Assembly: GCA_963753285.1 (NCBI GenBank) | Contig: CAVWBT010000011.1 | Location: 69,354 to 133,353 of the forward strand | Origin: an uncultured bacterium | GTDB lineage: Bacteria > Actinomycetota > Acidimicrobiia > Spongiisociales > ZC4RG35 | Length of the DNA stretch: 64,000 nt | Reading direction: 5' to 3' | In this document: in pieces, positions 1 to 64,000 of the stretch | How the letters are laid out: each line of letters opens with the position of its first letter | Position numbering within the stretch: the first letter of the stretch is position 1 | The notes under the pieces: generated by a model | Seen by the model: the letters and a program-made list of their open reading frames with translations, nothing else | The model's database searches: none | Told to the model about the DNA's origin: nothing | Translations under genes and position numbers: made by a program

Positions 1-25
1 ACCCACGCCCGTGCGTTGCGGTCCG

Positions 26-973
26 TCATTGCTCCGCCTCGTTTCGCAGGGTGTACCAGAGATATGGGATGACGAGGACCGCCACGCTGAGCAGGAGCAC
101 GATGCCGATCGATGCGCCACGACCGAAGAAGTAGCCGTCGAAGGTCGTGGTCCACATGTAGATGGCGGGGACGTCGAGCGCTACCTGTTTGCCCGCGAGG
201 GCGATGATCAGGTCGAAGACCTTCAGGGAGATGTGGCCGAGGATGATGAGCGCGCTGAGCGTCACTGGGCGGAGCAAAGGCAGGACGACCCTCCGATAGA
301 CCTGCCACTCACCGGCGCCATCGACCCGGGCAGCTTCGCGGAGGCCTTCGGGCACCGCGCGGAGCCCGGCGAGGTAGATCGCCATCGTGTATCCCGACAT
401 CTGCCAGACGGCCGGAAGGGCGACCGCGGCGATACCCCAGGTTGGGGTGGTGTGCCACCGGTTGACGAGTGAGTCCAAACCGATGTTCTCGAACAGCAGG
501 TTCAGCCCGCTTGCGCGATCTCCGACCGCTGGGTTCATCAGCCACCGCCAGACCACGCCAGTGACGATGAACGAGATCGCCATCGGGAAGAGGAACAGAC
601 TCCGATAGAAGCCCTCGGCCCGGATCCCTTTGTCCAGCAACATCGCCAGGCCCAGTCCGATGAACAGGCAGCCGAGCACGAACACGACCGTGAAGATGGC
701 CGTGTTCCTCACGTCGATGGCGAACCGTGGGTCCTTCGCCAGGTTCACATAGTTCTCCGCGCCGACGAACGTGTAGTCGGGGAGGAGTCCCTTCCAACGA
801 CTCACCGAGACTCGGGCTGTCCACGCGATGAACCCATAGACGAATATCAACACCGCGAGGATCGAGGGCAGGACGAGCAACAGCCCGGCTCCGCCCTTCA
901 TGCGCACCGGATTCGGGCGCGGCAGTCTCAGCCTGGGAGCCCTCGATTCGGTCTCGGTTCGGGTTGCCTGCAT
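26..973 (-). CDS. ABC transporter permease (sugar/MalF-UgpA-like binding-protein-dependent permease)
   Basis: The ORF 26..1330 translation has 6 TM segments and the EAA-like permease signature region (YLAGLRAVPEGLREAARVDGAG). Start chosen at the ATG at 973 (the alternative is 901). It lies downstream of the SBP gene on the same strand. Confidence 0.75.
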   Translation of the reverse strand: MQATRTETESRAPRLRLPRPNPVRMKGGAGLLLVLPSILAVLIFVYGFIAWTARVSVSRWKGLLPDYTFVGAENYVNLAKDPRFAIDVRNTAIFTVVFVLGCLFIGLGLAMLLDKGIRAEGFYRSLFLFPMAISFIVTGVVWRWLMNPAVGDRASGLNLLFENIGLDSLVNRWHTTPTWGIAAVALPAVWQMSGYTMAIYLAGLRAVPEGLREAARVDGAGEWQVYRRVVLPLLRPVTLSALIILGHISLKVFDLIIALAGKQVALDVPAIYMWTTTFDGYFFGRGASIGIVLLLSVAVLVIPYLWYTLRNEAEQ

Positions 974-1038
974 CTCTCGATCCCATGTCGGCCCGCCCTC
1001 GAGTCGAGGGCGGGCCGACCGATGAGTTCTCCTCCGAT

Positions 1039-2337
1039 CTAGGCGTTGGGTGATGCTTCGGCGGCAGCAACCAGTGCGCTCTGGAACGCTGCGACGTCCC
1101 TGCTCGCCAGGAACAGGCCAAGCGCCGTGTCGATCTCCGACTTCCACGAGTCGTTGGCGACGACGCCGTGGGTCAGGCTCCCGACGACGGTGTTCGATGC
1201 CCAGTCGTCCATCGCCGACAGCAGGTATTCCCCGTAGAGGCTGCGATCGCCATCGCTGCGGGCAGGGATCGATCCCTTGACGGGGTTGAACGCGTCCTGT
1301 CCCTCGCGGGATCCAGCGACCTTCAACCACTCGATCGCCGCGTCGCGATGCGGGGCGTTCTTGGCCAGCACGAAGCTGTCCGAGAGGAACTGGAAGTTGC
1401 CTCCCGTCCCGGGGACCGGTGCCCAGGTGTACCCCTCCTGTGGGATCGAACCGATCTCACGGAAGAAGCCCTCCTGCCAGTCACCCATGATGTTGAATGC
1501 TGCGGAGCCCTCGATCACCAGCTGGCCGGCGTCCTGCCACGACAGGGCCGAGGCGTCGGAGTTGGTGTAGTCGAGCAGCGTGCCGAAGTTCTCGATCGCG
1601 GTCGCGACCTCGGGTGCGTCCCACGAGCCACTTCCGTCCCACAAGGCGTTGTAGTCATCCGCACCCAGCGTTGCGAGCAACACGGTCTCGAACAGGTGCA
1701 TCGCCGTCCACTGCTCACCCATGGCGAGCGGAGCGTCCATTCCTCCGGCCTCGAGCGTCTCGAGCGCTGCGACGAAGTCATCGAACGACTCGGGCATGTC
1801 GATGCCTGCGTCCGCGAGCACCGTCGGGTTGGCCCAGAGCACGTTCGCGCGGTGGATGTTCACAGGGACCGAGTAGATGTCTCCGTCTTTCGAGATCAGC
1901 GGGATCAGTGTGTCGGGCATGACGTCGAGCCAGCCTTCCTCGTCGTAGAGGAAGTTGAGCGGTTCGATCTGATCCGCGGCGACGTATGTGCCGATCAGCT
2001 CCCAGCCGGCGTGACCCTGCCAGCTGTCTGGCGGGTCGTTCGCCTGGAGTCGCGACGCCAGCACCGCCCGGGCGTTGGTTCCTGCGCCTCCGGCGACCGC
2101 CGAGTTGATGAATTCGATGTCTGGATCGACCTCTCCGAAGACCCCAATCATCGCATCGAGGCCGGCGGCCTCTCCACCGCCCGTCCACCACGAGAACACC
2201 TCGACCTCTCCGGTCATGTCTTCTCCGGCGCCGGTGGTTGTGGTCTCGTCGCTTCCCTCATCGCTCCCGCAACCCATGACGACCATGGCCATGACGAGCA
2301 CGATGGTGAGCCAGCGAAGGCCCTTGTATGACTGCAT
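1039..2337 (-). CDS. ABC transporter substrate-binding lipoprotein (extracellular solute-binding protein family 1, sugar type)
   Basis: Signal peptide plus lipobox (LTIVLVMAMVVMGCGSDEG). Start is the ATG at 2337, preceded by a GGAGGA RBS (ctcgaggaggacacATG). Size and composition are typical of a sugar SBP. Confidence 0.85.
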   Translation of the reverse strand: MQSYKGLRWLTIVLVMAMVVMGCGSDEGSDETTTTGAGEDMTGEVEVFSWWTGGGEAAGLDAMIGVFGEVDPDIEFINSAVAGGAGTNARAVLASRLQANDPPDSWQGHAGWELIGTYVAADQIEPLNFLYDEEGWLDVMPDTLIPLISKDGDIYSVPVNIHRANVLWANPTVLADAGIDMPESFDDFVAALETLEAGGMDAPLAMGEQWTAMHLFETVLLATLGADDYNALWDGSGSWDAPEVATAIENFGTLLDYTNSDASALSWQDAGQLVIEGSAAFNIMGDWQEGFFREIGSIPQEGYTWAPVPGTGGNFQFLSDSFVLAKNAPHRDAAIEWLKVAGSREGQDAFNPVKGSIPARSDGDRSLYGEYLLSAMDDWASNTVVGSLTHGVVANDSWKSEIDTALGLFLASRDVAAFQSALVAAAEASPNA

Positions 2338-2591
2338 GTGTCCTCCTCGAGAATGCGGCGGACGCCAGCGGCGTTCGCCAGTCTCCGCGACCGTATTCCG
2401 GGGCGACCAGCACATACAGTGCCGAAAGTCCGGGGCGGTGGGCGCTGCGTCGGGAAGCGTGACGCCGGCGCGCCGGCGATGCGTGTGAGAAGCGGGCCGG
2501 GTCTCGTCGACCGAGCCCGGACACGCCGCCGAGTCGGGTCCGAGTGGTGGCGGCTGACGGTGTTCTGCGGTAGCCTGTCGTCAGCGCCAAT

Positions 2592-2622
2592 TTGAGACAT
2601 CAGCTTGCGGGCGCTCTACAAA
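2592..2622 (+). promoter_or_regulatory. candidate sigma70-like promoter (TTGAGA, 18 nt spacer, TACAAA) for the homocysteine methyltransferase leader
   Basis: This is the only AT-rich patch in a 388-nt intergenic region. The hexamers resemble TTGACA/TATAAT. Confidence 0.3.
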
Positions 2623-2629
2623 TGCAGCT

Positions 2630-2725
2630 AAAGCGATGACGTGAGAACCGTCCCGCAGACGCTGCCGGACGGTTTCGTGCCGTCTGGTGGGAAATACGCA
2701 AGCGCCACCCGACGGAGGTTGCGCA
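2630..2725 (+). promoter_or_regulatory. structured 5' leader with mutually exclusive hairpins (candidate riboswitch/attenuator) upstream of homocysteine S-methyltransferase
   Basis: CCGTCC-CGCAG-ACG-CTGC-C-GGACGG forms one hairpin. Its GACGG arm can instead pair with the downstream CCGTC in GGACGG-TTTCGTG-CCGTC. A third GACGG sits next to the RBS. No known SAM-I/SAM-IV consensus was recognised. Confidence 0.2.
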
Positions 2726-3739
2726 ATGACCACGAAGACCGAACCCGACTGTGCGAGGTTCGAGCAGCTGCTCTCCGACAAGGGCCTATTGGTCGCCGAC
2801 GGTGCCATGGGAACCACGCTGTTCGAGATGGGACTCGAGAGCGGTGGTTGCCCCGAGCTCCTCAACGTCGAACGACCCGATCTGGTGCGGCGTGTTCACC
2901 AGGCCTTCGTCGACGCCGGCGCCGACATCATTCTCACCAACACGTTCGGTGGGAACCGGCGCCGTCTCGCTCTGCATCGGCTCGAGGGCCGTGTCGCCGA
3001 GCTCAACGCGGCCGCGGTGGGAATCGCAGCGTCCGTTCGGGATGCCGCGGACCGGCCGGTTCTCGTCGCCGGGAGCATCGGCCCGACCGGGGACCTGTTC
3101 GTTCCGCTGGGGCCGCTCACCCACGAGCAGGGCGTCGAGGTGTTCGCCGAGCAGGCGAAGGCGCTGGTCGACGCCGGTGTCGACGTCCTGTGGATCGAGA
3201 CGCTGTCCTCGTGGGAAGAGCTCGGCGCCGCCATCGAAGGATGCTCCGGTCTGGGGATCCCCGTCTCGGCCACGCTGAGCTTCGATACGAACGGCAAGAC
3301 GATGATGGGACTCTCGCCTCGTGAGTTCGGCGAATGGTGGACGAGACAGGACGATCCTCCGACCGCCATCGGGGCGAACTGCGGCATCGGGCCGGGCGAC
3401 GCAGTGGCGGCGGCGTTCGACATCACGTCGGTCGCAAACGACATCCCGGTCATCACGAAGGCGAACTGCGGCGTGCCGCTCTACAAGACCGACGCACCCG
3501 AGTACCCGGTCGGACCCGAGGGCATGTCCGACTACGTCGAGCTGGCCGTGCGGAGCGGTGCGAGGATCATCGGCTCGTGCTGCGGGTCGACACCGGCCCA
3601 CGTGGCCGCCATTCGTGCGGCGGTCGACGCCGGGATCACAGGAGAGAGGCCGGAGCGAGCCGAGATAGAGGAGCGCCTCGAAGCGGCACCGGATGCACCT
3701 CCAAAGGCCCGACGCGCCCGGTCAGGGCGTCGGGGCTGA
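2726..3739 (+). CDS. homocysteine S-methyltransferase family protein (Pfam S-methyl_trans; MmuM/BHMT-like)
   Basis: The translation matches the homocysteine-binding domain, including the GxNCGxGP and C-terminal SCCG zinc-binding cysteine motifs. ATG at 2726 with a GGAGG RBS 9 nt upstream. Confidence 0.85.
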   Translation: MTTKTEPDCARFEQLLSDKGLLVADGAMGTTLFEMGLESGGCPELLNVERPDLVRRVHQAFVDAGADIILTNTFGGNRRRLALHRLEGRVAELNAAAVGIAASVRDAADRPVLVAGSIGPTGDLFVPLGPLTHEQGVEVFAEQAKALVDAGVDVLWIETLSSWEELGAAIEGCSGLGIPVSATLSFDTNGKTMMGLSPREFGEWWTRQDDPPTAIGANCGIGPGDAVAAAFDITSVANDIPVITKANCGVPLYKTDAPEYPVGPEGMSDYVELAVRSGARIIGSCCGSTPAHVAAIRAAVDAGITGERPERAEIEERLEAAPDAPPKARRARSGRRG

Positions 3740-3747
3740 ACGAGGCC

Positions 3748-4635
3748 TCAGCCTCGAGCGGCAGGGTGACGCGAGCGGGATCCGGCTCGCTGAATGAGGC
3801 TGACGATCCCGAATCCGATCACCACCAACACCAGGACGGTGAGTGCGCTGTCATCGGGGCCGAGCAGGCTCCGGTCGACGTCCTGCCACGGCCAGAGTGC
3901 TCTGAGCGACCCGATCATGAGTCCGACGAGGGCTGCCATGGTCCGGTCGTGATTCGTCGAGAGCAGCCTGCGAAGCAGCGTCGCGAACGATCCGAGGCCG
4001 GCGATCGCGCCGAGGGCAAATACCGCGACGTACGCCAGATCGAGGTCTCGCACCGCTTCGAGGGTCGGCTCGTAGAGACCCAGGACGAGCAGGAGGAACG
4101 AGCCGCTCACACCCGGCAGGATCATGGCGCAGATCGCCACGGCTGCACCGGCAAACGCCATCCACAGCGCAGGGTCCTCGATCGTCCCGCTCGGCAGGCC
4201 AGACAGAAAGAAAGCCGGTACCGCGAAGATGAACGCCGTCATCACCGCCGGATATCCCGGGTTGGGAATGCGATTCCACGGGATGGCGATCGACGCGCCG
4301 ACCAGACCCAGGAACAGCGCACGACTCTCGGTCGGATAGCGCTCGAGCAGGTCGGGGACGAAGACCGATGCGATGCCGATTGCGGCTCCGATGCCTCCGA
4401 TGAGCGGAAGGATGAAGCTCCACTGGATGGACCTGAACTGCTCGGCGGCTTGGGAACCGTTTCCCCGCACGGCTGCGAGGATCATGTGGAACCCCTGCGA
4501 GATCGCCGTCAGGAGCTGTTCGTAGATCCCCATGATCAAGGCCATGGTTCCCCCGCTGACCCCAGGAACGGCGTCCGCCGCCCCCATCACCAGGCCTTGG
4601 AGGACATGGCGACCGGGTTGCGTCGCTGAGTCCAT
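3748..4635 (-). CDS. DUF368 family membrane protein
   Basis: GVSGGTMALIMGIY-type motif and multiple TM helices. Start trimmed to the ATG at 4635. Confidence 0.7.
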   Translation of the reverse strand: MDSATQPGRHVLQGLVMGAADAVPGVSGGTMALIMGIYEQLLTAISQGFHMILAAVRGNGSQAAEQFRSIQWSFILPLIGGIGAAIGIASVFVPDLLERYPTESRALFLGLVGASIAIPWNRIPNPGYPAVMTAFIFAVPAFFLSGLPSGTIEDPALWMAFAGAAVAICAMILPGVSGSFLLLVLGLYEPTLEAVRDLDLAYVAVFALGAIAGLGSFATLLRRLLSTNHDRTMAALVGLMIGSLRALWPWQDVDRSLLGPDDSALTVLVLVVIGFGIVSLIQRAGSRSRHPAARG

Positions 4636-4744
4636 CCGAATCAGGTTACGTCGCGCACGGCTGGGCTCTGACCACCCACCGATGGTGCTGCCGGCGGTGA
4701 CCGGCTGTCCGATCCAACCCGCTCGGCTCACCGGCTCCTGGCGG

Positions 4745-5041
4745 TCATCCGCCCGCCATAGCCCCAACGATCAGGTATGGCTCGGTGCCCGCTGCGACTG
4801 GTTCCGGGAGAGGATCATCGGGGTGTTCGTTCGACAGATCCTCCTCGCAGGCGAAGAACCGCACGAACGGGCGGCGGCCACCCGTGGTTCGCTCGCGAAT
4901 CGTTCCGATCAGCACGGGGTGTGCCGTCTCCAGTGCGTCGAGCACCTTCCGCTGGGTCACGGTGCCGTCGACCTGGAGCTCGAGTTCCGGTCCGACACCG
5001 GCCAGCGTGCGGAGGTGATGTGGCAGCCGGATCCTGATCAC
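4745..5041 (-). CDS. MoaD/ThiS-family ubiquitin-like sulfur-carrier-type protein (C-terminal Gly-Gly)
   Basis: 98 aa ending ...VGAMAGG. Its start overlaps the stop of the upstream BNR gene (ATGA). Confidence 0.65.
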
Positions 5042-6153
5042 GAGAGCGTCTGCACCTCGACCGAGTACACGGCTGGGAGGTCACGCACGATCGCCTCCCA
5101 GGTGTCGCCACCGTCCGGCGATGCATAGACCTGCCCACCGGTCGTACCGAAGTAGATGCCGCACGGGTCGTGGCCGTCGACCGCCATCGAGTCGCGCAAC
5201 ACGTTGACGTAGCAGTCCTCCTGTGGAAGGCCGTCGGTGAGGGCCTCCCATTCGTTCCCGCCTGATCGGCTCCGGTAGACACGCAGGCGACCCTCGGGTG
5301 GGTAGTGCTCGGAATCGCTCTTGATCGGAATGACGAACACGGTCTCGGGGTCGTTCGAGTCGATCGCCACCGGGAACCCGAAGTCGGATGGCAGATTGCC
5401 GCTCACCTCGTGCCAGTTGTCTCCGCCGTCGTCCGAGCGCATCACGTCCCAGTGTTTCTGCATGAACAGCACGTCGGGCCTGTCGGGGTGCATGGCGATC
5501 CGATGCACGCAGTGGCCCACCTCCGCGTCCGGATCGGGGAGCTCCGGGTTGGAGACCAGGCCACGGTTGATCGCGTTCCACGTCTCCCCGCCGTCCTCGG
5601 ACCGGAACGCCCCGGCGGCCGAGATGGCCGTGAACATCCGTCCGGGGTCGTTCGGGTCGAGGATGATCGTGTGCAGGCACAACCCGCCGGCACCGGGCTG
5701 CCAGGTGTTGCCGGTGCCGTGACCACGCATACCGGTCAGCTCCCGCCAGTTCTCGCCTCCGTCGGTCGACTTGAACAGCGCGGCGTCCTCGACTCCGGCG
5801 AACAGGGTGTCTGGATCGTTCGGTGAGGGCTCGAGGTGCCACACCTTGTGGAACTCCCATGGGCGAGGCGTGCCGTCGTACCAGAGGTGGGTGCCGGGAT
5901 CGCCTGCGTAGCTGAAGTCGTTGCCGACCGGTTCCCAGGTGGCGCCGCCGTCGTCGGAACGCTGGATCAGCTGACCGAACCAGCCGGTCCACTGGGCGGC
6001 ATAGAGCCGGTTGGGGTCTACGGGCGAACCGGTGATGTGGTGGACCTCCCATCCGGGGAAGTGGGGTCCCGCCACAGACCAGGTCATGCGGTCCTTCGAC
6101 GTGAGAACGAACGCACCTTTCTTGGTGCCGACCAGCACCCTGACACCGACCAT
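5038..6153 (-). CDS. BNR/Asp-box repeat protein (sialidase/Ycf48-like beta-propeller fold)
   Basis: Repeated S-x-D-x-G-x-T-W Asp-box motifs ([40 protein letters not shown]). ATG at 6153 with an AAAGGA RBS. Confidence 0.7.
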
Positions 6154-6298
6154 GCCTGATCCTTTCTCGGGCCATCCGAGGGTAGGCATGGGTGGGTGTC
6201 CGATGCCGCCGAGAAACGATGCTTGCGCTCCGGCCGCCAGGCGGACCCTCTGAGTGTGCAGCGGACACCCGCCGAGATCCATCCGATCAGACGGTCAC

Positions 6299-6700
6299 TC
6301 AGTCGAGACCGAGCGCCTGGCGGGTCCTCTTCGTGAGGCCTGCGACGACCAGCCGGTAGGAGTCCTCGAGCCAGTCCTCCAACTCGAAGTCGGGGACCTC
6401 GGCGATCTTGACCCGGTTCCAGTGCCGCTCGTGCATGTACGGGGCGCGATCGACGGCGTCGGGGAAGATCGCACGCTGTTCGTCGATGACGTCCGGCAGG
6501 GCTTTGATGGAGGCGGTGTGCGGGGGGTCCTCCGACAGCGTGCAGAACATCTTGCCGCCGACCTTGTAGACCCGCGAATCGGGTCCGAACGGGTACTCGA
6601 GCACACTGCCCGGGAAGCTCTCTGCCAGGGCGACAAACTCGTCGAAGGTCACGTTCGGAAGGCTATACCCTCGACGGATGCAGGGATCGGTCACCGCCAT
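6299..6700 (-). CDS. MmcQ/YjbR family DNA-binding protein
   Basis: 133-aa translation typical of the MmcQ/YjbR family. The start may instead be the GTG at 6694. Confidence 0.6.
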   Translation of the reverse strand: MAVTDPCIRRGYSLPNVTFDEFVALAESFPGSVLEYPFGPDSRVYKVGGKMFCTLSEDPPHTASIKALPDVIDEQRAIFPDAVDRAPYMHERHWNRVKIAEVPDFELEDWLEDSYRLVVAGLTKRTRQALGLD

Positions 6701-7133
6701 TCACATCGCCCCCGAATATGGCAGACCAGTCGAGCCGGTAGAGCGGGTCGAGGCGGTCGCCGGGAAGGGGCTGTGTGGCGACCGCTATTTCGGAACCAGG
6801 CGTCAGGTCACGTTGGTCGCGACCGGTGAGTTGCAGGCTGCCGCGGCCCAGTTGGGTGTAGAGGTGATCGACGGTGGTGCGACCCGTAGAAACATCACGG
6901 TCGATCTGCCCTCACTCCCGAGGACTCATGGGGCACGCATCGAGATAGGGGAGGTGCTGTTCGAGGTGTGGCGTGATTGCGCCCCGTGCGAGGTGATGGA
7001 GTCGGCGGTCGGGCCCGGAGCGCGCGCTGCACTCAGGGATCGGGCGGGAGTCTCCGCAACGGTCGTTGCCGGAGGCGTCATCCGGATCGGCGATCCGGTT
7101 CACCTGGGTCAGTCAGGTCGAGCGGTCCTCTAG
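6678..7133 (+). CDS. MOSC domain-containing protein
   Basis: 150-aa beta-barrel MOSC-like translation with a conserved Cys near the C-terminus (CAPCEVM). Confidence 0.65.
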   Translation: MQGSVTAIHIAPEYGRPVEPVERVEAVAGKGLCGDRYFGTRRQVTLVATGELQAAAAQLGVEVIDGGATRRNITVDLPSLPRTHGARIEIGEVLFEVWRDCAPCEVMESAVGPGARAALRDRAGVSATVVAGGVIRIGDPVHLGQSGRAVL

Positions 7134-7206
7134 ATCATCCCGCGGAGGCCCGTCAATGGTCTTGGCCGCGATCACAGGGGCGCCGCCCGCCTCGGGCGTT
7201 CACGAT

Positions 7207-7262
7207 TCCGAACCCAGGGTTGCTGACGACACAGGATGTCGATTTCAGGTCAAGGTTCGCCG
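7207..7262. repeat. GC-rich palindromic REP-like element, copy A (GCGAACCCAGGGTTGCTGACGACA...TCAGGTCAAGGTTCGCC)
   Basis: About 55 bp with terminal inverted motifs CGAACC/GGTTCG. Highly similar copies are at 8706-8760 (inverted orientation) and 32884-32938. Confidence 0.6.
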
Positions 7263-8630
7263 TCAGCCCGCACTCAGCGTGACCGGGTATTCACGGACGC
7301 CGATCTGCGCGCCGTCCTTGGCGGACGTGTCGAAGGTGATCACGGCTCCACGCTGGGTCGAGTCGAGCGGATACGGGATCGTCACGTCGAACGACGTCCA
7401 CGGGATTCCGCCGGGGCTGATCACCTGGGGGCCGTTCGCCAGCACCGGAACTTCGGCGATGATGAGCCCGTCTGCATCGACGACGACCACCTGGAACTGC
7501 GCTTCGAAGGCGAACGTTCGACCGACCAACCGCACCGGGTTGGCTGCAGTGCCTCCGAAGAGAGGTTGGTCCACGAAGACCATCGGCAGCACTCCGGCGT
7601 CGAGGAAGGCCTCCCGGGTGAACGGAGCCTCGATCCCGCCGACCTCGATCAATGGGATCGAGTCGGCGACGACTTCGACCCGGTCGACAGTTGGGAACTG
7701 GGTCAGCGTGAACACGACCTGAGCGACACTCCGCACTGTTGCCGGGCCGAATCCGGTCAGGCGGACGGTCGCCGTGTCTCCGCTGATCACGATGGACGAC
7801 ACCCTGGCGCTCGAGGGGATCGCAGTCGACATCGCGGGGATCGATGCCGACTCGCCTGGCGTGGGGCCTGCCAGCAGCTGCGTCATCGCGTCGGTTGCGG
7901 GCGTGAGCGACCAGGGCACGTCCCGGGCCACCGGGGCGAGGTAGGGGCCCGGGCCCAGCGGCTCGTCGCCGAGCGAGTCGAGATACAGATACGCCGCGAC
8001 GGTTCGCGTCCGCGGAAGGGGGATGATCGGCGTGAGACCGAGGGCTCGGACGAGCATCGACGCCATCTCGGCTCGGCTGATCGGGGTGTCCGGTCTGAAG
8101 GTGCCGTCGGTGTAGCCGAGGGAGATGGCGTTTTCGGCGATGGTGTCGATGTTGGGTTCGTGGACGTTGCCGTCGTCGTCTGCGAACCAGTCGCGGGTTG
8201 CGGGTTCGAGCTCGGGGAGGGCCCTGGCGAGGAAGCTCGCCATCTCGGCCCGCGTGACAGTCACCTCCGGTCTGAAGGTGCCGTCGGTGTAGCCGAGGGT
8301 GATGGCGTTTTCGGCGATGGTGTCGATGTTGGGTTCGTGGACGTTGCCGTCGTCGTCTGCGAACCAGTCGCGGGTTGCGGGTTCGAGCTCGGGCAGCGCC
8401 CTGGCGAGGAAGCTCGCCATCTGGCCCCTCGTGACCGGGTCATCCGGGCAGTACCGATCTGTGTCGCAGCCCTGCGTGATCCCGGTGGCGACGAGGGCCT
8501 CGATCGCCGGCTCGTGGGCGCTTCCGTCGTCGTCGATGAACGTGCCTCCAGGTGGAAGTTCCTGGGCCGCCGCCGGGATGAACGGAATGGCCAGTGCAAC
8601 GGCGAGGGCGATCGTCGCGAGTCGTTTCAT
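7263..8630 (-). CDS. secreted cell-surface protein: three SLH-like repeats, then a GerMN domain and a C-terminal Gmad2 Ig-like domain
   Basis: Signal peptide MKRLATIALAVALAIPFIPAAAQE. The ATG at 8630 has a strong GGGAGGAGG RBS. The repeats carry the SLH signature (DGxF.P....TRA.MASFLARAL). Confidence 0.8.
   Translation of the reverse strand: MKRLATIALAVALAIPFIPAAAQELPPGGTFIDDDGSAHEPAIEALVATGITQGCDTDRYCPDDPVTRGQMASFLARALPELEPATRDWFADDDGNVHEPNIDTIAENAITLGYTDGTFRPEVTVTRAEMASFLARALPELEPATRDWFADDDGNVHEPNIDTIAENAISLGYTDGTFRPDTPISRAEMASMLVRALGLTPIIPLPRTRTVAAYLYLDSLGDEPLGPGPYLAPVARDVPWSLTPATDAMTQLLAGPTPGESASIPAMSTAIPSSARVSSIVISGDTATVRLTGFGPATVRSVAQVVFTLTQFPTVDRVEVVADSIPLIEVGGIEAPFTREAFLDAGVLPMVFVDQPLFGGTAANPVRLVGRTFAFEAQFQVVVVDADGLIIAEVPVLANGPQVISPGGIPWTSFDVTIPYPLDSTQRGAVITFDTSAKDGAQIGVREYPVTLSAG
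8092..8445. repeat. intragenic tandem duplication (2 x 177 bp, about 97% identical) encoding two SLH repeats
   Basis: Near-identical 177-bp units begin at 8092 and 8269. Each encodes LPELEPATRDWFADDDGNVHEPNIDTIAENAI(T/S)LGYTDGTFRP... Confidence 0.85.
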
Positions 8631-8705
8631 GCTCTCCTCCTCCCGACGGTGTACCAGCCGACTCGAAGCCACGACAGGGTCTCTGTTCCCTGCCGCCATC
8701 GTGGC

Positions 8706-8760
8706 GAACCTTGACCTGAGATATACAACAGATGTCGTCAGCAACCCTGGGTTCGCCTTG
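8706..8760. repeat. GC-rich palindromic REP-like element, copy B (inverted relative to copy A)
   Basis: Its reverse complement matches 7207-7262 over about 50 bp. It sits between the LLM stop and the SLH gene start. Confidence 0.6.
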
Positions 8761-8766
8761 GGCGGT

Positions 8767-9648
8767 TCAGGCGTTGTGGATCGCTTGGACCACCGGGGCG
8801 AGGGTTTCGATCGACTCGATCGTGATCGGGTCGACGACCAATTGGACGTGGTCGACCAGACCGGTGAACTCGAGCAGGCGGTCGACGATCTCCGTCGTGC
8901 CACCCGAGATCGGAGTGCTGCGCTTCCTCGGCGTGCGTTCTCCGCCACCGGGGAGTTCGACGAACAGCGCGGCCGACTTCACGACGTCGGCGGGATCACG
9001 TGCTGCCTCGACCAGCGCGGCGTCGAGCTGGTCGGCGAGTTTGGCGAGCTTGTCGGGTCGGTTGCCGAAGTTGGCGAACCACTCGTTCCACCAGTCCATC
9101 TCGCCCGCTGTGATCTCGAGCATCCTCGGCCCGGTCGAGCCGATCATGATCGGCAGGTCCGGACGTGCGGGCGGGATGAGGACGTTGTCGTCCTGGGTGA
9201 AGAACTCCCCGGAGAAACTCGACCGGCCCGTGCGGACGAGGTCTCTGATGATGGCGAACTCCTCTTCGAACCGGCTGACCCGGCGGTCATAGGGGACCCC
9301 GTAGGCGTCGAATTCACGTTCGTTCCAGCCCGAGCCCAAACCTAGGATCAGCCGCCCTCCGCTGATCTCGTCGACGGTCGATGCCATCTTCGCGAGCACG
9401 GCCGGGTTGCGGAATCCGGTAGGCGAGACCAGAGGCCCCAGTAGGACTCGATCGGTGACCGCGGCCAGCGCGGCGAGCATCGACCAGCACTCCCACGGTC
9501 CCAGATCCTCGTCCTTCTGCCGATACAGGAAGTGATCACCGAGCCAGATCGAGGCGTATCCGGCTTCTTCCGCCATTTGGGCCATGGCGCGGTACTCGCT
9601 CCAGGGGACGAACCGTTCTACCTCGGGAAGCTGGATGCCAATCTGCAT
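8767..9648 (-). CDS. LLM-class (luciferase-like) F420-dependent oxidoreductase
   Basis: N-terminus MQIGIQLPEVE... and TIM-barrel luciferase-like motifs. Confidence 0.8.
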   Translation of the reverse strand: MQIGIQLPEVERFVPWSEYRAMAQMAEEAGYASIWLGDHFLYRQKDEDLGPWECWSMLAALAAVTDRVLLGPLVSPTGFRNPAVLAKMASTVDEISGGRLILGLGSGWNEREFDAYGVPYDRRVSRFEEEFAIIRDLVRTGRSSFSGEFFTQDDNVLIPPARPDLPIMIGSTGPRMLEITAGEMDWWNEWFANFGNRPDKLAKLADQLDAALVEAARDPADVVKSAALFVELPGGGERTPRKRSTPISGGTTEIVDRLLEFTGLVDHVQLVVDPITIESIETLAPVVQAIHNA

Positions 9649-9683
9649 CGGGGACAGTCAAGCAGACCTGGAACCGCCGACGA

Positions 9684-10676
9684 TCAGATCGGCTTGTGCC
9701 ATGTGAGCCACATCGACTCGACCTCGAAGCCGAGCGACTCGTAGAGCCGGAACGCTCCTGTCGGGTTCTCGGCGTGGACGCCCAGCGCAGCCTCCGTCAT
9801 TCCGGCGTCGCGAAGCGCCCGGAAGCTCGCTGCGATGAGCGCCGAGGCGACACCTTGCTTGCGCCACTTGCGGCCGGTCGAGATGTATTCGGTCCACCCG
9901 CGCTTCTTCCCCAGTGCCTCGTTCTCTTCGTGATTGATGAACGACTTGACCTGTCCGGCGACTTCGTCACCGTCCCAGGCGACCCGCCACAACGAGATGT
10001 CGCGAAGGGGATCCTCGAGGAACCGCTGGTAGTCGTTCTCGGTCGGCTCGGACCAGCCCCAGTGGTCTCGGAACGCCGCCTGATCAGCCTCCCAGATCTG
10101 ACGGAGTTGATCCTCGGTGACCGGTCGGATCTCCAGACCGTCCGGCAACCGGTGATCCGGTAGTTCGCCTTCGATGCTCCTAGCCATCGAGGCGCCATAG
10201 GTCTCGACCTCGAATCCGAGCGACTCGTACCACGCACAGACATCCGGTTCCAGGTCTCGTTCACTGAAGCCTTCCAGCACCTTGCCCGTCGTGGATTCGT
10301 GGTCGGCTGCGAGTTCCAGATTCCGGGCGATCGCCGCTTCCGCCAACGCCATCCACAAGCCGGTGTCCCGGAACGCCGGATCGATGTGGGGGACCATCCA
10401 GTAGCGGGTGGGTTCGCCGGGCACGTCGGCCCATTCGACTCTCACGTATCCCGCCAACGATCCGTCGACGGCGTCCACCATGACCATGTCGTCGTCGGGG
10501 TTGCAGTTGTCGAGGTGGGCGTAGGACGTGTCGACGCTCGCCGTCGTGACGCGTTCGGGTAGCCCGATGGCCTCGTTCCATCGGTTCAGCAGTCCGGCCA
10601 TGGCTCGGTGGTCGCCTGCGCCTGCATATAGGCGGGCCGTGAGCTCAGGCATGCCGGTGAGGTCTGGATTCATCAT
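9684..10676 (-). CDS. GNAT family N-acetyltransferase with two GNAT domains (mycothiol synthase MshD-like architecture)
   Basis: About 330 aa with tandem acetyltransferase-like halves. The C-terminal half has the QGVASALI acetyl-CoA motif. Confidence 0.65.
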   Translation of the reverse strand: MMNPDLTGMPELTARLYAGAGDHRAMAGLLNRWNEAIGLPERVTTASVDTSYAHLDNCNPDDDMVMVDAVDGSLAGYVRVEWADVPGEPTRYWMVPHIDPAFRDTGLWMALAEAAIARNLELAADHESTTGKVLEGFSERDLEPDVCAWYESLGFEVETYGASMARSIEGELPDHRLPDGLEIRPVTEDQLRQIWEADQAAFRDHWGWSEPTENDYQRFLEDPLRDISLWRVAWDGDEVAGQVKSFINHEENEALGKKRGWTEYISTGRKWRKQGVASALIAASFRALRDAGMTEAALGVHAENPTGAFRLYESLGFEVESMWLTWHKPI

Positions 10677-10717
10677 CGGCTTCGACGGTATCGACCCATC
10701 CGCGACGATGCTGGGGA

Positions 10718-12475
10718 TTAACCGTCGGTACGGGCAAGGGTCGCCGATTCCCAGCCGCGCACGGCGTTCAGTCTGGCGAGTTGCGGCGCGGCCCGGAGCT
10801 CGTCGACGGTCACCGATCGTTCGATCAGATCACCCGTCGCGAGCATGGCCGCGCGTCGGACGCCTGCGAGCAGGCCGTCACGGACCGGGGGAGTGACCCA
10901 CATCCCGTCGATCAGGACCGCCAGATTGCCGATCGTGGTCTCGGTGACACGCCCTGCCTCGTTGACCAGCACCACGTCGTCGGCTTCGGGGACCCGTCGT
11001 GCGGCCTGCTCGTAGACCGAGCGGCTGGTCGTCTTGTGGAAGAGCAGCGGATCGTGGGAGTCGATCCTGTCGGTGTCGATCGCCAGCATCAGGGGCCGTT
11101 CTGACGGCGCAGGCAGTGGTTCGGTCTCGACGGTGATCCACCCGATGCGATCGACGAGCAGCCTCACCTTCATCGCCTGCTCTGCGCCCCGGGTGGCCCG
11201 GTCGAGGCCGACTCGCACCTCGGCCGGGTCGAGCGGCACGTCGAAGTACCACGCCGAGTCGGACAGTCGCGAGAGATGCCTCGCGAGCTCGTAGAAGCCG
11301 CTCTCGGGGTCCCAGCGCATGGTTTCGATCAACTGGAGATCGGCGGATCGGCGTTCCAGCACCTGGGTCTTGAGCAGCGCTTCGGCGTACTCGTCTCCGG
11401 GCGTCGAGTCATACGTGATTCCACCGCCTGTTCCGTACATCGCCAGCTTCTGTTCGCGATCGATCAGCACCGTTCGGATGGCGACGTTGAACGCCCATTC
11501 GGGGCCGGCCGCCCCGGGCCCTCCGAACCCGACGGTGCCGCAGTACACACCGCGAGGCGTGGTCTCGAGGCGGGAGATGATCTCCATCGTCGAGACCTTC
11601 GGGGCGCCGGTGATCGACGCACACGGGAAGAGCGCTCCGAAGACGTCGACCAGCCCCACGTTCGGCAGCGGTCGCCCCTGGACCGTCGACGTCATCTGCC
11701 AGACCGTGTCGTATTTCTCGGTCGAGAACAGCTCGGGGACCTCGACCGAGCCGATCCGGCTGATACGCCCCAGGTCGTTGCGGACCATGTCGACGATCAT
11801 CAGGTTCTCGGCCCGGTTCTTCTCCGAGCCGAAGAGACGCTGTCGCCGCTCCTCGTCGTCGGCCAGGGTCGTTCCCCGATCGGTCGTGCCCTTCATCGGC
11901 CTGGAGACGATGCGATCGTGGCGCCACTCGAAGAAGAGCTCAGGCGATGCAGACGCGACCGCCCATCTCCCGGCATCGATGAAGCTCCCATATCCGCACG
12001 TCTGCGACGAGGCGAGGTCGGCATAGAGCGCCAGCGCATCGCCGTCGAACGGCGCGTCGAGTCGAAAGGTGTGGTTGACCTGATAGGTGTGCCCCTGCCG
12101 GATCTGTCGGCGGATCTCGGAGATGGCGGCGTGGTGGCGGGCTTCGTCGGTGGACGGAGTCCATGGTCCCAGGTCGAAGCTGCCAACGTGCGGAGTCGTT
12201 GCGACCCGGCGGTCGAACACGGCGAACCAGGCGAGCGGGAGATCTTCGACGTTCGTGCCGGATACGTCCCGTACCACTAGCGACCGGTCGAAGGCGGGGG
12301 CAGCCTCGTAGCTGACGAATCCCGCCACCCACTTGTGTCGTGCGACGGCGCGCTCGACCGCTTCGAGGACGCCGACGACCTCGTCGATGTGGGTGGTCGA
12401 GAGGATCTCGATCGGCTCGTCGAGTTGGAACGATCGACGGCGGTGCGGCCTGAGGTCGTCGAAGCGGGCGAACAA
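10718..12475 (-). CDS. pabB: aminodeoxychorismate synthase component I fused to aminodeoxychorismate lyase (PabB-PabC)
   Basis: The N-terminal chorismate-binding domain carries the PIKGT-like/anthranilate synthase motifs (SRPMKGTTDRG, GAPK). The C-terminal roughly 150 aa is a class IV aminotransferase/ADC lyase-like region. Confidence 0.8.
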   Translation of the reverse strand: MFARFDDLRPHRRRSFQLDEPIEILSTTHIDEVVGVLEAVERAVARHKWVAGFVSYEAAPAFDRSLVVRDVSGTNVEDLPLAWFAVFDRRVATTPHVGSFDLGPWTPSTDEARHHAAISEIRRQIRQGHTYQVNHTFRLDAPFDGDALALYADLASSQTCGYGSFIDAGRWAVASASPELFFEWRHDRIVSRPMKGTTDRGTTLADDEERRQRLFGSEKNRAENLMIVDMVRNDLGRISRIGSVEVPELFSTEKYDTVWQMTSTVQGRPLPNVGLVDVFGALFPCASITGAPKVSTMEIISRLETTPRGVYCGTVGFGGPGAAGPEWAFNVAIRTVLIDREQKLAMYGTGGGITYDSTPGDEYAEALLKTQVLERRSADLQLIETMRWDPESGFYELARHLSRLSDSAWYFDVPLDPAEVRVGLDRATRGAEQAMKVRLLVDRIGWITVETEPLPAPSERPLMLAIDTDRIDSHDPLLFHKTTSRSVYEQAARRVPEADDVVLVNEAGRVTETTIGNLAVLIDGMWVTPPVRDGLLAGVRRAAMLATGDLIERSVTVDELRAAPQLARLNAVRGWESATLARTDG

Positions 12476-12482
12476 CGGATCC

Positions 12483-13478
12483 TCAGCGAGTCGTTCGGGC
12501 GGGTGCCGGGCCCGGACCGGACATCGAGAGGAGTTCGACGATGTGACCGATCATTGCACGCGTGGTGTCTTCGCTGCGCGGCCAGGGTGAGTGCCCGCGG
12601 CATGCCTGAGCGAACGCCTCGAGCATGAGACGGTACGGATCGGCTCCACCGGTGACCACCCGGTCCCGGGATTGGCCGTGTCGTTGAATCAGGTAGTGGT
12701 CGTCGTTCACCGAAGGGGTGTAGGCGCGGTCGACGACGATGGTCCCGCTCGTTCCGCGGATCTCCAGGAGTTGGCGCTCCGGCATCTCGAACGAGCACAG
12801 CGCCGTGGCAGTGGCGGTCTCGGTTGCAAGCATCACCGAGGTCGTGACGTCGACCCCGGAGGGTCCGAGGTGCGAAGTCACGTTGCGAACGCCGGGATCG
12901 TCGAACAACTCGTGGATCGGGGACAGCGTGTAGATGCCCACATCCCACAGCGCTCCACCCCCATGATCCGGCGCCCATCGGTAGTTGTCCGAATGGTTCG
13001 GTCCGATCGTGAAGCTGAACTCCGAGCGGATCGAGCGGAGGTCGCCGATCGCGCCCGATCGCACGTCGTCGAGGACGGCCGTCGACCGGGGATGAAACGG
13101 AGTCATGAAGGCCTCGGCGAGCAGCACGCCGGCGGCTCGGCACGCCGTGTACATGGAAGCGACGGCATCGGGGGTCGTCGCCAACGGCTTCTCGCACAGC
13201 ACGTGCTTGCCGGCCGCCGCGGCTCGCTCGGTCCACGGTCGATGCAGGTCGTTGGGCAGCGGGATGTAGACGGCCTCGACTGCCGGGTCGTCGAGCACGG
13301 CCTCGTACGAGCTGCGCGCCACACCGGAGAGCTCGGAAGGGATGTGAGAGTTCGAAGCCGCAGCCACGATTTCGACCTCGTTCGAGGCGGCCACTGCCGG
13401 GTAGATCGCTGCTCGCGCCACGAACGAGTTGGCGCCGATCACACCCAGCCGAAGCGGATCAGTCAAGGGTGATGACAC
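12483..13478 (-). CDS. Gfo/Idh/MocA family oxidoreductase
   Basis: N-terminal Rossmann fold LRLGVIGANSFVARAAIYPA. The EKP motif is present. Confidence 0.85.
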   Translation of the reverse strand: MSSPLTDPLRLGVIGANSFVARAAIYPAVAASNEVEIVAAASNSHIPSELSGVARSSYEAVLDDPAVEAVYIPLPNDLHRPWTERAAAAGKHVLCEKPLATTPDAVASMYTACRAAGVLLAEAFMTPFHPRSTAVLDDVRSGAIGDLRSIRSEFSFTIGPNHSDNYRWAPDHGGGALWDVGIYTLSPIHELFDDPGVRNVTSHLGPSGVDVTTSVMLATETATATALCSFEMPERQLLEIRGTSGTIVVDRAYTPSVNDDHYLIQRHGQSRDRVVTGGADPYRLMLEAFAQACRGHSPWPRSEDTTRAMIGHIVELLSMSGPGPAPARTTR

Positions 13479-14835
13479 TTCCGCCCTCGGCAGCGGAGCG
13501 ATGTCCGGCCTCGAGGACCCGGACCACGTCGCGCGTCGACTCAGGGGTCACGGCGAGGGGTTCGCCGAGCAGCAGGTGGTCGGCGAGGTTCGCATGGAAC
13601 CCCCACCCGGGGTGGTCGGCCGGCTTGACCATCGTGGTCGAGCCGTCGAACCGCTGTACCTCGAGGTCGACCGGAGCCTCGGCGTGGTGGGACTCTTCGC
13701 GGACGAATCCGCGTCCGGGTTCCAGCTGTTCGGTGACGAGGGGTCGGTAGTGGCCCTCGAGCGTCCCCGACTCGCCCTGCACGTAGAACTTGGGTCTACG
13801 GATCGCCGCGATGTCGGACTGGCGGAATGTCGCCTCGCGCCCATCCGGCCACATCATGTGCAGCGTCAGCTGGTCCAGGTTGGTGACGTCGTGCCACACA
13901 CGCTTGTGGCCGACGCACCGGATCGTGGTGGGCATCGAGCCGTACAGCTGGATGATCCAGTCGACGTGGTGGCTTCCCCAGTCGTAGATCGCTCCGCCGG
14001 AGATCGACGCTTCGCTGTGCCATGCCCGGCACGGGTGACCGAACCCGCCGACGAACGTCTCGATGTTGAACACGTTGCCGAGTTGACCGGACTCGACGAC
14101 CGATCGAAGGGCCAGGTAATCCCGGTCCCAACGTCGCGACTGGTGGACCGTCACGAGCAGACTCCGCTCGTCCGCCAGCGAGATCAGCTGATTGGCGTCT
14201 TCGGTGGTGAGACACATCGGTTTCTCGACGACCGCGTGGATTCCGTGCTCGAGCAGTTCTCTGGCGATCGGAGCGTGGTACACCGGCGGAGTGGCCACGA
14301 TGGCGAGATCGATGTCACCGTCCTCGATCATCTCGGTCACGGCGGCGTAGGTGCGGATGCCCGTGAAGTCGGCTTCGGCGGCTTTCCGCCGTTCATCGCT
14401 CGTGTCGACGGCGGCGACGAATTCGAGTCCGGCGGTCTCCGAGCACGCCAGGCCGTGGGCGTATCCCATGCCGCCGAACGGCCCGTATCCGATCACACCG
14501 ACCGACAGGGTTTCGGCCGTCGATCTCCCGGTGGCTGCGCGATCGAGATAGGTCAGCAGCTCCGGACTGGTTTGAATCGCCTGGAGATCGATCCCACTGA
14601 CGACCCGTGTCTGGTCGCCGTCGGTTCGCTCCAGAAGCACGACCCGATCGGCGAAGCCGATGTTCACGTGTGCGAGGATCCGGTCCCCGTCGCGTGGTGT
14701 CAGTTCGGAGATCTCAGCGGTCACCGGCACCTGATCCGGGAGTCTGGTGGCGGCCGTGCGGTCGGTGAGCTTCACGAACCATTCGGTTCGGGGGAAGGTG
14801 GGACCGGTCGTGTCGAGTGTGATCGGGGGATTCAT
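13459..14835 (-). CDS. Gfo/Idh/MocA family oxidoreductase with an N-terminal extension of about 100 aa
   Basis: VGVIGYGPFGGMGYAHG...VEKP motifs. It overlaps the downstream gene by 20 nt. Confidence 0.8.
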   Translation of the reverse strand: MNPPITLDTTGPTFPRTEWFVKLTDRTAATRLPDQVPVTAEISELTPRDGDRILAHVNIGFADRVVLLERTDGDQTRVVSGIDLQAIQTSPELLTYLDRAATGRSTAETLSVGVIGYGPFGGMGYAHGLACSETAGLEFVAAVDTSDERRKAAEADFTGIRTYAAVTEMIEDGDIDLAIVATPPVYHAPIARELLEHGIHAVVEKPMCLTTEDANQLISLADERSLLVTVHQSRRWDRDYLALRSVVESGQLGNVFNIETFVGGFGHPCRAWHSEASISGGAIYDWGSHHVDWIIQLYGSMPTTIRCVGHKRVWHDVTNLDQLTLHMMWPDGREATFRQSDIAAIRRPKFYVQGESGTLEGHYRPLVTEQLEPGRGFVREESHHAEAPVDLEVQRFDGSTTMVKPADHPGWGFHANLADHLLLGEPLAVTPESTRDVVRVLEAGHRSAAEGGSVITLD

Positions 14836-14923
14836 GTGGTTCGGACCTCGGCGGCAGCGTCACACAACGGTATCGGCGTGCCCGCCCTAGTGGCTACCCG
14901 AGCGCCCCGGTAGCCTCGTTCGC

Positions 14924-15604
14924 ATGCAACAGATCGCAGCCGGAATCCACCAGGTCTCCAAAGGCACCAACGCATTCATCGTCGACGGTGACGACGGCGT
15001 CGTCCTCATCGACACCGGTCTCCCGAAGCGGCACGGCGCGATCCTCGACGGTGTGAAGGCGATCGGGCGTGAGCCCGAGGACATCGCTGCGATCGTGATC
15101 ACCCACGGCCATGCCGACCACGCCGGCGGAGCTGCGGCGCTCAAGCGGGAGTCGGGCGCAGCGTTGATCGCATCGGAGACCGATGCGCCGGTGGTTCGGG
15201 GCGAGGCGCCGGCTCCTGCGCCGCCGATCATGGATTTCCCCGTGTTGCGCCGTCTCGTCGGCCTGGTCCCGACAGCAGAGGGGGTCTCGGTGGATCACGC
15301 GCTCGTCGAGGGCCCGGTGCCGGTCGTTTCCGATCTCACTGCCGTTCCCACACCCGGCCACACCCCCGGGCACATCTCACTCCTCCTGGACCGCAACGGA
15401 GGCGTGCTGTTCGCCGGGGACTCGGCCATGGCGACGCGGTCGGGTGGCGTGCAGCGGGGATTCATGAACCGGAGATCGGCGACGTTCGACTCGAGCCTCC
15501 GCAGGATGGCCCAGCTCGAGTTCGAGATCGCCTGTTTCGGGCATTCTGCCGCCATCGTCGGCGGCGCGAGCGGCTCGTTCCGGGCCTTCGTCGCTGGGCT
15601 CTGA
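14924..15604 (+). CDS. MBL-fold metallo-hydrolase
   Basis: THGHADHAGG motif. Confidence 0.8.
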   Translation: MQQIAAGIHQVSKGTNAFIVDGDDGVVLIDTGLPKRHGAILDGVKAIGREPEDIAAIVITHGHADHAGGAAALKRESGAALIASETDAPVVRGEAPAPAPPIMDFPVLRRLVGLVPTAEGVSVDHALVEGPVPVVSDLTAVPTPGHTPGHISLLLDRNGGVLFAGDSAMATRSGGVQRGFMNRRSATFDSSLRRMAQLEFEIACFGHSAAIVGGASGSFRAFVAGL

Positions 15605-15605
15605 T

Positions 15606-16556
15606 TCACCGAGTGTCGGCGCGGGCGGCGCGCAACACCTCGTCGATCGGTGACGTGGCGAGGTCGCCGAGTTCCTGGACGTAGTCGTAGCCGAACCGGC
15701 CCTTGATGCACAGGTTGCCGTGGGTGACGGAATGGTCGAGCGGTGAGGTGACCTTGACGATCCGGTTGTCCTGGACGTGGAGTTCGAGGTTGCAGCCGAT
15801 GGCGCAGTACGAGCACACGGTGCGGGTCACCGTCTGCTCGTCTTCGCGCCAGATGCCCGCCCGGCGCATCTCGTATTCGGAACGGAACTGCAGCGCACCC
15901 GTCGGGCACACGCCGACGCAGTTGCCGCAGAAGACGCAGGCCGAGTCGGTGAGGGGAGTGTCGAGCTCGGTCGAGATCCTGGCGTCGAAGCCGCGTCCGG
16001 CGACTGCAATGGCAAAGGTGTTCTGAGCCTCCTCACCGCACGCCTGGACGCACTTGTAGCAGAGGATGCAGCTGGCGTAGTCCCGGATGTACAGGGCGTT
16101 GTCCACCTTGACGGGCTGGTCGACGCTCTCGGCGGTCGTGCCGTCGGGCTCTGGGTGGTGGCCGGCGTGACGGTGATCCCTGTCGTCGTGCGGACCGGAC
16201 GGTGGCCCGTAGCGAGACGAGTCGACGCCGTAACGCTCCATCCAAGGAGCCATCTCGCTGTTCGAGAGGTCGGCGGAGGAGTCGAGGAACTCCAGGACCA
16301 TCTTGCGGGAGTGGCGGACCCGTTCGGAGTCGGTGTCGATGACCATCCCGTCTTCGACCTTGCGCGAGCATGACGGGACGAGCGTCCGGGATCCTTCGAC
16401 CTCCACCACACACACCCGACAGGCATTGACCGGCGTGAGCGTCGACACCCAACACAGGGTCGGCTGCTCGCTCCCGATCTCCCGACACGCGTCGAGGATG
16501 GTCGACCCTTCGGCCACGTCGACCCGGGTGCCATCGATGGTCACCGAGACGGTCAT
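15606..16556 (-). CDS. NuoG/HylA-like iron-sulfur subunit: 2Fe-2S ferredoxin, 4Fe-4S clusters and a C-terminal molybdopterin-oxidoreductase Fe4S4 domain. This is the detached N-terminal module of formate dehydrogenase alpha.
   Basis: Cys clusters CxxC...C and CILCYKCVQAC, CVFCGNCVGVCP, CSYCAIGCNL. It ends just after the Fe4S4 domain. ATG at 16556. Confidence 0.8.
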   Translation of the reverse strand: MTVSVTIDGTRVDVAEGSTILDACREIGSEQPTLCWVSTLTPVNACRVCVVEVEGSRTLVPSCSRKVEDGMVIDTDSERVRHSRKMVLEFLDSSADLSNSEMAPWMERYGVDSSRYGPPSGPHDDRDHRHAGHHPEPDGTTAESVDQPVKVDNALYIRDYASCILCYKCVQACGEEAQNTFAIAVAGRGFDARISTELDTPLTDSACVFCGNCVGVCPTGALQFRSEYEMRRAGIWREDEQTVTRTVCSYCAIGCNLELHVQDNRIVKVTSPLDHSVTHGNLCIKGRFGYDYVQELGDLATSPIDEVLRAARADTR

Positions 16557-16563
16557 GCTCGGT

Positions 16564-16598
16564 CCACGTTCCACGTTGCACGTTTCACGTTCCACGTC
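16564..16598. repeat. heptanucleotide tandem repeat, 5 x (N)CACGTT (coding-strand sense GGACGTG/GAACGTG/AAACGTG/CAACGTG/GAACGTG), 8-42 nt upstream of the hylA-like start codon
   Basis: Read directly from ggtCCACGTTcCACGTTgCACGTTtCACGTTcCACGTcc. Confidence 0.8.
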
Positions 16599-16933
16599 CT
16601 CTCGGCAGCTGCGTCGATGGAACCTGCAGCAGGTAGGCGTCTCCGGCTTCGGTGCGTGTGGCCCGGCTCCTGTGCCCGGGAGACCCGGCCGGAGAACGGG
16701 ACTGGTTGGGCCCAACTGTGCGAGGGCGCGCCGGTAGGTGATGTCGGGTGTCGGGGTGGTGCGTTGCGGGCGAGGCAAGCCTCGCCCCTACACCTCGTCG
16801 TCCGCCGTACCGACGACCGACGACCGACGATCGGCAACTTGCGTCGCAGGGGCCGTCCAGGGGTAGGGGCGGCCGCCTGCGGCACCCGCAGCCCGGGCCG
16901 TCCGACCCACCGAACCCGGTCCATCGTCAAGCT

Positions 16934-16964
16934 TCTGTCACGCATCTGTCATCTGTCATCTGTC
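16934..16964. repeat. heptanucleotide tandem repeat TCTGTCA x4 (one interrupted), overlapping the stop codon of the NuoEF-like gene
   Basis: Read directly: tctgtcacgcatctgtcatctgtcatctgtc. Confidence 0.75.
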
Positions 16965-18707
16965 GAGAAGCCCCAGCCTGATCGCCGACTGGATGGCGGT
17001 GGCGGCGGTGTGGCCGAGGCCACAGATCGAGGCGTCCTTCATCGCCCGGTCGATGTCGTCGATCAGGTCGGCTTCGAGCGGTGATCCGCCAGTCAGATTG
17101 CGGGCCAGTGCCTCTTCGAGTCGAACAGTGCCGACCCGGCAGGGGACGCATTGGCCACACGACTCGTCGCGGAAGAAGCGGGCAATCCGCCGGGCGACGG
17201 CCTTCATGTCGGCCGAACTGTCGTAGACGACCACCACGCCGGAGCCCAGGCTGACCCCGGCGGCGCGGCTGTCTTCGAACGTGAGCGGCAGATCCAGCAT
17301 GTCGGGACCAACGAAGCTGCCCGCTGCTCCGCCCAGCAGGATGGCGGTGAGGTCGTCGGGCGGTCCGCCGGCGAAGTCGAGCAGTTCTCGGAGCGTCGTC
17401 CCGAAGTCGACCTCGTACACCCCGGGCCGATCGATCGCTCCGCTGAGACAGAACAGCCTGGTCCCCGTCGAGTCCGGTGTGCCGGTCTCGGCGAATGCCT
17501 CTCCGCCGAGCAGCACGATGTCGAGCACGTTGACCAGGGTTTCGACGTTGTTGACGACGGTGGGTTTGCCGAACAAGCCTGCCTCGGTGGGGAACGGCGG
17601 CTTCTGGCGTGGCTCGCCGCGGAAGCCTTCGATCGAGTTGAAGAGGGCGGTCTCCTCGCCGCAGATGTAGGCGCCCTGCCCCTGGCGGATCTCGATGTCG
17701 AACCGGATGCCCTCGCCGAGGATGTCGTCGCCGAGGAGCCGGGCCTCGATCGCCTGGTCGATGGCGTTCTGGAGCGCGTCGGCGGCATCGGGATACTCGC
17801 CGCGGACGTACAGGTAGCCCTGTTCGGCGCCGATGGCGAAGCCGGCGATCGTCATCGCTTCGATGACCGAGAACGGGTCACCCTCCAAGATCGTGCGGTC
17901 CTTGAAAGTGCCCGGTTCGGATTCGTCGGCGTTGCAGATGAGATATCGGGTCTCCGAGTCCGAGTCGGCTGCGCCCTGCCACTTCACACCGGTCGGGAAG
18001 GCGGCTCCGCCCCGCCCCCGCAGACCCGATGTCTTGACCTCGTCGATGACCAGATCCGGACCGATCTCGAGAGCCCGCTCGAGAGCGGCGTAGCCGCCGT
18101 GGTCGCGATACGAGTCGAGGCGTGCGGGATCGACGGTGCCGATCCGGTCGAGGATGTCGATCGATCGCCTCGGTTTCGCGGGTGAACGTCGTGGCGGTTC
18201 GTCGCCTGCCAGGGCTGCCTCGATCGCCTCGGCCGTGGCCGGAGCGATCACGACATCTGGCCGGCCCGCTCGCTGGACGAACGCCCCCGACCCGTAGTCG
18301 CATTGACCGAGGCAGGGACTCGAAGCCACATCGTCGCGTTCTCCCAGCTGGGCCAAGACGGCCTCGCCGCCGCTCGCGCGGCAGGCCGAGTCGTCACAAA
18401 CGTGTGCCATCCGCTGCGGCCGTGGGTCGACAGACAGCAGCGCATAGAAGGTGGCAACCGAGTAGACCTCGGCAGGTGGCACCGCCAGCCGGCGGCTGAT
18501 CTCGTCGATGGCACCTGGGGAGATCCATCCGATCTCGCCCTGGACTGCCGCGAGGGCGGGGAGGAGCAGGTGGCGGAGCGCGCGCGCCCGGTGACCACCG
18601 GCGACTGCCCGACCCGAGCTGATCTCGATTTCGGCCTCGGGCACGGCCGTGCGGACGGCGCGTTGCTCCGCTTCGGTGGCATCCGCGCCGATCAGCCTGA
18701 GATCCAC
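16956..18707 (-). CDS. NuoE-NuoF fusion protein (NAD(H)-binding flavoprotein with an N-terminal thioredoxin-like 2Fe-2S domain; FdsB/HylB-HylC-like)
   Basis: NuoE Cys motifs (CDDSACRASG...CLGQCDYG), then the NuoF FMN/NADH site (GLRGRGGAAFPTG, ICNADESEPGTFKDR) and 4Fe-4S site (ESCGQCVPCR). Confidence 0.85.
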   Translation of the reverse strand: MDLRLIGADATEAEQRAVRTAVPEAEIEISSGRAVAGGHRARALRHLLLPALAAVQGEIGWISPGAIDEISRRLAVPPAEVYSVATFYALLSVDPRPQRMAHVCDDSACRASGGEAVLAQLGERDDVASSPCLGQCDYGSGAFVQRAGRPDVVIAPATAEAIEAALAGDEPPRRSPAKPRRSIDILDRIGTVDPARLDSYRDHGGYAALERALEIGPDLVIDEVKTSGLRGRGGAAFPTGVKWQGAADSDSETRYLICNADESEPGTFKDRTILEGDPFSVIEAMTIAGFAIGAEQGYLYVRGEYPDAADALQNAIDQAIEARLLGDDILGEGIRFDIEIRQGQGAYICGEETALFNSIEGFRGEPRQKPPFPTEAGLFGKPTVVNNVETLVNVLDIVLLGGEAFAETGTPDSTGTRLFCLSGAIDRPGVYEVDFGTTLRELLDFAGGPPDDLTAILLGGAAGSFVGPDMLDLPLTFEDSRAAGVSLGSGVVVVYDSSADMKAVARRIARFFRDESCGQCVPCRVGTVRLEEALARNLTGGSPLEADLIDDIDRAMKDASICGLGHTAATAIQSAIRLGLLDR

Positions 18708-18974
18708 TCAGCACCACCCCCGGACGAGATCTTCGGGGTATTCAGTGTTTGTCCCCCCTTCGGGGGGACGGACCGCCCGCTGTCCTAGCCAGGGGGACGG
18801 CGAACCCGCGAGTATGGACTGAGTGATCGGGCGGTCAGGGGGGCATTCAACCTGGGTGACGGTGAGACGCAACGCCCCCTCGGCTTGCTGGCGCAAGCCT
18901 GTTCCCCCGGAGGGGGAACAGACAATCCGCCGCTTGCATGGGGTCGGGGTGAGCGAAGGCATTCCGGTCATGGG
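18708..18974 (-). other. structured intergenic region with several perfect GC hairpins (candidate sRNA/terminator/REP cluster)
   Basis: Hairpins GTCCCCCC-TTCG-GGGGGAC (18761-18779), GCTTGC-TGGC-GCAAGC (18884-18899) and CTGTTCCCCC-GGA-GGGGGAACAG (18899-18921). No ORF is present. Confidence 0.25.
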
Positions 18975-20881
18975 TCAGATCTTCTCCACTCGGATGGCGG
19001 TCGCTTTGAAGTCGGCGGTTCCCGACTTCTGGTCCCAGGCATCGATGGTCAGGACGTTCACGTCGACGTCGTCGGGGAAGTGGATCGGCATGAACATGAG
19101 GCCCGGGCGGAGCGCGTCGCTGATCAGCACGGGGACTTCGATCGAACCGCGGCGCGATGTGACCCGCACCGTGTCTCCGTCGGCGATCTCGAGTTCGTCG
19201 GCGTCGCGCCGGCAGAGCTCGAGGGCGCCACCCGGGCGGCGTGGCGAGGAGTAGCCGCCGGATTGGACCCCGGTGTTGTACGAGTCGAGGTGGCGCCCGG
19301 TCGTGAGCCGGTATGGATAATCGGGTGCGAGTGCATCGGCGGGCAGGACGTGCTCGACCGGGGTGAACTGGGCGGACCGGCCGACGTCATCGGTCCAGAG
19401 CCTCGAGTGGAGGAACTGCTCGCCCGGGATGGGACTCGTCGTAGCACGGCCACTGGATCCCGCCGAGCTGCTCGAGGCGGTCGTAGCGCATTCCCGCATG
19501 AGGCGGGGACAGGCTTCTGCACTCGTCCCAGATCTCTTCGGGTCGTGGCATGCCCCAGTCGAATCCGAGCCGCTGGGCCATCAGGTGGAGGATGTCGGTG
19601 TCGGTCTTGGCCTCACCGGGCGGTTCGAGTGCTTTGCGGACGAGTTGCACGCGACGCTCCGAGGACGTGACCGTCCCATCGGACTCGCACCAGTCGGCGG
19701 CGGCCGGGAAGACGACGTCGGCCAGCTCGGCGGTCTTGGTGAGGAACATGTCCTGGACGACCAGGAATTCGAGTTCTCTCGAGCGCCCGCCGGGTCACGG
19801 CGACATCCGCCTCGGATTGGGCCGGGTTCTCGCCGATGACGTACAGCGCCCGTAGCTTGCCCGCTTCCATGGCCTCGAACATCTGAGTGAGATGCCATCC
19901 GCGCTTGGGGTTCAGCTCGGCGCCGTAGGCGGCCTCGAACTTGGCGAGATGTTCGGGGTTCTCGAGGTCCTGGAAACCCGGGAGCTTGTTCGGGAGTGCG
20001 CCCATGTCGCCGCCACCCTGGACGTTGTTCTGGCCGCGGATCGGAACGAGCCCGGATCCGTAGCGACCGACGTGACCGGTCAGCAGTGCGAGGTTGATCA
20101 ATGCGAGGACGTTGTCGGTTCCGTTGTGGTGTTCGGTGATGCCGAGTGTCCAGCAGATCTGCGCCGTCGGGGCTTTGGCGTAGTTGATCGCCATCTCTTC
20201 GATCAACTCAGCCGGTACGCCGGTCTCTCGGCTGGTGCGTTCGAGGGTCCATTCCTCGACGCTCGCCGCGTAGGACTCGAAGTCGCTGGTGGCCCGCTCG
20301 ATGAACTCGGTGTTGGCGAGTCCCTGTTCGATGATGACCCGAGCCATGCCGTTTGCGAGGGCGATGTCGGTCCCGACGTCGATGCCGAGCCAGACGTCGG
20401 CCCACTGGGCGGTCTCAGAGCGGCGCGGGTCGACGCAGTACATCCGGGCGCCGTTGTGGATGCCCTTCAGTACGTGGTGGAAGAAGATCGGATGGGCGGC
20501 GCGGGCGTTCGAGCCCCACATGATGATGAGATCGGTGTTCTCGATCTCCTCATAGGAGCTGGTTCCACCGCCTGCGCCGAGGACGGCCACCAGACCGGCG
20601 ACCGAAGGAGCGTGTCAAGTGCGGTTGCAGCTGTCGATGTTGTTGCTGCCCATGGTGACCCGAATGAACTTCTGTGCCAGATAGTTCAACTCGTTGGTCG
20701 CCTTCGAGCAGCTGAACATGCCGACGGCCGTGCCGCCGTGCGTGTCGCGCACCTCCGACAGGCCTGCGGCTGCCCGGTCGAGGGCTTCATCCCATGATGC
20801 GGCCCGTAGAACCCCGTCTTCGCGAACGAGTGGCGTGGTCAGTCGAGTCCGTGGTCGGCGTGAACGTGTCGTCGTCATCAT
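18975..20881 (-). pseudogene. fdhA: formate dehydrogenase catalytic (molybdopterin) subunit, selenocysteine-containing. The reading frame is interrupted by two single-base indels near 19774-19780 and 19432-19437, so this is either a pseudogene or assembly error.
   Basis: Four ORF fragments (20615..20929, 19613..20590, 19387..19749, 18975..19499) together span a complete FdhF-like protein. Fragments 1 and 2 are in the same frame across the TGA at 20615-20617, where the NNIDSCNRT-U-HAPSVAGL motif matches the FDH-H ARVUHGPSVAGL selenocysteine site. ALE(K)LEFLVVQD and DESHPG/EQFLHSRLW continue in shifted frames. The start is the ATG at 20881 (MMTTTRSRR...) with a GGAGAGGAGG RBS. Confidence 0.75.
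20584..20604 (-). promoter_or_regulatory. bacterial SECIS-like hairpin 10 nt downstream of the in-frame UGA (CGGUCGCC-GGUCU-GGUGGCCG)
   Basis: 8-bp stem with G-U wobbles and an apical GGUC(U) loop. Its position and shape are analogous to the E. coli fdhF SECIS. Confidence 0.55.
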
Positions 20882-21064
20882 CTCACCTCCTCTCCGGCCA
20901 TTGGCTCTTGGCTGTCGGCTCTTGGCCATTGTGGTACATCGGTGAGCCGTCGGGGGGCGACCGCCGGGATTCCCACATGGTGGAACTGAGGGCCTGGCTT
21001 GCCTGGCGGCTCGCCTTGGCCCGTCGTCGGTAGTCAGTTCTCGGTCATCGGTCTAGCGAGCGGG

Positions 21065-21397
21065 TCAGTCGCACACGATGACGCGACCCTCATCGAGTCT
21101 GAACTTGGCGACCACTGATGCGCTCGTGAGCTCGTCGGGGAGATCCGAAGCGATGTAGCTATCGGGCGCTGCCCATATCGATCGGGTGCTCGAGGGGAGC
21201 AGCTCCATGACAGCGTCCCAATCGGGGTTGAAGTCGATGAGCACGCCTGCGCCTCCTTCGTCGCCGCACGCTTCTTCATAGGAGATCGCATCCGTCTCCC
21301 GGACCTGGTCCGGCGTGACCGAAATCGGACCCTGCGAACACCCTGCGGTCACGGCTAGGCAAACCGCGATGAGACCTGAGCGCAGCAGATTGGCCAT
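21065..21397 (-). CDS. small lipoprotein, hypothetical
   Basis: Signal peptide plus lipobox (LIAVCLAVTAGCSQ). Confidence 0.5.
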   Translation of the reverse strand: MANLLRSGLIAVCLAVTAGCSQGPISVTPDQVRETDAISYEEACGDEGGAGVLIDFNPDWDAVMELLPSSTRSIWAAPDSYIASDLPDELTSASVVAKFRLDEGRVIVCD

Positions 21398-21498
21398 CCC
21401 CACCAGGTCGCCGCTTCCACCTCCCGAGCTGCGACGCGACCGATAACCGACAACTGATGACCGAAGACGCCGATGCGAAGCGAGGCCAGAAGCGAGGC

Positions 21499-23256
21499 TC
21501 AGAACAGGCCCACCACGTCGCCGTCGTCGTTTATGTCGACCTTGAGGTAGGCCGGGGTGGCGCCGAGTCCGGGCATCGTCCGCATCTCCCCGAGCAGCGG
21601 ATAGATGAACCCGGCGCCGACGCTGGCGCGAACCTCTCGGACGGGGACCGTGTAGCCGGTCGGGGCGCCCTTCATTGCGGGGTCGTGGCTGATCGACAGG
21701 TGGGTCTTCGCCATGCAGATCGGCAGATACCCGAACCCGGCCTCCTCGAACTCGCGGATCTGTTGGCTGGCGAGTGGGGAGTACTCGATCTCACCCGCCC
21801 CGTAGATGTCGCGGCAGATGATGTTGATCTTGTCGGTGATCGACATGTTGAGGGGATACAGGTACGAGAACTCGTTCGGCTCCTCACACGCTTGGACCAC
21901 CGCTTCGGCCAGTGCCACAGCTCCTTCGCCGCCCTTCGCCCAGTGTTCGGCGAGCACCGCGTCGAACGCTCCGGCCGCGAGCGCCTTCTCCTTGATGAGG
22001 TTGATCTCGGCCCACGAGTCGGTGGGGAACGAGTTGATCGCCACTACCACCGGCACGCCGAATCGCTTGGCGTTCTTGATGTGTGCCTCGAGGTTCGACA
22101 TGCCGGCGTTCAACAACGCGAGGTTCTCCTCGGTGTACACCTTGTCGAGCGGGCGGCCGGCGACCACCTTCGGGCCACCCCCGTGGGTCTTGAGGGCCCG
22201 GACGGTTGCGACGAGCACCACACAGTCGGGAGTGAGGCCCGATGTCCGGCACTTGATGTCCATGAACTTCTCCATGCCCATGTCGGCTCCGAACCCCGAC
22301 TCGGTGATCACGTAGTCGCCGAGGTGGAGGGCGACCCGGTCGGCCAGGATCGAGCTGTTGCCATGTGCGATGTTGGCGAATGGCCCGGCATGCACCATGG
22401 CCGCCTGGCCTTCGAGCGTCTGCATGATCGTTGGGTGCAGCGTGTCCTTCATCAGCACCGCGACGGCTCCTGCCACGCCGAGGTCTTCGAGTGTCAGCGG
22501 CTTCCCTTCCTTCGACGTCCCGAACACGACGCGACCGACCCGCTCTCTGAGGTTGCGCAGCGCCGAGGCGTAGCTGTCACCGTCGACCAGCGCCAGGATG
22601 GCCATGAGCTCGGACGCGACGGTGATGTCGAACCCGGTCTCGCGCGGCCGGCCGTCGGCCTTGCCGCCCAGTCCGACGATGACGTTTCGGAGGGTGCGGT
22701 CGTTGATGTCCACGACCCGGTTCCACTGGAGCTTGAACGTGTCGATCGACAGCCTGGTGAGACCGAGGTCGGCGAGTTCGGCGTCGTGGAGGCGTGACTC
22801 GTGGTACCAGCGTGCGTCGATGGCGGCGGCGACCAGATTGTGGGCAGCGGTTATGGCGTGGATGTCGCCGGTGAGGTGGAGGTTGAACTCGTCCATCGGG
22901 ATCACCTGGCTGTAGCCACCACCGGCGGCGCCGCCTTTGATGCCGAACGTCGGTCCCATCGATGGCTGGCGGATGGCGGCGATGGCGTTCTTGCCGATCT
23001 TGCCGAGACCCTGGGTGAGCCCGATCGTGGTCGTCGTCTTGCCCTCGCCCAGCGGTGTCGGCGTGATGGCGGTCACGTCGATGTACTTGCCTTTGGGGTT
23101 GGCGCCGATCCGTTTGAGAGCGTCGAGATGCACCTTGGCCTTGGTGTGGCCGTAGGGGATGACCTCCTCGGGCAGCAGACCGACGCGTTCGGTGAGTTCG
23201 GAGATGGGGATGACGTCGGCCGCTCTGGCGATGTCGATGTCGCTGGGGACTGTCAC
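21499..23256 (-). CDS. fhs: formate--tetrahydrofolate ligase
   Basis: Full-length FTHFS-like translation (PTPLGEGKTTTTIGL P-loop). Start chosen at the GTG at 23256 (VTVPSDIDIARAA...) with a GAGGA RBS. The first in-frame ATG would add about 30 atypical residues. Confidence 0.85.
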   Translation of the reverse strand: MTVPSDIDIARAADVIPISELTERVGLLPEEVIPYGHTKAKVHLDALKRIGANPKGKYIDVTAITPTPLGEGKTTTTIGLTQGLGKIGKNAIAAIRQPSMGPTFGIKGGAAGGGYSQVIPMDEFNLHLTGDIHAITAAHNLVAAAIDARWYHESRLHDAELADLGLTRLSIDTFKLQWNRVVDINDRTLRNVIVGLGGKADGRPRETGFDITVASELMAILALVDGDSYASALRNLRERVGRVVFGTSKEGKPLTLEDLGVAGAVAVLMKDTLHPTIMQTLEGQAAMVHAGPFANIAHGNSSILADRVALHLGDYVITESGFGADMGMEKFMDIKCRTSGLTPDCVVLVATVRALKTHGGGPKVVAGRPLDKVYTEENLALLNAGMSNLEAHIKNAKRFGVPVVVAINSFPTDSWAEINLIKEKALAAGAFDAVLAEHWAKGGEGAVALAEAVVQACEEPNEFSYLYPLNMSITDKINIICRDIYGAGEIEYSPLASQQIREFEEAGFGYLPICMAKTHLSISHDPAMKGAPTGYTVPVREVRASVGAGFIYPLLGEMRTMPGLGATPAYLKVDINDDGDVVGLF

Positions 23257-23444
23257 GGGGATCCTCGATCGAGACTGGCGGCGACGATAGCGCCCGGTGT
23301 TCCGGATGGCGGAACGAATCCACATGTCGGAACGCAGATTGTGGGCACTCTCCGTGAGATATTGACCACGGACAGTGACTAGTCCCACCACGCACAGTGA
23401 GATTGGTGCTGGGTAGCGGTGCCCATCAAGCTGATAGTGATGGC

Positions 23445-23993
23445 ATGAACCTCAGGCACCCATCCCGCGACTCAGAACGAGGAGCATCGCTCGTCGAGTT
23501 CTCGCTCGTGTTGCCGATCCTGCTCGTGATCGTCTTCGGCATCCTCGAGATGGGGATGGCGTTCGGCACCAAGATCACCGTGGGCTCGGCTGCCCAAGAG
23601 GGAGCCAGGGTCGCCTCGTTCAAGGGCAACGACCTCGACGCCGACTGCGTGGCGCTCGAATCGACGATCGCCGAACTCGGCAACGAGGTGGACCAGGTGA
23701 CCATGATCAGGATCTACCGGGTGGACAGCGCCGGGAACCGCGAGCCGCTCAATACCAACACCTACACATACGGTGGCGTCGGCGACATCAACGACTGCAC
23801 CAAGTGGAACGGGACCGTGCTCTGGCCGTCGACCGATCGCAAGGTGACGGTCGGGACCACACCGCTCGACGTCCTCGGGGTGGAGGTCGCCAGCACCCAC
23901 CAGTGGGTCACCCAGTTCCCACCATTCACCGGAGTCATCGACGTCGCCGAGTCGACGATCGTCCGGCTCGAACCGGAGGCCTACGACACATGA
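23445..23993 (+). CDS. TadE-like (Flp pilus assembly) protein
   Basis: N-terminal ERGASLVEFSLVLPILLVIVFGILE TadE/TadG signature. Confidence 0.7.
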   Translation: MNLRHPSRDSERGASLVEFSLVLPILLVIVFGILEMGMAFGTKITVGSAAQEGARVASFKGNDLDADCVALESTIAELGNEVDQVTMIRIYRVDSAGNREPLNTNTYTYGGVGDINDCTKWNGTVLWPSTDRKVTVGTTPLDVLGVEVASTHQWVTQFPPFTGVIDVAESTIVRLEPEAYDT

Positions 23994-24049
23994 GAGTCAT
24001 CCGGCGAATCAGAACCGCAACACGACCAGAAGGAAGGAGGCACCAAACG

Positions 24050-25522
24050 ATGAAACAGAGCAACACCAACACCACGGAACGAGGAGCGGCCCTCCCGTTC
24101 GTATCGATCGCGCTCGTGCTGCTGCTCGGTGCCGCCGCTTTCGCCGTCGACCTCGGATGGGTGTATCTCAACGGCAACCGGGTCCAGAAGGCCGCCGACG
24201 CCGCGGCCTTGGCAGGAGTCGTCCACATCACCAACTCGATGGCCGACGCCCAGACCGATGCCGAACTCGCCGCCAGCCTCAACGGGTTCCCGGTCGGCGG
24301 TGGGACCGTGATGGCGCTGGCTCCCACGACCGATAGCGACCTCGAGGTGGAACTCACCGCCGAGGTCGAGACCTTCTTCCTCAACGTGTTCGGCTTCGAC
24401 GACATCAACGTGTCGAAGACGTCCACCGCCCGCTTCGTCAGTGCCGTCAAGATCGGCAACCCCGGCCAATGCTTCGGGGTCGGTGCGGCGGCCGTCAGTG
24501 CCGCAAACAGCCCGTGCGCCAACACCTCGAACATCTGGGCCGCCATCTCTGGCAAGGACGCCGCCAAGCTCAACGGCGATCCGTACTCCACCAAGTGCAT
24601 CCAGTACTCGCCCGGCTGCATGTCGACCAACCCGAACCCCGAGGAGCACAACAACGGCTACAACTACGGCATCGAGGTGGTCTCGGGCACCAACAACCTG
24701 ATGATCCACCTCTACGACGCCGGGTTCTACCAGCGGCCCAACTTCAGCACCGAGACCGGTGACGGGATCGCCTACGGCGACAAGAACAACAACGGCCCGA
24801 TCACCAACTTCACGCTCTATAAGCCCGACTCGACGCCGGCCAACCCCAACGACAACACCGTCGTCCAGCCGGGTTGCTCGCTGACGCTCAACCCTGGCAA
24901 CCAGGAGGCGACCTACAAGAACAAGTGGGTGGTCTACTGCACGGTCTCAGGGCCGGTCGATCCGGGCGTGTGGGTGTTGAACGTCGAGCCGCAGGGCAAC
25001 TTCGGTGGATCCAACCAGTACGCCGTTGCAGCCACGGCCGCGTCCGGTCCGCAGCCCAGCCTCTTCGGGATCGACAACATCTCGATCTTCACGAACCAGG
25101 TCTCGTCGATCGCCAACCTGAGCCTGGCCGAGATCGAAGAGATCCACGCCGGCAAGAAGCTGATCCTCCGGTTCTTCGACGCCGGTGAAGACAACTCCTC
25201 CGACGCCTACATGGCGGTGAAGATGCCAGACGGCTCGACCGCCGACTGCACCTGGGTGGCCACCGATGAGGGCACCGTGACCTACTCGCAGGCGAGCAGC
25301 GCACCCTGCAAGATCGACACCACCAAGCCGAAGTCCGGCGGGGGCTACGAGTCGAAGTTCAACGGCCAGTGGATCACCGCCACCATCCAGATCCCCGACA
25401 CCTACACCTGCGGCAGCGACTGCTGGTGGGAGATGGAGATCAAGCTCAACCAGCCACACGACCGCACCACCTGGGAGGTCGAAGTCATCGGCAACCCGGT
25501 CCGACTCGTGGAGAACAACTGA
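24050..25522 (+). CDS. large TadG-like/pilus-associated secreted protein (Tad_N N-terminal domain, Asn/Gly/Thr-rich, multiple Cys pairs)
   Basis: ERGAALPFVSIALVLLLGAAAFAVDLGWVYLNGNRVQKAADAAALAG matches the TadG N-terminal domain. ATG at 24050 with a GGAAGGAGG RBS. Its GC content is lower than the flanking genes. Confidence 0.65.
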   Translation: MKQSNTNTTERGAALPFVSIALVLLLGAAAFAVDLGWVYLNGNRVQKAADAAALAGVVHITNSMADAQTDAELAASLNGFPVGGGTVMALAPTTDSDLEVELTAEVETFFLNVFGFDDINVSKTSTARFVSAVKIGNPGQCFGVGAAAVSAANSPCANTSNIWAAISGKDAAKLNGDPYSTKCIQYSPGCMSTNPNPEEHNNGYNYGIEVVSGTNNLMIHLYDAGFYQRPNFSTETGDGIAYGDKNNNGPITNFTLYKPDSTPANPNDNTVVQPGCSLTLNPGNQEATYKNKWVVYCTVSGPVDPGVWVLNVEPQGNFGGSNQYAVAATAASGPQPSLFGIDNISIFTNQVSSIANLSLAEIEEIHAGKKLILRFFDAGEDNSSDAYMAVKMPDGSTADCTWVATDEGTVTYSQASSAPCKIDTTKPKSGGGYESKFNGQWITATIQIPDTYTCGSDCWWEMEIKLNQPHDRTTWEVEVIGNPVRLVENN

Positions 25523-26061
25523 TGGCACGAGGGAAGCATGACAGTGGGGACGAGCGAGGGCTGGCAACGGTCGAGCTCGGGCTCATGCTCGGATTCCTGA
25601 TGCTGCTGGCCCTCGGCGCCTTCGAATACGGCATGCTGTTCTCCAAGTCACAGGACGTCGCATCCGCCTCCCGTGAGGGAGCGCGGACTGCAGCCTCGGC
25701 CGGTAGCGAGACCACCGCCGACTGTCTCATCCTCGAAGCGGCCTCGGGAACCCTGTTCGGAACAACCGGCGGCACCGTTTCGGAGATCGTGATCGAGAAG
25801 GGCAATGCCGGCAACAATCCACCCCGCCAGCGGTATCGCCCGGCGGTCGCCACCGACGACCCGCTGCTGCTCGCCTGCGGCTCGTGGTATCCCATCCAGA
25901 TCAGCTGGCCGCCGGTGAACCGTGACGACACCGGCGTGACTCGCGACTGGGTGACGGTCGAAGTCACCTACGAACACGAGTGGATCACCGACTTCCTGTT
26001 CTTCACGGGCACCGAGACGTTCTCGGAGGCGACGACCATGCACATGCCGCCCAACAACTGA
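25522..26061 (+). CDS. TadE-like (Flp pilus assembly) protein, second copy
   Basis: DERGLATVELGLMLGFLMLLALGAFEYG. Its start overlaps the upstream stop (TGATG). Confidence 0.7.
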   Translation: MARGKHDSGDERGLATVELGLMLGFLMLLALGAFEYGMLFSKSQDVASASREGARTAASAGSETTADCLILEAASGTLFGTTGGTVSEIVIEKGNAGNNPPRQRYRPAVATDDPLLLACGSWYPIQISWPPVNRDDTGVTRDWVTVEVTYEHEWITDFLFFTGTETFSEATTMHMPPNN

Positions 26062-26062
26062 G

Positions 26063-26458
26063 TCAGAATCGAGCCGGTCTCGGCCAGTAGCGGACGAGGA
26101 TGCGGAAGCTCCCGTTGATCGGGATCGCACCGAACACTCGAGAATCGGCCCTGGTCGAGCGGCGATTGTCGGACAGCACGAACACCTCGCCGACCGGGAT
26201 CTCGAACGAGCCTGACTCGATCTCCTCTCGAAACGGGTCGTCGTATGCCACGCCGTTCACCGTCCCCGAATCGAGGTCGATGGTCCCGGCCGTCGCAACC
26301 ACCCGCTTGATCAGCCAGAAACCTGGGCGGTCCGGATGCTCGAACGCAACGATGTCCTGCGGCGTGACCCGATCTACCCGATGTCCGACGACGTAGTCGC
26401 CGGACCTGAGCGTGGGGAGCATCGAGTCACCATCGACGACGAATCTGCGGAATCTCAT
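26063..26458 (-). CDS. sodX: S26-family peptidase, nickel-SOD maturation protease SodX-like
   Basis: Signal-peptidase catalytic motifs GDSMLPTL ... VLSDNRRSTRADSRVFGAIP. It is divergent from sodN. Start set at the ATG at 26458 (the alternative is 26506). Confidence 0.65.
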   Translation of the reverse strand: MRFRRFVVDGDSMLPTLRSGDYVVGHRVDRVTPQDIVAFEHPDRPGFWLIKRVVATAGTIDLDSGTVNGVAYDDPFREEIESGSFEIPVGEVFVLSDNRRSTRADSRVFGAIPINGSFRILVRYWPRPARF

Positions 26459-26526
26459 CACGCTCCGGTACGGGTGGCTCCGAGGCGGGAGTATGGTCGG
26501 ATACACGCAATCGATGGAGGTATCTC

Positions 26527-26943
26527 ATGGGTCTGTTCCGGCCCACGACCGTAGCCCACGCACACTGTGATCTGTACTGCGGCGTCTACGACCCCGCACA
26601 GGCGAAGATCGAAGCGATGTCCGTCTGGAAGTCGGCTCAGAAGTATCACGACTCCGACGACGAGGTGTTCAAGGCCCGCGCCATCAACATCAAGGAGCAG
26701 CAGGCGGAGTTGGTCAAGCACCACCTCTCGGTGCTGTGGACCGACTTCTTCACCGCCGACCATCGGTCCGAGTTCTCCAACCTCGACGACCTGTTCTGGC
26801 GGGCGATCCACCAGGCCGGCGTCGCCAAGAAGTCCGTCGACCCGGCCGACGGCGAGAAGTTGGTGCAGCTGATCGACGAGATCGCCGAGATCTTCTGGCA
26901 GACCGACAAGTCCAAGGGAATGGGCGTCTACCCGCCCTCCTGA
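26527..26943 (+). CDS. sodN: nickel superoxide dismutase precursor
   Basis: A 12-aa leader is followed by the Ni-hook HCDLYCGVYDP and then conserved NiSOD helices. GGAGG RBS. Confidence 0.9.
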   Translation: MGLFRPTTVAHAHCDLYCGVYDPAQAKIEAMSVWKSAQKYHDSDDEVFKARAINIKEQQAELVKHHLSVLWTDFFTADHRSEFSNLDDLFWRAIHQAGVAKKSVDPADGEKLVQLIDEIAEIFWQTDKSKGMGVYPPS

Positions 26944-27025
26944 TCTCGGAGGATTCAACCACAACGATGGCCGCCCTGTCCGGGGCGGCCATCGTTGTTT
27001 GTCTCCCCTTCGGGACGCCAAGCGT

Positions 27026-27170
27026 GTAGGGGCGGGGCTCGCCCCGCCCGCGACCCGGGCCGCGATGTCAGACGATCGGGACCCCAGGCGCGAGGCGTGG
27101 CGCAACGGGCCTGTTGGTGATCGACGGGTGTGACGGGGTGCGCGGCGGGCGACGTGAACGTCGCCCCTAC
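27026..27170. repeat. imperfect inverted-repeat element with GTAGGGGCG ... CGCCCCTAC termini, plus an internal GGGCGGGG-CTCG-CCCCGCCC hairpin
   Basis: Member of the dispersed GTAGGGGCG palindrome family (see 16777-16801, 16863-16891, 38191-38216, 53791-53816). It sits in a convergent intergenic region. Confidence 0.5.
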
Positions 27171-27196
27171 CCGCCAGGCCGGATGACGCGCGGTAG

Positions 27197-27436
27197 CTAG
27201 CGAGCGCGATCGGGGAGTCTGCTCGTGATGCTCGAAACGGCCCGGTCCGCCCAGGCGAAGCGGCGGGCGAGCACGGTCATGCCCGCAGCGATCGGGATGA
27301 CGCCGGGCAGGACCGGCAGGAAGATCCCGGCGATCCCGACCAGCACCAGGGTGGTTCCGACGGTGGTGATGCCCGCTGTGGAGAGCCATCGACGTGTGCG
27401 CATGCCTCCACGATGCCACAGATCAGGACTTGTCAT
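27197..27436 (-). CDS. small PGPGW-type transmembrane protein
   Basis: Two TM helices with a central LPVLPGVIP motif. Confidence 0.45.
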   Translation of the reverse strand: MTSPDLWHRGGMRTRRWLSTAGITTVGTTLVLVGIAGIFLPVLPGVIPIAAGMTVLARRFAWADRAVSSITSRLPDRAR

Positions 27437-27441
27437 GTCGG

Positions 27442-28920
27442 TCAGACGGCATCGACGTTGTACGACGCGGTGGACTTCGCGATCAGTCTCATGCCGATCT
27501 CGTCGGCCAGATCTCCCGGAAGATCAATGATTCGAATCTGCGCACTGCCTCCGGCGGTGTCGATGGACACCGTTGCCAACCCGAGCCGACGCTGAAACGG
27601 GCTCCTCCGGATTGCGACGGTCTGGACCTTTGGCAGCGGGACACTCCACCAACGACGGGTCAACACGCCTTCCCTGGTGACCACGTGGCCTTCGGAGACC
27701 CGGTAGCCCAGTGCCCGGTATCGGGCCCGGGCGTACCACAGCGCACCGATCACCGCCAGCAACGGAGCTCCCAACCAGGCGACCGGACCGGAGTCGACGG
27801 TGAGAAACACGACGGCCGCCACGGGAAGTGATAGCACCAGCAGCGCTCGGATCGAGCCGCGCCGGATGGTCAATCGTGACACCGATTGCAGGGACACGAT
27901 GTCGGCCTCTGCGGGGCCGAGCACACGGGCGGTGAGCGCCAGTGCCGGACCGTTCGGAGCGATCGGCGTCAGCATGCCCGACCCTCCGCCTTCACCTCCC
28001 GGCGAGCCCGCGGTCTCTGCGATCACCGACGAATAGCCGAACACCCGGCGGAGCAGTGGTTGTTCGATCCTCACGGCCTGAATGCGGTTCAGTGGCGACG
28101 AGGCCTGGAACCGTGAGAGCAGCCCGTGCGATCTGCGGAGCTCGTCATCGGTCAACACGAGGCGGAACTCGAAGAAGCGGAGCACCGTGGTCGCGATGGA
28201 GGCGATCCAGCCGACGACGAGGGCGAGCAGAACGATCACAGCGCCCGCGACGATTGCGCCGGACCCGGACGAGAACGGCTCGGCGATCGCCGGGAACCAC
28301 CGCTCGATGATCTCGTAGGTGTCGGCGGTGGCGTCGTCGAACAGCTGGAAGGCGGTCCCGACGAGCACGGCGAGCGCGCCGATGCGGTTCGAGGTGGCGC
28401 CGCCGATGATCAGATCCATGAAGGGCGTCGAGGTCAGCAGCTCTTCCACCTTCTCGATCTGCTGTTCTCCCAGGTCACCGTGACGACGCTCTTCGAGCCA
28501 CCGTTCGAGCGCGTCGGCCTCGACGGCGGAGAGATAGCGCAGCGACAGCTCGGACCCCGATCCGCCGGCGGTCTCCGCTTTGAGCTCGTACAGCCCGAGA
28601 AAACGCGACGCCAGCGTCTGGTTGCGATCGATGCGCTGGATCCGATCGACCGGGATCGTGCGATCGTCGATCTGAAGCAGGCCGGAACGCACCCGCAAAC
28701 GGTCGCCCTCCACCCACCACCGCTGGCGCAGCCACGACACGAGGCGGGAGGCGGACAAGACGGCGATCAGGCCGCCGGCGCTGATCGCGGATTGTGCGAT
28801 GTCTCCGGCGTTGAATGCGATCACGACCACGAGCGGCAGGATGAACTGCCTGAGCAGATCGAAGGCAGTGAGGAGCGGCGTCCACCCGCTCGTGCGACGC
28901 GGCTCACCGAGGTCGTTCAA
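27442..28920 (-). CDS. YdbT-like membrane protein with three bacterial PH (bPH_2) domains
   Basis: N-terminal TM pair followed by repeated bPH_2-like segments. There is no ATG; the start is inferred at the TTG at 28920, overlapping the ydbS stop (TTGA) and preceded by GGAG. Confidence 0.75.
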   Translation of the reverse strand: MNDLGEPRRTSGWTPLLTAFDLLRQFILPLVVVIAFNAGDIAQSAISAGGLIAVLSASRLVSWLRQRWWVEGDRLRVRSGLLQIDDRTIPVDRIQRIDRNQTLASRFLGLYELKAETAGGSGSELSLRYLSAVEADALERWLEERRHGDLGEQQIEKVEELLTSTPFMDLIIGGATSNRIGALAVLVGTAFQLFDDATADTYEIIERWFPAIAEPFSSGSGAIVAGAVIVLLALVVGWIASIATTVLRFFEFRLVLTDDELRRSHGLLSRFQASSPLNRIQAVRIEQPLLRRVFGYSSVIAETAGSPGGEGGGSGMLTPIAPNGPALALTARVLGPAEADIVSLQSVSRLTIRRGSIRALLVLSLPVAAVVFLTVDSGPVAWLGAPLLAVIGALWYARARYRALGYRVSEGHVVTREGVLTRRWWSVPLPKVQTVAIRRSPFQRRLGLATVSIDTAGGSAQIRIIDLPGDLADEIGMRLIAKSTASYNVDAV

Positions 28921-29549
28921 CGACCGGCTCCGCGGGCGATCAGGGCCTGTCTCAACTCCTCGGCCCGCTCGGCGGTCAGACCGGGGATGGATGCGTCGGC
29001 TTCTCGTGTCCCCGCCGTGTAGATCGAGAGCTGGCGCAGGTTGAACAGTCGATCGACCGGACCGCTCGAGAGATCGACGTGCTGAATCCTCACCCGAGGG
29101 ATGATCCTGGTCAGCTTGAACACCACCCCGCGATCGATGACCAGCTCGGTCTCGTCGAGTTCCCACGACCAGTGCCGGTAGCGGGTCACCGTCCGCCAGA
29201 CACTGAAGGCGAGCAACCCGACGATCGTCAAGGACGTGGCGAGGCCGGTCCTCGTCGGGAACACGAAGATGTCCAGTTGGAGCACCACGAGGGTCACCAA
29301 CAGCGACGGAATCAGATAGCCGACGAACCACACCCATCGCACCGACGTCGAGAGCATCTGCCGCTCGAACGTCACTGGTGCGGGGTCGACGACCTCGGTG
29401 TCCGGATCCGGCTCCGGCAACGGATCGACCTCGTCGGCCCAGGCGGACCAGAGCGGATCCTGCGTCACCGCTTCGCCGGCGCGTGTCTCGTGTTCGGGGC
29501 GTGCGTCCTCCACCTCGGGGATCTCACTGCCGTCGTGGTCTGGCGTCAT
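28917..29549 (-). CDS. YdbS-like bPH_2 domain membrane protein with an acidic N-terminal extension
   Basis: Two TM helices plus a PH domain. Its ATG overlaps the metG stop (ATGA). Confidence 0.7.
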   Translation of the reverse strand: MTPDHDGSEIPEVEDARPEHETRAGEAVTQDPLWSAWADEVDPLPEPDPDTEVVDPAPVTFERQMLSTSVRWVWFVGYLIPSLLVTLVVLQLDIFVFPTRTGLATSLTIVGLLAFSVWRTVTRYRHWSWELDETELVIDRGVVFKLTRIIPRVRIQHVDLSSGPVDRLFNLRQLSIYTAGTREADASIPGLTAERAEELRQALIARGAGR

Positions 29550-31195
29550 TCGTCGAGGGCGTCCGCTTCCAGCTTCGTGAACAGCGGGCGGACTTCACCC
29601 AGGCTGCTCCCGCCCAGTAGCTCGGGTCGCTCCCACGCCGACACGGGGTCGAGTCCGAGGATCTGACCGAGTCGATCCGACGTGAACGGCAGATACGGGG
29701 TCAGCGCCACGCGCAACCCGGAGATCGCCTGGAGTGCGGTCCACAGCACCGTGGCGCCGCGGTCGCGATCGGTCTTGAGCAGCCTCCACGGCTCCTCGGC
29801 GTTCAGATAGACGTTGACAGACTGGGCACCGTCCATCGCCCTGCGGAGACCGGTGCGCAGTTCCACCTTCCCGATCGCTTCCGCCACTTCGGCGAGGGTG
29901 CGGTCGGTGTCGTCGAGGACCTGTCGGTCCCCGTCGGTCAGTTCAGCGGGCTCCGGCACCGTCGACTCGAAGTTCTTTGCGGTGATCGACAGCACCCGAT
30001 TGACCAGGTTGCCCCACGTTGCCACGAGCTCTTCGTTGATGCGGGCGATCATCTGGTCGTCGGAGAGGTCGGTGTCGTTCTGTTCGGGCAGGATCGCCGC
30101 GATCGCATAGCGCAGCGCATCGGGTTCGAGCCGGTCGGCGTACCAGCCGATCGACCGTCCGACACCGCGCGATGCGGATGCCTTGTCGCCCTTGAACGTG
30201 ATGTACTGGTTCGCCGGCACGTCGGTCGGGAGGTTGAGCCCGCCGTACCCCATCAGCTGGCAGGGCCAGATGACTGCGTGGAACACGACGTTGTCTTTGC
30301 CGATGAAGTAGTAGCTCTCGGCGTCGGGGTCCTCCCACCACGCCTTCCAGGCATCTGGGTCGCCCGAGTTCTTCGCCCACTCGACCGAGGCACTGAGGTA
30401 TCCGATCACGGCGTCGAACCAGACGTAGATCCGTTTGCCGTCGCCGATCGTGTCGTACGGACTCGGGATCGGGACACCCCAGTCGAGGTCCCGGGTGATT
30501 GCCCGATCCTGGAGGCCGCCTTCGGTGAAGCCGATCGCCATGTTTTGGACGTGCTTGCGCCATCCCTGGCGGCTCTTCAGCCAATCGAGGAGGCGGTCCT
30601 GGAACTTCGAGAGCAGCAGGAAGTAGTGCTCGGTCGGGCGCATCTCGGGGGTGGCGCCGGTGAGGCGGCTCCGCGGGTCGATCAGGTCGATGGGGTCGAG
30701 CTGGCGGCCGCAGTTGTCGCACTGGTCGCCTCGCGCTGCGTCGTACTCGCAGTGAGGGCAGGTGCCCTCGACATACCGATCGGGAAGGAACCGCTCCGCC
30801 TCGGGGTCGTACAACTGGTCGCTGGAGCGGGCCTCGATGTACCCGCCTTCGGCGAGGCGGGAGAACACGTCCTGGGTGACCTGGTGATGGTTCTCGGTCC
30901 CCGTCGAGGTGTACAGGTCCCAGGCGATCCCGACCTTGTCCCACGCCTCGAGGAATTCGCTGTGGTAGCGGTCGACGATCACCTGCGGCTCGACGCCCTC
31001 CTGTTCTGCGCGGACCGTGATCGGCGTGCCGTGGACGTCGGAGCCAGACACCATGAGAACGTTGTCCCCGGCCAGTCGATGGAACCGGGCGAAGATGTCT
31101 GCGGGGAGATAGGCCCCGCCGAGATGCCCGAGGTGGCGCGGACCGGACGCGTAGGGCCATGCGACGGCGACGAGGATGTTTCGGGGTTCTGGCAT
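29546..31195 (-). CDS. metG: methionine--tRNA ligase
   Basis: HLGH (PRHLGHLGG) and KMSKS-like (KGDKASASRG) motifs. The zinc knuckle is CPHCEYD...CDNCG. ATG at 31195. Confidence 0.9.
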   Translation of the reverse strand: MPEPRNILVAVAWPYASGPRHLGHLGGAYLPADIFARFHRLAGDNVLMVSGSDVHGTPITVRAEQEGVEPQVIVDRYHSEFLEAWDKVGIAWDLYTSTGTENHHQVTQDVFSRLAEGGYIEARSSDQLYDPEAERFLPDRYVEGTCPHCEYDAARGDQCDNCGRQLDPIDLIDPRSRLTGATPEMRPTEHYFLLLSKFQDRLLDWLKSRQGWRKHVQNMAIGFTEGGLQDRAITRDLDWGVPIPSPYDTIGDGKRIYVWFDAVIGYLSASVEWAKNSGDPDAWKAWWEDPDAESYYFIGKDNVVFHAVIWPCQLMGYGGLNLPTDVPANQYITFKGDKASASRGVGRSIGWYADRLEPDALRYAIAAILPEQNDTDLSDDQMIARINEELVATWGNLVNRVLSITAKNFESTVPEPAELTDGDRQVLDDTDRTLAEVAEAIGKVELRTGLRRAMDGAQSVNVYLNAEEPWRLLKTDRDRGATVLWTALQAISGLRVALTPYLPFTSDRLGQILGLDPVSAWERPELLGGSSLGEVRPLFTKLEADALDE

Positions 31196-31260
31196 CCCGC
31201 GAGGGTACCGGTCTGCCCGATCTGTACCCACACGGATTTGCCCGGAGCGTCCACTCTCCG

Positions 31261-32196
31261 TCAGAGCACCGTGCTCGGACGGGACGGGGATTTCGCCAGG
31301 CGGTCCGAGAGCCACACGCCGACCACGATCATGACGGCCCCCGAGGCGAACGCAGCGGTGACCGGGTCGCCGAGGAAGAGGATGGACCCGATGGCGGCGA
31401 CGATCGGAACCAGGTATCCGATGTTGGCGACGGTGGCCGCCGACGCGAGTTCCGCCGCCTTGAGAAGCGAGTAGAAGGGAATCGCAGTCGACACGACGGC
31501 CATGACCACGAGCCCGAGCCACTGGATCGCTTCGAAGCTGCCCAGCTCGAGCCCGCCCACGGGCGCTGCCACCACCACCAGTGCGATCGCAGCTGCGACG
31601 AACTGGGAGCCGGCGAGGTCGATCGCGGGGATCTGCATGGCGAAGCGCCGGTTCATCGCTCCGCCCAACCCCGCCGACGCGACACCGGAGATGCCTAGCA
31701 CGACCCCGATGATCGAGAGGGCGGTGCCGTCGGCGGAACGAGATCCGGTGACGAGGATCGCCGCTCCGACCACGGCGACTGCCACACCCGGAAGCCTGCG
31801 CACGACGAACCGCTCACCCGGGACGATCGTGTGGGCGAACGCGATGGTCGTCACGGGGATGAACGCAGCCAGGATTCCGGCGACCGATGCGGGGAGCAGG
31901 TCGGTTGCGAACGTGAGGAACACGGTCGGAATCGCGACGTTGATCAATCCGAGTGCCACTCCCCGGTTGCGGGTGAGTCGTTCGACCCTGCGGCCGCGGG
32001 TGATGAATGCCACGATCACGATCGCCGCGATCACGTATCTCGGAGCGAAGAACTGCCAGACCCCCACGCCCGAATCGAGCAGGGCCTTGGAGAGCGGGAA
32101 CCCGCCTCCGAACCCCAGCGCTGCAAGCGTGATCCAGGTCCACGGGTTGGTGGACAGGCGAGAGGAGAGCGATTCGGTCGGCGGCACGGTCGGCAC
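31261..32196 (-). CDS. EamA/DMT-family transporter
   Basis: Ten TM helices in two EamA halves. The start is uncertain (GTG cluster at 32187-32196). The long upstream ORF extension is Arg/Pro-rich and non-membrane. Confidence 0.65.
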   Translation of the reverse strand: MPTVPPTESLSSRLSTNPWTWITLAALGFGGGFPLSKALLDSGVGVWQFFAPRYVIAAIVIVAFITRGRRVERLTRNRGVALGLINVAIPTVFLTFATDLLPASVAGILAAFIPVTTIAFAHTIVPGERFVVRRLPGVAVAVVGAAILVTGSRSADGTALSIIGVVLGISGVASAGLGGAMNRRFAMQIPAIDLAGSQFVAAAIALVVVAAPVGGLELGSFEAIQWLGLVVMAVVSTAIPFYSLLKAAELASAATVANIGYLVPIVAAIGSILFLGDPVTAAFASGAVMIVVGVWLSDRLAKSPSRPSTVL

Positions 32197-32400
32197 CACG
32201 GCAGTCTCGACACCCGGGCTGTCAACGGCAACTCGGCGCTCGGGTGATTCCGGCGTGATCCGATCGCCTGTTCGCGGGTTCGCCTTGCCTGCACATCCCG
32301 TGTCGTCGACGGACCATGTGCGATCGATGCTTGCCGTTCGAGGACCCGTCCTCGGACCGTCGACCGTTACGCTCGTCGTCGAACGCACCCGAGGAGCAAC

Positions 32401-32881
32401 CGTGCCTGCCATCGATCCGATCAAGTTCCGGAACGCCGCCGGACAGTTCATGACCGGCGTGACCGTTGTGACGACGATCGACGCCGCCGGCGAGCGGGCC
32501 GGCCTCACGGCCAACTCGTTCAGCTCGGTGTCGCTCGACCCGCCCATGGTCCTGGTGTGCATCGGCAACGAGACGTCGACGGTCGAGGCGTTCAAGGCCG
32601 GCAAGGGCTTCGTGGTCCATGTGCTGGCGGATGCCCAGAAGGGCGTGTCCATGCAGTTCGCCGCCAAGGGGATCGACCGGTTCGAGGGCCTCGACGTCAG
32701 TGAGGGATTCAATGGCCTTCCGGTGGTCGCCGGGGCACTGGCGACGTTCGAGTGCAGCACCGCCCACGTCTACGAGGGCGGTGATCATCTGATCTTCGTC
32801 GGAGAGGTGCAGCGTCTCTCGACCGGCGACACCGACGCCCCCGCCCTCGGCTACTTCCGCGGCCGCTACTTCTCGAGCTGA
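32401..32881 (+). CDS. flavin reductase family protein (HpaC-like FMN-binding split barrel)
   Basis: 160-aa translation. GTG start with a GAGGAG RBS. Confidence 0.8.
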
Positions 32882-32883
32882 TG

Positions 32884-32938
32884 CGAACCCAGGGTTCCTG
32901 ACGACACCTGGTGTCGATCTCGGCGCAAGGTTCGGACG
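32884..32938. repeat. GC-rich palindromic REP-like element, copy C
   Basis: GCGAACCCAGGGTTCCTGACGACACCTGGTGTCGATCTCGGCGCAAGGTTCGG, related to 7207-7262. Confidence 0.55.
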
Positions 32939-33050
32939 TCAATGTGCGCTCACGGTGGGCGCTGCAGTCGGGTCCTCCTCCTCTGGACGAGTCGACCCCA
33001 TTCAGATAGTTGCGGTTGTGGAGTCGTCGCTAGCTGCTCAGAGGTGACTC

Positions 33051-34274
33051 GTGACGCTATCAGGGCACACGCCGACACGGTCGGGGCAGGGGAGCACGGC
33101 GCCGGACACGGATCCGATCCAGCAGCCCGTTTCGTCTCTTCCCGAGGGGTCGACCGAGTGCAGCGATGCATTCGACGCCCGTGTGGAGGAGGTCCGCAGA
33201 CTGTACGGCTCCGGCGGTGCCTATCTCTTCGGGCGGCTGGAGGATGTGATTCGGCGGCGGCTCGGCCTGGCTGCCAGGAGCGGGACGAACGCAGCACTCG
33301 GGGGACTGATGAGTGTGGGCATCAGACTGGGCCTCGCGCTGCTGGTGACGGCGCTCGTCGGGCAGTGGTCCGACATTCCGTGGGGCCGGTGGGCGGTCAT
33401 CCTCGTGTACTTCGGGTTGTTCGATGCCACACTGCCGTGGAGATTCCCGCCTCTCGACGAGCCCCTGTCGCCAAGACAACGCCGTTTCGTCGAGGACATG
33501 ACCCCGCTGCTTCCTGCGATCGTTCGAGAGCGCGACGTGCAGGATCTGGCGGACTTCGTGCGGCGTTGGAATCGGCCGTCAGTCTCCGCAGCAGCCGGTG
33601 TGCTCGTGACGGCACTCATGTTCGGAGCCGGCTGGTTGTTCACGCCTGCGGCGATGTCCGAGCTCCCAGCCGGCAGCGTGGTCCTGTTGGCTTTCCTGCT
33701 CTTCGACGTCGGGGCGGTGCTCGGAGGTCTCTTCGAGTGGGCGTTCGTAGCACGCCAGGCCCGGTACGACCATCATCTGTTCTGGCCGAGTCCATCCGAC
33801 TCGCCTGAAGTTCGGAGGGCAACACAGATGTTGAGCCTGAAGGGCACGGCGGGTTGGATCACCGGCGTTCTGGTGCTCACGTTGGTCCTGGTGTCGTGGG
33901 ACTCGGCACTGGTGCTACCCCTGTCTGGGTGGTTCATCGGGATTGGCTATCTGGTCGTGATCGGCTCGGCTCTCGGAAGTCGTGCCAGCATCCGCAAGAT
34001 CGTCGAGCGGGCCCGCCACCAGCAATTAGGAGAGCTTCGGCAATGTATCGAGCCCTTCAAGTCACGCTTCAGCGACTTGTCCACACAGGAGCTCGAGCAT
34101 CTGCGGGGGCTTCTCTTCCTCCACGACAGGATTCGTGATGCGCCTGCCAGTCCCTCCACCACCCACACCCTCTTGCGCGCCGCAGCGGGATTGATCCTCC
34201 CCACCATCGTGTTCGTGATCACCGTGCTGGGCGAGGTGACGGTCGAGCGGCTCCTCGACGCCATTCTCCCTTGA
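33051..34274 (+). CDS. 7-TM membrane protein, unknown family (paralog 1 of a tandem array)
   Basis: GTG start within the conserved leader GAGGTGACTCGTG. The conserved C-terminus is PTIVFVITVLGEVTVERLLDAILP. Confidence 0.7.
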   Translation: MTLSGHTPTRSGQGSTAPDTDPIQQPVSSLPEGSTECSDAFDARVEEVRRLYGSGGAYLFGRLEDVIRRRLGLAARSGTNAALGGLMSVGIRLGLALLVTALVGQWSDIPWGRWAVILVYFGLFDATLPWRFPPLDEPLSPRQRRFVEDMTPLLPAIVRERDVQDLADFVRRWNRPSVSAAAGVLVTALMFGAGWLFTPAAMSELPAGSVVLLAFLLFDVGAVLGGLFEWAFVARQARYDHHLFWPSPSDSPEVRRATQMLSLKGTAGWITGVLVLTLVLVSWDSALVLPLSGWFIGIGYLVVIGSALGSRASIRKIVERARHQQLGELRQCIEPFKSRFSDLSTQELEHLRGLLFLHDRIRDAPASPSTTHTLLRAAAGLILPTIVFVITVLGEVTVERLLDAILP

Positions 34275-34455
34275 GCCGGGCATCGACGGCCTGCGATGGG
34301 GTGAACATGGACCGAGAGCGTCCTACCGCATCGTGCGCTCATGCTGCGGCCGCGATTGGGCCTCATGCCTCTGGCCGGACCGAACCAGTTCGGGTACTTA
34401 ACGGGTTGGGCGCCATTCCGATGCCGGGAGCAGGTGAGTGGCGCCGAGGTGGCTC

Positions 34456-35706
34456 GTGACTGAAACACCGAAAGCGTTGACCGAGTCGGAAGTGCTGGAT
34501 CGACCTCTCTTCGATGCGGGTGTGACACCGGAGTCCGTGTTCTTCTCGGCCGGTGTCGAACCTCGACGCGATGAGTCATCGGACCGGCGGGAGCGGATCG
34601 AAGCGGGTGTGGAGGAGATCGGCAGACGATTTGCGTCCATCGACGTGTTTCTTCTTCCCGGTCTCGAGGATCGGATTCGGCGCAGACTCGGGCTGGCACC
34701 TCAAAGCGCTGGCGGAGCTGCGCTGTCGGGGCTGGTCGGTGTGGGGATCAGGCTCGGGCTCGTGTTGTTGGTCACTGCGGTGGCCGGACAGTGGACAGCG
34801 GTTGCCTGGGGTCAGTGGGTGGCCATCATCATGTGGTACGGGGTGTGGGATGCCACGCAGCCGTGGAGAACTCCGCCGGTCGACGCCTCGATCCGGCCGA
34901 GCATGAGGCGATACCTGGACAACTGGTTTGCGTTACCCACGACCATCGTCCGGGAATCAGACGTGCGAGACCTCGCCGACTTCACCGGGCGCTGGGTGCG
35001 GCTGCGCGTCTCCGCGCCGGTGGGGGTTGGTGTGGCAGCCCTCATGCTGGGCACCTGCTGGCTGTTGACACCTACCGCCTTGAGCGAGCTTCCGGTCGGG
35101 AGCGTCGTCTTGCTGGCCTTTCTGCTCTACGACTTCGGGGCACTCATGGTCTTCGGGGACTTCTTCTGGTGGGGGTTCACGGCGCGCCAAGCCCGCTACG
35201 ACCACCACTTGTTCTGGCCGAGCCCCGGCGACTCGCCCGAAGTCGGAAAGGCGATGCGGATGCAGCCGCTGCTGGCCAACGCCTGGTGGATCACCGTCTA
35301 TCTGGCGCTGACCCTGGTCTTGTTGTCCTGGGACTCCCTGCTTGTCGTGCCACTGGCATTGGGTTTCATCGTGATCGGCTACCTCGTAACGATCGCTGCA
35401 GCCATCGGGAGCCGGGCCGGCGTCCGCAAGATCATCGACGGAAGCCGCCGGCAGCGCCTGGCCCGATTGCGACATCGCATCGATGCCTTCGAATCGCGTT
35501 TCGAGGACCTCTCGAGGAAAGAGTCGGCGCGACTCCGTGATCTCCTCTTCCTCCACAACGCCATCCGCGACGCTCCCACCTCATCTCCGCACGGGAGCAC
35601 ACTCGCTCGTACTGCGGCCGCCCTGATCCTTCCCACGATCATGTTCGTCGTCACGGTCTTCGGTGAGGTGTCTGCGGAGAGGTTCCTGGACGCGATCCTC
35701 CCCTGA
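34456..35706 (+). CDS. 7-TM membrane protein, unknown family (paralog 2)
   Basis: About 60% identical to paralog 1 after a divergent N-terminal region of about 60 aa. Start set at the GTG matching the conserved leader (GAGGTGGCTCGTG). The ORF track begins 18 nt earlier. Confidence 0.65.
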   Translation: MTETPKALTESEVLDRPLFDAGVTPESVFFSAGVEPRRDESSDRRERIEAGVEEIGRRFASIDVFLLPGLEDRIRRRLGLAPQSAGGAALSGLVGVGIRLGLVLLVTAVAGQWTAVAWGQWVAIIMWYGVWDATQPWRTPPVDASIRPSMRRYLDNWFALPTTIVRESDVRDLADFTGRWVRLRVSAPVGVGVAALMLGTCWLLTPTALSELPVGSVVLLAFLLYDFGALMVFGDFFWWGFTARQARYDHHLFWPSPGDSPEVGKAMRMQPLLANAWWITVYLALTLVLLSWDSLLVVPLALGFIVIGYLVTIAAAIGSRAGVRKIIDGSRRQRLARLRHRIDAFESRFEDLSRKESARLRDLLFLHNAIRDAPTSSPHGSTLARTAAALILPTIMFVVTVFGEVSAERFLDAILP

Positions 35707-35880
35707 GCCCGAAGAGGCTGAACCGATGGCCTCCATCGGTGATTGGTCCTGGTGCGGCGCTGCGAAGCAGTGCCTCCAGGCAGGAGTTCGGGTCCTCTTG
35801 CTCTAGCCGGGGCGAATCCGGGAGCCACTATTTGAGTAGCGGGAGATGTCGATTCGCACGCCGAGGTGCGGAGGTGATTC

Positions 35881-36655
35881 GTGCACGGCACGCCGGTTCC
35901 GACGGGAGCACACAACCGCCGCTCGAGCAGGGGATCGGAAAGCAGACACCGAGGGGGACCACTGGCGCCGGACGTGAGTCGCCGTTACGCACGTCGACAA
36001 GCGTTCGAAGGCTACGAACAGCAGCCCCGTGGCCGAAGCGAGAGGACGGTTCGGAGGACATCGTGGACGGAGATTCGCGATTGCTGTACGGCTCGACTCG
36101 GATTTCCTCTCGCTCTGGGAAGATGCCATCCGCCGTTGGATCGGGCTTTCTCCGGCGAGTTCGGGAGCCGCGGCGTTGGCCGTTCTCGATGCACTCAGGC
36201 ATCAGGCTGGTGTACACGGTCGATTGCCGGTTCTGGACCACCACCTTCCTGATCCTGACCTTGGTCCTGGTGTCCTGGGACTCGCCGGTGGTACTGCCGC
36301 TCGCCGTGGCCTTCGTGGTGATCGGCTACCTCACCACCATCGGCCTGACCGTCTCCAACCGTGCAAGCGTCCGGAAGATCATCGAGCGAAGCCGGGCCCA
36401 ACGGCTGACCGCGCGCTGCGGAGCGAGATCGACACGTTCGAGTCGAGCTTCGTTCGTCTTTCGCCGGAGGAGTCGGGGCATCTCCGGGATCTCATGCTCC
36501 TCCACGACAAGGTCCGGGACGCTCCGGGCGCTCCGACTCGCTCCAGCACGCTCGTGCGCACGGCTGCTGCGTTGGTCCCCCCAACCATCGCATTCGTGAT
36601 CACCGTCTTCGGTGAGGTGTCGGCCGAACGGATCCTCGAGGCGGTCCTTCCCTGA
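35881..36655 (+). pseudogene. decayed paralog 3 (internal deletion of about 190 codons plus a frameshift)
   Basis: The conserved leader and GTG are at 35881. Homologous segments are split between ORF fragments 35881..36252, 36029..36655 and 35739..36599. The conserved C-terminus AFVITVFGEVSAERILEAVLP is present. Confidence 0.55.
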
Positions 36656-36813
36656 GTTTGCAGACACCCGTCATCGGTGCATGCCTGCGGGTCGCCGGTC
36701 GCGTAGTCAGGAGATCGGGCCCTCCTCCTCTGGTGCGATCGAGACCGGTGTGTGAACGTTCGAGTTGCGGAGCGACGTCGTCGCGTTCCGCCAAAGCGGC
36801 GCAGAGGTGAGTC

Positions 36814-38074
36814 GTGATACGAACACCCCCCGCAGCGAGAGACACGCGGATCGCCGGGTCCGCGTCGGAGGTCCTTGCGGCCGCCGGAGCGGAGGTGGGT
36901 TCCCATTCGGAGCCATCGCAGCCATGGTCCGAGTTGCGGCTCGAACGCATGGAGGCGTTCGATGCCTGCGTGGAGGACATTCGCAGAACGTACTTCTCCA
37001 GCGGCATCGACTGGCTTCCCAGATTGGCAGATCGCATTCGGAGGCGGGCCGGTCTGGATGCGAGGAGTGTTGGGTCTCTGCGTTGGCGGGAATCATCCCC
37101 GCCGGTCTCAGGCTCGCCGTCATGCTGGCCGCCACCGTTCTGTCGGGGAGTGGTCAGCGAGTTCCATGGGGTCCATGGGCGGCAATCGTCGCTCTTCTCG
37201 CGCCTGAATGATGCGACGACTCCACATGGTACCGCCTCTCGACGCTCGTCGCGGACCGCGCTTGGCGGAGACTCGTCGAGGACTGGACGGCGATGGTCCC
37301 GACCATCCCCCGGGAGTCCGACCTTCGCGACCTCGCACGCCTCACGAGACGGTGGATGCGGACGTCGATGTCGGTGGCGGCCGGGGTTGCAGTAGCGAGC
37401 ATGATGTTGTTCGTCAGCTTGGTGTACGCCCCGGTTGCCCTGCGCACACTTCCGATCGGTAGCACTGTCCTGCTGTTTCTGGTGCTCTACGAGTTTGGGG
37501 TGAACGTTGTCTTCTGGGGAAACCTCTTCAACCGGGCGTTCATGGCTCGCGAAAGCAGATACGAGCATCGCTGTACTGGCCGAGTCCGGCCGACTCGCTC
37601 GAGGTTCGCAAGGTCATGCGGAAGACGAGCAGCCAGGCGTTCATCGCCGGTTGGTGGATCACGGTCTTCCTGGTCATGTCCGTCGTACTGGTCGGTTGGA
37701 GCTCTCCGCTGGTGCTGCCGCTGGCGTTGGGCTTTGTGACGATCGGCTACTTGACCACGATTGGGCTGGCGATCAGCAATCGTGCCAGCGTTCGGGTGAT
37801 CGTCGAACGGAGCCGCCAGCAGGCGATTGGGACCCTGCGGCAGCGTATCGATGTCTTCGAATCACGCCTTGTCGAGCTTGCTCCGCAGGAAGCTGAGGAG
37901 CTCGAGCGTTTGCTGTTCCTGCACGACAGGATTCGCGACGCTCCGTCATCTCCCGCCGCCACCCATGCGATCGCGAGCACCGCTGCCGGGCTGCTCCTGC
38001 CGACCATCGCCTTCATCATCACCGTGTTCGGCGAGGTGTCCGCCGAACGCCTGCTCGACGCCATCCTCCCGTGA
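36814..38074 (+). pseudogene. decayed paralog 4 (at least three frame disruptions; a 1-nt deletion is identifiable at about 37570)
   Basis: The full length is alignable to paralogs 1 and 2 but is distributed over four ORF fragments (36814.., 36765.., 37293.., 37616..). Confidence 0.55.
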
Positions 38075-38190
38075 TCGGAAGCAGGCGACCGGCCGCGCCT
38101 CCCTGGGTGACGTCTACGGTGTGCGGGCCGTACGCAATACGCATGAGCCTTCGCGCCAGTGGGTGGTCATCGAGTCTGGCGGGATGCGCT

Positions 38191-38216
38191 TAGGGGCGAG
38201 GCGAGCCTCGCCCCTA
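38191..38216. terminator. perfect 11-bp-stem hairpin TAGGGGCGAGG-CGAG-CCTCGCCCCTA (GTAGGGGCG family) between convergent genes
   Basis: Read directly from the sequence. It lies between the paralog array and the BMC operon. No T-tract follows. Confidence 0.45.
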
Positions 38217-38489
38217 CCGATCGCTCGTCTGCACGTCGTCGACGATACCGACGACCACCGCCCGGATCGGTCCGACCTTCTTCTCCATGATCTGGCGTGC
38301 GCCGGTGCCCTCGTCGAGGATCAGCACGGTTTCGCCGGGCCCGGCCCCGACGACATCGACCGCGATCACGTAGCCGCCGCTCGGCTCACCATCGGGGGAG
38401 AGATAGTCGCAGAACAGCAGCCGTTGGCCGTCGAAGGTGGGCTCGTTGATCGTCGAGACGACCGTGCCTGCGACCCGGGCGAGCTTCAT
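38214..38489 (-). CDS. BMC vertex protein (BMC-P, EutN/CcmL/PduN family), copy 1
   Basis: [21 protein letters not shown]...VDVVGAGPGETVL. Confidence 0.8.
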   Translation of the reverse strand: MKLARVAGTVVSTINEPTFDGQRLLFCDYLSPDGEPSGGYVIAVDVVGAGPGETVLILDEGTGARQIMEKKVGPIRAVVVGIVDDVQTSDR

Positions 38490-38782
38490 CGCTTCCGCCG
38501 TTTCTTCGGCAGGGGAGAGACGTCGACCTGATCGACGATGCCGACGATGGCGTGATCCACCGGTACGAACGGCTCGGGCATCGCCTGGGCGGCTTCCCGC
38601 GAAGCTACGAAGTAGACGAGTTCGCCCGGGCCCGCCATGGCGACGCCGTCGGCGGCGATCACCGGTCTCCCGGTCGGCTCCTGATCGCGGGTGAGTGGCT
38701 GGACGATCAGGAACCTCACCCCCTCGAGGTCGGGGGTCTTTTCCGATGCGACCACCGTGCCAATGACCTCGCCGAGTTGCAC
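38486..38782 (-). CDS. BMC vertex protein (BMC-P), copy 2
   Basis: (V)QLGEVIGTVVASEKTPDLEG...ADGVAMAGPGELV. GTG start inferred. Confidence 0.65.
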   Translation of the reverse strand: MQLGEVIGTVVASEKTPDLEGVRFLIVQPLTRDQEPTGRPVIAADGVAMAGPGELVYFVASREAAQAMPEPFVPVDHAIVGIVDQVDVSPLPKKRRKR

Positions 38783-38784
38783 GA

Positions 38785-39366
38785 TCAGCGCTCGATCCGG
38801 GAGGCGAACCGGCCATCGCCGCCGATGTTGACTGCCATCTCGTCGTGCAACCGGGGAATCACTCGCCGGCCGATCAGTCCGCCTTCGACCTGCGCAGATC
38901 CGTGTTCCACCGCGGCGTCGATTTCGGTCAACGTCCCGGAGAAGAGCACGTAGCCCTTTCCGCCGAGATCGTCGGCCAGATAGATCTTGAGCATGTCGAC
39001 CTCGGCGCCCTTCAGGCCGGCGTCGGCGGCGCGGATCACGTCTGCAACCGTCTCGGTCTCGATGATCCCGAGTGACTCGCCATGACGGGACACCTCGGCA
39101 CCGCCAAGTCCTCCGACGAGTGCGGGGTGTGGGTCGGGAAGAAACATCGCAGACTGCAGGTGCTCGCCGTTCCTCAGCTCGGCGGCAGCCAGCGCCTCCT
39201 CGACGTCGCCCACCGATCCCGACACCAGCACCAGGTACTTGCCGGGATGCACGGTTCCGGCGTGGATCACCTGGAGCGGTGCACGCTTGACCATGTCGTC
39301 GCCGGACTCGATCCCGGCGGCGATCGAGTCGTATTCGAAGAGGGCGATGGCGGTGCCGAGCTCCAT
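38785..39366 (-). CDS. BMC-T shell protein with tandem BMC domains (PduT-like)
   Basis: Two BMC-domain halves (IALFEYDSIAAGIESGDDMVKRA / LGIIETETVADVIRAADAGLKGAEV). Confidence 0.75.
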   Translation of the reverse strand: MELGTAIALFEYDSIAAGIESGDDMVKRAPLQVIHAGTVHPGKYLVLVSGSVGDVEEALAAAELRNGEHLQSAMFLPDPHPALVGGLGGAEVSRHGESLGIIETETVADVIRAADAGLKGAEVDMLKIYLADDLGGKGYVLFSGTLTEIDAAVEHGSAQVEGGLIGRRVIPRLHDEMAVNIGGDGRFASRIER

Positions 39367-40823
39367 CAGACGATCCGGAGGGCGCCGACGACACTGACGC
39401 GGCGGGGCCGTGAGAAGGTTCGCGGGCGGGTGAGTCCGTCGCCGGTCGGGCTGGCGATCGAGAACGACGAGTATCCCTCGCCTCCCTGGCCGAGGCCGGC
39501 GAAGAAGGAGCCGTTCGCCACGAAGATCGAGCAGTTCATCGCCCGAGCCATCTTCGTGATCGTCTCGACGTTCGTGGAGTGGATCCCTGCGGTGTGCCGG
39601 AAGCCGTGCTCGGCGCGGACGGCCAGATCGATCGCAGCGTCGACATTGGCGACCCTCGTGACCGGGAAGACCGGCATCATCTGCTCGGTCCACACCAGGT
39701 TGTGCTCGTTGGGGACCTCGGCGACGAGCAGCCGGATGGGCTGCTCCGCCTGGACACCGATCTGGCTGAGGATCACGTCGGCGTTCTTGCCGATCCACTC
39801 GGTGTTGATGACGCCCGGCTTGTTCGGCGGGCCCATCTCGCGGAAGATCACGCGCTCGAGCCGCTTGAGCTCGTGCTGTTTGAGCACGTAGGCGCCGGCG
39901 TCCGCCATCTCCCGCACCAGCCGGTCGGCGACCGTGTCCACCACGATCGCCTCCTTCTCGTCGGTGCAGATGATGTTGTTGTCGAACGAGGCGCCGGCGA
40001 CGATCGCGCGGGCTGCTCGTTCGATGTCTGCGGTCTCGTCGACCACCACCGGTGGGTTACCCGGGCCGGCAGCCACGGCTCGCTTGTCCGTCCGCAGCGC
40101 CTCTCTCACCACTCCCGGCCCGCCGGTCACGAGCAGCACCCGGACATCGGGGTGTGCCATCAGCTCCTTGGCCGAGTCGATGGTCGGGGTCGCAACGGCC
40201 GTGATGAGATCCGGAGGGCCGCCGGCGGCGACGATCGCGCGATTGAGGAGCCTGATGTTCTCGGCGGAGACCTTCCGAGCGCCGGGGTGCACGTTGAACA
40301 CCACGGCGTTCCCACCGGAGAGGATGGCGATGGAGTTGTTGATGATCGTGGACGTCGGATTGGTCGTCGGTGTGATCGCCCCGACGATGCCGAGTGGCGC
40401 CCATTCGGTCACGGACATCCCGTCGTCGCCGGTCACGGCCTGCGGTTCGAGGTCCTCCGGCCCTGGGGTCTTTCTGGTGACCAGGAGGTTCTTCTTGATC
40501 TTGTCCTCGTACCGGCCGAGTCCCGTCTCGGTGTGGGCGAGCATCGCCAGCGATTCGGCGTGTTCCAGCATCGAGCGGCGCATCGACTCGACGATGGTCC
40601 GGCGGACGCCGAGACCCATCTCGGCGTATCTCGGCTGTGCCCGACGCGCGGCCGCAACGGCCTCGTCGATGCTGCGATAGATCCCGTCACCCAGTTCGAT
40701 GTCGGGAGCGAGTTCCTCCCTGGCTGCGAGGGTCGCGCCCGGCCGGCTGCCGGCCGGCACCTCGCCGAGCCGGTGCTTGACCCGGCCGATGATGTCCTGG
40801 ATCTCCTGATCCGAGAGACTCAT
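39366..40823 (-). CDS. CoA-acylating aldehyde dehydrogenase (EutE/PduP family)
   Basis: Translation of ALDH-superfamily acetaldehyde dehydrogenase type, including a catalytic Cys region (ICTDEK). Confidence 0.85.
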   Translation of the reverse strand: MSLSDQEIQDIIGRVKHRLGEVPAGSRPGATLAAREELAPDIELGDGIYRSIDEAVAAARRAQPRYAEMGLGVRRTIVESMRRSMLEHAESLAMLAHTETGLGRYEDKIKKNLLVTRKTPGPEDLEPQAVTGDDGMSVTEWAPLGIVGAITPTTNPTSTIINNSIAILSGGNAVVFNVHPGARKVSAENIRLLNRAIVAAGGPPDLITAVATPTIDSAKELMAHPDVRVLLVTGGPGVVREALRTDKRAVAAGPGNPPVVVDETADIERAARAIVAGASFDNNIICTDEKEAIVVDTVADRLVREMADAGAYVLKQHELKRLERVIFREMGPPNKPGVINTEWIGKNADVILSQIGVQAEQPIRLLVAEVPNEHNLVWTEQMMPVFPVTRVANVDAAIDLAVRAEHGFRHTAGIHSTNVETITKMARAMNCSIFVANGSFFAGLGQGGEGYSSFSIASPTGDGLTRPRTFSRPRRVSVVGALRIV

Positions 40824-40826
40824 CGG

Positions 40827-41114
40827 CTATTTGTGGTAACGCTCATCGCCTCCCACCTCCCAGGAGTCCACGATCGCCATGACGACGGCGTCGCATGGCC
40901 GCTCGTGGGTTGCCTCGGTCTGCCGTGCGGAACTGCCGCTGGCGTACATCACGACTTCGCCTACACCGGCGCCGACGGCGTCGATCGCCACCACATGGCC
41001 ACCCGTCGGGGAGCCGTCGACGTCGATCTGCTCGAGCAGCAGGAACTTCAGCCCGTCGAGCTTGGGCTCCTTCTTGCTGGCAACGACGGTGCCTGCCACG
41101 CGTGCGAGAAGCAT
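40827..41114 (-). CDS. BMC vertex protein (BMC-P), copy 3
   Basis: [21 protein letters not shown]...[21 protein letters not shown]. Confidence 0.8.
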
Positions 41115-41127
41115 CGGTGCCCTCCGC

Positions 41128-41418
41128 CTATTCGGTGTCTCCTCGACGGCCGAGCGGCAGGATCGCGTCGATCGACTCGTGGGGGCGTGCGATGATGTGG
41201 CTCGAGATGACCTCGCCGACTCGCTCGGCGCCACGCAGGCCGGCCTCGACGGCTGCCTTGACCGCAGCGACGTCGCCGCGGACCACGGCAGTCACGTATC
41301 CGCCGCCGGTCTCCTCATAGGACACGAGCTCGACCTTCGCCGCCTTCACCATGGCGTCGGCCGCCTCCACCATCGCCGGGAAGCTGCGTGCTTCGATCAT
41401 TCCCAGTGCATCTGCCAT
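41128..41418 (-). CDS. BMC-H hexamer shell protein (PduA/EutM family)
   Basis: [32 protein letters not shown]. Confidence 0.85.
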
Positions 41419-41457
41419 TCCGGTTCCTCCTCAGGTACCTCTCGTCGTCTGTTCCGA

Positions 41458-42084
41458 TCACTTCTGTTCTCTGCCTTCGAGGCCTTCCAGAGCGGCGACC
41501 GCAGCCCGCCACCCGACGTCGATGTCCGCCTCTTCGCCACCGAGGTAGACCCGGCCGACCGCGCCGAAGGCGCGGACCTCCAGCACGTTGATGTTGGCGG
41601 CCTTCTCCGCCTCGTTTGCGGCGAGCGCCGCATAGGCGGCCGGCCCGCACTCCATCACGTACAGGGTCTGGCCCGGGGTGATCATCTGGCCGTGCCGCAT
41701 CCGGTTGATGAGCTGGGCCTGGTGGTCGTCGATGTTTCTGACGATCTGGCTGGACAGGATCTCCGGCTTCAGTCGGTCGGATTCTTTCATGCCGATGGCG
41801 TCGAGGATGGCGGTGCCCGCCCCGCGCGTCTCCGCCTGTTCGGGGGAGTGGACCTCGAGCAGTCCGAACACACGCTCGACGATCTGCATGCCGGGCTTGA
41901 CCTTGTTCGACTTGAGAGCGATGTCGGTCAGACGGTTGATCTCGATGCCCGGCGAGATCTCGACGAACAGCGCCGATTCGTGGGCGAGGGGGAGGAAGCC
42001 GGACGCAGTGGTGCCGATGAACGCCGCGTATTGGGGTTGCAGGCTGTCGAGGAACGCAAACGACCGCAGCTCAATATTGCTCAT
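41458..42084 (-). CDS. BMC-T shell protein with tandem circularly permuted BMC domains (EutL/PduB-like)
   Basis: About 208 aa with two permuted BMC-like halves. ATG at 42084 with a GGAGG RBS. Confidence 0.6.
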
Positions 42085-42919
42085 TCGACACGCCTCCTGT
42101 GACGATTGCGATGCCCGCCGACGCACCGATCCTGGTTGCTCCGGCGGCGATCATCTCCTCGGCATCTTCGCGGCTCCGAACGCCGCCCGATGCCTTGATG
42201 CCCATCTTGGGACCCACCGTCTCTCGCATCAGCAGGACGTCGGCGACGGTGGCGCCGCCGCCGGCGAAGCCGGTCGACGTCTTGACGAAGTCGGCCTTGG
42301 CGAGCTTGGCGAGGTGTGAGGCCATGACCTTCTCCTCGTCGGTGAGCAGTGAGGTCTCGATGATGACCTTGTTGAGGGCGCCCGACTCGTGGCAGGCGTC
42401 GGAGACCTTTGCGATGTCGGTCTGGACGACGTCGTGTTGCCCGGACTTGAGTGCGCCGATGTTGATCACCATGTCGATCTCCCGGGCGCCGTCCCGCAGG
42501 ACACGACGAGCCTCCATGGCCTTGATCTCCGGCAGGGTGGCGCCGAACGGGAATCCGACGACCGAGGCCACCCGGACCTCGGTGCCTCGCAGGTTCTTTG
42601 CGGCTCGCTTGACCCAGGCGGGATTGACGCACACCGAGGCGAACCCGTACTCCTTCGCCTCGGCACAGAGCACGTCGATGTCCTCTGCGGTGGTGTCCGG
42701 CTTGAGCAGGGTGTGGTCGATGTACTTGGCGAGGTCCATCGGGACCTCGGCTCCGCCTCCGCGGTAGCTCACCCGGTCTGCTCCGTTGGCGACGACGCTC
42801 CGCACCTTGTCGGGGCTGTGTGCGGCACAGGACCCGTGGCAGTCCTCGCACGGGTCGCCGCTGCTCAGGGCGGCGAGCACCTCGCGGGTGACGGCTTCGA
42901 TCAGTTCGGCCTGGTTCAT
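42071..42919 (-). CDS. deoC: deoxyribose-phosphate aldolase with an N-terminal extension of about 50 aa (putative encapsulation peptide)
   Basis: DeoC core (KPDTTAEDI..., catalytic Lys region KTSTGF). The N-terminus [20 protein letters not shown] is a predicted amphipathic helix followed by a Cys/Gly-rich linker. ATG at 42919 overlaps the rpiB stop (ATGA). Confidence 0.8.
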
Positions 42920-43485
42920 GGTCTGCTCCGGAGATGGCTTCGCTCGATCGCGGTGATCTTTGCGACCCGGTCGGCATGGCGACCGGGCGCCCAGGGTGTC
43001 GAGAGCCACGTCTCGACGATCTGTTGCGCCAGGTTGGTGCCGATCAGGCCGGCGCCGAGCGTCAGCACGTTCGCATGGTTGTGTTCTCGGGAGTTACGGG
43101 CGCTCGAGAGGTCGTAGCAGAGCGCAGCTCTGACGCCGGGAACCTTGTTGGCGACGATCGACGAGCCGATCCCGGCGCCGTCGATGATGATCCCGTAGGT
43201 TGATTCGCCCGAGGAGACCCGCTGGGCCACGGCGTGGGCAAAATCCGGGTAGTCGACCGATTCGGCGCTGTGCGTGCCGCAGTCGGTCACGTCGTAGCCC
43301 TGTTCTCGGAGGCGGAATCCGATGCGCTCCTTCAGGGGATAGCCGCCGTGGTCGCATCCGATCGCGATCGACGGCTTGTCGCCGGGGGTGGGCCGTGGCG
43401 TCGGTGTCGTTTGCATCGTCTCGGCGGTCGTCAACCCGGCGACGACCCGGCTGACCACCTGGCGGATCTCGGCTTCGGTCGGCAT
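42916..43485 (-). CDS. rpiB: ribose-5-phosphate isomerase B (RpiB/LacAB family) with an N-terminal extension (putative encapsulation peptide)
   Basis: RpiB core ([14 protein letters not shown]...). The extension is [22 protein letters not shown]. An alternative start at 43560 overlaps the stop of the upstream regulator (ATGA). Confidence 0.7.
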
Positions 43486-43556
43486 CGCCGCGGACACTAG
43501 CGCTGGCTGACGGGTGCTGCGGCTCCGACGCGAGCCGGGTGGGGCGAGCGTGCACG

Positions 43557-43952
43557 TCATGGCCGCTGCCTGGAAGAGGGGAGTGGCCGGCGATCGTGAC
43601 GACCGGAGCGGGGGCCGTGTCCGGCGGTCTCGTCCTGGGCGGGCTCCTGTCTCCGACCGATCCCGAGGAGCTGGCGGAGCGGAGCCGCGTACGGGCTGTT
43701 CTCGTCGATCTGTGCGGTCCGAGCGCGTCCCACGCGCTCCTCGACGATCAGTCCGCTGTCGGTGAGTCGATCGACTTCGCGCATCACGGTCGTGGGATCC
43801 ACCTCGAGCGCCCTGGCGAGGTCGGACAGCGTGCGTCGTTCGTCCTGGTCGAAGAACAATTCGACGAGCAGACGTCGCTGCGTGTCACTTCGAAACACCG
43901 GGAGTGGCCCTCGGTTCTGCATAATGTGCAGCATATCGTGCGTGATACGCAA
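43557..43952 (-). CDS. putative winged-helix transcriptional regulator
   Basis: HTH-like segment RTLSDLARALEVDPTTVMREVDRLTDSGLI. The family is not resolved. Confidence 0.45.
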   Translation of the reverse strand: MRITHDMLHIMQNRGPLPVFRSDTQRRLLVELFFDQDERRTLSDLARALEVDPTTVMREVDRLTDSGLIVEERVGRARTAQIDENSPYAAPLRQLLGIGRRQEPAQDETAGHGPRSGRHDRRPLPSSRQRP

Positions 43953-44088
43953 AACAAGGAGCTGTTCGCCTCGTTCGCCACTCGTAGGAGACGTCGGTTG
44001 CCATTCGGCTCAGGTCCCGATCCGGGCTTTCTGCCCTGGTGCAACCTCCCGGCGTGCTCGCAGAATGGGTGGGAACCGGGAGGAAGCG

Positions 44089-44631
44089 ATGGCGAGGTGG
44101 CTGTTCCGAGTCTTCAAGGTGCTGGTGGGCCTGTATCTGGTGGCGGCTGTGGCCGTCCTGGCCTTCTCGTGGTCTGTGAGAGGTGGATTGCGCGACCCGG
44201 TCCGGAGATTCAACCGTGACACGTTGAATCCGTGGATGCTCGAGCGGGCCGGCGGGGAGCATTGGTATGCGTCGGTCGTCAAACACGTCGGGCGACACTC
44301 TGGTGCTGCGTACGAGACACCGGTGGTGATGCACGAGGTCGATGGGCGGTTGGCCATCCCGCTGCCATATGGGCGCGAGGTGGACTGGCTGATGAATCTC
44401 GAACACTCCAATCGGGGAGCGGTGGTGCACAAGGGTGTCGAATACACCGTTTCGGATCCCGAGATCGTCACCAGGACCTCGATTGCCAGGGAACTGGGCG
44501 TCCGCGATGTCCTCCGCTATCGGGCGTTCGGCATCGACGAGTTCGTGGCTCTCCGTGCCGAGCCCGCCAATGCCGGGCGGCCCACGGTCGACGAGCCGCA
44601 AGTCGGCGCGATGGAGGACGCACTCACCTGA
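44089..44631 (+). CDS. nitroreductase-family deazaflavin (F420H2)-dependent oxidoreductase (Ddn-like, PF04075)
   Basis: N-terminal TM helix plus NPWMLERAGG...GRHSGAAYETPVVMHEVDGRLAIPLPYGREVDWLMNL, matching Ddn-family motifs. GGGAGGAAG RBS. Confidence 0.7.
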   Translation: MARWLFRVFKVLVGLYLVAAVAVLAFSWSVRGGLRDPVRRFNRDTLNPWMLERAGGEHWYASVVKHVGRHSGAAYETPVVMHEVDGRLAIPLPYGREVDWLMNLEHSNRGAVVHKGVEYTVSDPEIVTRTSIARELGVRDVLRYRAFGIDEFVALRAEPANAGRPTVDEPQVGAMEDALT

Positions 44632-44678
44632 CGTCATCACACCCTTGACGATTGCACTCTTGACAGGAAGACATCAAG

Positions 44679-44699
44679 CTGACATCATCGTGATGTCAG
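44679..44699 (+). promoter_or_regulatory. perfect 9-bp inverted repeat CTGACATCA-TCG-TGATGTCAG (candidate operator) upstream of the MFS transporter gene
   Basis: Read directly. It is preceded by two CTTGAC direct repeats. Confidence 0.4.
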
Positions 44700-44726
44700 T
44701 TTTGGATCTGTCAGAGGGTGCCTCGC

Positions 44727-46028
44727 ATGAAGACGTTCATAACGGTCTGGGCCGGTCAGGTGCTCTCCCAGATCGGCTCCACGATGACCGGGTTCGCGCT
44801 CTCGATCTTCATCTATCAGGAGACGGGCTCCGTGACCCGTCTGGCGACCGTGCTCCTGGCGGCCAACCTGCCGGCGATCCTGCTGGCTCCGGTCGCAGGA
44901 GTCTGGGTCGACCGGCTCGATCGTCGACTCGTGATGATGGTGTCGGACTCCGCCGCAGGGCTCGGAGCGCTCGCTCTCCTCTCATTGGCGTGGCGCTCAG
45001 AGCTCACGTTCTGGCCCGTGTTGGTCGTTGCAGGGCTCGGCTCGGCGGCCGGAAGCTTCCAGGAACCCGCCTATCGAGCGTCGATCGTGACGCTGGTCCC
45101 GACGGACCGGCTCGGACGTGCCAACGGGATGATCGAGATGGGACCAGCCCTCGGCACCCTGATCGCCCCCGCCATCGCCGGCGCACTCATCGTGTCGGTG
45201 GGAGTGGAGGCGGTCCTGGCGGTCGACGTCGTCACGTTCATCGCAGCGGTCGGCACGCTGGCAGTCGTGCGGTTTCCTCGGCTGGCGCCCGTCGAGGGGC
45301 GGGCGGCCCGATCGATGAAGCTGGAGGTGCTCGAAGGTCTCCACTACCTGCGGGATCGTTCCGGTCTGCTGGGTCTGCTCTCCATGGCAGCCGGGCTCAA
45401 CTTCTTCCTGGTCTTCGCGAATGTGTTGTGGCTCCCGGTGTTCCTCGGGCTGGGTGACGAGGCGACCATCGGCCTGGTGATGACCGGAGTCGGACTCGCG
45501 ATGGTCGCGGGCTCGGTCGTCATGAGCGCATGGGGTGGGCCGGAGCGTCTCGTGAGAACGATGGTCGGTCTGCTCGTTGTTGCAGGGGTGATGTTGTCGG
45601 TTTCGGGCCTTCGTCCATCGTTGTGGCTTGCGGGCGGTGCGGTCATGGCGTTCATGTTCTTCATTCCGCTCGTCAACGGGATCTCCCAGACGCTCTGGCA
45701 GCGCAAGGTCGAGCCGGCGATCCAGGGGCGGGTGTTCTCCACCCGTCGCATGATCGCCACGATCGCATCGCCGATCGCATATGTCGCAGCAGGGCCCCTG
45801 GCGGACGGGGTCTTCGAGCCTCTGCTCGCTCCGGACGGGCCGCTCTCGCCATCGATCGGCGAGATCGTGGGCGTCGGGGCGGGCCGCGGCGCTGCGCTCC
45901 TCATCGTGCTGTCGGGGATCGGCGTCGTTGCGGTCGCCGGAGGAGCATGGTTGGTCCCTGCGGTCCGGAACATCGAACGCGACGTCCCCGATGCCTTGCT
46001 CCAGATCGACGTCGAGGCGACGACCTGA
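44727..46028 (+). CDS. MFS transporter
   Basis: 12-TM major-facilitator-type translation. ATG at 44727 with a GAGGGTG RBS. Confidence 0.85.
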   Translation: MKTFITVWAGQVLSQIGSTMTGFALSIFIYQETGSVTRLATVLLAANLPAILLAPVAGVWVDRLDRRLVMMVSDSAAGLGALALLSLAWRSELTFWPVLVVAGLGSAAGSFQEPAYRASIVTLVPTDRLGRANGMIEMGPALGTLIAPAIAGALIVSVGVEAVLAVDVVTFIAAVGTLAVVRFPRLAPVEGRAARSMKLEVLEGLHYLRDRSGLLGLLSMAAGLNFFLVFANVLWLPVFLGLGDEATIGLVMTGVGLAMVAGSVVMSAWGGPERLVRTMVGLLVVAGVMLSVSGLRPSLWLAGGAVMAFMFFIPLVNGISQTLWQRKVEPAIQGRVFSTRRMIATIASPIAYVAAGPLADGVFEPLLAPDGPLSPSIGEIVGVGAGRGAALLIVLSGIGVVAVAGGAWLVPAVRNIERDVPDALLQIDVEATT

Positions 46029-46169
46029 GCGCCTCACGCATCCCCCGGCATGGAGGGTTGCGGTTCATCGTCGCATCTCACGAGCACACCGATCCAACCG
46101 GGCTGTGAGGTGACCTTCGGCTCTTCAGCGCTGTCGGTCTGCGAGCGACGCTCGAACACGAGGGTGTCG

Positions 46170-46595
46170 ATGGCTGGCACACATGTCTCGAGTGTCCTGA
46201 CCCGCGTCTCGAGCCTGGCGCTCGTTGTCGCTCTGGCCGCCTGCGTTCCCGTCGAAGGCGGCCCGCCGGACATCGAAGACGTCGAAGCGCACTTGCACAT
46301 CCAGATCGGCGGCGTGCCGGAAGGGTGCGTTCCGGTGGGACTCGATGGCGATGGCAGGGGCAGGGTCGAAGGTGCTGCGTTCGACTGTGGAGACGGTGCG
46401 ACGCTCCGGATCGAGCGACTCGACCCAGAAGTGGTGCCCGGTTCGCCTTCGACGGTTCCGACAGAGACCGATTCGGGGCGTGTCGAGTGGAGCGACGGTC
46501 GGACCGGCGACGTGATTCGCGTGGTGTCCGACCAGTTGGGCAGCGAGATCCTCTTCGGGATCGCCGAGTCGATCGGCGTTGGTGATCGGAGGTAG
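46170..46595 (+). CDS. lipoprotein, hypothetical
   Basis: Signal peptide plus lipobox (LALVVALAACVP). Immediately upstream of the CPBP protease gene. Confidence 0.5.
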   Translation: MAGTHVSSVLTRVSSLALVVALAACVPVEGGPPDIEDVEAHLHIQIGGVPEGCVPVGLDGDGRGRVEGAAFDCGDGATLRIERLDPEVVPGSPSTVPTETDSGRVEWSDGRTGDVIRVVSDQLGSEILFGIAESIGVGDRR

Positions 46596-46599
46596 TGAC

Positions 46600-47457
46600 A
46601 TGGTGGCGACGCACACGGCGACGGACGTGCAGGACCGTACCGAACCATCGACCTCCGGGGTGGTCCGCTTCGTTCTCTGGAGCTACGGCCTCGCATGGGT
46701 TTGGTGCGCACCATTGGTGATTTCCGGTGCGACCGTGGAACAAGGCAGCGGATGGCCGACCCACGTTCCTGCGCTCCTCGCTCCGCTCGGAGCCGCACTG
46801 CTCGCGACCCTCGCCGTCGATGGTCGACGAACGGTGCCGGATCTCGTACGTCGGCTCGGCCGATGGCGCTTTCCGGCGGTCTGGTGGCTCGTGGTCGTGA
46901 GCCCGATCGTCGTGTTGGCGCTGACGCTCGGCGGGATGCGCCTGGCCGGCAGCGAGCTGCCGAGGTGGGGCGACTTCGCCGAGTTCGGTGGGCTCCCCTC
47001 CTTCGGGGTCCTGACCACGTTCCTTCTCGTCTTCGTCCTGAACGGGTTCGGCGAGGAGGCGGGTTGGCGTGGGTTCCTCCAAGACCGTCTACAACGACGC
47101 CTCGACCCACTCCGGGCGACCCTCGTCGTCGCCGTGATCTGGGCCGTATGGCATACGCCTTTCTTCTTCATTCTCTCGACATACGCCGGGTTCAATGCGG
47201 CGACGCTCGTCATGTTCCCACTGGGTCTGGCGTCGGGCGCGGTCGTCCTGACCTGGTTGTACAACCACACCGGGAGAAGCATCCTGGCGGCTGCGCTCTG
47301 GCACACGCTGTACAACATGGCGGTTGCCACTGCGGGCGCCACCGACCTGATCCAGGGTGTGGTGACGGCGGTGGTCATGTGTGCGGCCGCCGTACTCGTC
47401 GTGGCCGAGGTCGTCGCCAGACGCCGGGGGACACGGTCGATTCTCGGAGCAAACTGA
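46600..47457 (+). CDS. CPBP-family intramembrane glutamic endopeptidase (CAAX protease-like)
   Basis: EExxxR motif (GFGEEAGWRGFL) and the WAVWH and LWHTLYN motifs. GGAGG RBS. Confidence 0.8.
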   Translation: MVATHTATDVQDRTEPSTSGVVRFVLWSYGLAWVWCAPLVISGATVEQGSGWPTHVPALLAPLGAALLATLAVDGRRTVPDLVRRLGRWRFPAVWWLVVVSPIVVLALTLGGMRLAGSELPRWGDFAEFGGLPSFGVLTTFLLVFVLNGFGEEAGWRGFLQDRLQRRLDPLRATLVVAVIWAVWHTPFFFILSTYAGFNAATLVMFPLGLASGAVVLTWLYNHTGRSILAAALWHTLYNMAVATAGATDLIQGVVTAVVMCAAAVLVVAEVVARRRGTRSILGAN

Positions 47458-47552
47458 GGACGCGCCGAGCCGGGGACGAGGCCTGACCGAGGACCTCAGC
47501 AGCGCCCGTCGCTCGGCTTCCACAGGCCGGAGGTCCGTCTACCGTCGCAGCT

Positions 47553-48434
47553 GTGACGACCAGGACGATCACGGTCGATGTTCCACTCGACCTTCGCGCG
47601 ACGCTGCGGTCGCTCACCGGGGTGTGGGGGAGGCAGGCCGCCGACGGCTGGTATCGGCCGATGCGGACTCCGGATGGTCCAGCGACGCTGCATGTTCGAC
47701 GCGATGCAAGCGGCGTCCACGGCGAGGCCTGGGGCGATGGCGCGACCTGGGTGATCGATCGTCTCGACCGTTGGATCGGGCTCGGCGACCGGCCCGATGA
47801 CTTCCAGCCGGACCACGAGCTGCTCGCCAACCTCCACCGGCGCACGAGGGGGCGTCGATTCGGGGCCACCGGCCTGGTCTTCGAGGCGCTCCTCGTTGCG
47901 ATCTGCTCACAGAAGGTCACGGGGAAGGAGGCCGCCATGGCGATGCGGTCCATGGCTCGGGCAATGTCGGATCCGGCACCCGGGCCGCTTCCGCTCCGGC
48001 TTCCACCCGACCCCGAGCGGATCGCTGCCGCCCGGTATCACGACTTCCACCCGATGAGGATGGAGCGCAAGCGCGCGGACACGCTGATCGGGGCCGCCCG
48101 TGATGCCGCCCGGATCGATCGACTCGCAGATGTCGAGCCGGCCGACGCTCGCCGCTTTCTGGAGAGACTACGCGGTGTCGGGGAGTGGTCCAGCGCCGAG
48201 ACCGTCGCGATCAGCCACGGCGACGCGGATGCCGTGTCGGTCGGCGACTACCACCTCAAGCACTACGTGAGCTGGCACCTCGCCGGCGAGCCGCGCGGCA
48301 CCGATGAGCGGATGCTGGAGTTGCTGGAACCGTTTCGGCCACATCGAGGACGGGTGATCAAGTTGCTCGAGTCGGCGGGTCACTATCCCCGCTACGGACC
48401 GAGGATGACGATCAGGGACTACCGAGACCATTGA
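47553..48434 (+). CDS. DNA-3-methyladenine glycosylase II family (AlkA-like, HhH-GPD)
   Basis: HhH-GPD region (VGEWSSAETVAISHGDADAVSVGDYHL). GTG start. Confidence 0.75.
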   Translation: MTTRTITVDVPLDLRATLRSLTGVWGRQAADGWYRPMRTPDGPATLHVRRDASGVHGEAWGDGATWVIDRLDRWIGLGDRPDDFQPDHELLANLHRRTRGRRFGATGLVFEALLVAICSQKVTGKEAAMAMRSMARAMSDPAPGPLPLRLPPDPERIAAARYHDFHPMRMERKRADTLIGAARDAARIDRLADVEPADARRFLERLRGVGEWSSAETVAISHGDADAVSVGDYHLKHYVSWHLAGEPRGTDERMLELLEPFRPHRGRVIKLLESAGHYPRYGPRMTIRDYRDH

Positions 48435-49407
48435 GGAAAGCGGCGATGCGGTCTCCGACGACCCTCGGTGAATTCAGGTCGGAGTGGCTCCTGCCTTCGA
48501 GAGCTTCGAACGTCACGTCTCTCCCTGCCTCCTCGAGCGCCCCCGCCAACTCCTCGGAGAACGCGATCGGTGCCACCCGGTCGGCGTCGCCGTGCAGCAG
48601 CAGGGTCGGGACGTCGGGGGAATCGGGGATCCAACTGAACGGGTTGCCGCTCGCCCACAGCTCTGGGTCGTCGGCGATGGGAACACCGAACATCGGCGTG
48701 AGCAGCCCTCCGAGTTGGCTGATGTCGTAGGGGCCGGCGAGTCCGACGAAGGCGTCCGGGGAACGCGTGGGGCCCTCGGGACAGTCCTGTCCGAACACAC
48801 CGGGTGCGTACGTCACGAGGGATGCCAGATGGGCGCCCGCGGAGTGGCCGACGATGGTCACGTTCTCGGGTGTCGTCGTGAATTCGGAGGCGGCGTTCAC
48901 CGCGAACTGCACGGCGCAGGCGACGTCGTCGACCATGCCGGGGAAGGTCCCACCGAGTGTGAGCGTGCGGTACGTGGCGTTGAACACGACTGCCTTTCTC
49001 GACGCAAGCCCGTCTGCGAGGCTTCCCATCGACTGCCGATCCCCGATGAACCATCCGCCACCGTGGATGGTGACCACCACCGGCCACGGTCCCACCTCGT
49101 CGGGAGCGTGGATGTCCAGTTCGAGACCGTTGCCGTAGGTCTCCGTCCGTACGTAGTTGCTGTACAGCAGCGTCGGGTCCGGCTCGCCGACGGTGGAGGC
49201 GGATTGGCCGGCTGTCGTGGTTGTCGTGTCCTGGGGGCGTGTGGTCGGGGGCGCGCTCGTGGCCGGCTGGGCATCCGTCGTCGTGGTGGCGGGGGTCGCC
49301 ACCGTCGACGCCGGTGGTGTGGTCGATTCGACCTGGCCGGTTCCGGCTCCGCACGCGGTCAGGACGAGCGTGAACGCAGTCGCAATCAGGAGCAGGCGTC
49401 GGGACAT
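48412..49407 (-). CDS. alpha/beta hydrolase (esterase-type) lipoprotein with a Thr/Pro-rich linker
   Basis: Lipobox LVLTACGAG. HGGGW...GHSAGAH nucleophile elbow. Confidence 0.8.
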   Translation of the reverse strand: MSRRLLLIATAFTLVLTACGAGTGQVESTTPPASTVATPATTTTDAQPATSAPPTTRPQDTTTTTAGQSASTVGEPDPTLLYSNYVRTETYGNGLELDIHAPDEVGPWPVVVTIHGGGWFIGDRQSMGSLADGLASRKAVVFNATYRTLTLGGTFPGMVDDVACAVQFAVNAASEFTTTPENVTIVGHSAGAHLASLVTYAPGVFGQDCPEGPTRSPDAFVGLAGPYDISQLGGLLTPMFGVPIADDPELWASGNPFSWIPDSPDVPTLLLHGDADRVAPIAFSEELAGALEEAGRDVTFEALEGRSHSDLNSPRVVGDRIAAFLNGLGSP

Positions 49408-49442
49408 GATCGAGAGTGTATGGAGAGTGCCCGGCTAGCGGA

Positions 49443-50135
49443 TCAGCCCGAGAGCGAGGCCGCAGCCTCGTGATCACAGAGCACCGTGACCGAGCCGCTC
49501 GAGCGGTGCAGCAACTCGATCGGATATCGACCCTCCGGTCGCTCGATGACCTCGGCGAGGACATCGGCCTTGGCGCTGCCCGACACGATGACGGCGACCC
49601 GCTCGGCGATCTCGAGCAGATGCGGGGTCACCGTGAGGCGCCACGTGTCCAGTTGCGGGACGTGATTGGCGATGAACCAGCGGTCGCTGGTGTCTTCGGT
49701 TGCGGCCGTTCCGGGGAAGAGTGATGCGGTGTGGCCGTCGGTTCCCATGCCGAGCAGGACGAGCTTCGGCCGGCTTCCGATCATGCTCCGCAACGCCGCT
49801 TCGTAGTACACGGCCGAATCCACCGGCTCCAGGTGGCTCGAATGGCGGGGACGGAGAAACGTCGCCGGCTCGATGCCGTCGAGGAGCGTCCGCTCCGCCT
49901 GGTGGCCGTTCGATTCCTCCGAGTCGTGCGGCACCCATCGTTCGTCGGACAGCCAGAGGTCGATCGAACCCCAGTCTATGTCACGTGAGCGAAGCAGTGC
50001 ATAGGTCGCCTGTGGCGTCGAGCCGCCTGCGAGCCCGATGTCACATCGACCTTCCGATTCCTTCACCGTCCTCTCGATGAGATCGGCGGCGCCGATCGCC
50101 AACTCGGTGGGCCCGGCGAAGATCTCGACATCCAT
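49443..50135 (-). CDS. pgl: 6-phosphogluconolactonase
   Basis: Glucosamine-6-P isomerase/6PGL fold with GLAGGSTP and LLGMGTDGHTASLFPG motifs. Confidence 0.8.
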   Translation of the reverse strand: MDVEIFAGPTELAIGAADLIERTVKESEGRCDIGLAGGSTPQATYALLRSRDIDWGSIDLWLSDERWVPHDSEESNGHQAERTLLDGIEPATFLRPRHSSHLEPVDSAVYYEAALRSMIGSRPKLVLLGMGTDGHTASLFPGTAATEDTSDRWFIANHVPQLDTWRLTVTPHLLEIAERVAVIVSGSAKADVLAEVIERPEGRYPIELLHRSSGSVTVLCDHEAAASLSG

Positions 50136-50167
50136 GGTGCGATCGTACCGCCGGTACCGTTGCGGCC

Positions 50168-50830
50168 GTGCGAATCCTCACTGCCAATCTCTACACCGGT
50201 CGGGCGATCGTGTCCTCCTTCTCGAGGGTGATCGACCGGGAACAGCCCGACGTCGTGATCTGCCAAGAGGTCGGCACCGATGTTGCCGGGATGCTCGAGC
50301 GGCGGTTCGAGCACGGGGTCGTGATCGGCGATGACCACCACAACACCGGGCGGGCGATGGTCTCGCAGCATCCCATCGACGTCGACGAGGTGGTGATGGC
50401 TCATCGCCCCGGTCTGGCAACCCGGCTCGACATCGAGGGGGCGGGTGTCGAGTTGATCGGTGTCCACCTTGCCAACCCGGTCATGGGTGTCAGGGCCGTG
50501 CTCGATCGCAAGCGACAGGTGCAAGCCGTACTCGACCGCCTCGATCGGCGTGGGACCCCGGCCGTCGTCGTCGGCGACATGAATGCGACTCCTGCATGGC
50601 CCGCGTATCGACGGCTCCGGACTCGGCTCCGTGACGGAGTGTCCGATGCGCGGCGCGCCGACGGCAGCTCGACCGAACGTACCTGGTCGGTCCGGCCGGG
50701 TTGGCCCGCGCTGCTCCGAATCGACCACATCCTGACCGCCGGGGTGCGTCTCGCAGACGTGACCGTCCATCAGGTCGACGGCTCCGATCATCGTGCCGTG
50801 GTCGCGACGATCCGTCGGATCACGCCGTGA
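50168..50830 (+). CDS. endonuclease/exonuclease/phosphatase (EEP) family protein
   Basis: DVVICQEVG ... GDMNATP ... DHIL ... SDHRAV. Confidence 0.75.
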   Translation: MRILTANLYTGRAIVSSFSRVIDREQPDVVICQEVGTDVAGMLERRFEHGVVIGDDHHNTGRAMVSQHPIDVDEVVMAHRPGLATRLDIEGAGVELIGVHLANPVMGVRAVLDRKRQVQAVLDRLDRRGTPAVVVGDMNATPAWPAYRRLRTRLRDGVSDARRADGSSTERTWSVRPGWPALLRIDHILTAGVRLADVTVHQVDGSDHRAVVATIRRITP

Positions 50831-51465
50831 CGGTCGAGTTCCGGATCGCATGGGGCGACGACCAGGCGGTGACGGCGGTCGAGTATCGGAGCGGTGCGCC
50901 GATGATGGTGCTGGCTCACGGCGCCGGCACGGATCAGCGTCATGCGATGGTCGGCGGCGTCGCCGAGGCGCTGGCCGCCGCGGGCCACGGCGTGATGACG
51001 TTCAACTATCCCTACACCGAGGCCGGGCGCCGTGCCCCCGATCGAGTTCCCAAACTGCTGACATGTCATCGGGCGGTGACCGCCGAAGCACACCGCAGAT
51101 ATGGTGCCGCGCCGGTCCTGGCAGGTCGATCCATGGGGGGGCGCATGGCGACGATGCTCGCCGCCGACGGTGCCGATGTCGTCGGCGTCGTCTGTCTGGC
51201 GTATCCGCTCCATCCGGCCGGCAAGCCGGACAGGCTGCGGATCGAGCATCTGCCGAGGATCACGGTGCCGATGCTGTTCTTCCAGGGCTCACGTGACTCG
51301 TTGAGCCGGTCCGATCTGTTCGACGAACACGTCAGGCCGCTGTCGAATGTCACCGTCGTCGACATGGAAGGCGCCGACCACTCGTTCCGGGGTCGTGGCT
51401 GGACGCCCGACCGGGTCTACTCGACCGTTGTCGAGGGGTACGAGGCGTGGTTGGCGAGTCTGTGA
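50827..51465 (+). CDS. alpha/beta hydrolase (dienelactone hydrolase-like)
   Basis: MVLAHGAG ... GRSMGGRMA nucleophile elbow. The GTG start overlaps the upstream stop (GTGA). Confidence 0.7.
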   Translation: MTVEFRIAWGDDQAVTAVEYRSGAPMMVLAHGAGTDQRHAMVGGVAEALAAAGHGVMTFNYPYTEAGRRAPDRVPKLLTCHRAVTAEAHRRYGAAPVLAGRSMGGRMATMLAADGADVVGVVCLAYPLHPAGKPDRLRIEHLPRITVPMLFFQGSRDSLSRSDLFDEHVRPLSNVTVVDMEGADHSFRGRGWTPDRVYSTVVEGYEAWLASL

Positions 51466-51502
51466 TGGGAGATTCATCCAACGCCGCGGGAGTCTGCTGA
51501 CC

Positions 51503-51919
51503 ATGCCCGGGTTCGCGGCCTCGGTGGCCATCCCGGGGCCGGCCACCGACGTGTTCGAGGTCGTCTCCGATCTCGCCACCCATCCGAAGTGGGCCGCCGA
51601 CGATCTGAGGCTCGAGCGAACCGGCGAGAGGACCTGGCGGTCGATCTCACGCGCAAAAGGCCGAACCTTCCACGCGGACATCATCGTGACGCTGATCGAC
51701 CCCGATCGAGCATTCGAGTTCGTGTCGTCCGACGAGACCGGGACGTACGGTCACCGCTTCACCGTGCGAGATCTCCCGGACGGTTGCGAGTTGACCAGAT
51801 CGGTCACCGCCAGGCGACTCGGGCCCGGTCAGCGGGCTCTCTTCTGGCTCACGCTCGTCCCAGTGCGGCGGCCGGCGCTCCGATCCTCGCTCGCACGTCT
51901 CGCCTCGCTCTTCGTCTGA
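51503..51919 (+). CDS. SRPBCC-family (polyketide cyclase/START-like) protein
   Basis: 138-aa translation with the HPKWAADDL motif. Confidence 0.6.
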   Translation: MPGFAASVAIPGPATDVFEVVSDLATHPKWAADDLRLERTGERTWRSISRAKGRTFHADIIVTLIDPDRAFEFVSSDETGTYGHRFTVRDLPDGCELTRSVTARRLGPGQRALFWLTLVPVRRPALRSSLARLASLFV

Positions 51920-51933
51920 GTCTGCTCCGGGTT

Positions 51934-51962
51934 TTGCATGATCAGCGTGCGACGGTCATAAT
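51934..51962 (+). promoter_or_regulatory. sigma70-like promoter (TTGCAT, 17 nt spacer, CATAAT) for rplY-pth
   Basis: Read directly. It lies 45 nt upstream of the rplY ATG, which has a GAGGAG RBS. Confidence 0.5.
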
Positions 51963-52007
51963 TCTGCGCTCAGGTCTTCCCCTGTCACCCTTCGAGGAGT
52001 TACCGCA

Positions 52008-52676
52008 ATGTCCGACCAGATCACTCTCCGCGCCCAGAAGGGCCGCGAGACCGGCAGCGCCGCATCGCGCCGGATCCGCAACGAGGGGAACGTCCCCGCC
52101 ATCGTCTACGGCGCCGACCTCGACGAGCCGGTCCTCGTCACCGTCAACCGACGCGAGCTTCGCGCCGCCCTCACCACCGAGGCGGGCCTCAACGCCCTGA
52201 TCAACCTCGACATCGAGGGAAACGAGCAACTCGCGCTCGCCCGTCAGATCGACAAGCACCCGTACCGGACCGAGATTCGCCACGTCGACTTCGTGACCGT
52301 GTCGCTCACCGACACGATCGTCACCGACGTGGTGCTCGACTTCGTCGGCCACCCCGTGGCCGCCGAGGAGGGCGGAGTGCTCTCCACCCCGATCTCGTCG
52401 GTGTCGATCGAGGTGCTCGCCACGAAGATCCCGTCGGCGATCGAAGTCGATGTCAGTGAGATGACGATGACAGACTCGATCCGGATCTCCGACCTGCCCG
52501 AGATGGAGGGCGTCACCTACCTCGACGACCCCGAGCAGACCGTCGCCACCATCGTCATCCCGCGGGCGATGATCGAGGAAGAGGAAGAGGTCGTCGAGGG
52601 CGAAGAGCTCGAAGAGCCTGCCATCGTCGGCGAAGAGCCCGCCGACGAGGCGGACTCAGGGGAGTCCGCCGAATAG
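52008..52676 (+). CDS. rplY: 50S ribosomal protein L25/general stress protein Ctc
   Basis: Typical L25/Ctc N-terminus and an acidic C-terminal tail. Confidence 0.9.
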   Translation: MSDQITLRAQKGRETGSAASRRIRNEGNVPAIVYGADLDEPVLVTVNRRELRAALTTEAGLNALINLDIEGNEQLALARQIDKHPYRTEIRHVDFVTVSLTDTIVTDVVLDFVGHPVAAEEGGVLSTPISSVSIEVLATKIPSAIEVDVSEMTMTDSIRISDLPEMEGVTYLDDPEQTVATIVIPRAMIEEEEEVVEGEELEEPAIVGEEPADEADSGESAE

Positions 52677-52678
52677 CG

Positions 52679-53263
52679 GCCGTCAAGGCAGCGATCGGGC
52701 TCCGCAACCCGGGCCTGAAATACGTCGGCACCCGCCACAACGTCGGGTTCGAGGTCATCGAGGTCCTCTGTGCCCGTCACGATGCGATGCTCAAGCCAGG
52801 GCCTGCGCGCGTCCGGGCAGACGTCGCCGACGTGCGAATCGGCGCCAACCGATTGGTGCTCGCCGCTCCCCAGTCGTTCATGAACGAGAGCGGTCGCCCG
52901 GTCGCTTCGGTCGCCTCGTACTTCAAGGTCGAGCTCGAGGATCTGCTCGTCGTCTACGACGACATCGATCTCCCGTTCGGCCGGCTCAAGCTGGCCTTCG
53001 AAGGCGGGCACGGCGGTCACAACGGTCTTCGCTCGGTCGAGGCCGCGCTCGGAACCAAGGAGTATCCACGGCTCAAGGTTGGGGTCGGGCGCCCGCCCGG
53101 CCGTATGGACCCTGCGGCGTACGTGTTGAAGCCCTTTGCGAAGGCCGAACGCGAGGAGGTGGACTTCCTCCTCGAGGATGCCGCCGATGCGGTCGAGCAA
53201 TTCCTCGTCGACCCGATCGCCGCCCAGCAGAGCGCAAACTCGCGTCGTCCGCCGACCGACTGA
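52679..53263 (+). CDS. pth: peptidyl-tRNA hydrolase (5' boundary unresolved: no canonical in-frame start precedes the conserved N-terminus)
   Basis: The conserved IGLRNPGLKYVGTRHNVGF motif is encoded at 52694-52750 in the same frame as ORF 52787..53263. There is no in-frame ATG/GTG/TTG between the rplY stop and 52787. Confidence 0.75.
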   Translation, partial: AVKAAIGLRNPGLKYVGTRHNVGFEVIEVLCARHDAMLKPGPARVRADVADVRIGANRLVLAAPQSFMNESGRPVASVASYFKVELEDLLVVYDDIDLPFGRLKLAFEGGHGGHNGLRSVEAALGTKEYPRLKVGVGRPPGRMDPAAYVLKPFAKAEREEVDFLLEDAADAVEQFLVDPIAAQQSANSRRPPTD

Positions 53264-53278
53264 TGTAGATTTCCGCAC

Positions 53279-53674
53279 ATGGCGACACTCGATGCATTCG
53301 GCATGGTTTGTGAGGACATGGCCGAGTCGGTTCGTTTCTACCGGCTGCTCGGCTTGAGCGTTCCCGAAGGGGCCGAGGCCGAACAACACGTCGACATCGA
53401 ACTCGGCGGGGGAGTCCGCCTGATGCTCGACACGGTTGAGCTCGTGAAGTCGTTCTCCGATTGGGAGCCGGCATCCGGTGGGCATCGCATGGGCCTGGCG
53501 TTCCGCTGTGACGATGCCGCCGATGTCGACCGTGTCCATGCCGCGGTGACGGCTGCCGGCTACCGCTCGGTCACCGACCCGTTCGATGCGTTCTGGGGCC
53601 AGCGCTACGCAACCGTTTCGGATCCGGACGGAAATCCGGTCGACCTGTACGCGGAGTTGCCGGGTTCGTCCTGA
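53279..53674 (+). CDS. VOC-family (glyoxalase/bleomycin-resistance fold) protein
   Basis: 131-aa paired beta-alpha-beta-beta-beta translation. Confidence 0.7.
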   Translation: MATLDAFGMVCEDMAESVRFYRLLGLSVPEGAEAEQHVDIELGGGVRLMLDTVELVKSFSDWEPASGGHRMGLAFRCDDAADVDRVHAAVTAAGYRSVTDPFDAFWGQRYATVSDPDGNPVDLYAELPGSS

Positions 53675-53790
53675 GCGTTCGGTGATCGTCCCCAAGCGCG
53701 TCAAGCCTGACTCTCGAAGACCATCCAGTGGTGGTGCACGTCGCAATCAGCGCGCCTGGGCCGGGTCGACGGACGCACCCGGCCCGGGCC

Positions 53791-53816
53791 TAGGGGCGGC
53801 ATGAATGCCGCCCCTA
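53791..53816. terminator. perfect 11-bp-stem hairpin TAGGGGCGGCA-TGAA-TGCCGCCCCTA (GTAGGGGCG family) downstream of the VOC gene
   Basis: Read directly. It has the same end motifs as the 38191-38216 hairpin. Confidence 0.45.
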
Positions 53817-53874
53817 CCTCCGGCGACCTCAGCGTTCGCCGGGCTAATTTGGGGCACCCCGGTGAAGGAGAGGC

Positions 53875-55359
53875 GTGGCTCAACTCGTAGGTGCACTCGA
53901 TCAGGGCACGACCAGTACCCGATTCATGATCTTCGACCGATCGGGAAAGATGATCTCTTCGGCGCAACAGGAGCACACCCAGATCTTCCCGCGCTCGGGT
54001 TGGGTCGAGCACGACCCCGACGAGATCACCCAGCGTATGTGGAGCGTGATATCGGCCGCTCTCGGCTCAGCGGGGGTGTCGGGAGCGGACCTCTCGGCGA
54101 TCGGCATCACGAACCAGCGTGAGACGGCCGTCGTCTGGGATCGCAAGACCGGCCATCCGGTGCACAACGCCATCGTGTGGCAGGACACCCGGACCGATCA
54201 GCTCGTCAAGGAGCTCGGTGGCGACGAGGGTATGGACCGGTTCCGTCACCAGACCGGCCTCCCGCTCGCCACGTACTTCGCCGGTCCCAAGGTTCGTTGG
54301 CTGCTCGATTCCGACCCCGAGCTCGCTGCGAGGGCGGAACGGGGAGAGCTGGCATTCGGCACCATCGATTCGTGGGTCGTCTATCAGCTGACGCGTGGGG
54401 CAGAGCACGTCACCGATGTGACGAATGCGTCGAGAACCATGCTGATGGACCTCGAGACCCTGGCGTGGTCCGAGGAACTGTGCGACGCCATCGGCGTGCC
54501 CATGTCGATGCTGCCCCGAATCGTCCCGTCGGTGGGAGTGATCGCAGATGCCACCGGGCCGTTGGCCGGTGTCCCCATCGCCGGCATTCTCGGTGACCAG
54601 CAGGCTGCCATGTTCGGTCAGACGTGTTTCGACGTCGGAGACGCCAAGAACACCTACGGAACCGGATGCTTCATGCTGTTGAACACCGGCACCGAACTGG
54701 TCCGTTCCGACAACGGTCTGCTCACGACGGTCAATTACCAGATCGAGGGCCAACCGCCGGTGTACGCACTCGAGGGCTCGATCGCAATCGCGGGCGCCCT
54801 CGTGCAATGGCTGCGTGACAACATGGCGATGTTCGAGAACTCCGAGGACATCGAAGAGCTCGCGTCTGAGGTCGAGGACAACGGCGACGTCTACTTCGTG
54901 CCGGCGTTCTCCGGCCTGTTCGCCCCATACTGGAGATCTGATGCCAGAGGCGTGATCGTCGGCCTGACCCGGTTCAACAACCGGCATCACATCGCCCGGG
55001 CGGCGCTCGAATCTACCGCATTCCAGACCCGCGAGGTGCTCGACGCGATGCGGGCGGACTCGGGCGTCGAACTCAACGAGCTGAGAGTCGACGGCGGGAT
55101 GGTTGCGAACAACCTGCTCATGCAGTTCCAGGCCGACATCCTCGACAAGCCCGTGATCCGGCCGAAGGTCTCCGAGACGACGGCGCTCGGCGCCGCCTAT
55201 GCCGCCGGGCTCGCCACCGGGGTGTGGGAGGATCTCGATGCGCTGCGCACGAACTGGGCGGAGGACCGCCGGTGGCTCCCACAGATGGGTGACGGCCGGC
55301 GCGCCGAGTTGCTCGCACGCTGGAAGCAGGCCGTCGAGCGGACCTTCGACTGGGTGTGA
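53875..55359 (+). CDS. glpK: glycerol kinase
   Basis: Full-length FGGY kinase (GAIDQGTTSSR-like start region, GTGCFML). GTG start with a GAAGGAGAG RBS. Confidence 0.9.
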
Positions 55360-56210
55360 GCCGACGCGCCGTCGTCTGCGGCGGTATCGCCTGGAACCGG
55401 ATGATCCATCTCGACCGGTTCCCCGATCCGCTCCCGGCAACCATCTTCGCCAGCCGGACCATCGATGCGGTCGGCTCCTCCGGGGCCGGGAAGGCGATGA
55501 ACTTCGCATCGCTCGGTTGGGACGTGACCTTCTGGACGCCGGTCGGTGACGACGAGGCCGGTGATAGAGCCGTCGCCGAGGTCGAGGCATGCGGTGTCGA
55601 AGTGGTGCGCTTCACCGACCCTGCCGGCACCGCCGAGCACGTCAATCTCATGGACGCGAGAGGTGAGCGGATCTCGATCTTCGCCCGCTCCGGGTCGCAT
55701 GATCTCGCCATCCCGGTCGCTGAGGTGTCCAGCCTGTTTGATGGGGCAGACGTCATCTCGATCACCCAGTACGACTACTGCCGTCCGCTGCTCGATCCGG
55801 CGAGAGGGACCGGCATTCCGGTGCTCATCGACATCCACGACTACGACGGCGCCAACCCGTACCACAGGGAGTTCTACGAGGCCGCCGACTGGCTGTTCCT
55901 GAGCAGCGTCGCCCTACCGACATGGAAGGACTTCGCACTGGATCGGCACCGGGCAGGTTCCGGCATCGTCGTCACCACTCACGGAGCCGATGGTGCCACC
56001 GCGTTGATCGACGGGCAGTTCCACTCCAGCCCGGCGCCGCACGTCGACGGAGTGATCGATACGAACGGCGCCGGTGACGCATTCGCTTGTGGATTCGTCG
56101 ATGGCTGGTTGGGCTCGGGCGATCCGGGGCGGGCGCTCGATGCGGCTGCAGCGCAGGCCGGCAAGGCGATCGCATCACCGGGCCTCGCCCCATCTGATCG
56201 ACCCACCTGA
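55356..56210 (+). CDS. PfkB-family carbohydrate kinase (ribokinase-like)
   Basis: [13 protein letters not shown]-terminal motif. The GTG start overlaps the glpK stop. Confidence 0.75.
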
Positions 56211-56399
56211 CGCGGCGGCCGGGCCCGCACGGGGTTCGATGAGAGCGCGGCTACGATTTCGGCTGTCACCGGGGTCTCCGCGTGACTCGGGGGAGCCTTC
56301 GCACATCGATGCAGAATCGCTCATCCTCGACCGCATTCGGCCGACAGCTCATCGAGCCGATCCGGCTGACCGAACACCTCACGAGAACACGCGAGACCC

Positions 56400-57071
56400 A
56401 TGTCCATCCAACTCACCGTCGCGACTCGACGCGACGCATCGCTCGAACGCCTCAGGCGCCGACGTCATGACTTCGCCCGATACCTGCTCGGCGTCACCGT
56501 GTGCTCGCTCGGTGTTGCACTGGCGATCGACTCCGGCCTCGGGGCGGCGCCGTACGACACGGTGCTGACCGGGCTCTCGTCCATGACGGCGATTCCGTTC
56601 TGGATGAGCGCATGGCTGTTCACCGGCGTGTGGATCGTCGTCGTGAAGGTGCTGGGTGGAGCGATCTCGGCAAAGCAGATCCTGCACGGCGCCCTGTTCG
56701 GCCCGATCATCGAGTTCTGTCTGTGGGCCCTTCCCTCGCCCGGATCGTTGGTGATCGCAATCCTGTACGGGCTGACGGGTGTCATGGGAATCGCGCTCGG
56801 AATCCACATGTTCCTGTCGGCGCAACTGCTGTCCGGGGTTCTCGACACGCTCTTCGAGACCGTTTCCGGACGGTTCGCGCTCGGGCCGCGCAGGGTGCGT
56901 CTGGCGTTCGACCTGACCAGTCTCGCTGCGGGTGTGGCGTTGGGCGGCGCCATCGGTCCGTTGACGGTCGTCGTCGCAGTGTCGGTGGCTCCGCTTCTCG
57001 GGGTCTTGAACACGTTCGACGGTCGTCGCGTGACGGTGAGATCGTGGCGGGGAATCCGACTGACGGATTGA
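56400..57071 (+). CDS. YczE/YitT-like membrane protein
   Basis: Six TM helices with the GLGAAPYDTV motif. Confidence 0.45.
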   Translation: MSIQLTVATRRDASLERLRRRRHDFARYLLGVTVCSLGVALAIDSGLGAAPYDTVLTGLSSMTAIPFWMSAWLFTGVWIVVVKVLGGAISAKQILHGALFGPIIEFCLWALPSPGSLVIAILYGLTGVMGIALGIHMFLSAQLLSGVLDTLFETVSGRFALGPRRVRLAFDLTSLAAGVALGGAIGPLTVVVAVSVAPLLGVLNTFDGRRVTVRSWRGIRLTD

Positions 57072-57089
57072 TTCGCAGGCGGGGGCCCT

Positions 57090-57650
57090 CTAGCCCTCCC
57101 AGATCGGGCCGACTCGCCCGATCGCGTCGATGATCTGATCGGCCGGGACCCCGAGTCGAGTTTCGGGCACTCCTTCGTCGGCCCAGGCGACGATCAGATC
57201 CATGCGTCCAGGCGCAGGCACGGCGTGCACCCAGAGGCGCTGTCGGATCTGAAATGGGGAACCGCCTCCGCCGCGGGACCGGATCGCGAAGGCACCGCGG
57301 TGCACCATGTCGCGCGTCAGATACCCGCGCCGGCCGTCGGAGAACTCGAGGCCGATCCGCAGCCTCCCTGGCCCCATGCTCCGGTCCGCATTCATTCCAC
57401 GCTCATCGACAGTGTGCCCTGGCCGGGCAATCGCCAACAGGTCGGCGTTGAATCCCTCCGGGAAGGCCCTGAACTGGTCCATCGTGATTGCCAGCCGATC
57501 GGTGCGAATCGGTTCGAGCTCGATCGACACCGGGACTCCCAGGAAGCCGGGGAAATCGCCGTTGACCGGGTCCCAACGATCGACCATCTCGGCGTCGCGC
57601 GAGGACGTGGGCTCGGGCTCGGGTGGGAAGAACGACATGCCGTCATTCAA
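57090..57650 (-). CDS. hypothetical protein
   Basis: 186-aa ORF with normal third-position GC bias. No family recognised. Confidence 0.45.
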   Translation of the reverse strand: MNDGMSFFPPEPEPTSSRDAEMVDRWDPVNGDFPGFLGVPVSIELEPIRTDRLAITMDQFRAFPEGFNADLLAIARPGHTVDERGMNADRSMGPGRLRIGLEFSDGRRGYLTRDMVHRGAFAIRSRGGGGSPFQIRQRLWVHAVPAPGRMDLIVAWADEGVPETRLGVPADQIIDAIGRVGPIWEG

Positions 57651-57670
57651 CCAGCCGCCGGTTGTCGCCG

Positions 57671-58018
57671 TCAGTGCGGGAAGATGACCTCGCCGAGCAT
57701 GAAGAAGACCGCAAAGGAGCTCACCACGAGCGCAACGACCACGGAGACGGCCCGGTCCCTCCGAACAAGGGCTCTGATCGAGCTACCGAACGCAACGAAC
57801 GCGGACACCGCCGCGACGGCTCCCGGGCCCGCCAGCCACCAGTTGTCCGAGAACGTCTCGCCACCCTCCTGTCCCAGAGCCGCCGCAGTCAGCAACCCTG
57901 CCAAGCCGAGGGCGAATGTGGAGACCGCGCCGACCGACCACCGGCCGGCGCCGGAGGTGGGCCAGAAGCGTGTTCGGGTCGCGGTCGGCATCTGCTCGGT
58001 GTCCATCTCCTCCTCCAA
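57671..58018 (-). CDS. small membrane protein, hypothetical
   Basis: Three predicted TM helices. Immediately upstream of 57090..57650 on the same strand. Confidence 0.4.
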   Translation of the reverse strand: MEEEMDTEQMPTATRTRFWPTSGAGRWSVGAVSTFALGLAGLLTAAALGQEGGETFSDNWWLAGPGAVAAVSAFVAFGSSIRALVRRDRAVSVVVALVVSSFAVFFMLGEVIFPH

Positions 58019-58221
58019 GCGCCGTTCTTCGACGGCTCACACAACGTATGACGCGGTCGACGATCTCCCCAGATCGCAAAGCCTCACTCTCCTCGGCCGA
58101 ACGTGAGAACGTTTCGGGCGAAATCCGTCCATGGGCACGACGAGACCTGCGAGGGTTGTCGAAACGGTGCCTGGTCGTTCGTCGAGAGGTGAAACGATCC
58201 CACAGCGAGAAAGGAGACGGG

Positions 58222-58581
58222 ATGCCCAAGTACGCAGCACTCATCTATTCGGTCGAGGGGGAGGCCACCCCTGAGGAGTGGGCGGCCGTGATGGCCGAGT
58301 ACAACGAGTTCGGTGAGAAGGCCGGCGCCGCCGGTGTCGTCGTAGGTGGTGAGGCACTCGAGGACACCCACACCGCCACCACCGTGCACGTCGAGGCCAA
58401 GGGCGGCCAGATCCACACGACCGACGGCCCGTTCGCCGAGACGAAGGAAGCACTCGGCGGGTTCTATCTGCTCGACTGCAAGGACCTCGACGAGGCGATC
58501 CACTGGGCTGCTCAGATTCCAGGCGCATGGCACGGTCGTGTCGAGGTGCGTCCGCTGATCGACTTCAGTCAGGACGGATGA
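58222..58581 (+). CDS. YciI-family (DGPF domain) protein
   Basis: MPKYAALIYS...DGPFAETKEALGGFYLLDCKDLDEAI. GAAAGGAGA RBS. Confidence 0.75.
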   Translation: MPKYAALIYSVEGEATPEEWAAVMAEYNEFGEKAGAAGVVVGGEALEDTHTATTVHVEAKGGQIHTTDGPFAETKEALGGFYLLDCKDLDEAIHWAAQIPGAWHGRVEVRPLIDFSQDG

Positions 58582-59777
58582 CCCTCGACGAGGTCCTCCG
58601 CCTCGAGGGTGGCCAGGTTCTGGCCACCCTCGTCCGGCTGACCAGGGACATCGGCATTGCCGAAGACGCCCTCCAGGAGGCAGTCATCACCGCCCACGCC
58701 CGGTGGACCGACGACGACATGCCCGACAACCCCGCCGCCTGGTTGACCACGACCGCGCGCAACAAGGCACTCGACCGGATTCGGCGCGAGGCCAGGCGGT
58801 CCGAGAAGGAACGGGAAGCGGTGGCGCTGCTCGACCAACAACTCTCAGAGGAGCCGAACGAACCGACCGACCTCCTTCGTCTTCTGTTCACCTGTTGTCA
58901 TCCTGCGCTTGCACAGGAGGCGCAGATCGCGCTCGCGCTCCGAACGCTGTGCGGTATGACCACCACCGAGATCGCCGCGGCGTTTCTCGTGCAGGATGCC
59001 ACGATGGGGCAGCGCATCAGCCGGGCGAAGAAGAAGATCGCCACCGCACAGATCCCCTACAGGGTTCCAGACGATCACGAACTGCCCGATCGGCTGCCCG
59101 CCGTTCTCCAGGTGCTCTACCTCGTGTTCACGACCGGACACCATGCCATCGAGGGCTCGCTCGACTCGCGGGTCGATCTCGCAACCGAGGCGATCCGCCT
59201 GTGCCGGATGCTGGCCGAGCTCATGCCGGACGAGCCCGAAGTCAGTGGACTGCTGGCGTTGATGCTCGCCACACACGCCCGGAGCCATGCTCGGCTGGCG
59301 CCGGATGGCTCGATCATCCTGCTCGCCGACCAGGACCGAACCCTGTGGGATCGGACGATGATCGACGAGGCGTCCGTGTTGGTCGAGGGTTCGCTGCGCC
59401 AATGGGCGGCGGGCGAGTATCGGATCCAGGCTGCGATCGCCACTCTCCACGGGCTCGCCCCGAGCTACGCCGAGACCGACTTCGAACAGATCGCTGAGCT
59501 CTACCGGCTGCTCGAAGCGGTCAAGCCGACACCCGTCGTCCGTGTGAACCGGGCGGTCGCCGAAGCCCAGGTCGCCGGGCCTCAGCGGGGCCTCGAGCTG
59601 CTCGAGGGTGTCGAAGGGCTCGACGCCTGGCACCTGTTCTGGGCGACGAAAGCCGACTTCCACCGGCGGCTCGACGAGAAGGAGGCTGCTGCCGCGGCGT
59701 ACCGGCGCGCCCTCGAATGCCAGATGAACCAGACCGATCGAGCGTTCCTCGAGGACCGCCTCGCCTCCGTCGTTTGA
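58578..59777 (+). CDS. RNA polymerase ECF-type sigma factor with a long C-terminal domain (ECF41/SigJ-like)
   Basis: Sigma region 2 and region 4 (MTTTEIAAAFLVQDATMGQRISRAKKKI), then an SnoaL-like/DUF6596-like C-terminal extension. The ATG overlaps the YciI stop (ATGA). Confidence 0.75.
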   Translation: MTLDEVLRLEGGQVLATLVRLTRDIGIAEDALQEAVITAHARWTDDDMPDNPAAWLTTTARNKALDRIRREARRSEKEREAVALLDQQLSEEPNEPTDLLRLLFTCCHPALAQEAQIALALRTLCGMTTTEIAAAFLVQDATMGQRISRAKKKIATAQIPYRVPDDHELPDRLPAVLQVLYLVFTTGHHAIEGSLDSRVDLATEAIRLCRMLAELMPDEPEVSGLLALMLATHARSHARLAPDGSIILLADQDRTLWDRTMIDEASVLVEGSLRQWAAGEYRIQAAIATLHGLAPSYAETDFEQIAELYRLLEAVKPTPVVRVNRAVAEAQVAGPQRGLELLEGVEGLDAWHLFWATKADFHRRLDEKEAAAAAYRRALECQMNQTDRAFLEDRLASVV

Positions 59778-59974
59778 GGAACCAGCTTGCGGCCGGCCCG
59801 CTCTTTGAGTGCGGGCGCCAAAGAACGCCATTCACGGGCCGCCGGAGATAGCGACCGGTCACTGGCGAGCTGTATGTCTGGGCGGACCGCTGCATTGGCC
59901 GACCTCATGGAAGGGAGTCGGCTCGCGCCTCGTGTGGCCAGGAGCCAAGAGCCAGCGGCCAACAGCCAATCCCG

Positions 59975-61624
59975 TCAGAGGGCTTCTGCGGTGAGCTCGT
60001 TCTCGTGGGAGGCCAATTGCGAGGCCAGTTCCTCATCAGTCCATCCGAGCTCCCGCTGCATGATCGACGCGATCTCGGGGGCGTCGATCCGGGCGTGATC
60101 CCTGGTGAACCAGGCGAGGTGGGTCCGTCGGAGCGTGATGTCGCTGATGCGGCTGGCTGCCTCGTAACGAACCGCATAGGCCACGTCGGCGCGTGACGTT
60201 CGCCCATCTCCCAGAGGTTTGGCGAGATCGGGATCCTCGTCCATCAGGTTCGCCAGCGTCATGACCTCGGTCCCGTACCGGGTGATGCTCGGTGCGATCA
60301 CCGAATCCGTGGCGCCGGCCTCCCGCAATCGCCGTTCGAGCGCCGGCACCGATCCGTTGGCGCCGACGAGGGTGACCTCATCGGTCGAGGACTTCACCTC
60401 GAGATCGAGATGGCCGGCCACGACGTCAGCTGCCTCGGCAGCGATCTTCCGATACGTGGTCAGCTTTCCGCCTGCGACCTGCACCAGTCCGGGGACGGGC
60501 TCACCGACGACATGGCCTCGTGACGCCTTGGCGGTCGATTCGCCGGCCGGGTCGGCGAGCGCACGCAGGCCGGCGAAACTCGAGATCGGCTCGAAGTCCG
60601 GCACGTCCAGATAGCGGCGCACGTGGCGGATGAGGTAGGCGGTGTCATCGTCGGAGGCCGTCGGGTGGGTCGGGTCCTCGGTGTATTCGGTGTCGGTGGT
60701 GCCGATCATCGAGTGGCCGAGCCACGGGACGATGAACAGGACGCGCCCGTCGTCAGTGGTCGGGAGCACGAGCGCCCTCCCGCCCAGTGGGAGGTCGTCC
60801 TTGGCGACCATCAGGTGGGTGCCCTTGCTCGCCACGAGCTTCATCGGCTTGGCCGGCCCGTCGATTCCGGGGAGCTGGAAGGCGCCCGTTGCGGCGATCA
60901 CCGTCGTCGCTTCGATCGTGAAGGCGTCACCGGTTGCGATGTCTTCGACGTCGATCGAGAACCGCCCGTCGTGGGGGTGGACCATCACGACCTTGATGCC
61001 GCTGGCGGCGGTTGCGCCGTAGCGGCGGACCGCCGTCTTGAGCAAGGTGACGACGAGGCGGGCGTCGTCGGTCTGTGCGTCGGAGTACACGACGCCGCTC
61101 TTCAATCCCTCGGTCCGCAGATCGGGCATCATCCCGATCAACGTCTCGACATCGACACCGCGGTGACGGTCGCCGGGGCGACCGAAGCCACCGAGAACGT
61201 CGTAGAGGGTCAACCCGGCACGGAGGGCGATCGGGGCGATCCAGCCCTTCGACGCCCACTTCGGTGCGTCGGCGAGCCCGTACTGCTCGTAGATCGGGAT
61301 CACGAACTCGAGCGGGTCGTACAGGAAGTCGGCGATGTGATTGAGGATCTTCTGTTCGCGCAGGCCCTCGGACACGAGGTGGAACTCGAAGTGGGGCAGA
61401 TATCGAATGCCACCATGGAACAGCTTCGTAGAGCGCGAAGAGGTCCCCTGGGCGAAATCGGACTGTTCGACGAGCCCGACGTCAACACCTCGAACCGACA
61501 GATCGAGGGCTGCTCCTGCGCCGATGATCCCGCCTCCGATGATCAGCGTGTCGAAGCGCCCGTGAGACTTCAGGCGTTGGACGTGGTCGGCCCGATTCCA
61601 GGCTGTGGTGACTGTCGTTGCCAT
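59975..61624 (-). CDS. glpD: glycerol-3-phosphate dehydrogenase (FAD-dependent)
   Basis: FAD Rossmann motif DTLIIGGGIIGAGAALDL. Full-length GlpD-like. ATG at 61624. Confidence 0.9.
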   Translation of the reverse strand: MATTVTTAWNRADHVQRLKSHGRFDTLIIGGGIIGAGAALDLSVRGVDVGLVEQSDFAQGTSSRSTKLFHGGIRYLPHFEFHLVSEGLREQKILNHIADFLYDPLEFVIPIYEQYGLADAPKWASKGWIAPIALRAGLTLYDVLGGFGRPGDRHRGVDVETLIGMMPDLRTEGLKSGVVYSDAQTDDARLVVTLLKTAVRRYGATAASGIKVVMVHPHDGRFSIDVEDIATGDAFTIEATTVIAATGAFQLPGIDGPAKPMKLVASKGTHLMVAKDDLPLGGRALVLPTTDDGRVLFIVPWLGHSMIGTTDTEYTEDPTHPTASDDDTAYLIRHVRRYLDVPDFEPISSFAGLRALADPAGESTAKASRGHVVGEPVPGLVQVAGGKLTTYRKIAAEAADVVAGHLDLEVKSSTDEVTLVGANGSVPALERRLREAGATDSVIAPSITRYGTEVMTLANLMDEDPDLAKPLGDGRTSRADVAYAVRYEAASRISDITLRRTHLAWFTRDHARIDAPEIASIMQRELGWTDEELASQLASHENELTAEAL

Positions 61625-61646
61625 GATCTGATCGTACCGATGGGAT

Positions 61647-61784
61647 GCACCCACCCAAAGCCCGGGTGCGTGTGGCGGGCGGTGTCGGGTGGGCACCCAC
61701 CCAAAGCCCGGGTGCGTGGGGCGGGCGGTGTCGGGTGGGCACCCACCCAAAGCCCGGGTGCGTGTGGCGGGCGGTGTCGGGTGG
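61647..61784. repeat. tandem repeat, 3 x 46 bp (GCACCCACCCAAAGCCCGGGTGCGTGTGGCGGGCGGTGTCGGGTGG), upstream of glpD
   Basis: Units are at 61647, 61693 and 61739. The copies differ by one nucleotide. Each unit has internal inverted symmetry (GCCCG...CGGGC). Confidence 0.85.
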
Positions 61785-61793
61785 GCACCCCAC

Positions 61794-61821
61794 ACGTCAC
61801 GTCTCACGTCTCACGTCTCAC
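61794..61821. repeat. heptanucleotide tandem repeat ACGTCAC + 3 x GTCTCAC (coding-strand sense GAGACGTG repeats), about 170 nt upstream of the glpD start
   Basis: Read directly: acgtcacgtctcacgtctcacgtctcacc. Confidence 0.8.
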
Positions 61822-61941
61822 CTGGAACCTGGACCGTAACGCCATGACCGCTGCCCTTGGGCGGTCGTCAACGTATGCTCTCAGCCAGTCAGACCGGAGC
61901 GGTGGAACATCTCGATACCCGACATCCTCGCCATCACCAGG

Positions 61942-62469
61942 GTGGTCCTGGTCCCCGCGATCATGGTGCTGGCGCGCTCGGAGGACCGGATGGACGCTGC
62001 GCTCGGCTGGGCTGCGGCGCTCTTCACGGTGGCCGCGATCACGGACTTTCTCGACGGGTATCTGGCTCGGCGCTGGCAGATCGAGTCGACTCTCGGCGCC
62101 TTTCTCGACACGACGGCCGACAAGCTGTTGGTGACCGGCTCGCTGATGGCACTCATTTCGATCGATCGTGTGTCGATCTGGGCTGCGCTGATCATCGTGA
62201 TGAGGGAGTTCATCGTCATGGCCCTGCGTGGTCTGGTGGCCCTGACCGGCGGCCTCGTCAAGCCTTCTCAGCTCGGGAAGGCCAAGGCCCTGATCCAGTT
62301 CGTCGCCATCGGGTTTGCGTTCATCCGGTTCTCGAGCCCTGTCGGTCCGCTGTTCTTCGATGAGTGGCTGATGCTCCTCGCGGTCGTCGTCACGCTCGCC
62401 AGCGGGTGGGGATACGTGCAGGCGTTCTGGGAGACGGTTCGTTCGGAGAGCGCCGGCGCTCCGGCATGA
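61942..62469 (+). CDS. pgsA: CDP-diacylglycerol--glycerol-3-phosphate 3-phosphatidyltransferase (5' boundary unresolved)
   Basis: CDP-alcohol phosphatidyltransferase motif DFLDGYLAR...AFLDTTADK. The conserved N-terminal helix (NISIPDILAITRVVLVP) is encoded in-frame at 61906-61950, upstream of the first possible start (GTG at 61942), with an in-frame stop at 61837. Confidence 0.7.
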   Translation: MVLVPAIMVLARSEDRMDAALGWAAALFTVAAITDFLDGYLARRWQIESTLGAFLDTTADKLLVTGSLMALISIDRVSIWAALIIVMREFIVMALRGLVALTGGLVKPSQLGKAKALIQFVAIGFAFIRFSSPVGPLFFDEWLMLLAVVVTLASGWGYVQAFWETVRSESAGAPA

Positions 62470-63437
62470 GGGTCGCCGTCACCGGCGGCTCGGGCGTGGT
62501 GGGCCGCGCCGTCGTCTCTCATATGGCCGAAGAGGGTTTCGACGTGGTCGCGACATCGCGCAGCGCGGCGGCGGACCGGATCCTCGCCGACCTCGGAGCC
62601 ACTCCGGTCCGCGCCGAGCTCGCCGACTACGACTCATTGGTGGCTGCTTTCAAAGGTGCAGAACGGGTGTTCCACATCGCCGGGATGAACGCCATGTGCG
62701 TGGCCGATCCGGTTCCCATGTGGGAGGCGAACATCGACGGGACCCTCGACGTTGCGGAAGCTGCGGTCGAGGCCGGGGTGTCACGCCTCGTCTACACGTC
62801 GTCGGCAGCAGTGCTGGGGGAGCGGCAGGGGACGGTCGGAGACGAGGATTCCGAACACCGCGGCTCGTTCCTCTCCCGCTACGAGGAGTCCAAGTATCTC
62901 GCCGAACGGGCACTCGTGGATCTCGATCCTGAGATCGAGATCGTGATCGTCAATCCGTCGTCGGTGCAGGGACCGGGACGTGCCACCGGCACCGGTGAGC
63001 TCATCCTCGACGTGATCAACGGGCGGTTGCGGGTCCTGGCGGACACGTCGCTTTCGATCGTCGACATCGATGACTGCGCTCGGGGGCATTTGCTCGCTGC
63101 CGAGCACGGGCAGGATCGCCGGCGATACGTGCTCAATTCGTTCACGTTCGGAACCGTCGACGCCGTCGACATGATCTCCGACGTCATCGGCAGCCGCCTG
63201 GACGTTCGGTTCGTGTCCCCGCGGCTGGTGAGGTCCGTGGCACCGCTGGCCGACTTCCTCCGATGGCTTCGCCTGCCGATTCCGTTCTGCGGCGAGATGA
63301 TCGCCACCGTCGCCCACGGCCACAGCTACGACGGGAGCAGGGCGACCAGGGAACTCGGCCTCGAGTACACCGAGCCGGGCCCGTTCATGGAACGGCTGGT
63401 CGGGTGGTTCCGCTCCGAGGGTCTCACGGATCGGTGA
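62466..63437 (+). CDS. NAD-dependent epimerase/dehydratase family (SDR) protein
   Basis: VAVTGGSGVVG Rossmann motif. The ATG overlaps the pgsA stop (ATGA). Confidence 0.8.
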   Translation: MRVAVTGGSGVVGRAVVSHMAEEGFDVVATSRSAAADRILADLGATPVRAELADYDSLVAAFKGAERVFHIAGMNAMCVADPVPMWEANIDGTLDVAEAAVEAGVSRLVYTSSAAVLGERQGTVGDEDSEHRGSFLSRYEESKYLAERALVDLDPEIEIVIVNPSSVQGPGRATGTGELILDVINGRLRVLADTSLSIVDIDDCARGHLLAAEHGQDRRRYVLNSFTFGTVDAVDMISDVIGSRLDVRFVSPRLVRSVAPLADFLRWLRLPIPFCGEMIATVAHGHSYDGSRATRELGLEYTEPGPFMERLVGWFRSEGLTDR

Positions 63438-63455
63438 CACCGGTTCTGCGTCTGT

Positions 63456-64000
63456 TCAGTCTCGCTGGAGTTTCGAGAGCAGGCGCAGGAACTCGAGGTA
63501 CAGCCAGACGATCGTGACCATCAGCCCGAACGCGGCGTACCAGTTCATGTAGCCGGGGGCGCGTCCCTTGACGCCGCGTTCGATGAGGTCGAAGTCGAGC
63601 AGCAGGTTGAAGGCGGCGATCCCGATCACGAGCAGGCTGAACCCGATGCCGAGCAGCCCGGCGTCCCAGATCAAGGGCACGCCGATGTCGAAGAAGGACA
63701 GTCCGAAGCTGATCAGATAGAAGGCGAAGACCGCCAGGGTCGCTCCGGTCACGACCGATCGCAGGCGGTCGGTCACGCGGATGGTCCGCGTGACATACAG
63801 CACCGCCATCACGAACGTGGTGACCGTCGTGGCGAGGATGGCCTGGACGATGAGGCCGTCGAATGCGGTCTCGTACAACCGTGAGACGACACCGACGATC
63901 GCACCCTCGACCACCGCATACACCGGGCCGATGAACGGAGCCCAAGTCGGCTTGAGGCTCCCGGCGATCACGGCGATGATCGCGACCACGAAGGCGCCGA
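63456..64000 (-). CDS. Bax inhibitor-1/YccA family membrane protein (partial; the N-terminus lies beyond the window end)
   Basis: C-terminal 177 aa with multiple TM helices and a charged C-terminal tail typical of BI-1/YccA. Confidence 0.65.
   Translation of the reverse strand, partial: GAFVVAIIAVIAGSLKPTWAPFIGPVYAVVEGAIVGVVSRLYETAFDGLIVQAILATTVTTFVMAVLYVTRTIRVTDRLRSVVTGATLAVFAFYLISFGLSFFDIGVPLIWDAGLLGIGFSLLVIGIAAFNLLLDFDLIERGVKGRAPGYMNWYAAFGLMVTIVWLYLEFLRLLSKLQRD

Follow-up and report, generated by a model that had tools for sequence, protein, structure and literature searches.

Introduction

REPs measure 20–40 bp, have a stem of 5–13 bp and carry an unpaired GTAG or CGTC tag (PMC3733652), and those of E. 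coli act as terminators or stabilisers in the 3'UTRs of tandem and convergent gene pairs (bioRxiv 10.64898/2026.03.23.713779). We compare with them a palindrome repeated in a window of 64,000 nt (by which we mean the whole stretch of DNA that was analysed), whose affiliation with Acidimicrobiia follows from its protein homologs. Several other described systems bear on such a locus. A REPIN consists of two inverted REPs that form one long hairpin, and it is mobilised by a RAYT. Hairpin-only ("I-shaped") terminators have been proposed for high-GC Actinobacteria, and whether they terminate is disputed. Invertons such as the fimS and hin types usually enclose a promoter between short inverted repeats, and a dedicated recombinase is encoded close by.

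The three copies of the element in the window are homologous and have been inherited vertically at fixed intergenic positions. On balance, and with confidence only slightly above even, we favour the explanation that they represent one lineage-restricted, REP-like family whose hairpins end or stabilise the upstream mRNA.

Three copies of a palindromic element

The copies and the genes adjacent to them are as follows.

6678 to 7133, plus strand: MOSC-domain gene (Pfam), convergent with the SLH gene
7209 to 7261, plus strand: element copy c1, 80.6 bits with the covariance model, 1 nt from the TGA of the SLH gene
7263 to 8630, minus strand: SLH gene, encoding a secreted protein with three SLH repeats plus Germane (GerMN) and Gmad2 domains (translation, Pfam, Acidimicrobiia homologs)
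8703 to 8755, minus strand: element copy c2, 80 bits, between the luciferase-like and SLH genes
8767 to 9648, minus strand: luciferase-like monooxygenase gene (Pfam, synteny), whose stop codon precedes c2
32402 to 32881, plus strand: flavin-reductase gene, likely start GTG at 32402 after GAGGAG, whose stop codon precedes c3
32884 to 32936, plus strand: element copy c3, 75.9 bits, between the flavin-reductase gene and the 407-aa gene
33051 to 34274, plus strand: gene for a 407-aa protein, Acidimicrobiia-specific and without a Pfam family, downstream of c3

The sequence-only reading of this DNA had placed an inverted pair of about 50 bp at 7207–7262 and 8706–8760 and a third copy at 32884–32938. 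The pair is real, with limits a few bases away from those proposed, and the third copy was recovered as well; furthermore, the pair does bracket the whole SLH gene plus its GGAGGAGG ribosome-binding site, as had been stated. A repeat search described the pair as 53-nt arms that are 87% complementary and 1441 nt apart. Copies c1 and c2 agree at 46/53 positions, the longest stretch without a mismatch being 23 nt, and c3 matches each of them at 43/53. For searches of complete genomes the element can be written as the pattern CGAACCCAGSGTTSC. When up to three mismatches were allowed, the 23-nt core pattern was found at exactly three sites in the window and at none in 100 shuffles. The covariance model, run over the 64 kb with filters off, gave 76–81 bits for the three copies and 12 bits for the next match, and neither this search nor nhmmer detected a fourth copy in the 64 kb. 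Each copy can be oriented, as the model gives about 80 bits for one strand and about 9 for the other.

Position relative to stop codons

The earlier description of the copies as lying directly after stop codons proved accurate. Copy c1 is situated between convergent stops, at 1 nt from the TGA of the SLH gene and 75 nt from the TAG of the MOSC gene; c2 lies 9–11 nt past the TGA of the luciferase-like gene and 73 nt ahead of the ATG of the SLH gene, and c3 lies 1–2 nt past the TGA of the flavin-reductase gene and 114 nt ahead of the GTG of the 407-aa gene. The corresponding gaps in related sequences are 11 and 3 nt in L003, 0 nt in L012 and 3 nt in both L002 and L015. Every copy is thus found 0–11 nt after a stop codon, in either orientation and at about five or six independent sites, and the spacing to the downstream start codon is variable, about 70 nt at the least and well over 100 nt at the most. 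All these copies, namely the three of the window and those of L002, L003, L004, L006, L012 and L015, are located between genes; arm-like units within a gene were seen only in L001.

Other small structures occur near the copies. The MOSC gene has a hairpin of its own (CGCCCG-CCT-CGGGCG, at about 7185–7199) ahead of c1. Between c2 and the start codon of the SLH gene, a small hairpin CAGGG-N8-CCCTG is found at 8675–8692; its core GACCCTGTCG is kept in L003 and L006, and the hairpin may belong to the leader or promoter region of the SLH gene. At 32975–33051, ahead of the 407-aa gene, the motif GGGTCCTCCTCCTCTGGAC can pair with the ribosome-binding region CAGAGGTGACTCG. Neither L012 nor L013 shows a change in the ribosome-binding block, the motif is nearly invariant (one or two substitutions, in L013), and the sequence between the two is not conserved; the leader may be of the SD-sequestering type. 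The 407-aa family has many homologs, all in Acidimicrobiia, sometimes with two members per contig (L013, 1398–5394), and in the window (33051–35706) the gene directly after the 407-aa gene encodes 422 aa, is thus of comparable size and likewise lacks a Pfam family.

Palindrome and predicted fold

The consensus of about 52 nt reads CGAACCCAGGGTTsCTGACGACA - loop - TGTCGATyTCrGnnCAAGGTTCG. The copies share an interrupted hairpin fold that consists of an outer stem CGAACC/GGTTCG, two short middle stems, an inner stem CGACA/TGTCG and a loop of 3–5 nt. With this fold 82% of the alignment cells pair, and the value falls to 22–41% when the partners are slid. The inner stem varies between conserved outer boxes: besides CGACA/TGTCG we found CCACA/TGTGG in L003, CCACGA/TTGTGG in L015 and an unrelated GCGCGCC/GGCGCGC in L006, and one middle pair has changed from G-U to C-G in L015. 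Covariation was not significant, the score being reached by 82 of 500 shuffles of an alignment with 11 distinct sequences, and therefore the structure rests mainly on palindromy. The folding strand could not be read from counts of G-U and A-C pairs, which were uninformative. As to stability, the window copies do not exceed their shuffles (z = -0.5 to -2.6); the copy in L002 forms a perfect 23-bp stem of -56.6 kcal/mol (z = -11.5).

The initial suggestion of a terminator survives in part. The copies are repeated, REP-like imperfect extragenic palindromes after stop codons, for which a role at the mRNA 3' end is most plausible, but the canonical intrinsic terminator was rejected, since no T-run, and hence no U-tract after the hairpin, follows any copy on either strand. 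A consensus terminator scan of positions 1–20000 did not list c1 or c2, and canonical hairpin-plus-T-run terminators were fewer in the consensus scan than expected by chance. Two unique perfect hairpins with 16-bp arms, at 987–1019 and 26961–26998, lie about 18–20 nt after stop codons, the second being followed by TTTGT, and these are probably ordinary terminators.

Conservation at the SLH locus

An exact look-up of the SLH protein returned no record, and the comparison drew on loci that encode its homologs. The order and orientation of the luciferase-like and SLH genes in the window are shared by three relatives, L003, L004 and L006. DNA identity upstream of the SLH gene is 96% with L004 and about 77% with L003. 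In both of these the element occurs at both flanks of the SLH gene with the same relative orientations as in the window, and the counterpart of c2 in L004 shows no difference, whereas that in L003 has 80% identity. L006 keeps the outer boxes in its downstream copy, where the inner hairpin has been swapped for an unrelated G+C-rich one, and the copy upstream is degenerate. In all three relatives a convergent gene follows the SLH gene; it is a MOSC gene in L003 only.

In L005 and L007–L011, at about 60% protein identity, the element and any equivalent hairpin are absent. As no hairpin exists at the equivalent sites in L005 and L007, a hairpin there is not a general requirement. L005 has fragments of a luciferase-like gene just upstream of its SLH gene in the same orientation and without the element, which indicates that the place of the SLH gene predates the repeats.

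The sequence-only reading had considered that c1–c2 recombination might invert the surface-protein gene or that the pair might mark a mobile module. We judge both very improbable indeed. A whole gene is indeed bracketed by an inverted pair of 53 nt that includes 23 nt of perfect match, the gene product is a surface protein with a signal peptide, near-identical genomes differ in a mosaic fashion in the C-terminal part of that gene, and synteny is lost at the outer edge of c1; in this there is a likeness to invertons, in which an inverted-repeat pair flanks a DNA segment beside a surface-protein function. Unlike in invertons, however, a whole gene is flanked and a single orientation is seen, namely in the window, L003, L004 and L006, and no site-specific recombinase was found among the annotated neighbours (BNR/sortilin, YjbR, MOSC, luciferase-like, GNAT, PabB-like and GFO_IDH_MocA, by Pfam). 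An inversion would carry along the ribosome-binding site, the 73-nt leader and any promoter of the gene's own, and consequently offers no obvious switch. Against a mobile module stand the kept gene order and orientation in L003, L004 and L006 and the gene position in L005 that predates the repeats. Moreover, the repeat also occurs singly elsewhere (c3, L002, L015), and the mosaic breakpoints do not coincide with the repeats.

This mosaic was noticed when window positions 7186–8400 were compared with positions 4650–5820 of L004. Identity is 96% from upstream to the SLH repeats, about 78% in the GerMN/Gmad2 part (8060–7340) and 95% over the last roughly 80 nt of the SLH gene plus c1, and beyond the outer edge of c1 the two sequences are unrelated. 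Beyond c1, both L004 and L006 have unrelated genes. These identities make the SLH gene mosaic and its downstream flank variable, with breakpoints inside the gene. Either allelic replacement beside a variable flank or a MAG misjoin at a repeat would account for the mosaic, and the break of homology at c1 could be such a metagenome misjoin. The SLH gene also contains a tandem duplication of 177 nt (8040–8216 and 8217–8393, 89% identical), which adds one SLH-type repeat and makes the protein 455 aa long, as against 396 aa in the orthologs of L003 and L004.

The c3 locus and distribution in databases

At the c3 locus, the element of the L012 ortholog (91% identity) follows the flavin-reductase stop with a gap of 0 nt. 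L013, an 80% ortholog, is without c3 and presents no clean empty site. In L015 (76%), a diverged copy lies past the stop of a different upstream gene and before the homologous downstream gene.

The exact 22-mer core occurred at one locus in 185,579 genomes (L001), at one in 241 million metagenome records (L002) and nowhere in a viral collection. L002, a sediment contig, has a perfect palindrome with 23-bp arms. In L001, an Acidimicrobiia MAG, the left arm is present at 2043–2140 as three in-frame 36-nt tandem units (SPEPRVPDxTGR), which are situated in the linker that joins the subunit-binding domain of an E2 acyltransferase to its catalytic domain. These units resemble a palindromic element that has become part of a gene, and the palindromic elements of Rickettsia are likewise found inside coding sequence. 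At gathering thresholds no Rfam family was found anywhere in the window, and at E <= 10 none overlapped the element. BLAST of the element against plasmid and phage collections returned only chance-level matches, and thus no IS or plasmid parent was found.

This distribution bears on the view that the copies are selfish or relic elements, MITE- or REPIN-like and without a host function, which were inserted in tolerant gene-end spacers and are now decaying or are kept uniform by gene conversion. We regard this as unlikely. It agrees with the patchy occurrence (absence from L005, L007–L011 and L013, presence in L012 and L015), with a palindrome that is perfect elsewhere, in L002, and imperfect in the window, with the in-frame units in the E2 linker of L001, which recall the Rickettsia case, and with synteny that varies just beyond c1. 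It is opposed by the low-looking copy number together with the lack of any transposase seen, by the finding of the exact 22-mer at one locus in each of two large public collections, by the absence of target-site duplications and of a clean empty site, and by a level of conservation, described next, that exceeds that of near-neutral sites at the same divergence.

Sequence constraint

The degree of conservation was compared between the window and L003. Across four flanking genes, identity at third codon positions is 59%. The element itself is represented by two orthologous pairs, which agree at 41/51 and 43/51 positions, that is, 84/102 (82%; binomial P = 5e-7 against the third positions), and this is about the level of first and second codon positions. 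Within these pairs no change has occurred in the left 19 nt (38/38), a stretch that is identical in all copies of the window, L003 and L004. Both observations indicate constraint on the element. Changes have accumulated in the right arm and have broken pairs; the contrast with the invariant left arm suggests that a specific sequence is recognised and that the role is not purely structural. The left arm holds a 13-bp palindrome, GAACCCAGGGTTC, which is perfect in c3, L001 and L002.

On this basis the element may be primarily a binding site, with a putative dedicated protein (a regulator, a nucleoid protein or a RAYT-like transposase) on the DNA or RNA of the left arm including GAACCCAGGGTTC, and with the hairpin secondary; the two sites flanking the SLH gene could then act jointly, for example by looping or insulation. 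The unchanged left 19 nt beside a diverging right arm, the palindromic nature of the 13-mer itself and the location of c2 and c3 upstream of co-directional genes are in favour of this proposal. We nevertheless consider it rather unlikely: the whole 52 nt is conserved, as expected for copied repeats and unlike operators, c1 lies between two gene ends where there is nothing to regulate, stand-alone 13-mer sites in the 64 kb do not exceed chance, the left arm is altered in L015 and L006, and no candidate protein was found.

Comparison with known classes of elements

The element resembles REPs in being an extragenic, repeated, imperfect palindrome that can fold into a stem-loop, located at gene ends in tandem and convergent pairs and in both orientations, without a U-tract, and in that the expected RNA hairpin would block exonucleases or attenuate read-through (PMC3733652; 10.64898/2026.03.23.713779). 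It departs from them in size, with about 52 nt, 19 modelled pairs and, in L002, 23-bp arms. The tag also differs, since GTAG is absent, and CGTC is found 1–3 nt after c1, c3 and their orthologs and is missing after c2, the L003 copies and L015. Whereas REPs number from tens to thousands per genome, we found three copies in 64 kb, and the exact core is nearly absent from public data. The element comes from Actinomycetota (class Acidimicrobiia), which the 2013 survey of REPs does not mention (PMC3733652). No transposase was present among the 13 Pfam-scanned proteins (12 of the window and one of L004) or the genes annotated in L003.

With REPINs the element shares vertical persistence across species, and its perfect form in L002 consists of two inverted 13-nt GAACCCAGGGTTC sub-palindromes and a spacer in one hairpin; it differs in being much smaller, in having a degenerate right-hand unit in all window copies, and in that no RAYT was seen. 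The "I-shaped" terminators are similar in that a hairpin directly past a stop codon, without a T-run, is found in a high-GC actinobacterial genome with few canonical terminators. Those terminators, however, are unique sequences, whereas the present element is repeated, has an invariant arm and an interrupted stem, and is not especially stable.

Several other candidates were rejected. The inverted ends CGAACC/GGTTCG could be those of a MITE, but there is no flanking direct duplication, nor a clean empty site in L013. For an integron attC site, the ends GCGAACC...GGTTCGC misfit the R''/R' cores (RYYYAAC...GTTRRRY), the copies are inverted rather than direct, and the flanking genes are syntenic core genes. 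A SECIS or read-through signal after UGA does not agree with the TAG in L003, the reversed orientation of c1 and the fact that no ORF continues; a LexA box does not agree with the spacing, which is GAAC-N5-GTTC and not N4; and a promoter inside the element had no consensus match.

Probable role and significance

If the copies are mRNA 3'-end hairpins, as we prefer to think, the element would be transcribed as the end of the upstream mRNA and would fold into a long interrupted hairpin. At c2 and c3 this hairpin would limit read-through into the next gene, and/or it would shield the upstream message from 3'-5' exonucleases; at c1, between convergent genes, it could serve both messages. REPs of E. 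coli act in this manner, and the unique hairpins that this genome places after stops (987–1019 and 26961–26998), where canonical terminators are few, also speak for this view. The inverted pair would then be a by-product, one copy having come to lie after the luciferase-like gene and one after the SLH gene, in opposite orientations by chance, and c1 and c2 together would delimit the SLH gene as a transcription unit of its own.

A more specific proposal is that of an Acidimicrobiia-specific 3'-end or insulator signal, so far undescribed, with its own putative binding protein, or of a miniature REPIN-like system with a dedicated transposase. We know of no such REPIN-like system described in Actinomycetota. 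Selective maintenance and specific recognition would be argued for by the 19-nt arm, which is invariant while about 41% of synonymous sites have changed, and by the docking within 11 nt of stop codons. We consider the proposal quite improbable; if specific recognition were true, the conserved pair would set the surface-protein gene apart as an insulated, autonomous unit.

Taken as an mRNA 3'-end hairpin, the element is ordinary in kind and is an addition to the broad class of extragenic palindromes. It brings no new kind of mechanism, and a phase-variable or mobile surface-protein cassette is removed from the interpretation of this locus. To our knowledge, such elements have not been described in Acidimicrobiia, and transcription termination and mRNA-end formation are essentially unstudied in this class. 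The stop-codon docking and the invariant arm make the element a handy entry point for Term-seq or for protein pull-down, and, if our reading is right, a REP-like 3'-end element would be added for an uncultured, high-GC actinobacterial class.

Follow-up and report, generated by a model that had tools for sequence, protein, structure and literature searches.

A predicted NAD-linked, selenocysteine-dependent formate dehydrogenase with its alpha subunit encoded as two polypeptides

Described relatives and layout of the locus

The closest characterised relatives of the system described here are the formate dehydrogenases FdsABG(D) of Rhodobacter capsulatus/Cupriavidus (PDB 6TGA, 6TG9, 9WXB) and FDH1 of M. 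extorquens (MeFDH1, Fdh1A/Fdh1B; PDB 7E5Z, 7VW6, 8J83). FdsA is a single 958-aa chain, and FdsG and FdsB are separate proteins; in MeFDH1 the beta subunit is a NuoE-NuoF fusion of ~570-580 aa. FdsA carries an extra [4Fe-4S] cluster, A5, described as lying at the dimer interface, and the MeFDH1 alpha subunit, with three [4Fe-4S] clusters and one [2Fe-2S] cluster, is without it (PMC10869683). The HylABC-FdhF2 systems (Gottschalkia acidurici type) have a NuoG-N-terminal-like Fe-S protein separate from a selenocysteine (Sec) catalytic subunit, together with NuoE/NuoF-like partners of which HylC is a separate protein; HylB contains two additional [4Fe-4S] domains, and FdhA retains an Fe-S cluster domain of its own (PMC5736913). 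Bifurcating enzymes have additional Fe-S domains in the beta subunit (PMC7311640; PMC5736913). Monomeric Sec formate dehydrogenases of the FdhF/FdhH type start with their own Fe4S4 domain. In HoxF-HoxU, the diaphorase of NAD-reducing [NiFe] hydrogenases, the NuoE-NuoF fusion precedes a NuoG-N-terminal-like Fe-S protein encoded by a gene of its own.

We analysed a window of 64,000 nucleotides from an uncultured bacterium, with positions counted from its first letter. A sequence-only reading of this DNA had claimed that a formate dehydrogenase alpha subunit is split between its Fe4S4 and molybdopterin domains, in the order catalytic gene, NuoEF, Fe-S N-terminus. This is the order seen here, and it recurs in related loci: on the minus strand, read 5' to 3', a catalytic molybdopterin gene (20881-18975) is followed by a NuoE-NuoF fusion gene (18707-16956) and an Fe-S gene (16556-15606). 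The same reading had placed formate--tetrahydrofolate ligase (FTHFS) ~600 bp upstream and linked it to the cluster; the gene (23256-21499) indeed lies 617 nt from the catalytic start. The features are:

21499..23256, minus strand: FTHFS, 585 aa, the upstream neighbour (Pfam PF01268, 836 bits)
21065..21403, minus strand: small ORF of 112 aa with a lipoprotein-like N-terminus, in the spacer between FTHFS and the catalytic gene (ORF list)
18975..20881, minus strand: catalytic subunit (alpha-C) of a predicted Mo/W-bis-pyranopterin formate dehydrogenase (three-frame translation, Pfam, TIGR01591, structure-sequence alignments)
20615..20617, minus strand: in-frame TGA at the active-site Sec/Cys position (sequence and three-frame translation)
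20584..20604, minus strand: SECIS-like hairpin (sequence and alignment of 70 loci)
19778, minus strand: 1-nt insertion, frameshift 1, GAG[A]GAA (alignment with L001 and L002, then with seven relatives)
19425, minus strand: 1-nt insertion, frameshift 2, extra G in CCCGGGC (alignment with seven relatives)
18708..18974, minus strand: hairpin-rich 267-nt spacer between the catalytic gene and NuoEF (comparison with relatives and RNA fold)
16956..18707, minus strand: beta subunit, NuoE-NuoF fusion, 583 aa (Pfam, NCBIfam, PDB matches)
16557..16955, minus strand: 399-nt spacer between NuoEF and the Fe-S gene (comparison with L001, L002 and L085)
15606..16556, minus strand: Fe-S subunit (alpha-N), 316 aa (Pfam, invariant Cys, FdsA alignment, conservation profile)

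The Sec codon, the SECIS-like hairpin, the two frameshifts, a missing His/Cys 4Fe-4S module and the 267-nt and 399-nt intergenic inserts had gone unmentioned in the sequence-only reading.

Division of the alpha subunit and its conservation

Three-frame translation of the catalytic gene, with TGA read as selenocysteine and two 1-nt insertions removed, gave an alpha-C of ~634 aa that starts at an ATG at 20881 preceded by GGAGG. The claim that this gene begins directly at the molybdopterin domain was borne out, but 20881-18975 is not a continuous ORF. Pfam searches assigned Molybdopterin (PF00384, 238 bits) and Molydop_binding (PF01568, 94 bits) to the region and detected no Fe-S domain in it. 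Frameshift-corrected alpha-C with U read as C, the only form for which the score is valid, scored 673 bits against TIGR01591 (Fdh-alpha; cutoff 666.25) and covered profile positions 52-672. The N-terminal Molybdop_Fe4S4 part of the profile is absent from alpha-C; profile positions 1-53 are instead covered by alpha-N.

Placed on R. capsulatus FdsA, the two halves meet exactly and are contiguous: residues 3-295 of alpha-N align to FdsA 25-305, and residues 11/12-631 of alpha-C to FdsA 306/307-931, so that the alpha subunit divides precisely where it had been claimed to (25-305 and 306-931). Fused relatives of ~900 aa have their junction at this position too (in P0250, residue 277 followed by 281). 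FdsABG(D), which shares the complex-I-type module, gave the best PDB match for alpha-N (~153-155 bits). The window contains no counterpart of FdsD or FdsC. For alpha-C the best PDB matches were of the FdhF/FdhH type, E. coli FdhH (1FDO, 492 bits) and the FdhF of T. kivui HDCR (7QV7, 447 bits). The alignment with FdhH pairs residues 12-634 with 60-688, that with HDCR FdhF begins at its residue 62, and the Fe4S4 domain with which those proteins start is thus left out of both. The alpha-C motifs SCNRT-U(TGA)-HAPSVAGL and PIRGQNNVQGGGD pair with CARLCHAPTVAGL and PLRGQNNVQGA of HDCR FdhF; the metal ligand Sec followed by His (the U-H motif) and the conserved Arg of the RGQNNVQG motif, common to these enzymes, are both present.

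Alpha-N contains Fer2_4, two ferredoxin-type 4Fe-4S motifs and, at aa 242-294, Molybdop_Fe4S4 (Pfam). After this last domain comes a conserved 22-aa tail (ELGDLATSPIDEVLRAAR) and the stop, in agreement with the sequence-only reading. Its 16 invariant Cys are accounted for by one [2Fe-2S], two ferredoxin-type [4Fe-4S] and one Molybdop_Fe4S4 [4Fe-4S] site. In the conservation profile a Cys-free RD-x4-GHH segment stands in place of the His/Cys cluster module, and counterparts of the A5 Cys of FdsA are absent. NCBIfam HoxU matched the first 90 residues (E = 7e-39), at 134 bits far under its 333-bit cutoff. An AlphaFold model of alpha-N was poor (mean pLDDT 53.7). The best 120 matches to alpha-N were all stand-alone proteins of 292-392 aa (most 313-346), 71-95% identical.

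The 583-aa beta ORF is the fusion that had been claimed, with 2Fe-2S_thioredx (PF01257), Complex1_51K (PF01512), SLBB and NADH_4Fe-4S (PF10589) domains in Pfam and predicted sites for a NuoE-like 2Fe-2S cluster, FMN, NADH and an N3-type 4Fe-4S cluster. Its translation carries the motifs GRGGAAFPTG, GAYICGEETAL and ESCGQCVPCR. It also matches the NCBIfam NuoF/NuoE models (TIGR01959 at 447 bits, under the 559-bit NuoF cutoff). Of the PDB matches listed, M. extorquens Fdh1B (7e5z_B) is the only one whose alignment starts in the NuoE-like N-terminal region of beta, with residues 23-577 aligned to 32-557; the two beta subunits thus correspond from that N-terminus through to the end.

Compared with MeFDH1, the alpha subunit has the same predicted cofactor complement (bis-MGD, three [4Fe-4S], one [2Fe-2S], no A5), and the enzyme would likewise be a cytoplasmic, NAD-linked one in which a single linear relay leads to FMN. 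The window alpha differs in being two polypeptides, cut after the proximal-cluster domain, in having its catalytic gene upstream of beta, in having selenocysteine (UGA) where the MeFDH1 active-site ligand is Cys, and in the RD-x4-GHH segment, which is specific to the split family; similarity is moderate (126 bits for alpha-N, 414 bits for alpha-C). NuoEF and alpha-N follow the same gene-pair logic as HoxF-HoxU, but here the partner is a Mo/W pterin enzyme rather than a hydrogenase, and alpha-N has an extra C-terminal Molybdop_Fe4S4 domain compared with HoxU. The resemblance to HylABC/FdhF2 proposed earlier extends to the separate Fe-S protein and the NuoE/NuoF-like partners, and the different split point noted with it stands: the proximal Fe-S domain is on the wire subunit, not on the catalytic protein, and unlike HylC the NuoE part is fused. 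As set out above, FdsABG and M. extorquens Fdh1AB are the closer relatives.

In 83 of 84 related loci the gene immediately upstream of the Fe-S gene is NuoEF, and 67 of the 68 loci with enough sequence have the catalytic gene upstream in the same orientation; alpha is a two-gene subunit, its halves separate as here, in 67/68. Such recurrence among independent loci is more than chance. The Fe-S ORF ends 0-30 aa past Molybdop_Fe4S4 in most related loci, the catalytic ORF begins 4-12 codons ahead of an RLTxPLVR motif, and no Fe4S4 remnant was found upstream of the catalytic ORF in any related locus inspected. The loci span Acidimicrobiia, cultured Pseudonocardia, Gaiellales, Chloroflexota, Planctomycetota and Acidobacteriota, with Pseudonocardia yunnanensis, P. 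ammonioxydans and Actinomycetospora rhizophila among the isolate carriers, and synteny is identical in L001, L002, L004 and L085. Misassembly, which the sequence-only reading had named as what would overturn it, or a one-off rearrangement in this genome could account for the split and permuted order; the unusual order itself is all that speaks for this. Dozens of independent assemblies, isolate genomes and contigs or chromosomes of >1 Mb among them, show the same order and split point, which rules both out for practical purposes. Nor is the arrangement peculiar to one genome, as dozens of bacterial species in several phyla share it; with the architecture conserved this widely, the observation is real but less singular than thought. 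The related genomes do not annotate it as a well-known family: homologues of alpha-N bear generic names ('2Fe-2S iron-sulfur cluster-binding protein', 'YjgC', 'HndD'), and a literature search found no published description of the three-gene split layout. In ~10 loci unrelated genes lie between the catalytic gene and NuoEF, which counts against the reading preferred below, since the three genes then do not form a single transcription unit in every carrier.

Selenocysteine codon and frameshifts in the catalytic gene

The in-frame TGA (20617-20615) sits at the active-site selenocysteine position of the motif SCNRT-U-HAPSVAGL, and the codon is TGA in 69/70 related loci. A hairpin starts 13 nt past it, with an 8-bp stem in the window and a GGUCU apical loop that is invariant across the 70-locus alignment; a 6-bp core (alignment columns 15-33) is conserved family-wide. 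In that alignment 92.9% of cells were paired, compared with 17-81% for slid controls, and two pairs showed compensatory changes (CG<->GC and GC<->AU). A hairpin with a GGUC-type loop also stands behind the UGA of E. coli fdhF, a likeness to the FdhF/FdhH-type enzymes. An Rfam search with the hairpin matched no model. The in-frame UGA at a Cys/Sec position, with a conserved stem-loop close behind, marks alpha-C as a predicted selenoprotein. Selenocysteine machinery, tRNA-Sec and fdhD were not found within the 64-kb window, a point against the preferred reading. In L044, tRNA-SeC, selA, selB and fdhD adjoin the operon; in L049, selA, tRNA-SeC and an AIRS-type selD-like gene do so, and P. ammonioxydans has a MobA-like gene upstream.

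Alpha-C is interrupted by frameshift 1 at ~19778 (GAG[A]GAA), after which the upstream frame meets a stop at 19613, and by frameshift 2 at ~19425 (CCC[G]GGC). Both +1 insertions are specific to the window and absent from seven relatives; they are either very recent inactivating mutations or sequence/sequencing errors. With alpha-C frameshifted twice and its gene set apart from the partner genes by the 267-nt and 399-nt spacers, this genome may not produce the enzyme. The 267-nt spacer is absent from the closest relatives, in which the catalytic gene and NuoEF abut, and the 399-nt spacer compares with at most 146 nt in L001 and L085 and overlapping genes in L002.

It is possible, at somewhat less than an even chance, that the catalytic gene is a true pseudogene that lost its function recently, with NuoEF and the Fe-S protein retained as an orphan diaphorase pair in a locus starting to decay. 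Two independent +1 insertions within 1.9 kb are consistent with this, as are the full-length, single-ORF Pfam coverage of ~45 other ORFs in the window, none of which needed correction, and the lineage-specific insertions (267 nt and ~250 nt) that disrupt junctions tight in L001, L002 and L085. However, the corrected segments past each frameshift are 91% and 86% identical in protein to L001 (~83% DNA identity) and have diverged no further than L001 has from L085, which gives no indication that constraint has been relaxed. One insertion lengthens a G run (CCCGGGC), a typical sequencing-error context, and frameshift-like breaks in the catalytic or NuoEF genes occur in ~11 other public assemblies of the operon, mostly MAGs with contig_-style record names that we took to be long-read. 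Both NuoEF and the Fe-S gene are intact, and both are conserved.

Proposed enzyme and alternative functions

We consider it probable that the three genes encode a cytoplasmic, complex-I-type, NAD(H)-linked, non-bifurcating Sec-dependent formate dehydrogenase with alpha as two polypeptides. We infer that the three proteins form one complex; NAD specificity, catalytic direction and the metal used (Mo or W) are predicted from the sequences. Alpha-C would hold a Mo- or W-bis-pyranopterin site with selenocysteine as ligand, its UGA decoded through the hairpin just downstream. Alpha-N would act as an electron wire, with the proximal [4Fe-4S] of Molybdop_Fe4S4, two ferredoxin-type [4Fe-4S] and one [2Fe-2S], and beta, with FMN, an N3-type [4Fe-4S] and a [2Fe-2S], would react with NAD+. 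Formate-derived electrons would leave the pterin, cross between subunits to reach the proximal cluster of alpha-N, and follow the wire to FMN and finally NAD+. Given the neighbouring FTHFS gene, the enzyme probably serves the final step of tetrahydrofolate-linked C1 oxidation, in which formyl-THF would be converted to formate and then CO2, yielding ATP and NADH. FTHFS (95% identical to the L001 orthologue across residues 1-585) is the upstream neighbour, in the same orientation, in 14 Acidimicrobiia-type loci, and in 7 loci it is divergent; the linkage is limited to part of the family.

That limited linkage counts against a different role, in which the enzyme would mainly reduce CO2 and so supply FTHFS with formate for C1 assimilation (reductive glycine or folate branch). 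The tight FDH-FTHFS linkage, in the same order in those 14 loci, is compatible with such a role, and selenocysteine and W/Mo formate dehydrogenases are reversible; the R. capsulatus enzyme reportedly can reduce CO2. With NADH as donor, however, CO2 reduction is thermodynamically uphill (CO2/formate ~-430 mV; NAD+/NADH ~-320 mV), and the 64-kb window contains no other genes of a reductive C1 pathway, which leaves this role unlikely. Less probable still, and by a clear step, is a ferredoxin-linked, electron-bifurcating formate dehydrogenase of the Hyl/Hyd type. The NuoF part does score highest against HydB of bifurcating hydrogenases (399 bits for 7q4v_B, compared with 315 for FdsB), and the separate NuoG-N-terminal-like Fe-S protein is reminiscent of HylA. 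Yet beta ends at residue 583, 5 residues beyond the N3 cluster domain and the end of the HydB alignment (position 519 of 599), and Pfam found in it no ferredoxin or 4Fe-4S domain beyond N3, so that the two additional [4Fe-4S] domains of HylB are missing. The non-bifurcating S. aciditrophicus HydB and MeFDH1 beta are likewise NuoE-NuoF fusions that have no extra clusters, the catalytic protein lacks the Fe-S domain that Hyl FdhA has, and many of the carriers come from groups known mainly as aerobes (Pseudonocardia, Gaiella and Acidimicrobiia, for example).

For the NAD-linked, non-bifurcating enzyme preferred here, the chances seem evenly balanced that it represents an undescribed, widespread class of Sec-dependent formate dehydrogenases, proposed to range over Actinomycetota, Chloroflexota, Planctomycetota, Acidobacteriota and Gemmatimonadota, in which the wire subunit, rather than the catalytic one, has come to carry the proximal [4Fe-4S] domain. 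If so, the first electron transfer, from pterin to cluster, would cross a subunit interface, and the catalytic selenoprotein could mature free before docking (Sec insertion, and bis-MGD insertion by FdhD). If many carriers are aerobic, as expected from the groups just named, the class may supply naturally oxygen-exposed Sec formate dehydrogenases for CO2 reduction.

The small ORF at 21065..21403 had no Pfam match, and the part of the spacer that holds it is not conserved in L001; it is probably not part of the system. The RNA of the 267-nt spacer has a predicted fold of -122 kcal/mol (z = -2.7), and the 399-nt spacer holds an element of ~100 nt that is repeated elsewhere in the window.

Division of the alpha subunit

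The operon and the gene preceding it were annotated from ORFs and Pfam matches as follows.

23256-21499, minus strand: formate--tetrahydrofolate ligase (FTHFS; Pfam, 836 bits)
20881-18975, minus strand: catalytic region of the formate dehydrogenase (FDH); Pfam Molybdopterin and Molydop_binding domains, after correction
18707-16956, minus strand: NuoE-NuoF fusion (NuoEF), 583 aa; Pfam 2Fe-2S_thioredx, Complex1_51K, SLBB and NADH_4Fe-4S
16556-15606, minus strand: Fe-S protein, 316 aa; Pfam Fer2_4, two ferredoxin-type 4Fe-4S motifs and Molybdop_Fe4S4 (residues 242-294)

Coordinates and domains assigned to the NuoEF and Fe-S genes in the sequence-only reading were confirmed by the ORFs and Pfam matches. 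The single catalytic gene that it placed at 20881-18975, on the other hand, proved to be several ORFs, separated by an in-frame TGA and two frame changes. The corrected product is ~634 aa long and has no Fe-S domain detectable with Pfam. The spacer between FTHFS and the FDH genes also holds a 112-aa ORF (21065-21403, minus strand) with a lipoprotein-like N-terminus (LAVTAGC), which has no Pfam match and is not conserved in the related locus L001.

Alignment with solved structures placed residues 3-295 of the Fe-S protein on residues 25-305 of FdsA, the alpha subunit of the Rhodobacter capsulatus FDH, and the catalytic protein, from residue 11/12 onwards, on FdsA residues 306/307 to 931. E. coli FdhH aligns with the catalytic protein from FdhH residue 60. 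The NCBIfam profile TIGR01591 is likewise shared out, with positions 1-53 covered by the Fe-S protein and 52-672 by the corrected catalytic sequence, which passes the curated cutoff (673 versus 666 bits). The earlier proposal of a split between the Fe4S4 and molybdopterin domains is thus exact in both the FdsA and the TIGR01591 alignments, and the two parts join at the same residue in fused relatives of ~900 aa, the nearest of which are ~35-46% identical in a representative-library search that returned mostly fragments. By these alignments, the predicted alpha subunit is divided exactly after the Fe4S4 domain, into a wire subunit and a catalytic subunit. In every metal-dependent FDH structure retrieved, the proximal [4Fe-4S] domain and the pterin site lie on one chain.

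Conservation of the split operon

The 120 best matches to the Fe-S protein, 71-95% identical to it, are all stand-alone proteins; their lengths run from 292 to 392 aa (most 313-346), with Acidimicrobiia metagenome-assembled genomes (MAGs) as their main source. Public names for this protein are generic or wrong ('HndD', 'YjgC', '2Fe-2S protein'). Contigs of four relatives carry the order FTHFS (where covered), catalytic gene, NuoEF and Fe-S gene, with the catalytic gene called as two ORFs solely owing to the TGA. This broken call, together with the uninformative names, suggests that the capacity for formate oxidation in Acidimicrobiia and further environmental lineages may be under-reported.

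A scan with one genome per species gave 588 relatives; the analysis covered the 80 best loci plus four from earlier look-ups. NuoEF lies directly upstream of the Fe-S gene in 83 of these 84 loci, and the catalytic gene lies upstream on the same strand in 67 of the 68 with enough upstream sequence. Carriers include Acidimicrobiia and a Nitriliruptoraceae genome; the isolates Pseudonocardia yunnanensis, P. ammonioxydans and Actinomycetospora rhizophila; Gaiellales, Thermoleophilia and Chloroflexota; Gemmata and Isosphaeraceae; and Acidobacteriota, Gemmatimonadales and Eisenbacteria. The synteny comparison with related genomes that had been proposed as a check therefore shows the permuted catalytic-NuoEF-Fe-S order recurring across loci and phyla. 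In most loci the Fe-S ORF ends 0-30 residues past the Fe4S4 domain. The catalytic ORF starts 4-12 codons ahead of an RLTxPLVR motif, and no domain remnant was found upstream of it across the loci. Because the architecture is conserved in this way, with the same split and order in 67/68 loci, misassembly or a one-off rearrangement is excluded. The exact sequence of the window's Fe-S protein has no record in public assemblies, and the loci closest to its operon are 76-84% identical in DNA.

Some lineages, Ilumatobacteraceae and Chloroflexota among them, have unrelated genes between the catalytic gene and NuoEF (as in L021, 5113-7099, and L053, 3861-6800), with the order kept and with NuoEF and the Fe-S gene still paired. 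ORF lists and translations led us to reject the intervening genes as accessory subunits, as they lie on the opposite strand in L021 and include no convincing same-strand partner in L053.

Full-text literature searches, and term searches within papers that include a 2026 review of metal-dependent FDHs, yielded no account of an alpha subunit divided behind its Fe4S4 domain. The components and chemistry are well known; the split layout is widespread, with no published description found. A natural split conserved in so many species would show that the pterin/proximal-cluster interface can be non-covalent. With catalytic module, wire and diaphorase as separate genes, the operon offers enzymologists a natural modular system, which could serve to study how the enzyme assembles, how its cofactors and selenocysteine are matured and how electrons pass between subunits, or to build hybrid CO2-reducing enzymes.

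Predicted selenocysteine codon and integrity of the catalytic gene

The in-frame TGA lies at 20617-20615, in the motif SCNRT-U-HAPSVAGL, and 69 of 70 loci have TGA as the active-site codon, the sole exception being a misaligned, fragmented locus. A hairpin starts 13 nt past the TGA in the window, with a stem of 8 bp there, a 6-bp core that is almost always paired across the family and an invariant apical loop, GGUCU. Compensatory changes (CG<->GC and GC<->AU) are seen at two stem pairs, and stem pairing is 92.9%, versus 17-81% with the 3' arm slid. An Rfam search of the window gave nothing above the gathering threshold, and no SECIS model or family matched the hairpin; the sole match near the operon is a chance-level 'whalefall-1' (E = 0.14) in the 267-nt spacer. 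The window contains no tRNA genes, and tRNA search and Pfam surveys found no selenocysteine machinery within its 64 kb. Elsewhere, the operon is preceded by tRNA-SeC, selA, selB and fdhD in one related locus (L044, 72-4891) and by selA, tRNA-SeC and a selD-like gene in another (L049, 31-2843), while P. ammonioxydans has a MobA-like gene upstream (L058, 3869-4696).

Alignment with seven relatives revealed exactly two window-specific single-base insertions in the catalytic gene.

~19778, minus strand: insertion 1, GAG[A]GAA
~19425, minus strand: insertion 2, an extra G in CCCGGGC

Sequence error probably lies behind both. One insertion lengthens a G run, and similar breaks occur in ~11 other public assemblies of the operon, mostly MAGs, with names suggesting long-read assembly. 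The catalytic gene and/or NuoEF fall into several tblastn pieces in L006, L028, L032, L038, L044, L061, L067, L070, L077 and L081; these breaks look like indel errors, the loci being mostly MAGs whose contig_-style names we take as long-read. It is also quite possible, however, that the gene has truly been inactivated, and very recently. In the window, ~45 other ORFs match their domains at full length as single ORFs; therefore two frameshifts in one 1.9-kb gene are unlikely at a uniform error rate. In addition, this lineage has gained the hairpin-rich 267-nt spacer that parts the catalytic gene from NuoEF, as well as ~250 nt ahead of the Fe-S gene, where L001, L002 and L085 have abutting or overlapping genes. 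A long-decayed pseudogene, by contrast, is rejected, since the corrected protein has no excess divergence: the segments after each frameshift retain 91% and 86% protein identity (~83% DNA identity) to L001, a divergence no greater than that between L001 and L085. Frameshifts in this GC-rich FDH operon call for caution in their interpretation.

Enzyme type, role and other elements

Among the PDB matches listed, Methylobacterium extorquens Fdh1B, the partner of Fdh1A in MeFDH1, is the only one that aligns from the NuoE-like N-terminal region of the NuoEF protein (residues 23-577 versus Fdh1B 32-557). The NuoEF protein stops just past its N3 cluster domain, and Pfam detected no extra Fe-S domains. 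Bifurcating beta subunits bear additional Fe-S domains (PMC7311640). PMC5736913 attributes two 4Fe-4S domains to HylB, absent from NuoEF here, and describes a Hyl-type FdhA that retains its own cluster domain, whereas the catalytic protein here has none. The MeFDH1 alpha subunit has three [4Fe-4S] and one [2Fe-2S] clusters and lacks A5, the extra cluster of the R. capsulatus enzyme (PMC10869683); the 16 invariant Cys of our Fe-S protein imply this same set. Of the suggested likeness to HylABC/FdhF2 enzymes, the different split point holds; bifurcating-type beta clusters are missing, and the closest kind is Fdh1AB/FdsABG. Given an Fdh1B-like NuoEF, no extra beta clusters and an MeFDH1-like cluster set, we read the system as a putative complex-I-type FDH that is NAD-linked and does not bifurcate electrons, belonging with Fdh1AB/FdsABG but having a split alpha subunit. 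That the proteins form a complex, that it is specific for NAD, and which direction and metal it uses are assignments that we infer.

Where FdsA and NuoG have a His/Cys [4Fe-4S] module, this family instead has a segment that lacks Cys and carries a conserved RD-x4-GHH motif (16110-16290, Fe-S protein residues ~90-148), which is kept in all operon-carrying phyla and has no match in the PDB. The tail ELGDLATSPIDEVLRAAR (residues 295-316, 15609-15674) is nearly invariant in the Acidimicrobiia clade and could be a clade-specific docking peptide; other phyla have short variable tails in its place. An AlphaFold2 model of the Fe-S protein, built from an alignment of 59 sequences, had a mean pLDDT of 53.7 and was confident only in the N-terminal 2Fe-2S domain.

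In 14 Acidimicrobiia-type loci FTHFS immediately precedes the operon on the same strand, and in seven others it is divergently adjacent. This link suggests that, in Acidimicrobiia and further environmental lineages, the FDH takes part in folate-dependent oxidation of C1 units. In the simplest case, formate released from formyl-THF would be oxidised, yielding ATP at FTHFS and NADH at FDH. CO2 reduction supplying FTHFS is possible, although uphill with NADH as donor.

Both inserts in the FDH operon (18708-18974, 267 nt; 16557-16955, 399 nt) are intergenic and lineage-specific. The former folds as several GC hairpins (z = -2.7), and ~100 nt of the latter, possibly a small repeat or MITE-like element, are repeated at two further intergenic sites (near 38152-38256 and 27013-27170), once as an inverted pair. 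Elsewhere in the window, a bacterial microcompartment locus occupies 38214-43560 (minus strand), its gene content suggesting a sugar-phosphate-type compartment.

within 38214-43560, minus strand: two EutN/CcmL vertex-protein genes
39366-40826, minus strand: aldehyde dehydrogenase
41128-41430, minus strand: BMC-H shell protein
41458-42150, minus strand: ORF without match
42071-43093, minus strand: DeoC/LacD aldolase
42916-43560, minus strand: RpiB

Directly upstream of the microcompartment locus, what looks like a paralogous gene array (33777-38075) contains a unit of ~1-1.4 kb four times in tandem, the copies having diverged to 63-73% identity (repeat families D1, D2 and D5); the ORFs there have no Pfam match and a low codon-usage score. 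Three tandem GC-rich, partly palindromic repeats (GCACCCACCCAAAGCCCGGGTGCGTG...; 61647-61790, spacing 46 nt, 98-100% identical) lie at the upstream end of the ORF of a glycerol-3-phosphate-oxidase-like gene. A 51-nt motif with complementary ends (CGAACCCAGGGTTGCTGACGACAC...CAAGGTTCG), 84% identical at two distant intergenic sites (7209-7259 and 32884-32934), may be a regulatory element or small RNA.

Follow-up and report, generated by a model that had tools for sequence, protein, structure and literature searches.

At least six arrays of tandemly repeated heptanucleotides (A–F) were distinguished in the 64,000-nucleotide stretch of DNA analyzed in this work (the window), which comes from an uncultured bacterium of the Acidimicrobiia. 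Period 7 is the only tandem repeat period found in excess, the arrays are confined to non-coding DNA and composed of several unrelated units, and sister species differ from each other at the same gene junctions. The arrays are probably heptanucleotide microsatellites of lineage-specific non-coding spacers, remodeled by replication slippage; they are read as fast-evolving microsatellites because they are confined to such spacers and change in copy number or vanish between sister species. They are best explained as neither the operator array of a regulator nor a contingency locus.

Heptad arrays of the window

The arrays and the two larger features with which they are associated are as follows:

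16557..16955, minus strand: NuoEF-hylA spacer, 399 nt, with arrays A, B and C and a GC-rich hairpin (16768-16788)
16563..16597, minus strand: array A, ACGTGGA ACGTGAA ACGTGCA ACGTGGA ACGTGGA, i.e., 5 x ACGTGNN
16809..16830, minus strand: array B, perfect 3.1 x CGTCGGT (plus strand: ACCGACG), in the middle of the NuoEF-hylA spacer
16933..16964, minus strand: array C, three perfect GACAGAT units (16944-16964), GCGT, then GACAGAA (16933-16939)
20897..20931, minus strand: array E, five imperfect heptads of the GCCAATG/GCCAAGA type (CAATGGC CAAGAGC CGACAGC CAAGAGC CAATGGC)
59937..59971, plus strand: array F, five units of GCCA followed by three variable positions (GGA, AGA, GCG, ACA, ATC)
61647..61790, plus strand: 46-bp tandem repeat, 3.1 copies (97% match, score 281), between array D and the glpD start
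61793..61832, plus strand: array D, CACGT cores at 61793, 61798, 61805 and 61812, in the divergent pgsA-like/glpD spacer

All three heptad sites listed in the preliminary description (A, C and D) were recovered from the sequence where it had placed them, but at least three further arrays (16809-16830, 20897-20931 and 59937-59971) had escaped it. Array A (TRF: period 7, 5.0 copies, 89% match), whose units vary in one column only, is followed by CCGAGC and then by the ATG of the hylA-like gene (16556..16554). The array itself ends 6 nt and its final ACGTG core 8 nt ahead of this start codon, which agrees with the five-unit leader array originally described. Array C overlaps the NuoEF stop codon, as had been reported, with the TGA (16958..16956) straddling units 1 and 2; however, its supposed four tandem copies are in fact three in tandem and one displaced by GCGT. 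The site proposed upstream of glpD is array D, the perfect part of which is a run of 3.6 x TCACGTC (61797-61821). Beyond this run there are one CACGT spaced by 5 nt and the in-phase, one-mismatch units CACCTGG and AACCTGG, and the whole array sits ~170-200 nt upstream of the glpD ATG (61624, minus strand).

Array E, detected by TRF at 20901-20926 (period 7, 3.7 copies), lies immediately next to the Shine-Dalgarno sequence GGAGAGGAGGTGA of a selenocysteine-type fdhA gene (ATG at 20881), and its unit is the reverse complement of one array F unit. The fdhA gene of the window carries two +1 frameshifts relative to intact orthologues. The sigma-factor and glpD genes converge on array F, which ends 3 nt ahead of the stop codon of glpD (59975-59977). 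The genes located beside the arrays include those for formate dehydrogenase subunits, with formate-tetrahydrofolate ligase adjacent, and for glycerol-3-phosphate dehydrogenase. All six arrays lie between reading frames, and at least five different heptamer units occur within the window alone. The ACGTG core, originally ascribed to all three sites, is present in two of the six arrays (A and D); array C is built of GACAGAT.

When periods of 4-15 were searched for perfect tandem repeats with three or more copies, only period 7 was observed (three arrays vs. 0.005 expected from 200 second-order Markov shuffles of the window). TRF, applied with a score of at least 30 and at least 2.8 copies, detected six period-7 arrays compared with 0.63 in the shuffles, while every other period was near expectation; in 121 kb, comprising the window and the sister loci, there were 16 arrays of period 7, five of period 6 and three of period 9. 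The pattern ACGTGNNACGTG has six matches in the window vs. 0.36 expected, all of them within arrays A and D, and no enrichment of ACGTG was found in the window outside the arrays (162 observed vs. 155 ± 14). Likewise, no pair of ACGTG words spaced by 7, 14 or 21 nt was found in the 64 kb outside arrays A and D.

The repertoire of units appears to be non-random. In about 0.14 Mb of DNA of this lineage, four exact heptamer classes (rotation and strand allowed) are common to non-orthologous loci (those of other genomes are designated below by L numbers), for which a rough estimate of the chance expectation is ~0.4 matches (P = 0.002 per random pair): (i) AACGTGG, in array A and L162; (ii) ACAGATG, in array C/L081 and L165; (iii) ACCGACG, in array B and, at an unrelated place, in L019 (x 2.1); and (iv) AAGAGCC, in arrays E and F. 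Moreover, the window spacer that holds GACAGAT also holds (A/G)CGTGGA, and this pairing recurs in a spacer of L165 at an unrelated locus. In the imperfect arrays the variable positions cluster in two or three adjacent columns, leaving a constant core of 4-5 nt. This clustering is significant in L058, L162 and array F (in the last, 7/7 mismatches fall within three adjacent columns; P about 0.016, a generous value as the counts are not independent) and non-significant in others. It is treated as suggestive only, because amplification of variant units inflates the counts. The clearest case, in L058 (an unrelated MAG of Acidobacteria), comprises 23 GAAGTNN and 15 inverted units directly after a hylA homologue. 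According to our own tally of independent events, made with no formal test, arrays adjoin start and stop codons above the expectation for uniform placement; a possible neutral cause is that the spacers grew from former gene junctions.

Differences between sister species at the same junctions

The relatives recovered are sister species with about 80-90% nucleotide identity in coding sequences. Scans of metagenomes and genomes returned only other species, with full-length HylA matches of at most 94% identity, and no second strain of the window species was found in the collections searched. The closest relative found, L174 (HylA, 96.5% amino acid identity; hylA, 89.8% nucleotide identity; spacer core, 82.5% nucleotide identity), carries at the position of array C eight perfect GACAGAT units and one GACAGAA, compared with three perfect units in the window. 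The NuoEF protein end, ...LLDR*, is identical with either three or eight copies. Array B of L174 is degenerate (about 2.3 copies), and array A is absent from L174 as well as from L001, L081 and L082. L174 and the window do not share the last ~100 nt before the hylA ATG, where L174 has a sequence akin to those of L082 and L001. The arrays found at the NuoEF-hylA junction of the other sister species are:

L081: GACAG(AT/AC/CT) x 6, over the stop codon
L082: AGTTCAC x 4.7 and ACTGTCG x 4.4
L001: AGTTCAC x 4.9 and a degenerate version of the second array (ACTGTCG type)
L002: GCTGTCG x 4.3, and GACGTGG x 4.4 just ahead of the ribosome-binding site
L175-L177: TCGGTCN/TCAGTCN x 4, at the place equivalent to array B

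The GACGTGG array of L002 occupies the position of array A and has the same 3' flank, GGACCG(G)AGC. The early suggestion of slipped-strand repeats is thus borne out by copy numbers that vary across the relatives (3 vs. 8 for array C; 5 vs. 0 for array A). It had been proposed with the caveat that copy number might prove constant in all related genomes and that such repeats might not be enriched elsewhere; neither holds, as copies vary and repeats are strongly enriched both in the rest of the window and in the sister genomes.

More distant Acidimicrobiia (L003-L012) have no comparable spacer, and their NuoF-type and hylA genes either overlap (by ATGA in L004) or lie at most a few tens of bases apart, whereas the junction of the window lineage contains a spacer of roughly 130-450 nt holding two or three heptad arrays. 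When the NuoEF end of the window, ...GACAGATGA, is joined to the hylA start ATGACC, the ATGA stop/start overlap of L004 is recreated, which suggests that array C arose when the NuoEF-hylA junction itself was duplicated. The following course of events may be proposed. A short local sequence would be duplicated once and would then expand or contract by strand slippage; for array C the putative seed is the ancestral ATGA stop/start junction GACAGATGAC. Arrays would later decay by point mutation or be replaced through indels. Together with small hairpin elements, they may in this way have inflated overlapping or very short junctions into spacers of roughly 130-450 nt. As to expression, the arrays probably do no more than uncouple the translation of neighboring genes and alter the length of the spacer, and we infer no dedicated sequence-specific function of the arrays.

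The NuoEF-hylA spacer is non-coding and restricted to this lineage. The GC content by codon position is flat in it (0.67/0.70/0.71), compared with 0.62/0.48/0.88 in hylA. A 130-aa open reading frame that crosses this spacer, with array A read as TWNVKRA TWNVDRA, was considered and rejected as spurious: it lacks a codon-position GC bias, and the relatives conserve no reading frame there. Rfam, searched at gathering thresholds, gave no family match in the whole window, and consensus scans for sigma-70 promoters and intrinsic terminators found none in the NuoEF-hylA and pgsA-glpD spacers. The hylA leader RNA folds no better than its shuffles (z +1.08), and no significant structure was obtained for the DNA of the six window arrays together with this leader (z from -1.2 to +1.8).

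Apart from the arrays, the final ~100 nt before hylA exist in three versions: (i) that of the window and L002; (ii) that of L174, L082 and L001; and (iii) that of L081 and L175-184. These versions do not track the relationships of the coding sequences. The third consists of a double-hairpin element (roughly 70 nt) that is also present 3' of glpD in L165. One sister species is represented by 9-10 independent samples, which are identical across the compared stretches; within the NuoEF-hylA spacer only L175-L177 reach the degenerate array, and these three are identical there. The samples are uninformative on polymorphism, because the species lacks heptads at the pgsA-glpD site.

In the divergent pgsA-glpD spacer, ACGTG/ACCTG heptads are present in three species with about 80% coding identity: the window species (array D), L163 (ACCTGAG ACCTGAG ACGTGA) and L162, where about nine in-phase units of the ACGTNNN type (two with ACCT, the last with ACGC) form inverted arms. 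The inverted arrays of L162 are the only ones among the arrays folded that fold strongly (z -5.0). Heptads are absent from this spacer in L161 and L165-L173, and in the species of L165-L173 only 63 nt separate the pgsA-like and glpD start codons. The 46-bp repeat of the window is a triplication of conserved sequence lying immediately upstream of glpD, for which L161 has a single copy-like sequence and L164 one copy-like unit, the contig of the latter ending 63 nt upstream of glpD. At the other end of the gene, array F is wholly absent from L164, which has a GlpD of 95.8% identity. A Pfam scan of six neighboring genes identified an ECF-type sigma factor adjoining glpD and no transcription-factor DNA-binding family, with two small ORFs giving no match.

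Comparison with known heptameric repeats and operators

An over-representation of heptamers among the simple sequence repeats (SSRs) of many bacteria was described in 2007 (Mrazek, Guo and Shah, as summarized in Rehm et al., 2015, PMC4692102), and the same summary states that repeats with longer units are commoner in large, high-GC genomes of non-pathogens. The preliminary description had regarded slipped-strand contingency repeats as unusual for a high-GC actinobacterium; this view is at odds with that report, at least in its summarized form. According to the same summary (PMC4692102), the sole mechanistic idea offered on the 7-bp size is that it corresponds to the stretch of DNA that the polymerase accommodates in its active site, which would favor slippage. 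Simple slippage gives no account of why period 7 alone is favored. In Xanthomonas (GGGAATC) and Nostoc [GGGGA(C/T)T], heptamers fill intergenic regions between the same genes in relatives, with variable length and sequence, and they show a conserved core, variable positions and sometimes inverted pairs (PMC4692102). The arrays described here resemble them in (i) head-to-tail 7-bp units in about 3-5 copies, an excess restricted to period 7 and a bias toward non-coding DNA; (ii) a location that is kept while length and sequence vary (array C with 3 vs. 8 vs. 6 copies); and (iii) a conserved core, occasional inverted pairs and a high-GC non-pathogen genome. They differ in that the present units are not G-rich and permit no G-quadruplex, and in that several unit families coexist, with none dominant in this small sample. 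In the features tested, the arrays match the bacterial heptameric intergenic SSRs, and the Acidimicrobiia appear to be new for this class; a literature search found no published report of heptameric repeats in Acidimicrobiia.

The cyanobacterial short tandemly repeated repetitive (STRR) heptanucleotides are a further related group, with copy numbers generally higher than those of the present arrays. In both cases several distinct heptanucleotide families have been tandemly amplified in intergenic DNA, but the phylum and the units are different. Heptanucleotide repeats of this kind are mentioned for Calothrix PCC 7601 among the works cited in PMC4692102. Direct repeats of TAACTGA occur in marine Beggiatoaceae and in some members of the Cyanobacteria and Bacteroidetes (MacGregor, 2015, PMC4679880); there a single heptamer in one orientation is found at 169 sites, often in place of the ribosome-binding site, and a translational role, with a cold-shock or S1-type protein suggested, has been proposed in Beggiatoaceae (PMC4679880). 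The TAACTGA repeats (2-6 copies) are tandem heptamers, many of which precede a start codon by only a few nucleotides, like arrays A and E, and neither system has a known mechanism or binding protein. In contrast to them, the present arrays comprise several units in mixed orientation, occur also at stop codons and in mid-spacer, and, in the case of array E, are followed by a normal Shine-Dalgarno sequence.

Three types of protein-binding arrays were also compared. Attenuation arrays of the HutP/TRAP type act on RNA, HutP binding UAG-N4 repeats, and have a short core repeated beside a terminator or anti-terminator hairpin of the leader; they differ from the arrays of the window, where there is no terminator-like site, no leader fold better than shuffles (z +1.08) and no Rfam family. 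The operators of MetJ are tandem 8-bp met-boxes, AGACGTCT (PMC4239095). The resemblance lies in contiguous short boxes with an ACGT center, array D reading AGACGTG AGACGTG AGACGTG; however, the period is 8 in MetJ and 7 here, and MetJ belongs to Gammaproteobacteria. In addition, met-boxes are conserved across regulon and species, whereas ACGTGNNACGTG is confined to arrays A and D and the boxes are lacking at the corresponding sites of L174, L001, L081, L082, L161 and L165. In Streptomyces, the heptamers bound by SARP regulators are separated by 4-bp, rarely 3-bp, spacers, so that they recur every 11 bp (or 10 bp) along one face of the helix (PMC5930380). These too are actinobacterial heptamer direct repeats, in that case serving as protein-binding sites, but the units of the window are contiguous, with a 7-bp period.

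The excess of 7-bp intergenic repeats, known since 2007, has never found an explanation, and the lineage analyzed here is a compact case for comparative study. At a single operon junction, sister species appear to display the birth of an array from junction sequence, its expansion (from 3 to 8 copies), decay and replacement. The lineage is also a practical system for distinguishing heptamer-specific slippage from proteins that read heptamers. Should the arrays be neutral, their significance is modest.

Alternative origins and functions of the arrays

The arrays might be binding platforms for an oligomerizing protein that proceeds in 7-nt steps and reads the core of 4-5 nt (ACGTG, GACAG or GCCA) on DNA or on an mRNA leader; by analogy with MetJ, HutP and cold-shock/S1-type proteins, such a predicted protein would tune transcription or translation of the adjacent genes. 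We consider this unlikely, even if several observations speak for it: array A ends 6 nt before an ATG, the ACGTG array of L002 is equally placed and array E adjoins a Shine-Dalgarno sequence; three species have ACGTG/ACCTG heptads in the pgsA-glpD spacer; the units combine a constant core with a variable linker; identical units are found at unrelated loci; and there are precedents in the tandem AGACGTCT boxes of MetJ (PMC4239095) and in TAACTGA upstream of start codons (PMC4679880). However, several cores would call for several readers, and orientation relative to the genes is mixed, the window and L081 having GACAG on the sense strand, L002 and L082 having CTGTC, and L162 having both orientations. 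Array A is missing in the closest relative and three further sister species, array D in L161 and L165 and array F in L164; phased ACGTG pairs occur nowhere else in 64 kb, and no regulator gene was found among the neighboring genes scanned. The arrays of an ACGTG-binding regulator envisaged in the preliminary description find little room here, the core being limited to two of six arrays, the word not enriched and the arrays missing in sister species. It is the non-random repertoire of heptamer units that keeps the idea of a regulator alive. That repertoire, the 2-3 nt linker variation and the occurrence of the same architecture in unrelated phyla (e.g., L058) would also follow from a dedicated process with a 7-nt step, either a core-reading protein that sets expression at gene junctions or a polymerase- or repair-linked mechanism that preferentially creates and spreads particular heptamers; we regard such a process as doubtful. 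Overall, a functional or mechanistically specific reading has a small but appreciable probability, and it stays under consideration because units recur, variation clusters and arrays adjoin start and stop codons.

Still less probable is a transfer of ready-made arrays into spacers within small mobile or recombining cassettes, a process that would explain the same units at unrelated loci and the patchy distribution among species. The three alternative ~100-nt sequences before hylA, out of step with the coding sequences, the ~70-nt double-hairpin element recurring 3' of the L165 glpD, at which six short-read contigs break, and the joint presence of GACAGAT and (A/G)CGTGGA arrays in two unrelated spacers are all consistent with such cassettes. 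On the other hand, arrays of one unit at different loci, inspected by eye, share no flanking sequence and are bordered by neither terminal inverted repeats nor target duplications, local duplication of the junction accounts for array C, and the in-place change from 3 to 8 copies requires slippage anyway. Very improbable are classical contingency loci, a role also suggested at the outset, in which reversible changes of copy number would switch or grade the expression of hylA, fdhA, nuoEF or glpD. The repeats are indeed close to translation signals and differ in copy number among relatives, but no array lies in a reading frame except at the NuoEF stop codon, where the protein end is the same with 3 or 8 copies because array C expands downstream of the stop. 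The spacing between Shine-Dalgarno sequence and ATG is unaltered, since the leader arrays lie upstream of both. Promoter hexamers are absent around the arrays in the consensus scans, and the neighboring genes belong to central metabolism. The 9-10 samples of one sister species are identical, although this species has no array at pgsA-glpD and its degenerate NuoEF-hylA array is covered in L175-L177 only. Microsatellites remodeled by slippage remain, in our opinion, the probable explanation. The frameshifts in fdhA indicate that the assembly may contain single-base errors, but an origin of the arrays in assembly or sequencing errors is scarcely credible: other projects, using other assemblers, independently recovered heptads at the same junctions (L001, L002, L081, L082, L162, L163 and L174), and 22-35 nt of 7-nt periodicity is beyond the reach of single-base errors.

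The repeats have practical consequences for both annotation and assembly. Heptad arrays generate long spurious reading frames, and the contigs of relatives break at repeat-rich spacers, as shown for the dispersed double-hairpin element of roughly 70 nt, at which the six contigs that end there are independent of each other.

Repeat and hairpin units around hylA

Outside the window, tandem 7-bp repeats (heptads) were found beside hylA homologues in two further MAGs, one acidobacterial (L058) and one of 'Versatilivorator' (L066):

L058, 4895-5055: 23 heptads GAAGTNN, directly 3' of the hylA homologue
L058, 5180-5285: 15 heptads, the reverse complement of GAAGTNN, ~125 nt beyond the first array
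L066, 4926-4995: ~10 GGAGAGT units, after the hylA homologue as in L058

Therefore, the occurrence of heptad arrays at the hylA operon junction is not confined to Acidimicrobiia. Small hairpins occur in the window and in sister-species loci (L081, L165, L174 and L175):

Window, 16768-16788: GC-rich hairpin, GGGCGAGGC AAG CCTCGCCC, in the NuoEF-hylA spacer
Window, 18752-18768 and 18903-18917: small hairpins with C5/G5 stems, in the fdhA-nuoEF spacer
L175, ~2940-3000; L165, ~11715-11785; L081, upstream of hylA: double-hairpin element of ~70 nt, GTCCCCCACGCAGYGGGGGAA...CCTGCCGNCCGAGGAACGAGGNCGGGAGG

The GC-rich hairpin is present in two copies in the NuoEF-hylA spacer of the closest relative (L174), and thus small hairpin units, too, have undergone duplication in this spacer. 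The double-hairpin element was found in the relatives at two unrelated loci. Since six independent short-read contigs start at an identical base within it, this element appears to be a dispersed repeat that breaks assemblies.

Formate dehydrogenase genes

Window, 15606-20881, minus strand: formate dehydrogenase gene cluster
Window, 18975-20881, minus strand: catalytic formate dehydrogenase gene

The order of genes in the cluster is unusual: the molybdopterin catalytic part is followed by a fused NuoE-NuoF protein and then by a separate 316-aa protein with 2Fe-2S, 4Fe-4S and Molybdop_Fe4S4 modules. These modules normally form the N-terminus of the formate dehydrogenase catalytic subunit. The catalytic gene contains an in-frame TGA (20617..20615) within the motif SCNRT-U-HAPSVAGL, which is likely a selenocysteine codon. 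Its reading frame also shifts twice by +1, near 19776 and again near 19425; the corresponding stretch in the sister-species loci L001 and L002 is a single unbroken frame of 545 aa. Because both insertions are located at short base runs, either the gene is decaying or these are assembly consensus errors.

The pgsA-like/glpD spacer

Window, 61647-61790: 46-bp tandem repeat (3.1 copies, 97% match), located between heptad array D and the glpD start
Window, 61838-61965, plus strand: conserved N-terminal segment of the pgsA-like gene (...NISIPDILAITRVVLVP...)

Two sister-species loci, L161 and L164, each contain just one copy-like 46-bp unit, that of L164 being interrupted by the contig end. The unit includes a conserved GGGCTTTGGGTGGGTGC, immediately 5' of a TACGAT box placed 6 nt upstream of the glpD ATG, an arrangement suggesting that glpD may be leaderless, with its putative promoter region present in triplicate.

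Upstream of the conserved pgsA-like segment in the window, no in-frame ATG, GTG or TTG was found, and the conserved ATG at 61875 lies in a different frame from this segment in the window, L163 and L165. The differences between the window and L165 checked (by eye) in NISIPDILAITR are synonymous. The pgsA-like gene could begin at a non-canonical start codon or depend on programmed frameshifting.

Elsewhere in the window, a 177-bp unit is repeated in ~2 copies (8089-8534; 96% match), apparently within a minus-strand reading frame.

Follow-up and report, generated by a model that had tools for sequence, protein, structure and literature searches.

In bacterial SECIS elements, SelB contacts the G and the U of the GGUC apical motif. 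In E. coli fdhF, the GGUC loop is reportedly closed by an A-U pair, and a bulged U (U17) is said to lie in the upper stem. FdhA, reported in 822 organisms, is the most widespread bacterial selenoprotein (PMC5029168) and is found in 89% of Sec users (PMC1794560). Among high-GC Actinomycetota, the mycobacterial formate dehydrogenases (FDHs) of the fdoG/fdhA type possess both Sec and a SECIS, and gene callers split them at the UGA; FDH pseudogenes that keep their SECIS have also been reported in M. ulcerans (PMC13449736).

Here, we analysed a locus from an uncultured Acidimicrobiia-like bacterium, within a window that denotes the whole 64-kb stretch of DNA under study. In this window, a molybdopterin formate dehydrogenase gene on the minus strand contains an in-frame TGA (20617..20615). 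We conclude with high confidence that this TGA encodes Sec in the catalytic subunit of a three-subunit Mo/W FDH, cytoplasmic and NAD(P)-linked, and that the hairpin that follows it is a SECIS. The features discussed below are listed in Table 1.

Table 1. Position of the features of the FDH locus in the window
Feature	Position	Strand	Evidence or remark
UGA, very probable selenocysteine codon	20615..20617	-	Aligns with X140 of E. coli FdhF; TGA in relatives and in L168
Upper hairpin of the very probable SECIS	20584..20604	-	MFE fold and RNAalifold consensus
6-bp conserved core of the hairpin	20602..20597 paired with 20591..20586	-	99-100% paired in 72 distinct sequences
Apical loop GGUCU	20596..20592	-	Same offset (+21) from the TGA as GGTCTG of E. 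coli fdhF
Extended SECIS region (candidate)	20562..20620	-	Sub-threshold alignment to Rfam SECIS_3
FDH catalytic (Mo/W-bisPGD) subunit	18975..20929	-	650 codons once two single-base insertions are removed; no N-terminal Fe4S4 domain
Fused NuoE-like and NuoF-like diaphorase subunit	16956..18707	-	Pfam 2Fe-2S_thioredx, Complex1_51K, SLBB, NADH_4Fe-4S
Fe-S subunit	15606..16778	-	Pfam and NCBIfam: Fer2_4, two 4Fe-4S, C-terminal Molybdop_Fe4S4
Formate--tetrahydrofolate ligase	21499..23391	-	Pfam FTHFS, 836 bits; upstream of FDH on the same strand
Spacer, FDH stop to NuoEF start	18708..18974	-	267 nt; absent from L001 and L002
Frameshift 1, one extra base	19777..19778	-	CTCGAG[A/G]GAAC; absent from L001, L002, L168 and the contiguous matches of L081 and P0001
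Frameshift 2, one extra base in a C/G run	19422..19426 (~19425)	-	CATCCCGGGCGAG; absent from L001, L002 and L168

An in-frame TGA at the Sec position of a formate dehydrogenase gene

The two open reading frames on either side of the TGA (20929..20615 and 20590..19613, minus strand) lie in one frame, 339 nt apart, and the TGA is the sole break between them. The peptide reads ...GSNNIDSCNRT-[TGA]-HAPSVAGL across it, and in a phmmer alignment to E. coli FdhF (PDB 1aa6) the TGA codon stands opposite X140 (Sec) and is followed by a His. The Sec/Cys ligand position, His141 and the Arg333 motif RGQNNVQG are all present in this alignment ('lvpiRGQNNVQG' against 'vnpvRGQNNVQG' for the latter). A first-pass annotation of the same DNA had described two ORF fragments in the same frame, separated only by the TGA, and had placed this TGA at the Sec140 position of E. 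coli FDH-H; the frame check and the alignment to FdhF bear out both points. It had also listed the second fragment as ending at 19613. While that fragment does share the frame of the TGA, 19613 is not the true end of the gene, as the FDH continues in two other frames to 18975.

Once corrected for frame, the protein matches Pfam Molybdopterin (PF00384, 2.8e-70) and Molydop_binding (PF01568, 6.1e-27), as well as TIGR01591 Fdh-alpha (model positions 51-672), where its 673.7 bits exceed the cutoff of 666.25. Its best solved relatives are the FdhF of the T. kivui HDCR (7qv7_S, E 2e-146) and E. coli FdhF (1aa6, E 8e-134).

We compared the homologous codon in related loci spanning Acidimicrobiia, Gaiellales, Thermoleophilia, Dehalococcoidia and Acidobacteriota, with protein identities of 63-90% (89-90% for the best). 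TGA is present in 160/160 of them (80/80 from genomes and 80/80 from metagenomes), a count that does not amount to 160 independent events since the loci share a phylogeny. A near-identical independent assembly, L168, likewise has TGA at the Sec position.

Frameshifts and integrity of the gene

As deposited, the frame of the FDH gene is broken twice besides the Sec codon, by +1 insertions at ~19777 and ~19425 that the first-pass annotation had overlooked. Two breaks in a 1.95-kb gene exceed the expectation of ~0.3 (the apparent error rate of the window being about 3 per 19 kb), and most other window ORFs have full-length domain matches. In addition, neither selA, selB, selD nor tRNA-Sec was found within the 64-kb window (ARAGORN, which gave 0 tRNAs, motif scans, and Pfam on ~60 ORFs). 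These observations would fit a copy in which the TGA and the SECIS are authentic and ancestral, but which has recently become an inactivated selenoprotein pseudogene through real +1 frameshifts, possibly with loss of the Sec trait in the lineage.

We consider this unlikely in view of L168, an ENA contig that is 99.57% identical to the window over 19 kb. Its FDH gene is also frame-broken, but at a different site (a private +1 at ~19787): both window insertions are absent from L168, and the L168 insertion is absent from the window. Over these 19 kb, 17 indel columns separate the two assemblies, with frame breaks in NuoEF, where L168 has private indels, in L168 only and in a bPH_2 gene in the window only; besides its two FDH insertions, the window has a private frame break at ~29068. 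Such assembly-specific breaks are the pattern of consensus errors. Moreover, the remainder of the operon is intact, and the frame-corrected protein departs from its relatives at 0/150 invariant or near-invariant columns, all three frame segments being free of substitutions at conserved residues. A decaying pseudogene, weakened as an explanation of the frameshifts by these clean columns, was largely rejected on the assembly-specific indels of L168. Since L168 lacks both insertions and has different private indels, we read the two +1 frameshifts as most likely assembly (consensus) errors, and the FDH gene is therefore probably intact in the organism. In long-read MAGs, frameshifts should thus not be equated with a pseudogene without a second assembly.

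The two insertions create 6-bp palindromes (CTCGAG and CCCGGG). A methylation-motif artefact or engineering was rejected as their origin because both motifs are common (81 and 42 sites in the window); 11% of random insertions create a palindrome.

From the Sec codon, the first-pass annotation had predicted selA, selB, selC and selD elsewhere in the genome. Among the relatives, L055 carries selC-selA-selB beside its FDH orthologue, and selA/selB lie near the orthologue in L067 (Gaiellales) and L114. The selB-like matches in the Acidimicrobiia loci L013 and L017, a 396-aa ORF beside a 700-aa ORF, were taken as tuf and fusA by size and position. A 99-nt 'tRNA-Ala' called by ARAGORN beside the FDH of L057 was unconfirmed by Rfam.

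A conserved hairpin downstream of the TGA

Within the coding sequence, 10-11 nt past the TGA, lies the hairpin CGGUCGCC-GGUCU-GGUGGCCG, whose 8 bp, two of which are G.U, constitute the MFE structure of the local RNA (-20.2 kcal/mol). For GC-rich DNA, this single-sequence fold is not significant (z = -1.1; 33/200 shuffles as stable), and it is because of the comparative evidence, not of fold energy, that we count the hairpin as more than chance. First, the apical GGUCU, read as GGT-CTG (Gly-Leu), is invariant in 160/160 TGA-type loci (161 sequences), while GGT represents only 16% of the Gly codons in the operon. Second, among 72 distinct sequences, three pairs of the core stem show changes on both sides. 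These compensatory changes include a purely synonymous switch (GTC..GCG to GTG..GCC), and the amino-acid changes on the stem arms are coupled, Ala..Ala becoming Thr..Val via G-C to A-U. The stem covariation score is 0.288 versus 0.195 for shuffles, with 0/500 shuffles reaching 0.288. Finally, RNAalifold independently recovers the same hairpin from the relatives. A control in which the covariation test was slid by +3 also pairs well (78.8%), which leaves some room for an alternative pairing register in this GGC-rich stretch.

The first-pass annotation had proposed a GGUCU stem-loop 10 nt past the TGA with a bulged U. The stem-loop stands, but the bulge does not: in the window as in the consensus, an unbroken helix of 6-8 bp forms the stem, and the U after GGUC falls in the 5-nt loop. 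As for a covariance-model check of the region, Rfam found nothing in the window at gathering thresholds. RF01989 (SECIS_3) aligns over its full model (1-59) in the right register, the match beginning at the UGA, but with 17 bits (E 0.34), far under the gathering score of 63. The same weak match recurs in two relatives, L021 and L081, with 21-22 bits.

The Cys-type orthologues provide the contrast. All seven (7/7) have TGC/TGT at the Sec position and are without the hairpin; GGT-CTG occurs in 0/7, and 3-6 of the 7 stem pairs form, versus 6-7 of 7 in TGA-type genes. This comparison bears on whether the hairpin could be a by-product of coding constraint on SV(A/T/V)GL(A/V)(A/T) and not a SECIS, any Sec insertion being then directed by another sequence. 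Indeed, the Gly-Leu encoded by the loop is invariant, the same peptide is found in E. coli FdhF and in the Cys-type proteins, and the lower stem in the RNAalifold consensus is made of invariant columns with no covariation. However, the Cys-type genes encode that peptide with GGG/GGA/GGC for the loop Gly and without the stem, whereas in the TGA-type genes synonymous third positions covary and the amino acids of the two arms change together as base pairing requires. We regard a mere coding by-product as very improbable.

Since Streptomyces, Saccharopolyspora, Thermopolyspora and others have Cys-type orthologues with TGC/TGT, the TGA could in principle have arisen from such a Cys codon by nonsense mutation, or result from a sequencing error, next to a coincidental hairpin whose single-sequence fold is, as noted, not significant. 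This explanation is effectively refuted by the TGA in every one of the closer relatives and in the independent assembly of the same population, and by a hairpin and a GGT codon that are conserved only in TGA-type genes. Genome-wide reassignment of UGA to a standard amino acid, with neither SECIS nor Sec, is refuted since TGA is the normal stop of 39/43 confidently identified window genes, and for the same reason the recoding of this UGA must be site-specific.

Altogether, the TGA in 160/160 loci, the invariant GGT-CTG and the covarying stem, neither of the latter being found in Cys-type genes, therefore argue for an ancestral Sec codon with an fdhF-like SECIS and not for a lesion. Together with L168, they support the Sec-type FDH with an fdhF-like SECIS that the first reading of this DNA had put forward.

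Operon architecture

No match to the [4Fe-4S] domain PF04879 was found on the catalytic subunit, and its TIGR01591 match begins at model position 51. The missing Fe4S4 domain, whose absence the first-pass annotation had not noticed, is carried by another protein, the Fe-S subunit encoded two genes downstream, which covers TIGR01591 positions 1-53, exactly the part that is absent from the catalytic subunit. The fused diaphorase possesses a 2Fe-2S cluster, an FMN/NAD(H) site and a 4Fe-4S cluster; its gene comes after the FDH gene in nearly all related loci and in Cys-type operons. Indeed, the whole catalytic/NuoEF/Fe-S operon is conserved in relatives and in the Cys-type Streptomyces enzymes. 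The Fe-S subunit probably starts at the Met at 16556, and relatives align to it from residue ~73-77 to ~386.

The formate--tetrahydrofolate ligase gene, with a probable GTG start at 23256, has counterparts upstream of FDH on the same strand in 28/80 genome loci. In relatives such as L006, fewer than 100 nt separate the end of the FTHFS match from the FDH match, too little for an N-terminal Fe4S4 domain. Downstream, the sequence of the 267-nt spacer has no second copy in the window or in the loci; in L001 and L002, the FDH stop codon and the next GTG are 1 nt apart. FdhD lies downstream in the two Cys-type operons examined, and none was seen beside the window operon.

The permuted order, with the catalytic part (51-672) ahead of the Fe-S part (1-53), had raised the suspicion of a rearrangement. 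A rearrangement or a pseudogene as the cause of the missing Fe4S4 domain was rejected, the same order being found in nearly all 80 genome loci and in cultured Cys-type actinomycetes.

We tentatively suggest, while rating it somewhat below an even chance, that the Sec enzyme represents a biochemically uncharacterised architecture of cytoplasmic NAD(P)-linked FDH. The proximal [4Fe-4S] would have moved to the C-terminus of a HoxU/NuoG-like subunit, with the order catalytic/NuoEF/Fe-S, and the enzyme would be coupled to FTHFS in Acidimicrobiia. Its Sec form would be widespread among uncultured Actinomycetota, Chloroflexota and Acidobacteriota from soil and sea, and systematically mis-called as truncated unnamed ORFs. 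In the literature, we found no paper describing the split and nothing specific on Sec in Acidimicrobiia. If the split architecture is true, its novelty would be biochemical and structural, not genomic, as the Cys-type genes are routinely annotated. These Cys-type orthologues bear the annotation 'NAD-dependent formate dehydrogenase catalytic subunit / molybdopterin oxidoreductase family protein'.

Discussion

By analogy with E. coli fdhF, SelB-GTP-Sec-tRNA(Sec) would bind the GGUCU loop and the upper stem at the moment when the UGA, some 11 nt upstream, sits in the ribosome; Sec would be inserted at the UGA instead of termination. Once in place, the Sec residue would serve as ligand to Mo/W, with the conserved His (His141 in E. 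coli) and Arg (Arg333 in E. coli, within the RGQNNVQG motif) beside it. The Fe-S subunit (16778..15606) would supply its [4Fe-4S] domain in trans, and electrons would travel through that domain to reach the NuoE/NuoF-like flavoprotein (18707..16956). Our data show which gene this is, that its UGA occupies the homologous position, and that the hairpin is conserved and covaries; that SelB binds, the route of the electrons and the catalytic direction are inferred.

A Sec-type FDH is an ordinary, well-known kind of selenoprotein gene, here in an uncultured Acidimicrobiia-like bacterium. Since FdhA is already the most widespread selenoprotein of Bacteria and Sec-FDHs are known in Actinobacteria, what our finding contributes is one more lineage and no new principle. 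In practice, it is useful for annotation: the protein collection contains this clade's Sec-type members only as unnamed fragments of 514-544 aa that start after the UGA. Surveys of selenoproteomes and of C1 metabolism in Acidimicrobiia and Gaiellales MAGs will therefore count too few Sec-FDHs. The conserved TGA and SECIS also imply, at the level of sequence, that the uncultured lineages that keep them would decode Sec.

Comparison with known systems

The mycobacterial Sec-FDHs differ from the window protein by their type, being FDH-O/N enzymes of ~1064 aa from another FDH subfamily, in genomes where selC-selA-selB has been mapped (PMC13449736).

The window protein and E. coli FdhF belong to the same TIGR01591 family, with Sec at the homologous residue followed by His and with the RGQNNVQG arginine motif. 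Their mRNAs also resemble each other: in both, the UGA is followed by CAC, GGUCUG stands at the identical offset (+21), and the upper hairpin lies about 11 nt past the UGA. In contrast to E. coli fdhF, the GGUCU loop of the window is closed by C-G and its stem has no bulged U. The window protein also differs from FdhF by the lack of the N-terminal Fe4S4 domain, the alignment beginning at FdhF residue ~48-62, and by its partners, which are NuoEF-like and NuoG-like subunits instead of the hydrogenase-3 complex.

The Cys-type orthologues of actinomycetes (Streptomyces, Saccharopolyspora, Thermopolyspora, Nocardiopsis, Kutzneria) are 62-66% identical to the window protein. They have the same length (633-655 aa), no Fe4S4 domain, the same three-gene operon and the motif DSCNRT-x-HAPSVAGL, but they use Cys (TGC/TGT) in place of Sec and possess neither the SECIS hairpin nor the GGT codon.

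A NuoE-NuoF fusion is also found in the beta subunit of M. extorquens. More generally, the window enzyme has the same cofactor complement as FdsGBA(D) of Rhodobacter capsulatus and Cupriavidus necator and Fdh1AB of Methylobacterium extorquens (6tga, 7vw6, 7e5z), to which its catalytic part aligns with E ~1e-122: a NuoE/NuoF-like diaphorase, NuoG-like Fe-S domains, an Fe4S4 domain and a bisPGD domain. While the alpha subunit of these enzymes is a single chain of ~960-990 residues with an active-site Cys, that of the window is split after the Fe4S4 domain, its genes follow the permuted order catalytic, NuoEF, Fe-S, and its active-site residue is very probably Sec.

A formate dehydrogenase gene with an in-frame UGA

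We showed that the window encodes the catalytic subunit of a formate dehydrogenase (FDH) with a UGA at the metal-ligand position, and, by sequence comparison, that the RNA hairpin 3′ of this UGA is preserved through covariation and goes with the UGA state. The minus strand (reverse complement of 20800..20400) reads ...AAC AAC ATC GAC AGC TGC AAC CGC ACT TGA CAC GCT CCT TCG GTC GCC GGT CTG GTG GCC GTC..., and the TGA is the sole interruption of the frame common to ORFs 20929..20615 and 20590..19613. The hairpin (8 bp, two of them G.U) lies within the minimum-free-energy fold. The first-pass annotation had described both the shared frame and a hairpin ten nucleotides 3′ of the TGA, and both are borne out. 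It had also equated the codon with Sec140 of E. coli FDH-H; indeed, the alignment to 1aa6 places the codon opposite X140 (selenocysteine), with the conserved histidine next to it and the RGQNNVQG arginine motif present.

On translation in each of the three minus-strand frames, the FDH-like frame proved to extend past 19613, in three segments with one extra base at each junction. The frame-corrected protein has 650 residues, with Molybdopterin and Molydop_binding domains, and scores 673.7 bits against TIGR01591 (formate dehydrogenase subunit alpha; cut-off 666.25), covering model positions 51-672 only. Its closest solved structures are Thermoanaerobacter kivui FdhF, from the hydrogen-dependent CO2 reductase (7qv7_S, E 2e-146), an archaeal FdhA (7bkb_D) and E. 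coli FDH-H (1aa6, E 8e-134). As none of these alignments reaches further towards the N-terminus than about residue 57-62 of the solved chain, the catalytic protein lacks an Fe4S4 domain of its own. The Molybdop_Fe4S4 domain of the downstream Fe-S protein corresponds to TIGR01591 positions 1-53, precisely the missing part.

Features of the FDH operon, in operon order
Feature	Coordinates	Strand	Remark
Formate-THF ligase (FTHFS)	23391..21499	minus	first in operon order
Small lipoprotein-like ORF	21403..21065	minus	between FTHFS and FDH
FDH frame, segment 1	20929..19778	minus	from translation
TGA codon	20617..20615	minus	from sequence reading
Hairpin CGGUCGCC/GGUCU/GGUGGCCG	20604..20584	minus	starts 10 nt 3′ of TGA
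FDH frame, segment 2	19776..19423	minus	second frame; from translation
FDH frame, segment 3	19421..18975	minus	third frame; from translation
Spacer, 267 nt	18974-18708	minus	FDH stop to NuoEF start; absent from closest relatives (L001, L002)
NuoE-NuoF fusion (NuoEF)	18707..16956	minus	after spacer
Fe-S protein, HoxU/NuoG-like	16778..15606	minus	2Fe-2S, two 4Fe-4S, C-terminal Molybdop_Fe4S4

Frameshifts and integrity of the gene

Set against L001 and L002, which share 84% nucleotide identity with it, the window FDH gene carries exactly two extra bases, at about 19778 and 19425, and the closest database protein (P0001, 92%) runs uninterrupted across both sites. It is possible that the breaks are real and the gene a very recent pseudogene: two breaks in one 1.95-kb gene are more than the value of about 0.3 expected from the apparent error rate of the window. 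However, decay is not evident in the frame-corrected protein, which agrees with an 81-sequence alignment at all 150 of its invariant or near-invariant columns. The deciding evidence is that an exact match search with the window nickel superoxide dismutase (SodN) protein retrieved a 325-kb contig (L168; contig_1645 of ENA assembly ERZ25039603) that is 99.57% identical over window positions 16528..35706, apart from 68 mismatches and 17 indel columns. Both the TGA and the hairpin are present in L168; in the hairpin, a T-to-C change at 20589 turns a G.U pair into G-C. Both window FDH insertions are absent from L168, which has its own private +1 at about 19787 and whose NuoEF, intact in the window, is broken by private indels. 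Indels that break the frame at different places in two near-identical assemblies are a hallmark of consensus errors rather than of mutation. A further break, the third in the window, is probable at about 29068 and is private to it, which also supports an error-prone assembly: it splits a bPH_2-domain gene (27442-29549, minus strand) into overlapping frames of 693 and 225 codons, where L168 has one additional base and a single open frame of 717 codons.

Most mismatches with L168 (57/68) fall within 16.5-20.8 kb, the FDH operon, which makes up 4.3 kb of the 19 kb compared; dense clusters lie at 16558-16687 and 18982-19032. This concentration suggests strain-level variation or heterogeneity, or recombination, at the operon, and strain heterogeneity there would favour consensus errors. 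We consider that the FDH gene is probably intact in vivo. Elsewhere, at about 35.7-37.9 kb, identity to L168 falls to 89-94% with many indels.

Conservation of the UGA and the hairpin

By itself the window hairpin is ordinary for a sequence of 66% GC (z = -1.1 against shuffles, 33/200 of which fold equally well), so its significance must rest on comparison across sequences. When one genome per GTDB species was scanned, 80 loci emerged at 64-89% protein identity, chiefly Acidimicrobiia MAGs, with Gaiellales, Thermoleophilia, Dehalococcoidia, Acidobacteriota and others; JGI metagenome contigs gave 80 more. TGA occupies the homologous codon in 160/160 loci, within ...DSCNRT-TGA-HAPSV[A/T/V]GL, and all 160 encode the Gly-Leu of the loop as GGT CTG. 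GGT accounts for only 16% of glycine codons in the FDH operon, and at three glycine codons slightly 3′ of the loop all four third bases are in free use.

The stem varies in a coordinated manner between lineages (GTCGCC/GGCGGC, GTCACC/GGTGAC, GTCGTC/GGCGAC, GTCGTC/GACGAC, GTGGTC/GGCCAC). In a set of 72 distinct sequences, the bases of the six inner pairs match in 99-100%, with changes on both sides at three of these pairs; one double change is purely synonymous, Val GTC becoming GTG where the opposite Ala codon goes from GCG to GCC. Covariation scores 0.288, compared with 0.195 +/- 0.009 in shuffles, 0/500 of which reach the observed value. An independent RNAalifold run also predicted this 6-bp helix with its GGUCU loop; in the 8-bp window stem, the outermost two pairs are unconserved. 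Because the region is a GGC-rich repeat, sliding the 3′ arm by +3 columns still allows 78.8% pairing, with covariation of 0.161 against 0.288 in the observed register.

Database homologues fall into two classes. Unnamed fragments of 514-544 residues that start after the UGA (70-92% identity) are what gene callers leave of the Sec type. Proteins of the other class are full-length (633-655 residues; 62-66% identity), carry Cys in the motif DSCNRTCHAPSVAGL and come from Streptomyces, Saccharopolyspora, Thermopolyspora, Nocardiopsis, Kutzneria, Actinomadura and Nonomuraea. In the DNA of seven of these the active-site codon is TGC or TGT, and Gly-Leu is encoded by GGG, GGA or GGC with CTG, TTG or CTC, GGT occurring in none; 3-6 of 7 stem positions are pairable (n=7), whereas each of the TGA-type genes has 6-7. 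Cys-type genes thus encode the same peptide without the RNA features where Sec is unused, which argues against the hairpin being a mere by-product of protein constraint.

Operon architecture and neighbouring genes

The order catalytic subunit, NuoEF, Fe-S protein is found in essentially every related locus that is long enough and in Cys-type operons of cultured actinomycetes, and FdhD lies downstream in the two Cys-type operons examined. A split alpha subunit is thus normal for this clade, and rearrangement as its cause was rejected on the same gene order. The split, permuted alpha subunit (window 15606-20929, minus strand) is kept across the fetched loci (L001-L160 and L161-L167), among them Streptomyces and allied genera with Cys-type operons. 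In 28/80 genome loci FTHFS precedes FDH on the same strand, a linkage that suggests a formate/formyl-THF C1 module.

The 267-nt spacer (18708-18974) contains two G/C-rich hairpins, CTGTTCCCCC-TCC-GGGGGAACAG and GTCCCCCC-GAA-GGGGGGAC; it has no further copy in the window or fetched loci and no Rfam match. Tad/Flp pilus genes (23804-26061) separate FTHFS from the SodN gene and its adjacent S26-type maturation peptidase (26063-26943), an ordinary arrangement. Two tandem copies with 71% similarity to a GC-rich window element of about 150 nt (27026-27173), which folds as a long, imperfect hairpin of about -88 kcal/mol, lie just upstream of FDH in one related locus (L081, 123-267 and 290-435); the element may be a MITE- or REP-like repeat. 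The minus-strand region at about 38486-43560 encodes an EutN/CcmL vertex protein, an aldehyde dehydrogenase covered by its profile only in part, a DeoC-family aldolase and RpiB, and is probably a bacterial microcompartment locus; gene calls beside it, at 35.7-39.4 kb, are ambiguous.

Selenocysteine machinery and proposed mechanism

TGA is the stop codon of 39/43 confidently identified window genes, so decoding at 20617 must be site-specific. The 64-kb window holds no tRNA genes, no SelA, SelB or SelD motifs were found in it, and a Pfam/NCBIfam search of approximately 60 of its ORFs gave no sel genes. In one related locus (L055), tRNA-Sec (ARAGORN; Rfam RF01852, 72 bits), selA (TIGR00474, 469 bits) and selB (TIGR00475, 288 bits) lie about 2.6 kb from FDH, and in two others (L067, from Gaiellales, and L114) selA/selB are no more than about 8 kb away. 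We infer that sel genes are present in the window's own genome. In a further locus (L057, 12211-12309), a 99-nt ‘tRNA-Ala(tgc)’ called by ARAGORN inside a 1.3-kb insertion between FDH and NuoEF is probably a false positive, as Rfam gives no tRNA there at gathering score.

By analogy with E. coli, SelB-GTP-Sec-tRNA(Sec) would bind the GGUCU loop and upper stem with the UGA in the A site, and Sec would be inserted and coordinate Mo or W. By way of the [4Fe-4S] domain supplied in trans and the Fe-S subunit, electrons would reach the FMN in the NuoF-like domain and finally NAD(P)+; the opposite direction would correspond to CO2 reduction.

Comparison with known systems

In the E. coli fdhF SECIS, an A-U pair closes the GGUC loop and the upper stem contains a bulged U. 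A bulged U had also been ascribed to the window hairpin by the first-pass annotation but is absent: the window has a GGUCU pentaloop closed by C-G, without a bulge. GGTCTG lies at +21 from the TGA in both, and >5,400 E. coli genomes carry TGACACGGCCCATCGGTTGCAGGTCTGCACCAATCGGTCGGT within fdhF at 100% identity. Rfam gave no match at gathering thresholds; at relaxed thresholds the best model, RF01989 (SECIS_3), aligned over its full length exactly at the UGA, but with only 17 bits where the gathering score is 63. Two relatives reach 21-22 bits.

FdhA occurs more widely than any other bacterial selenoprotein (PMC5029168, PMC1794560), and its family shows the commonest Sec-to-Cys replacement (PMC1794560). 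Sec-FDHs and SECIS-retaining pseudogenes are documented in Actinobacteria (PMC13449736), and the window gene thus belongs to a familiar selenoprotein type. Only its three-subunit architecture, split and permuted, is mildly unusual, and our literature search found no description of it; the arrangement is nevertheless common in databases, where the Cys form is routinely annotated.
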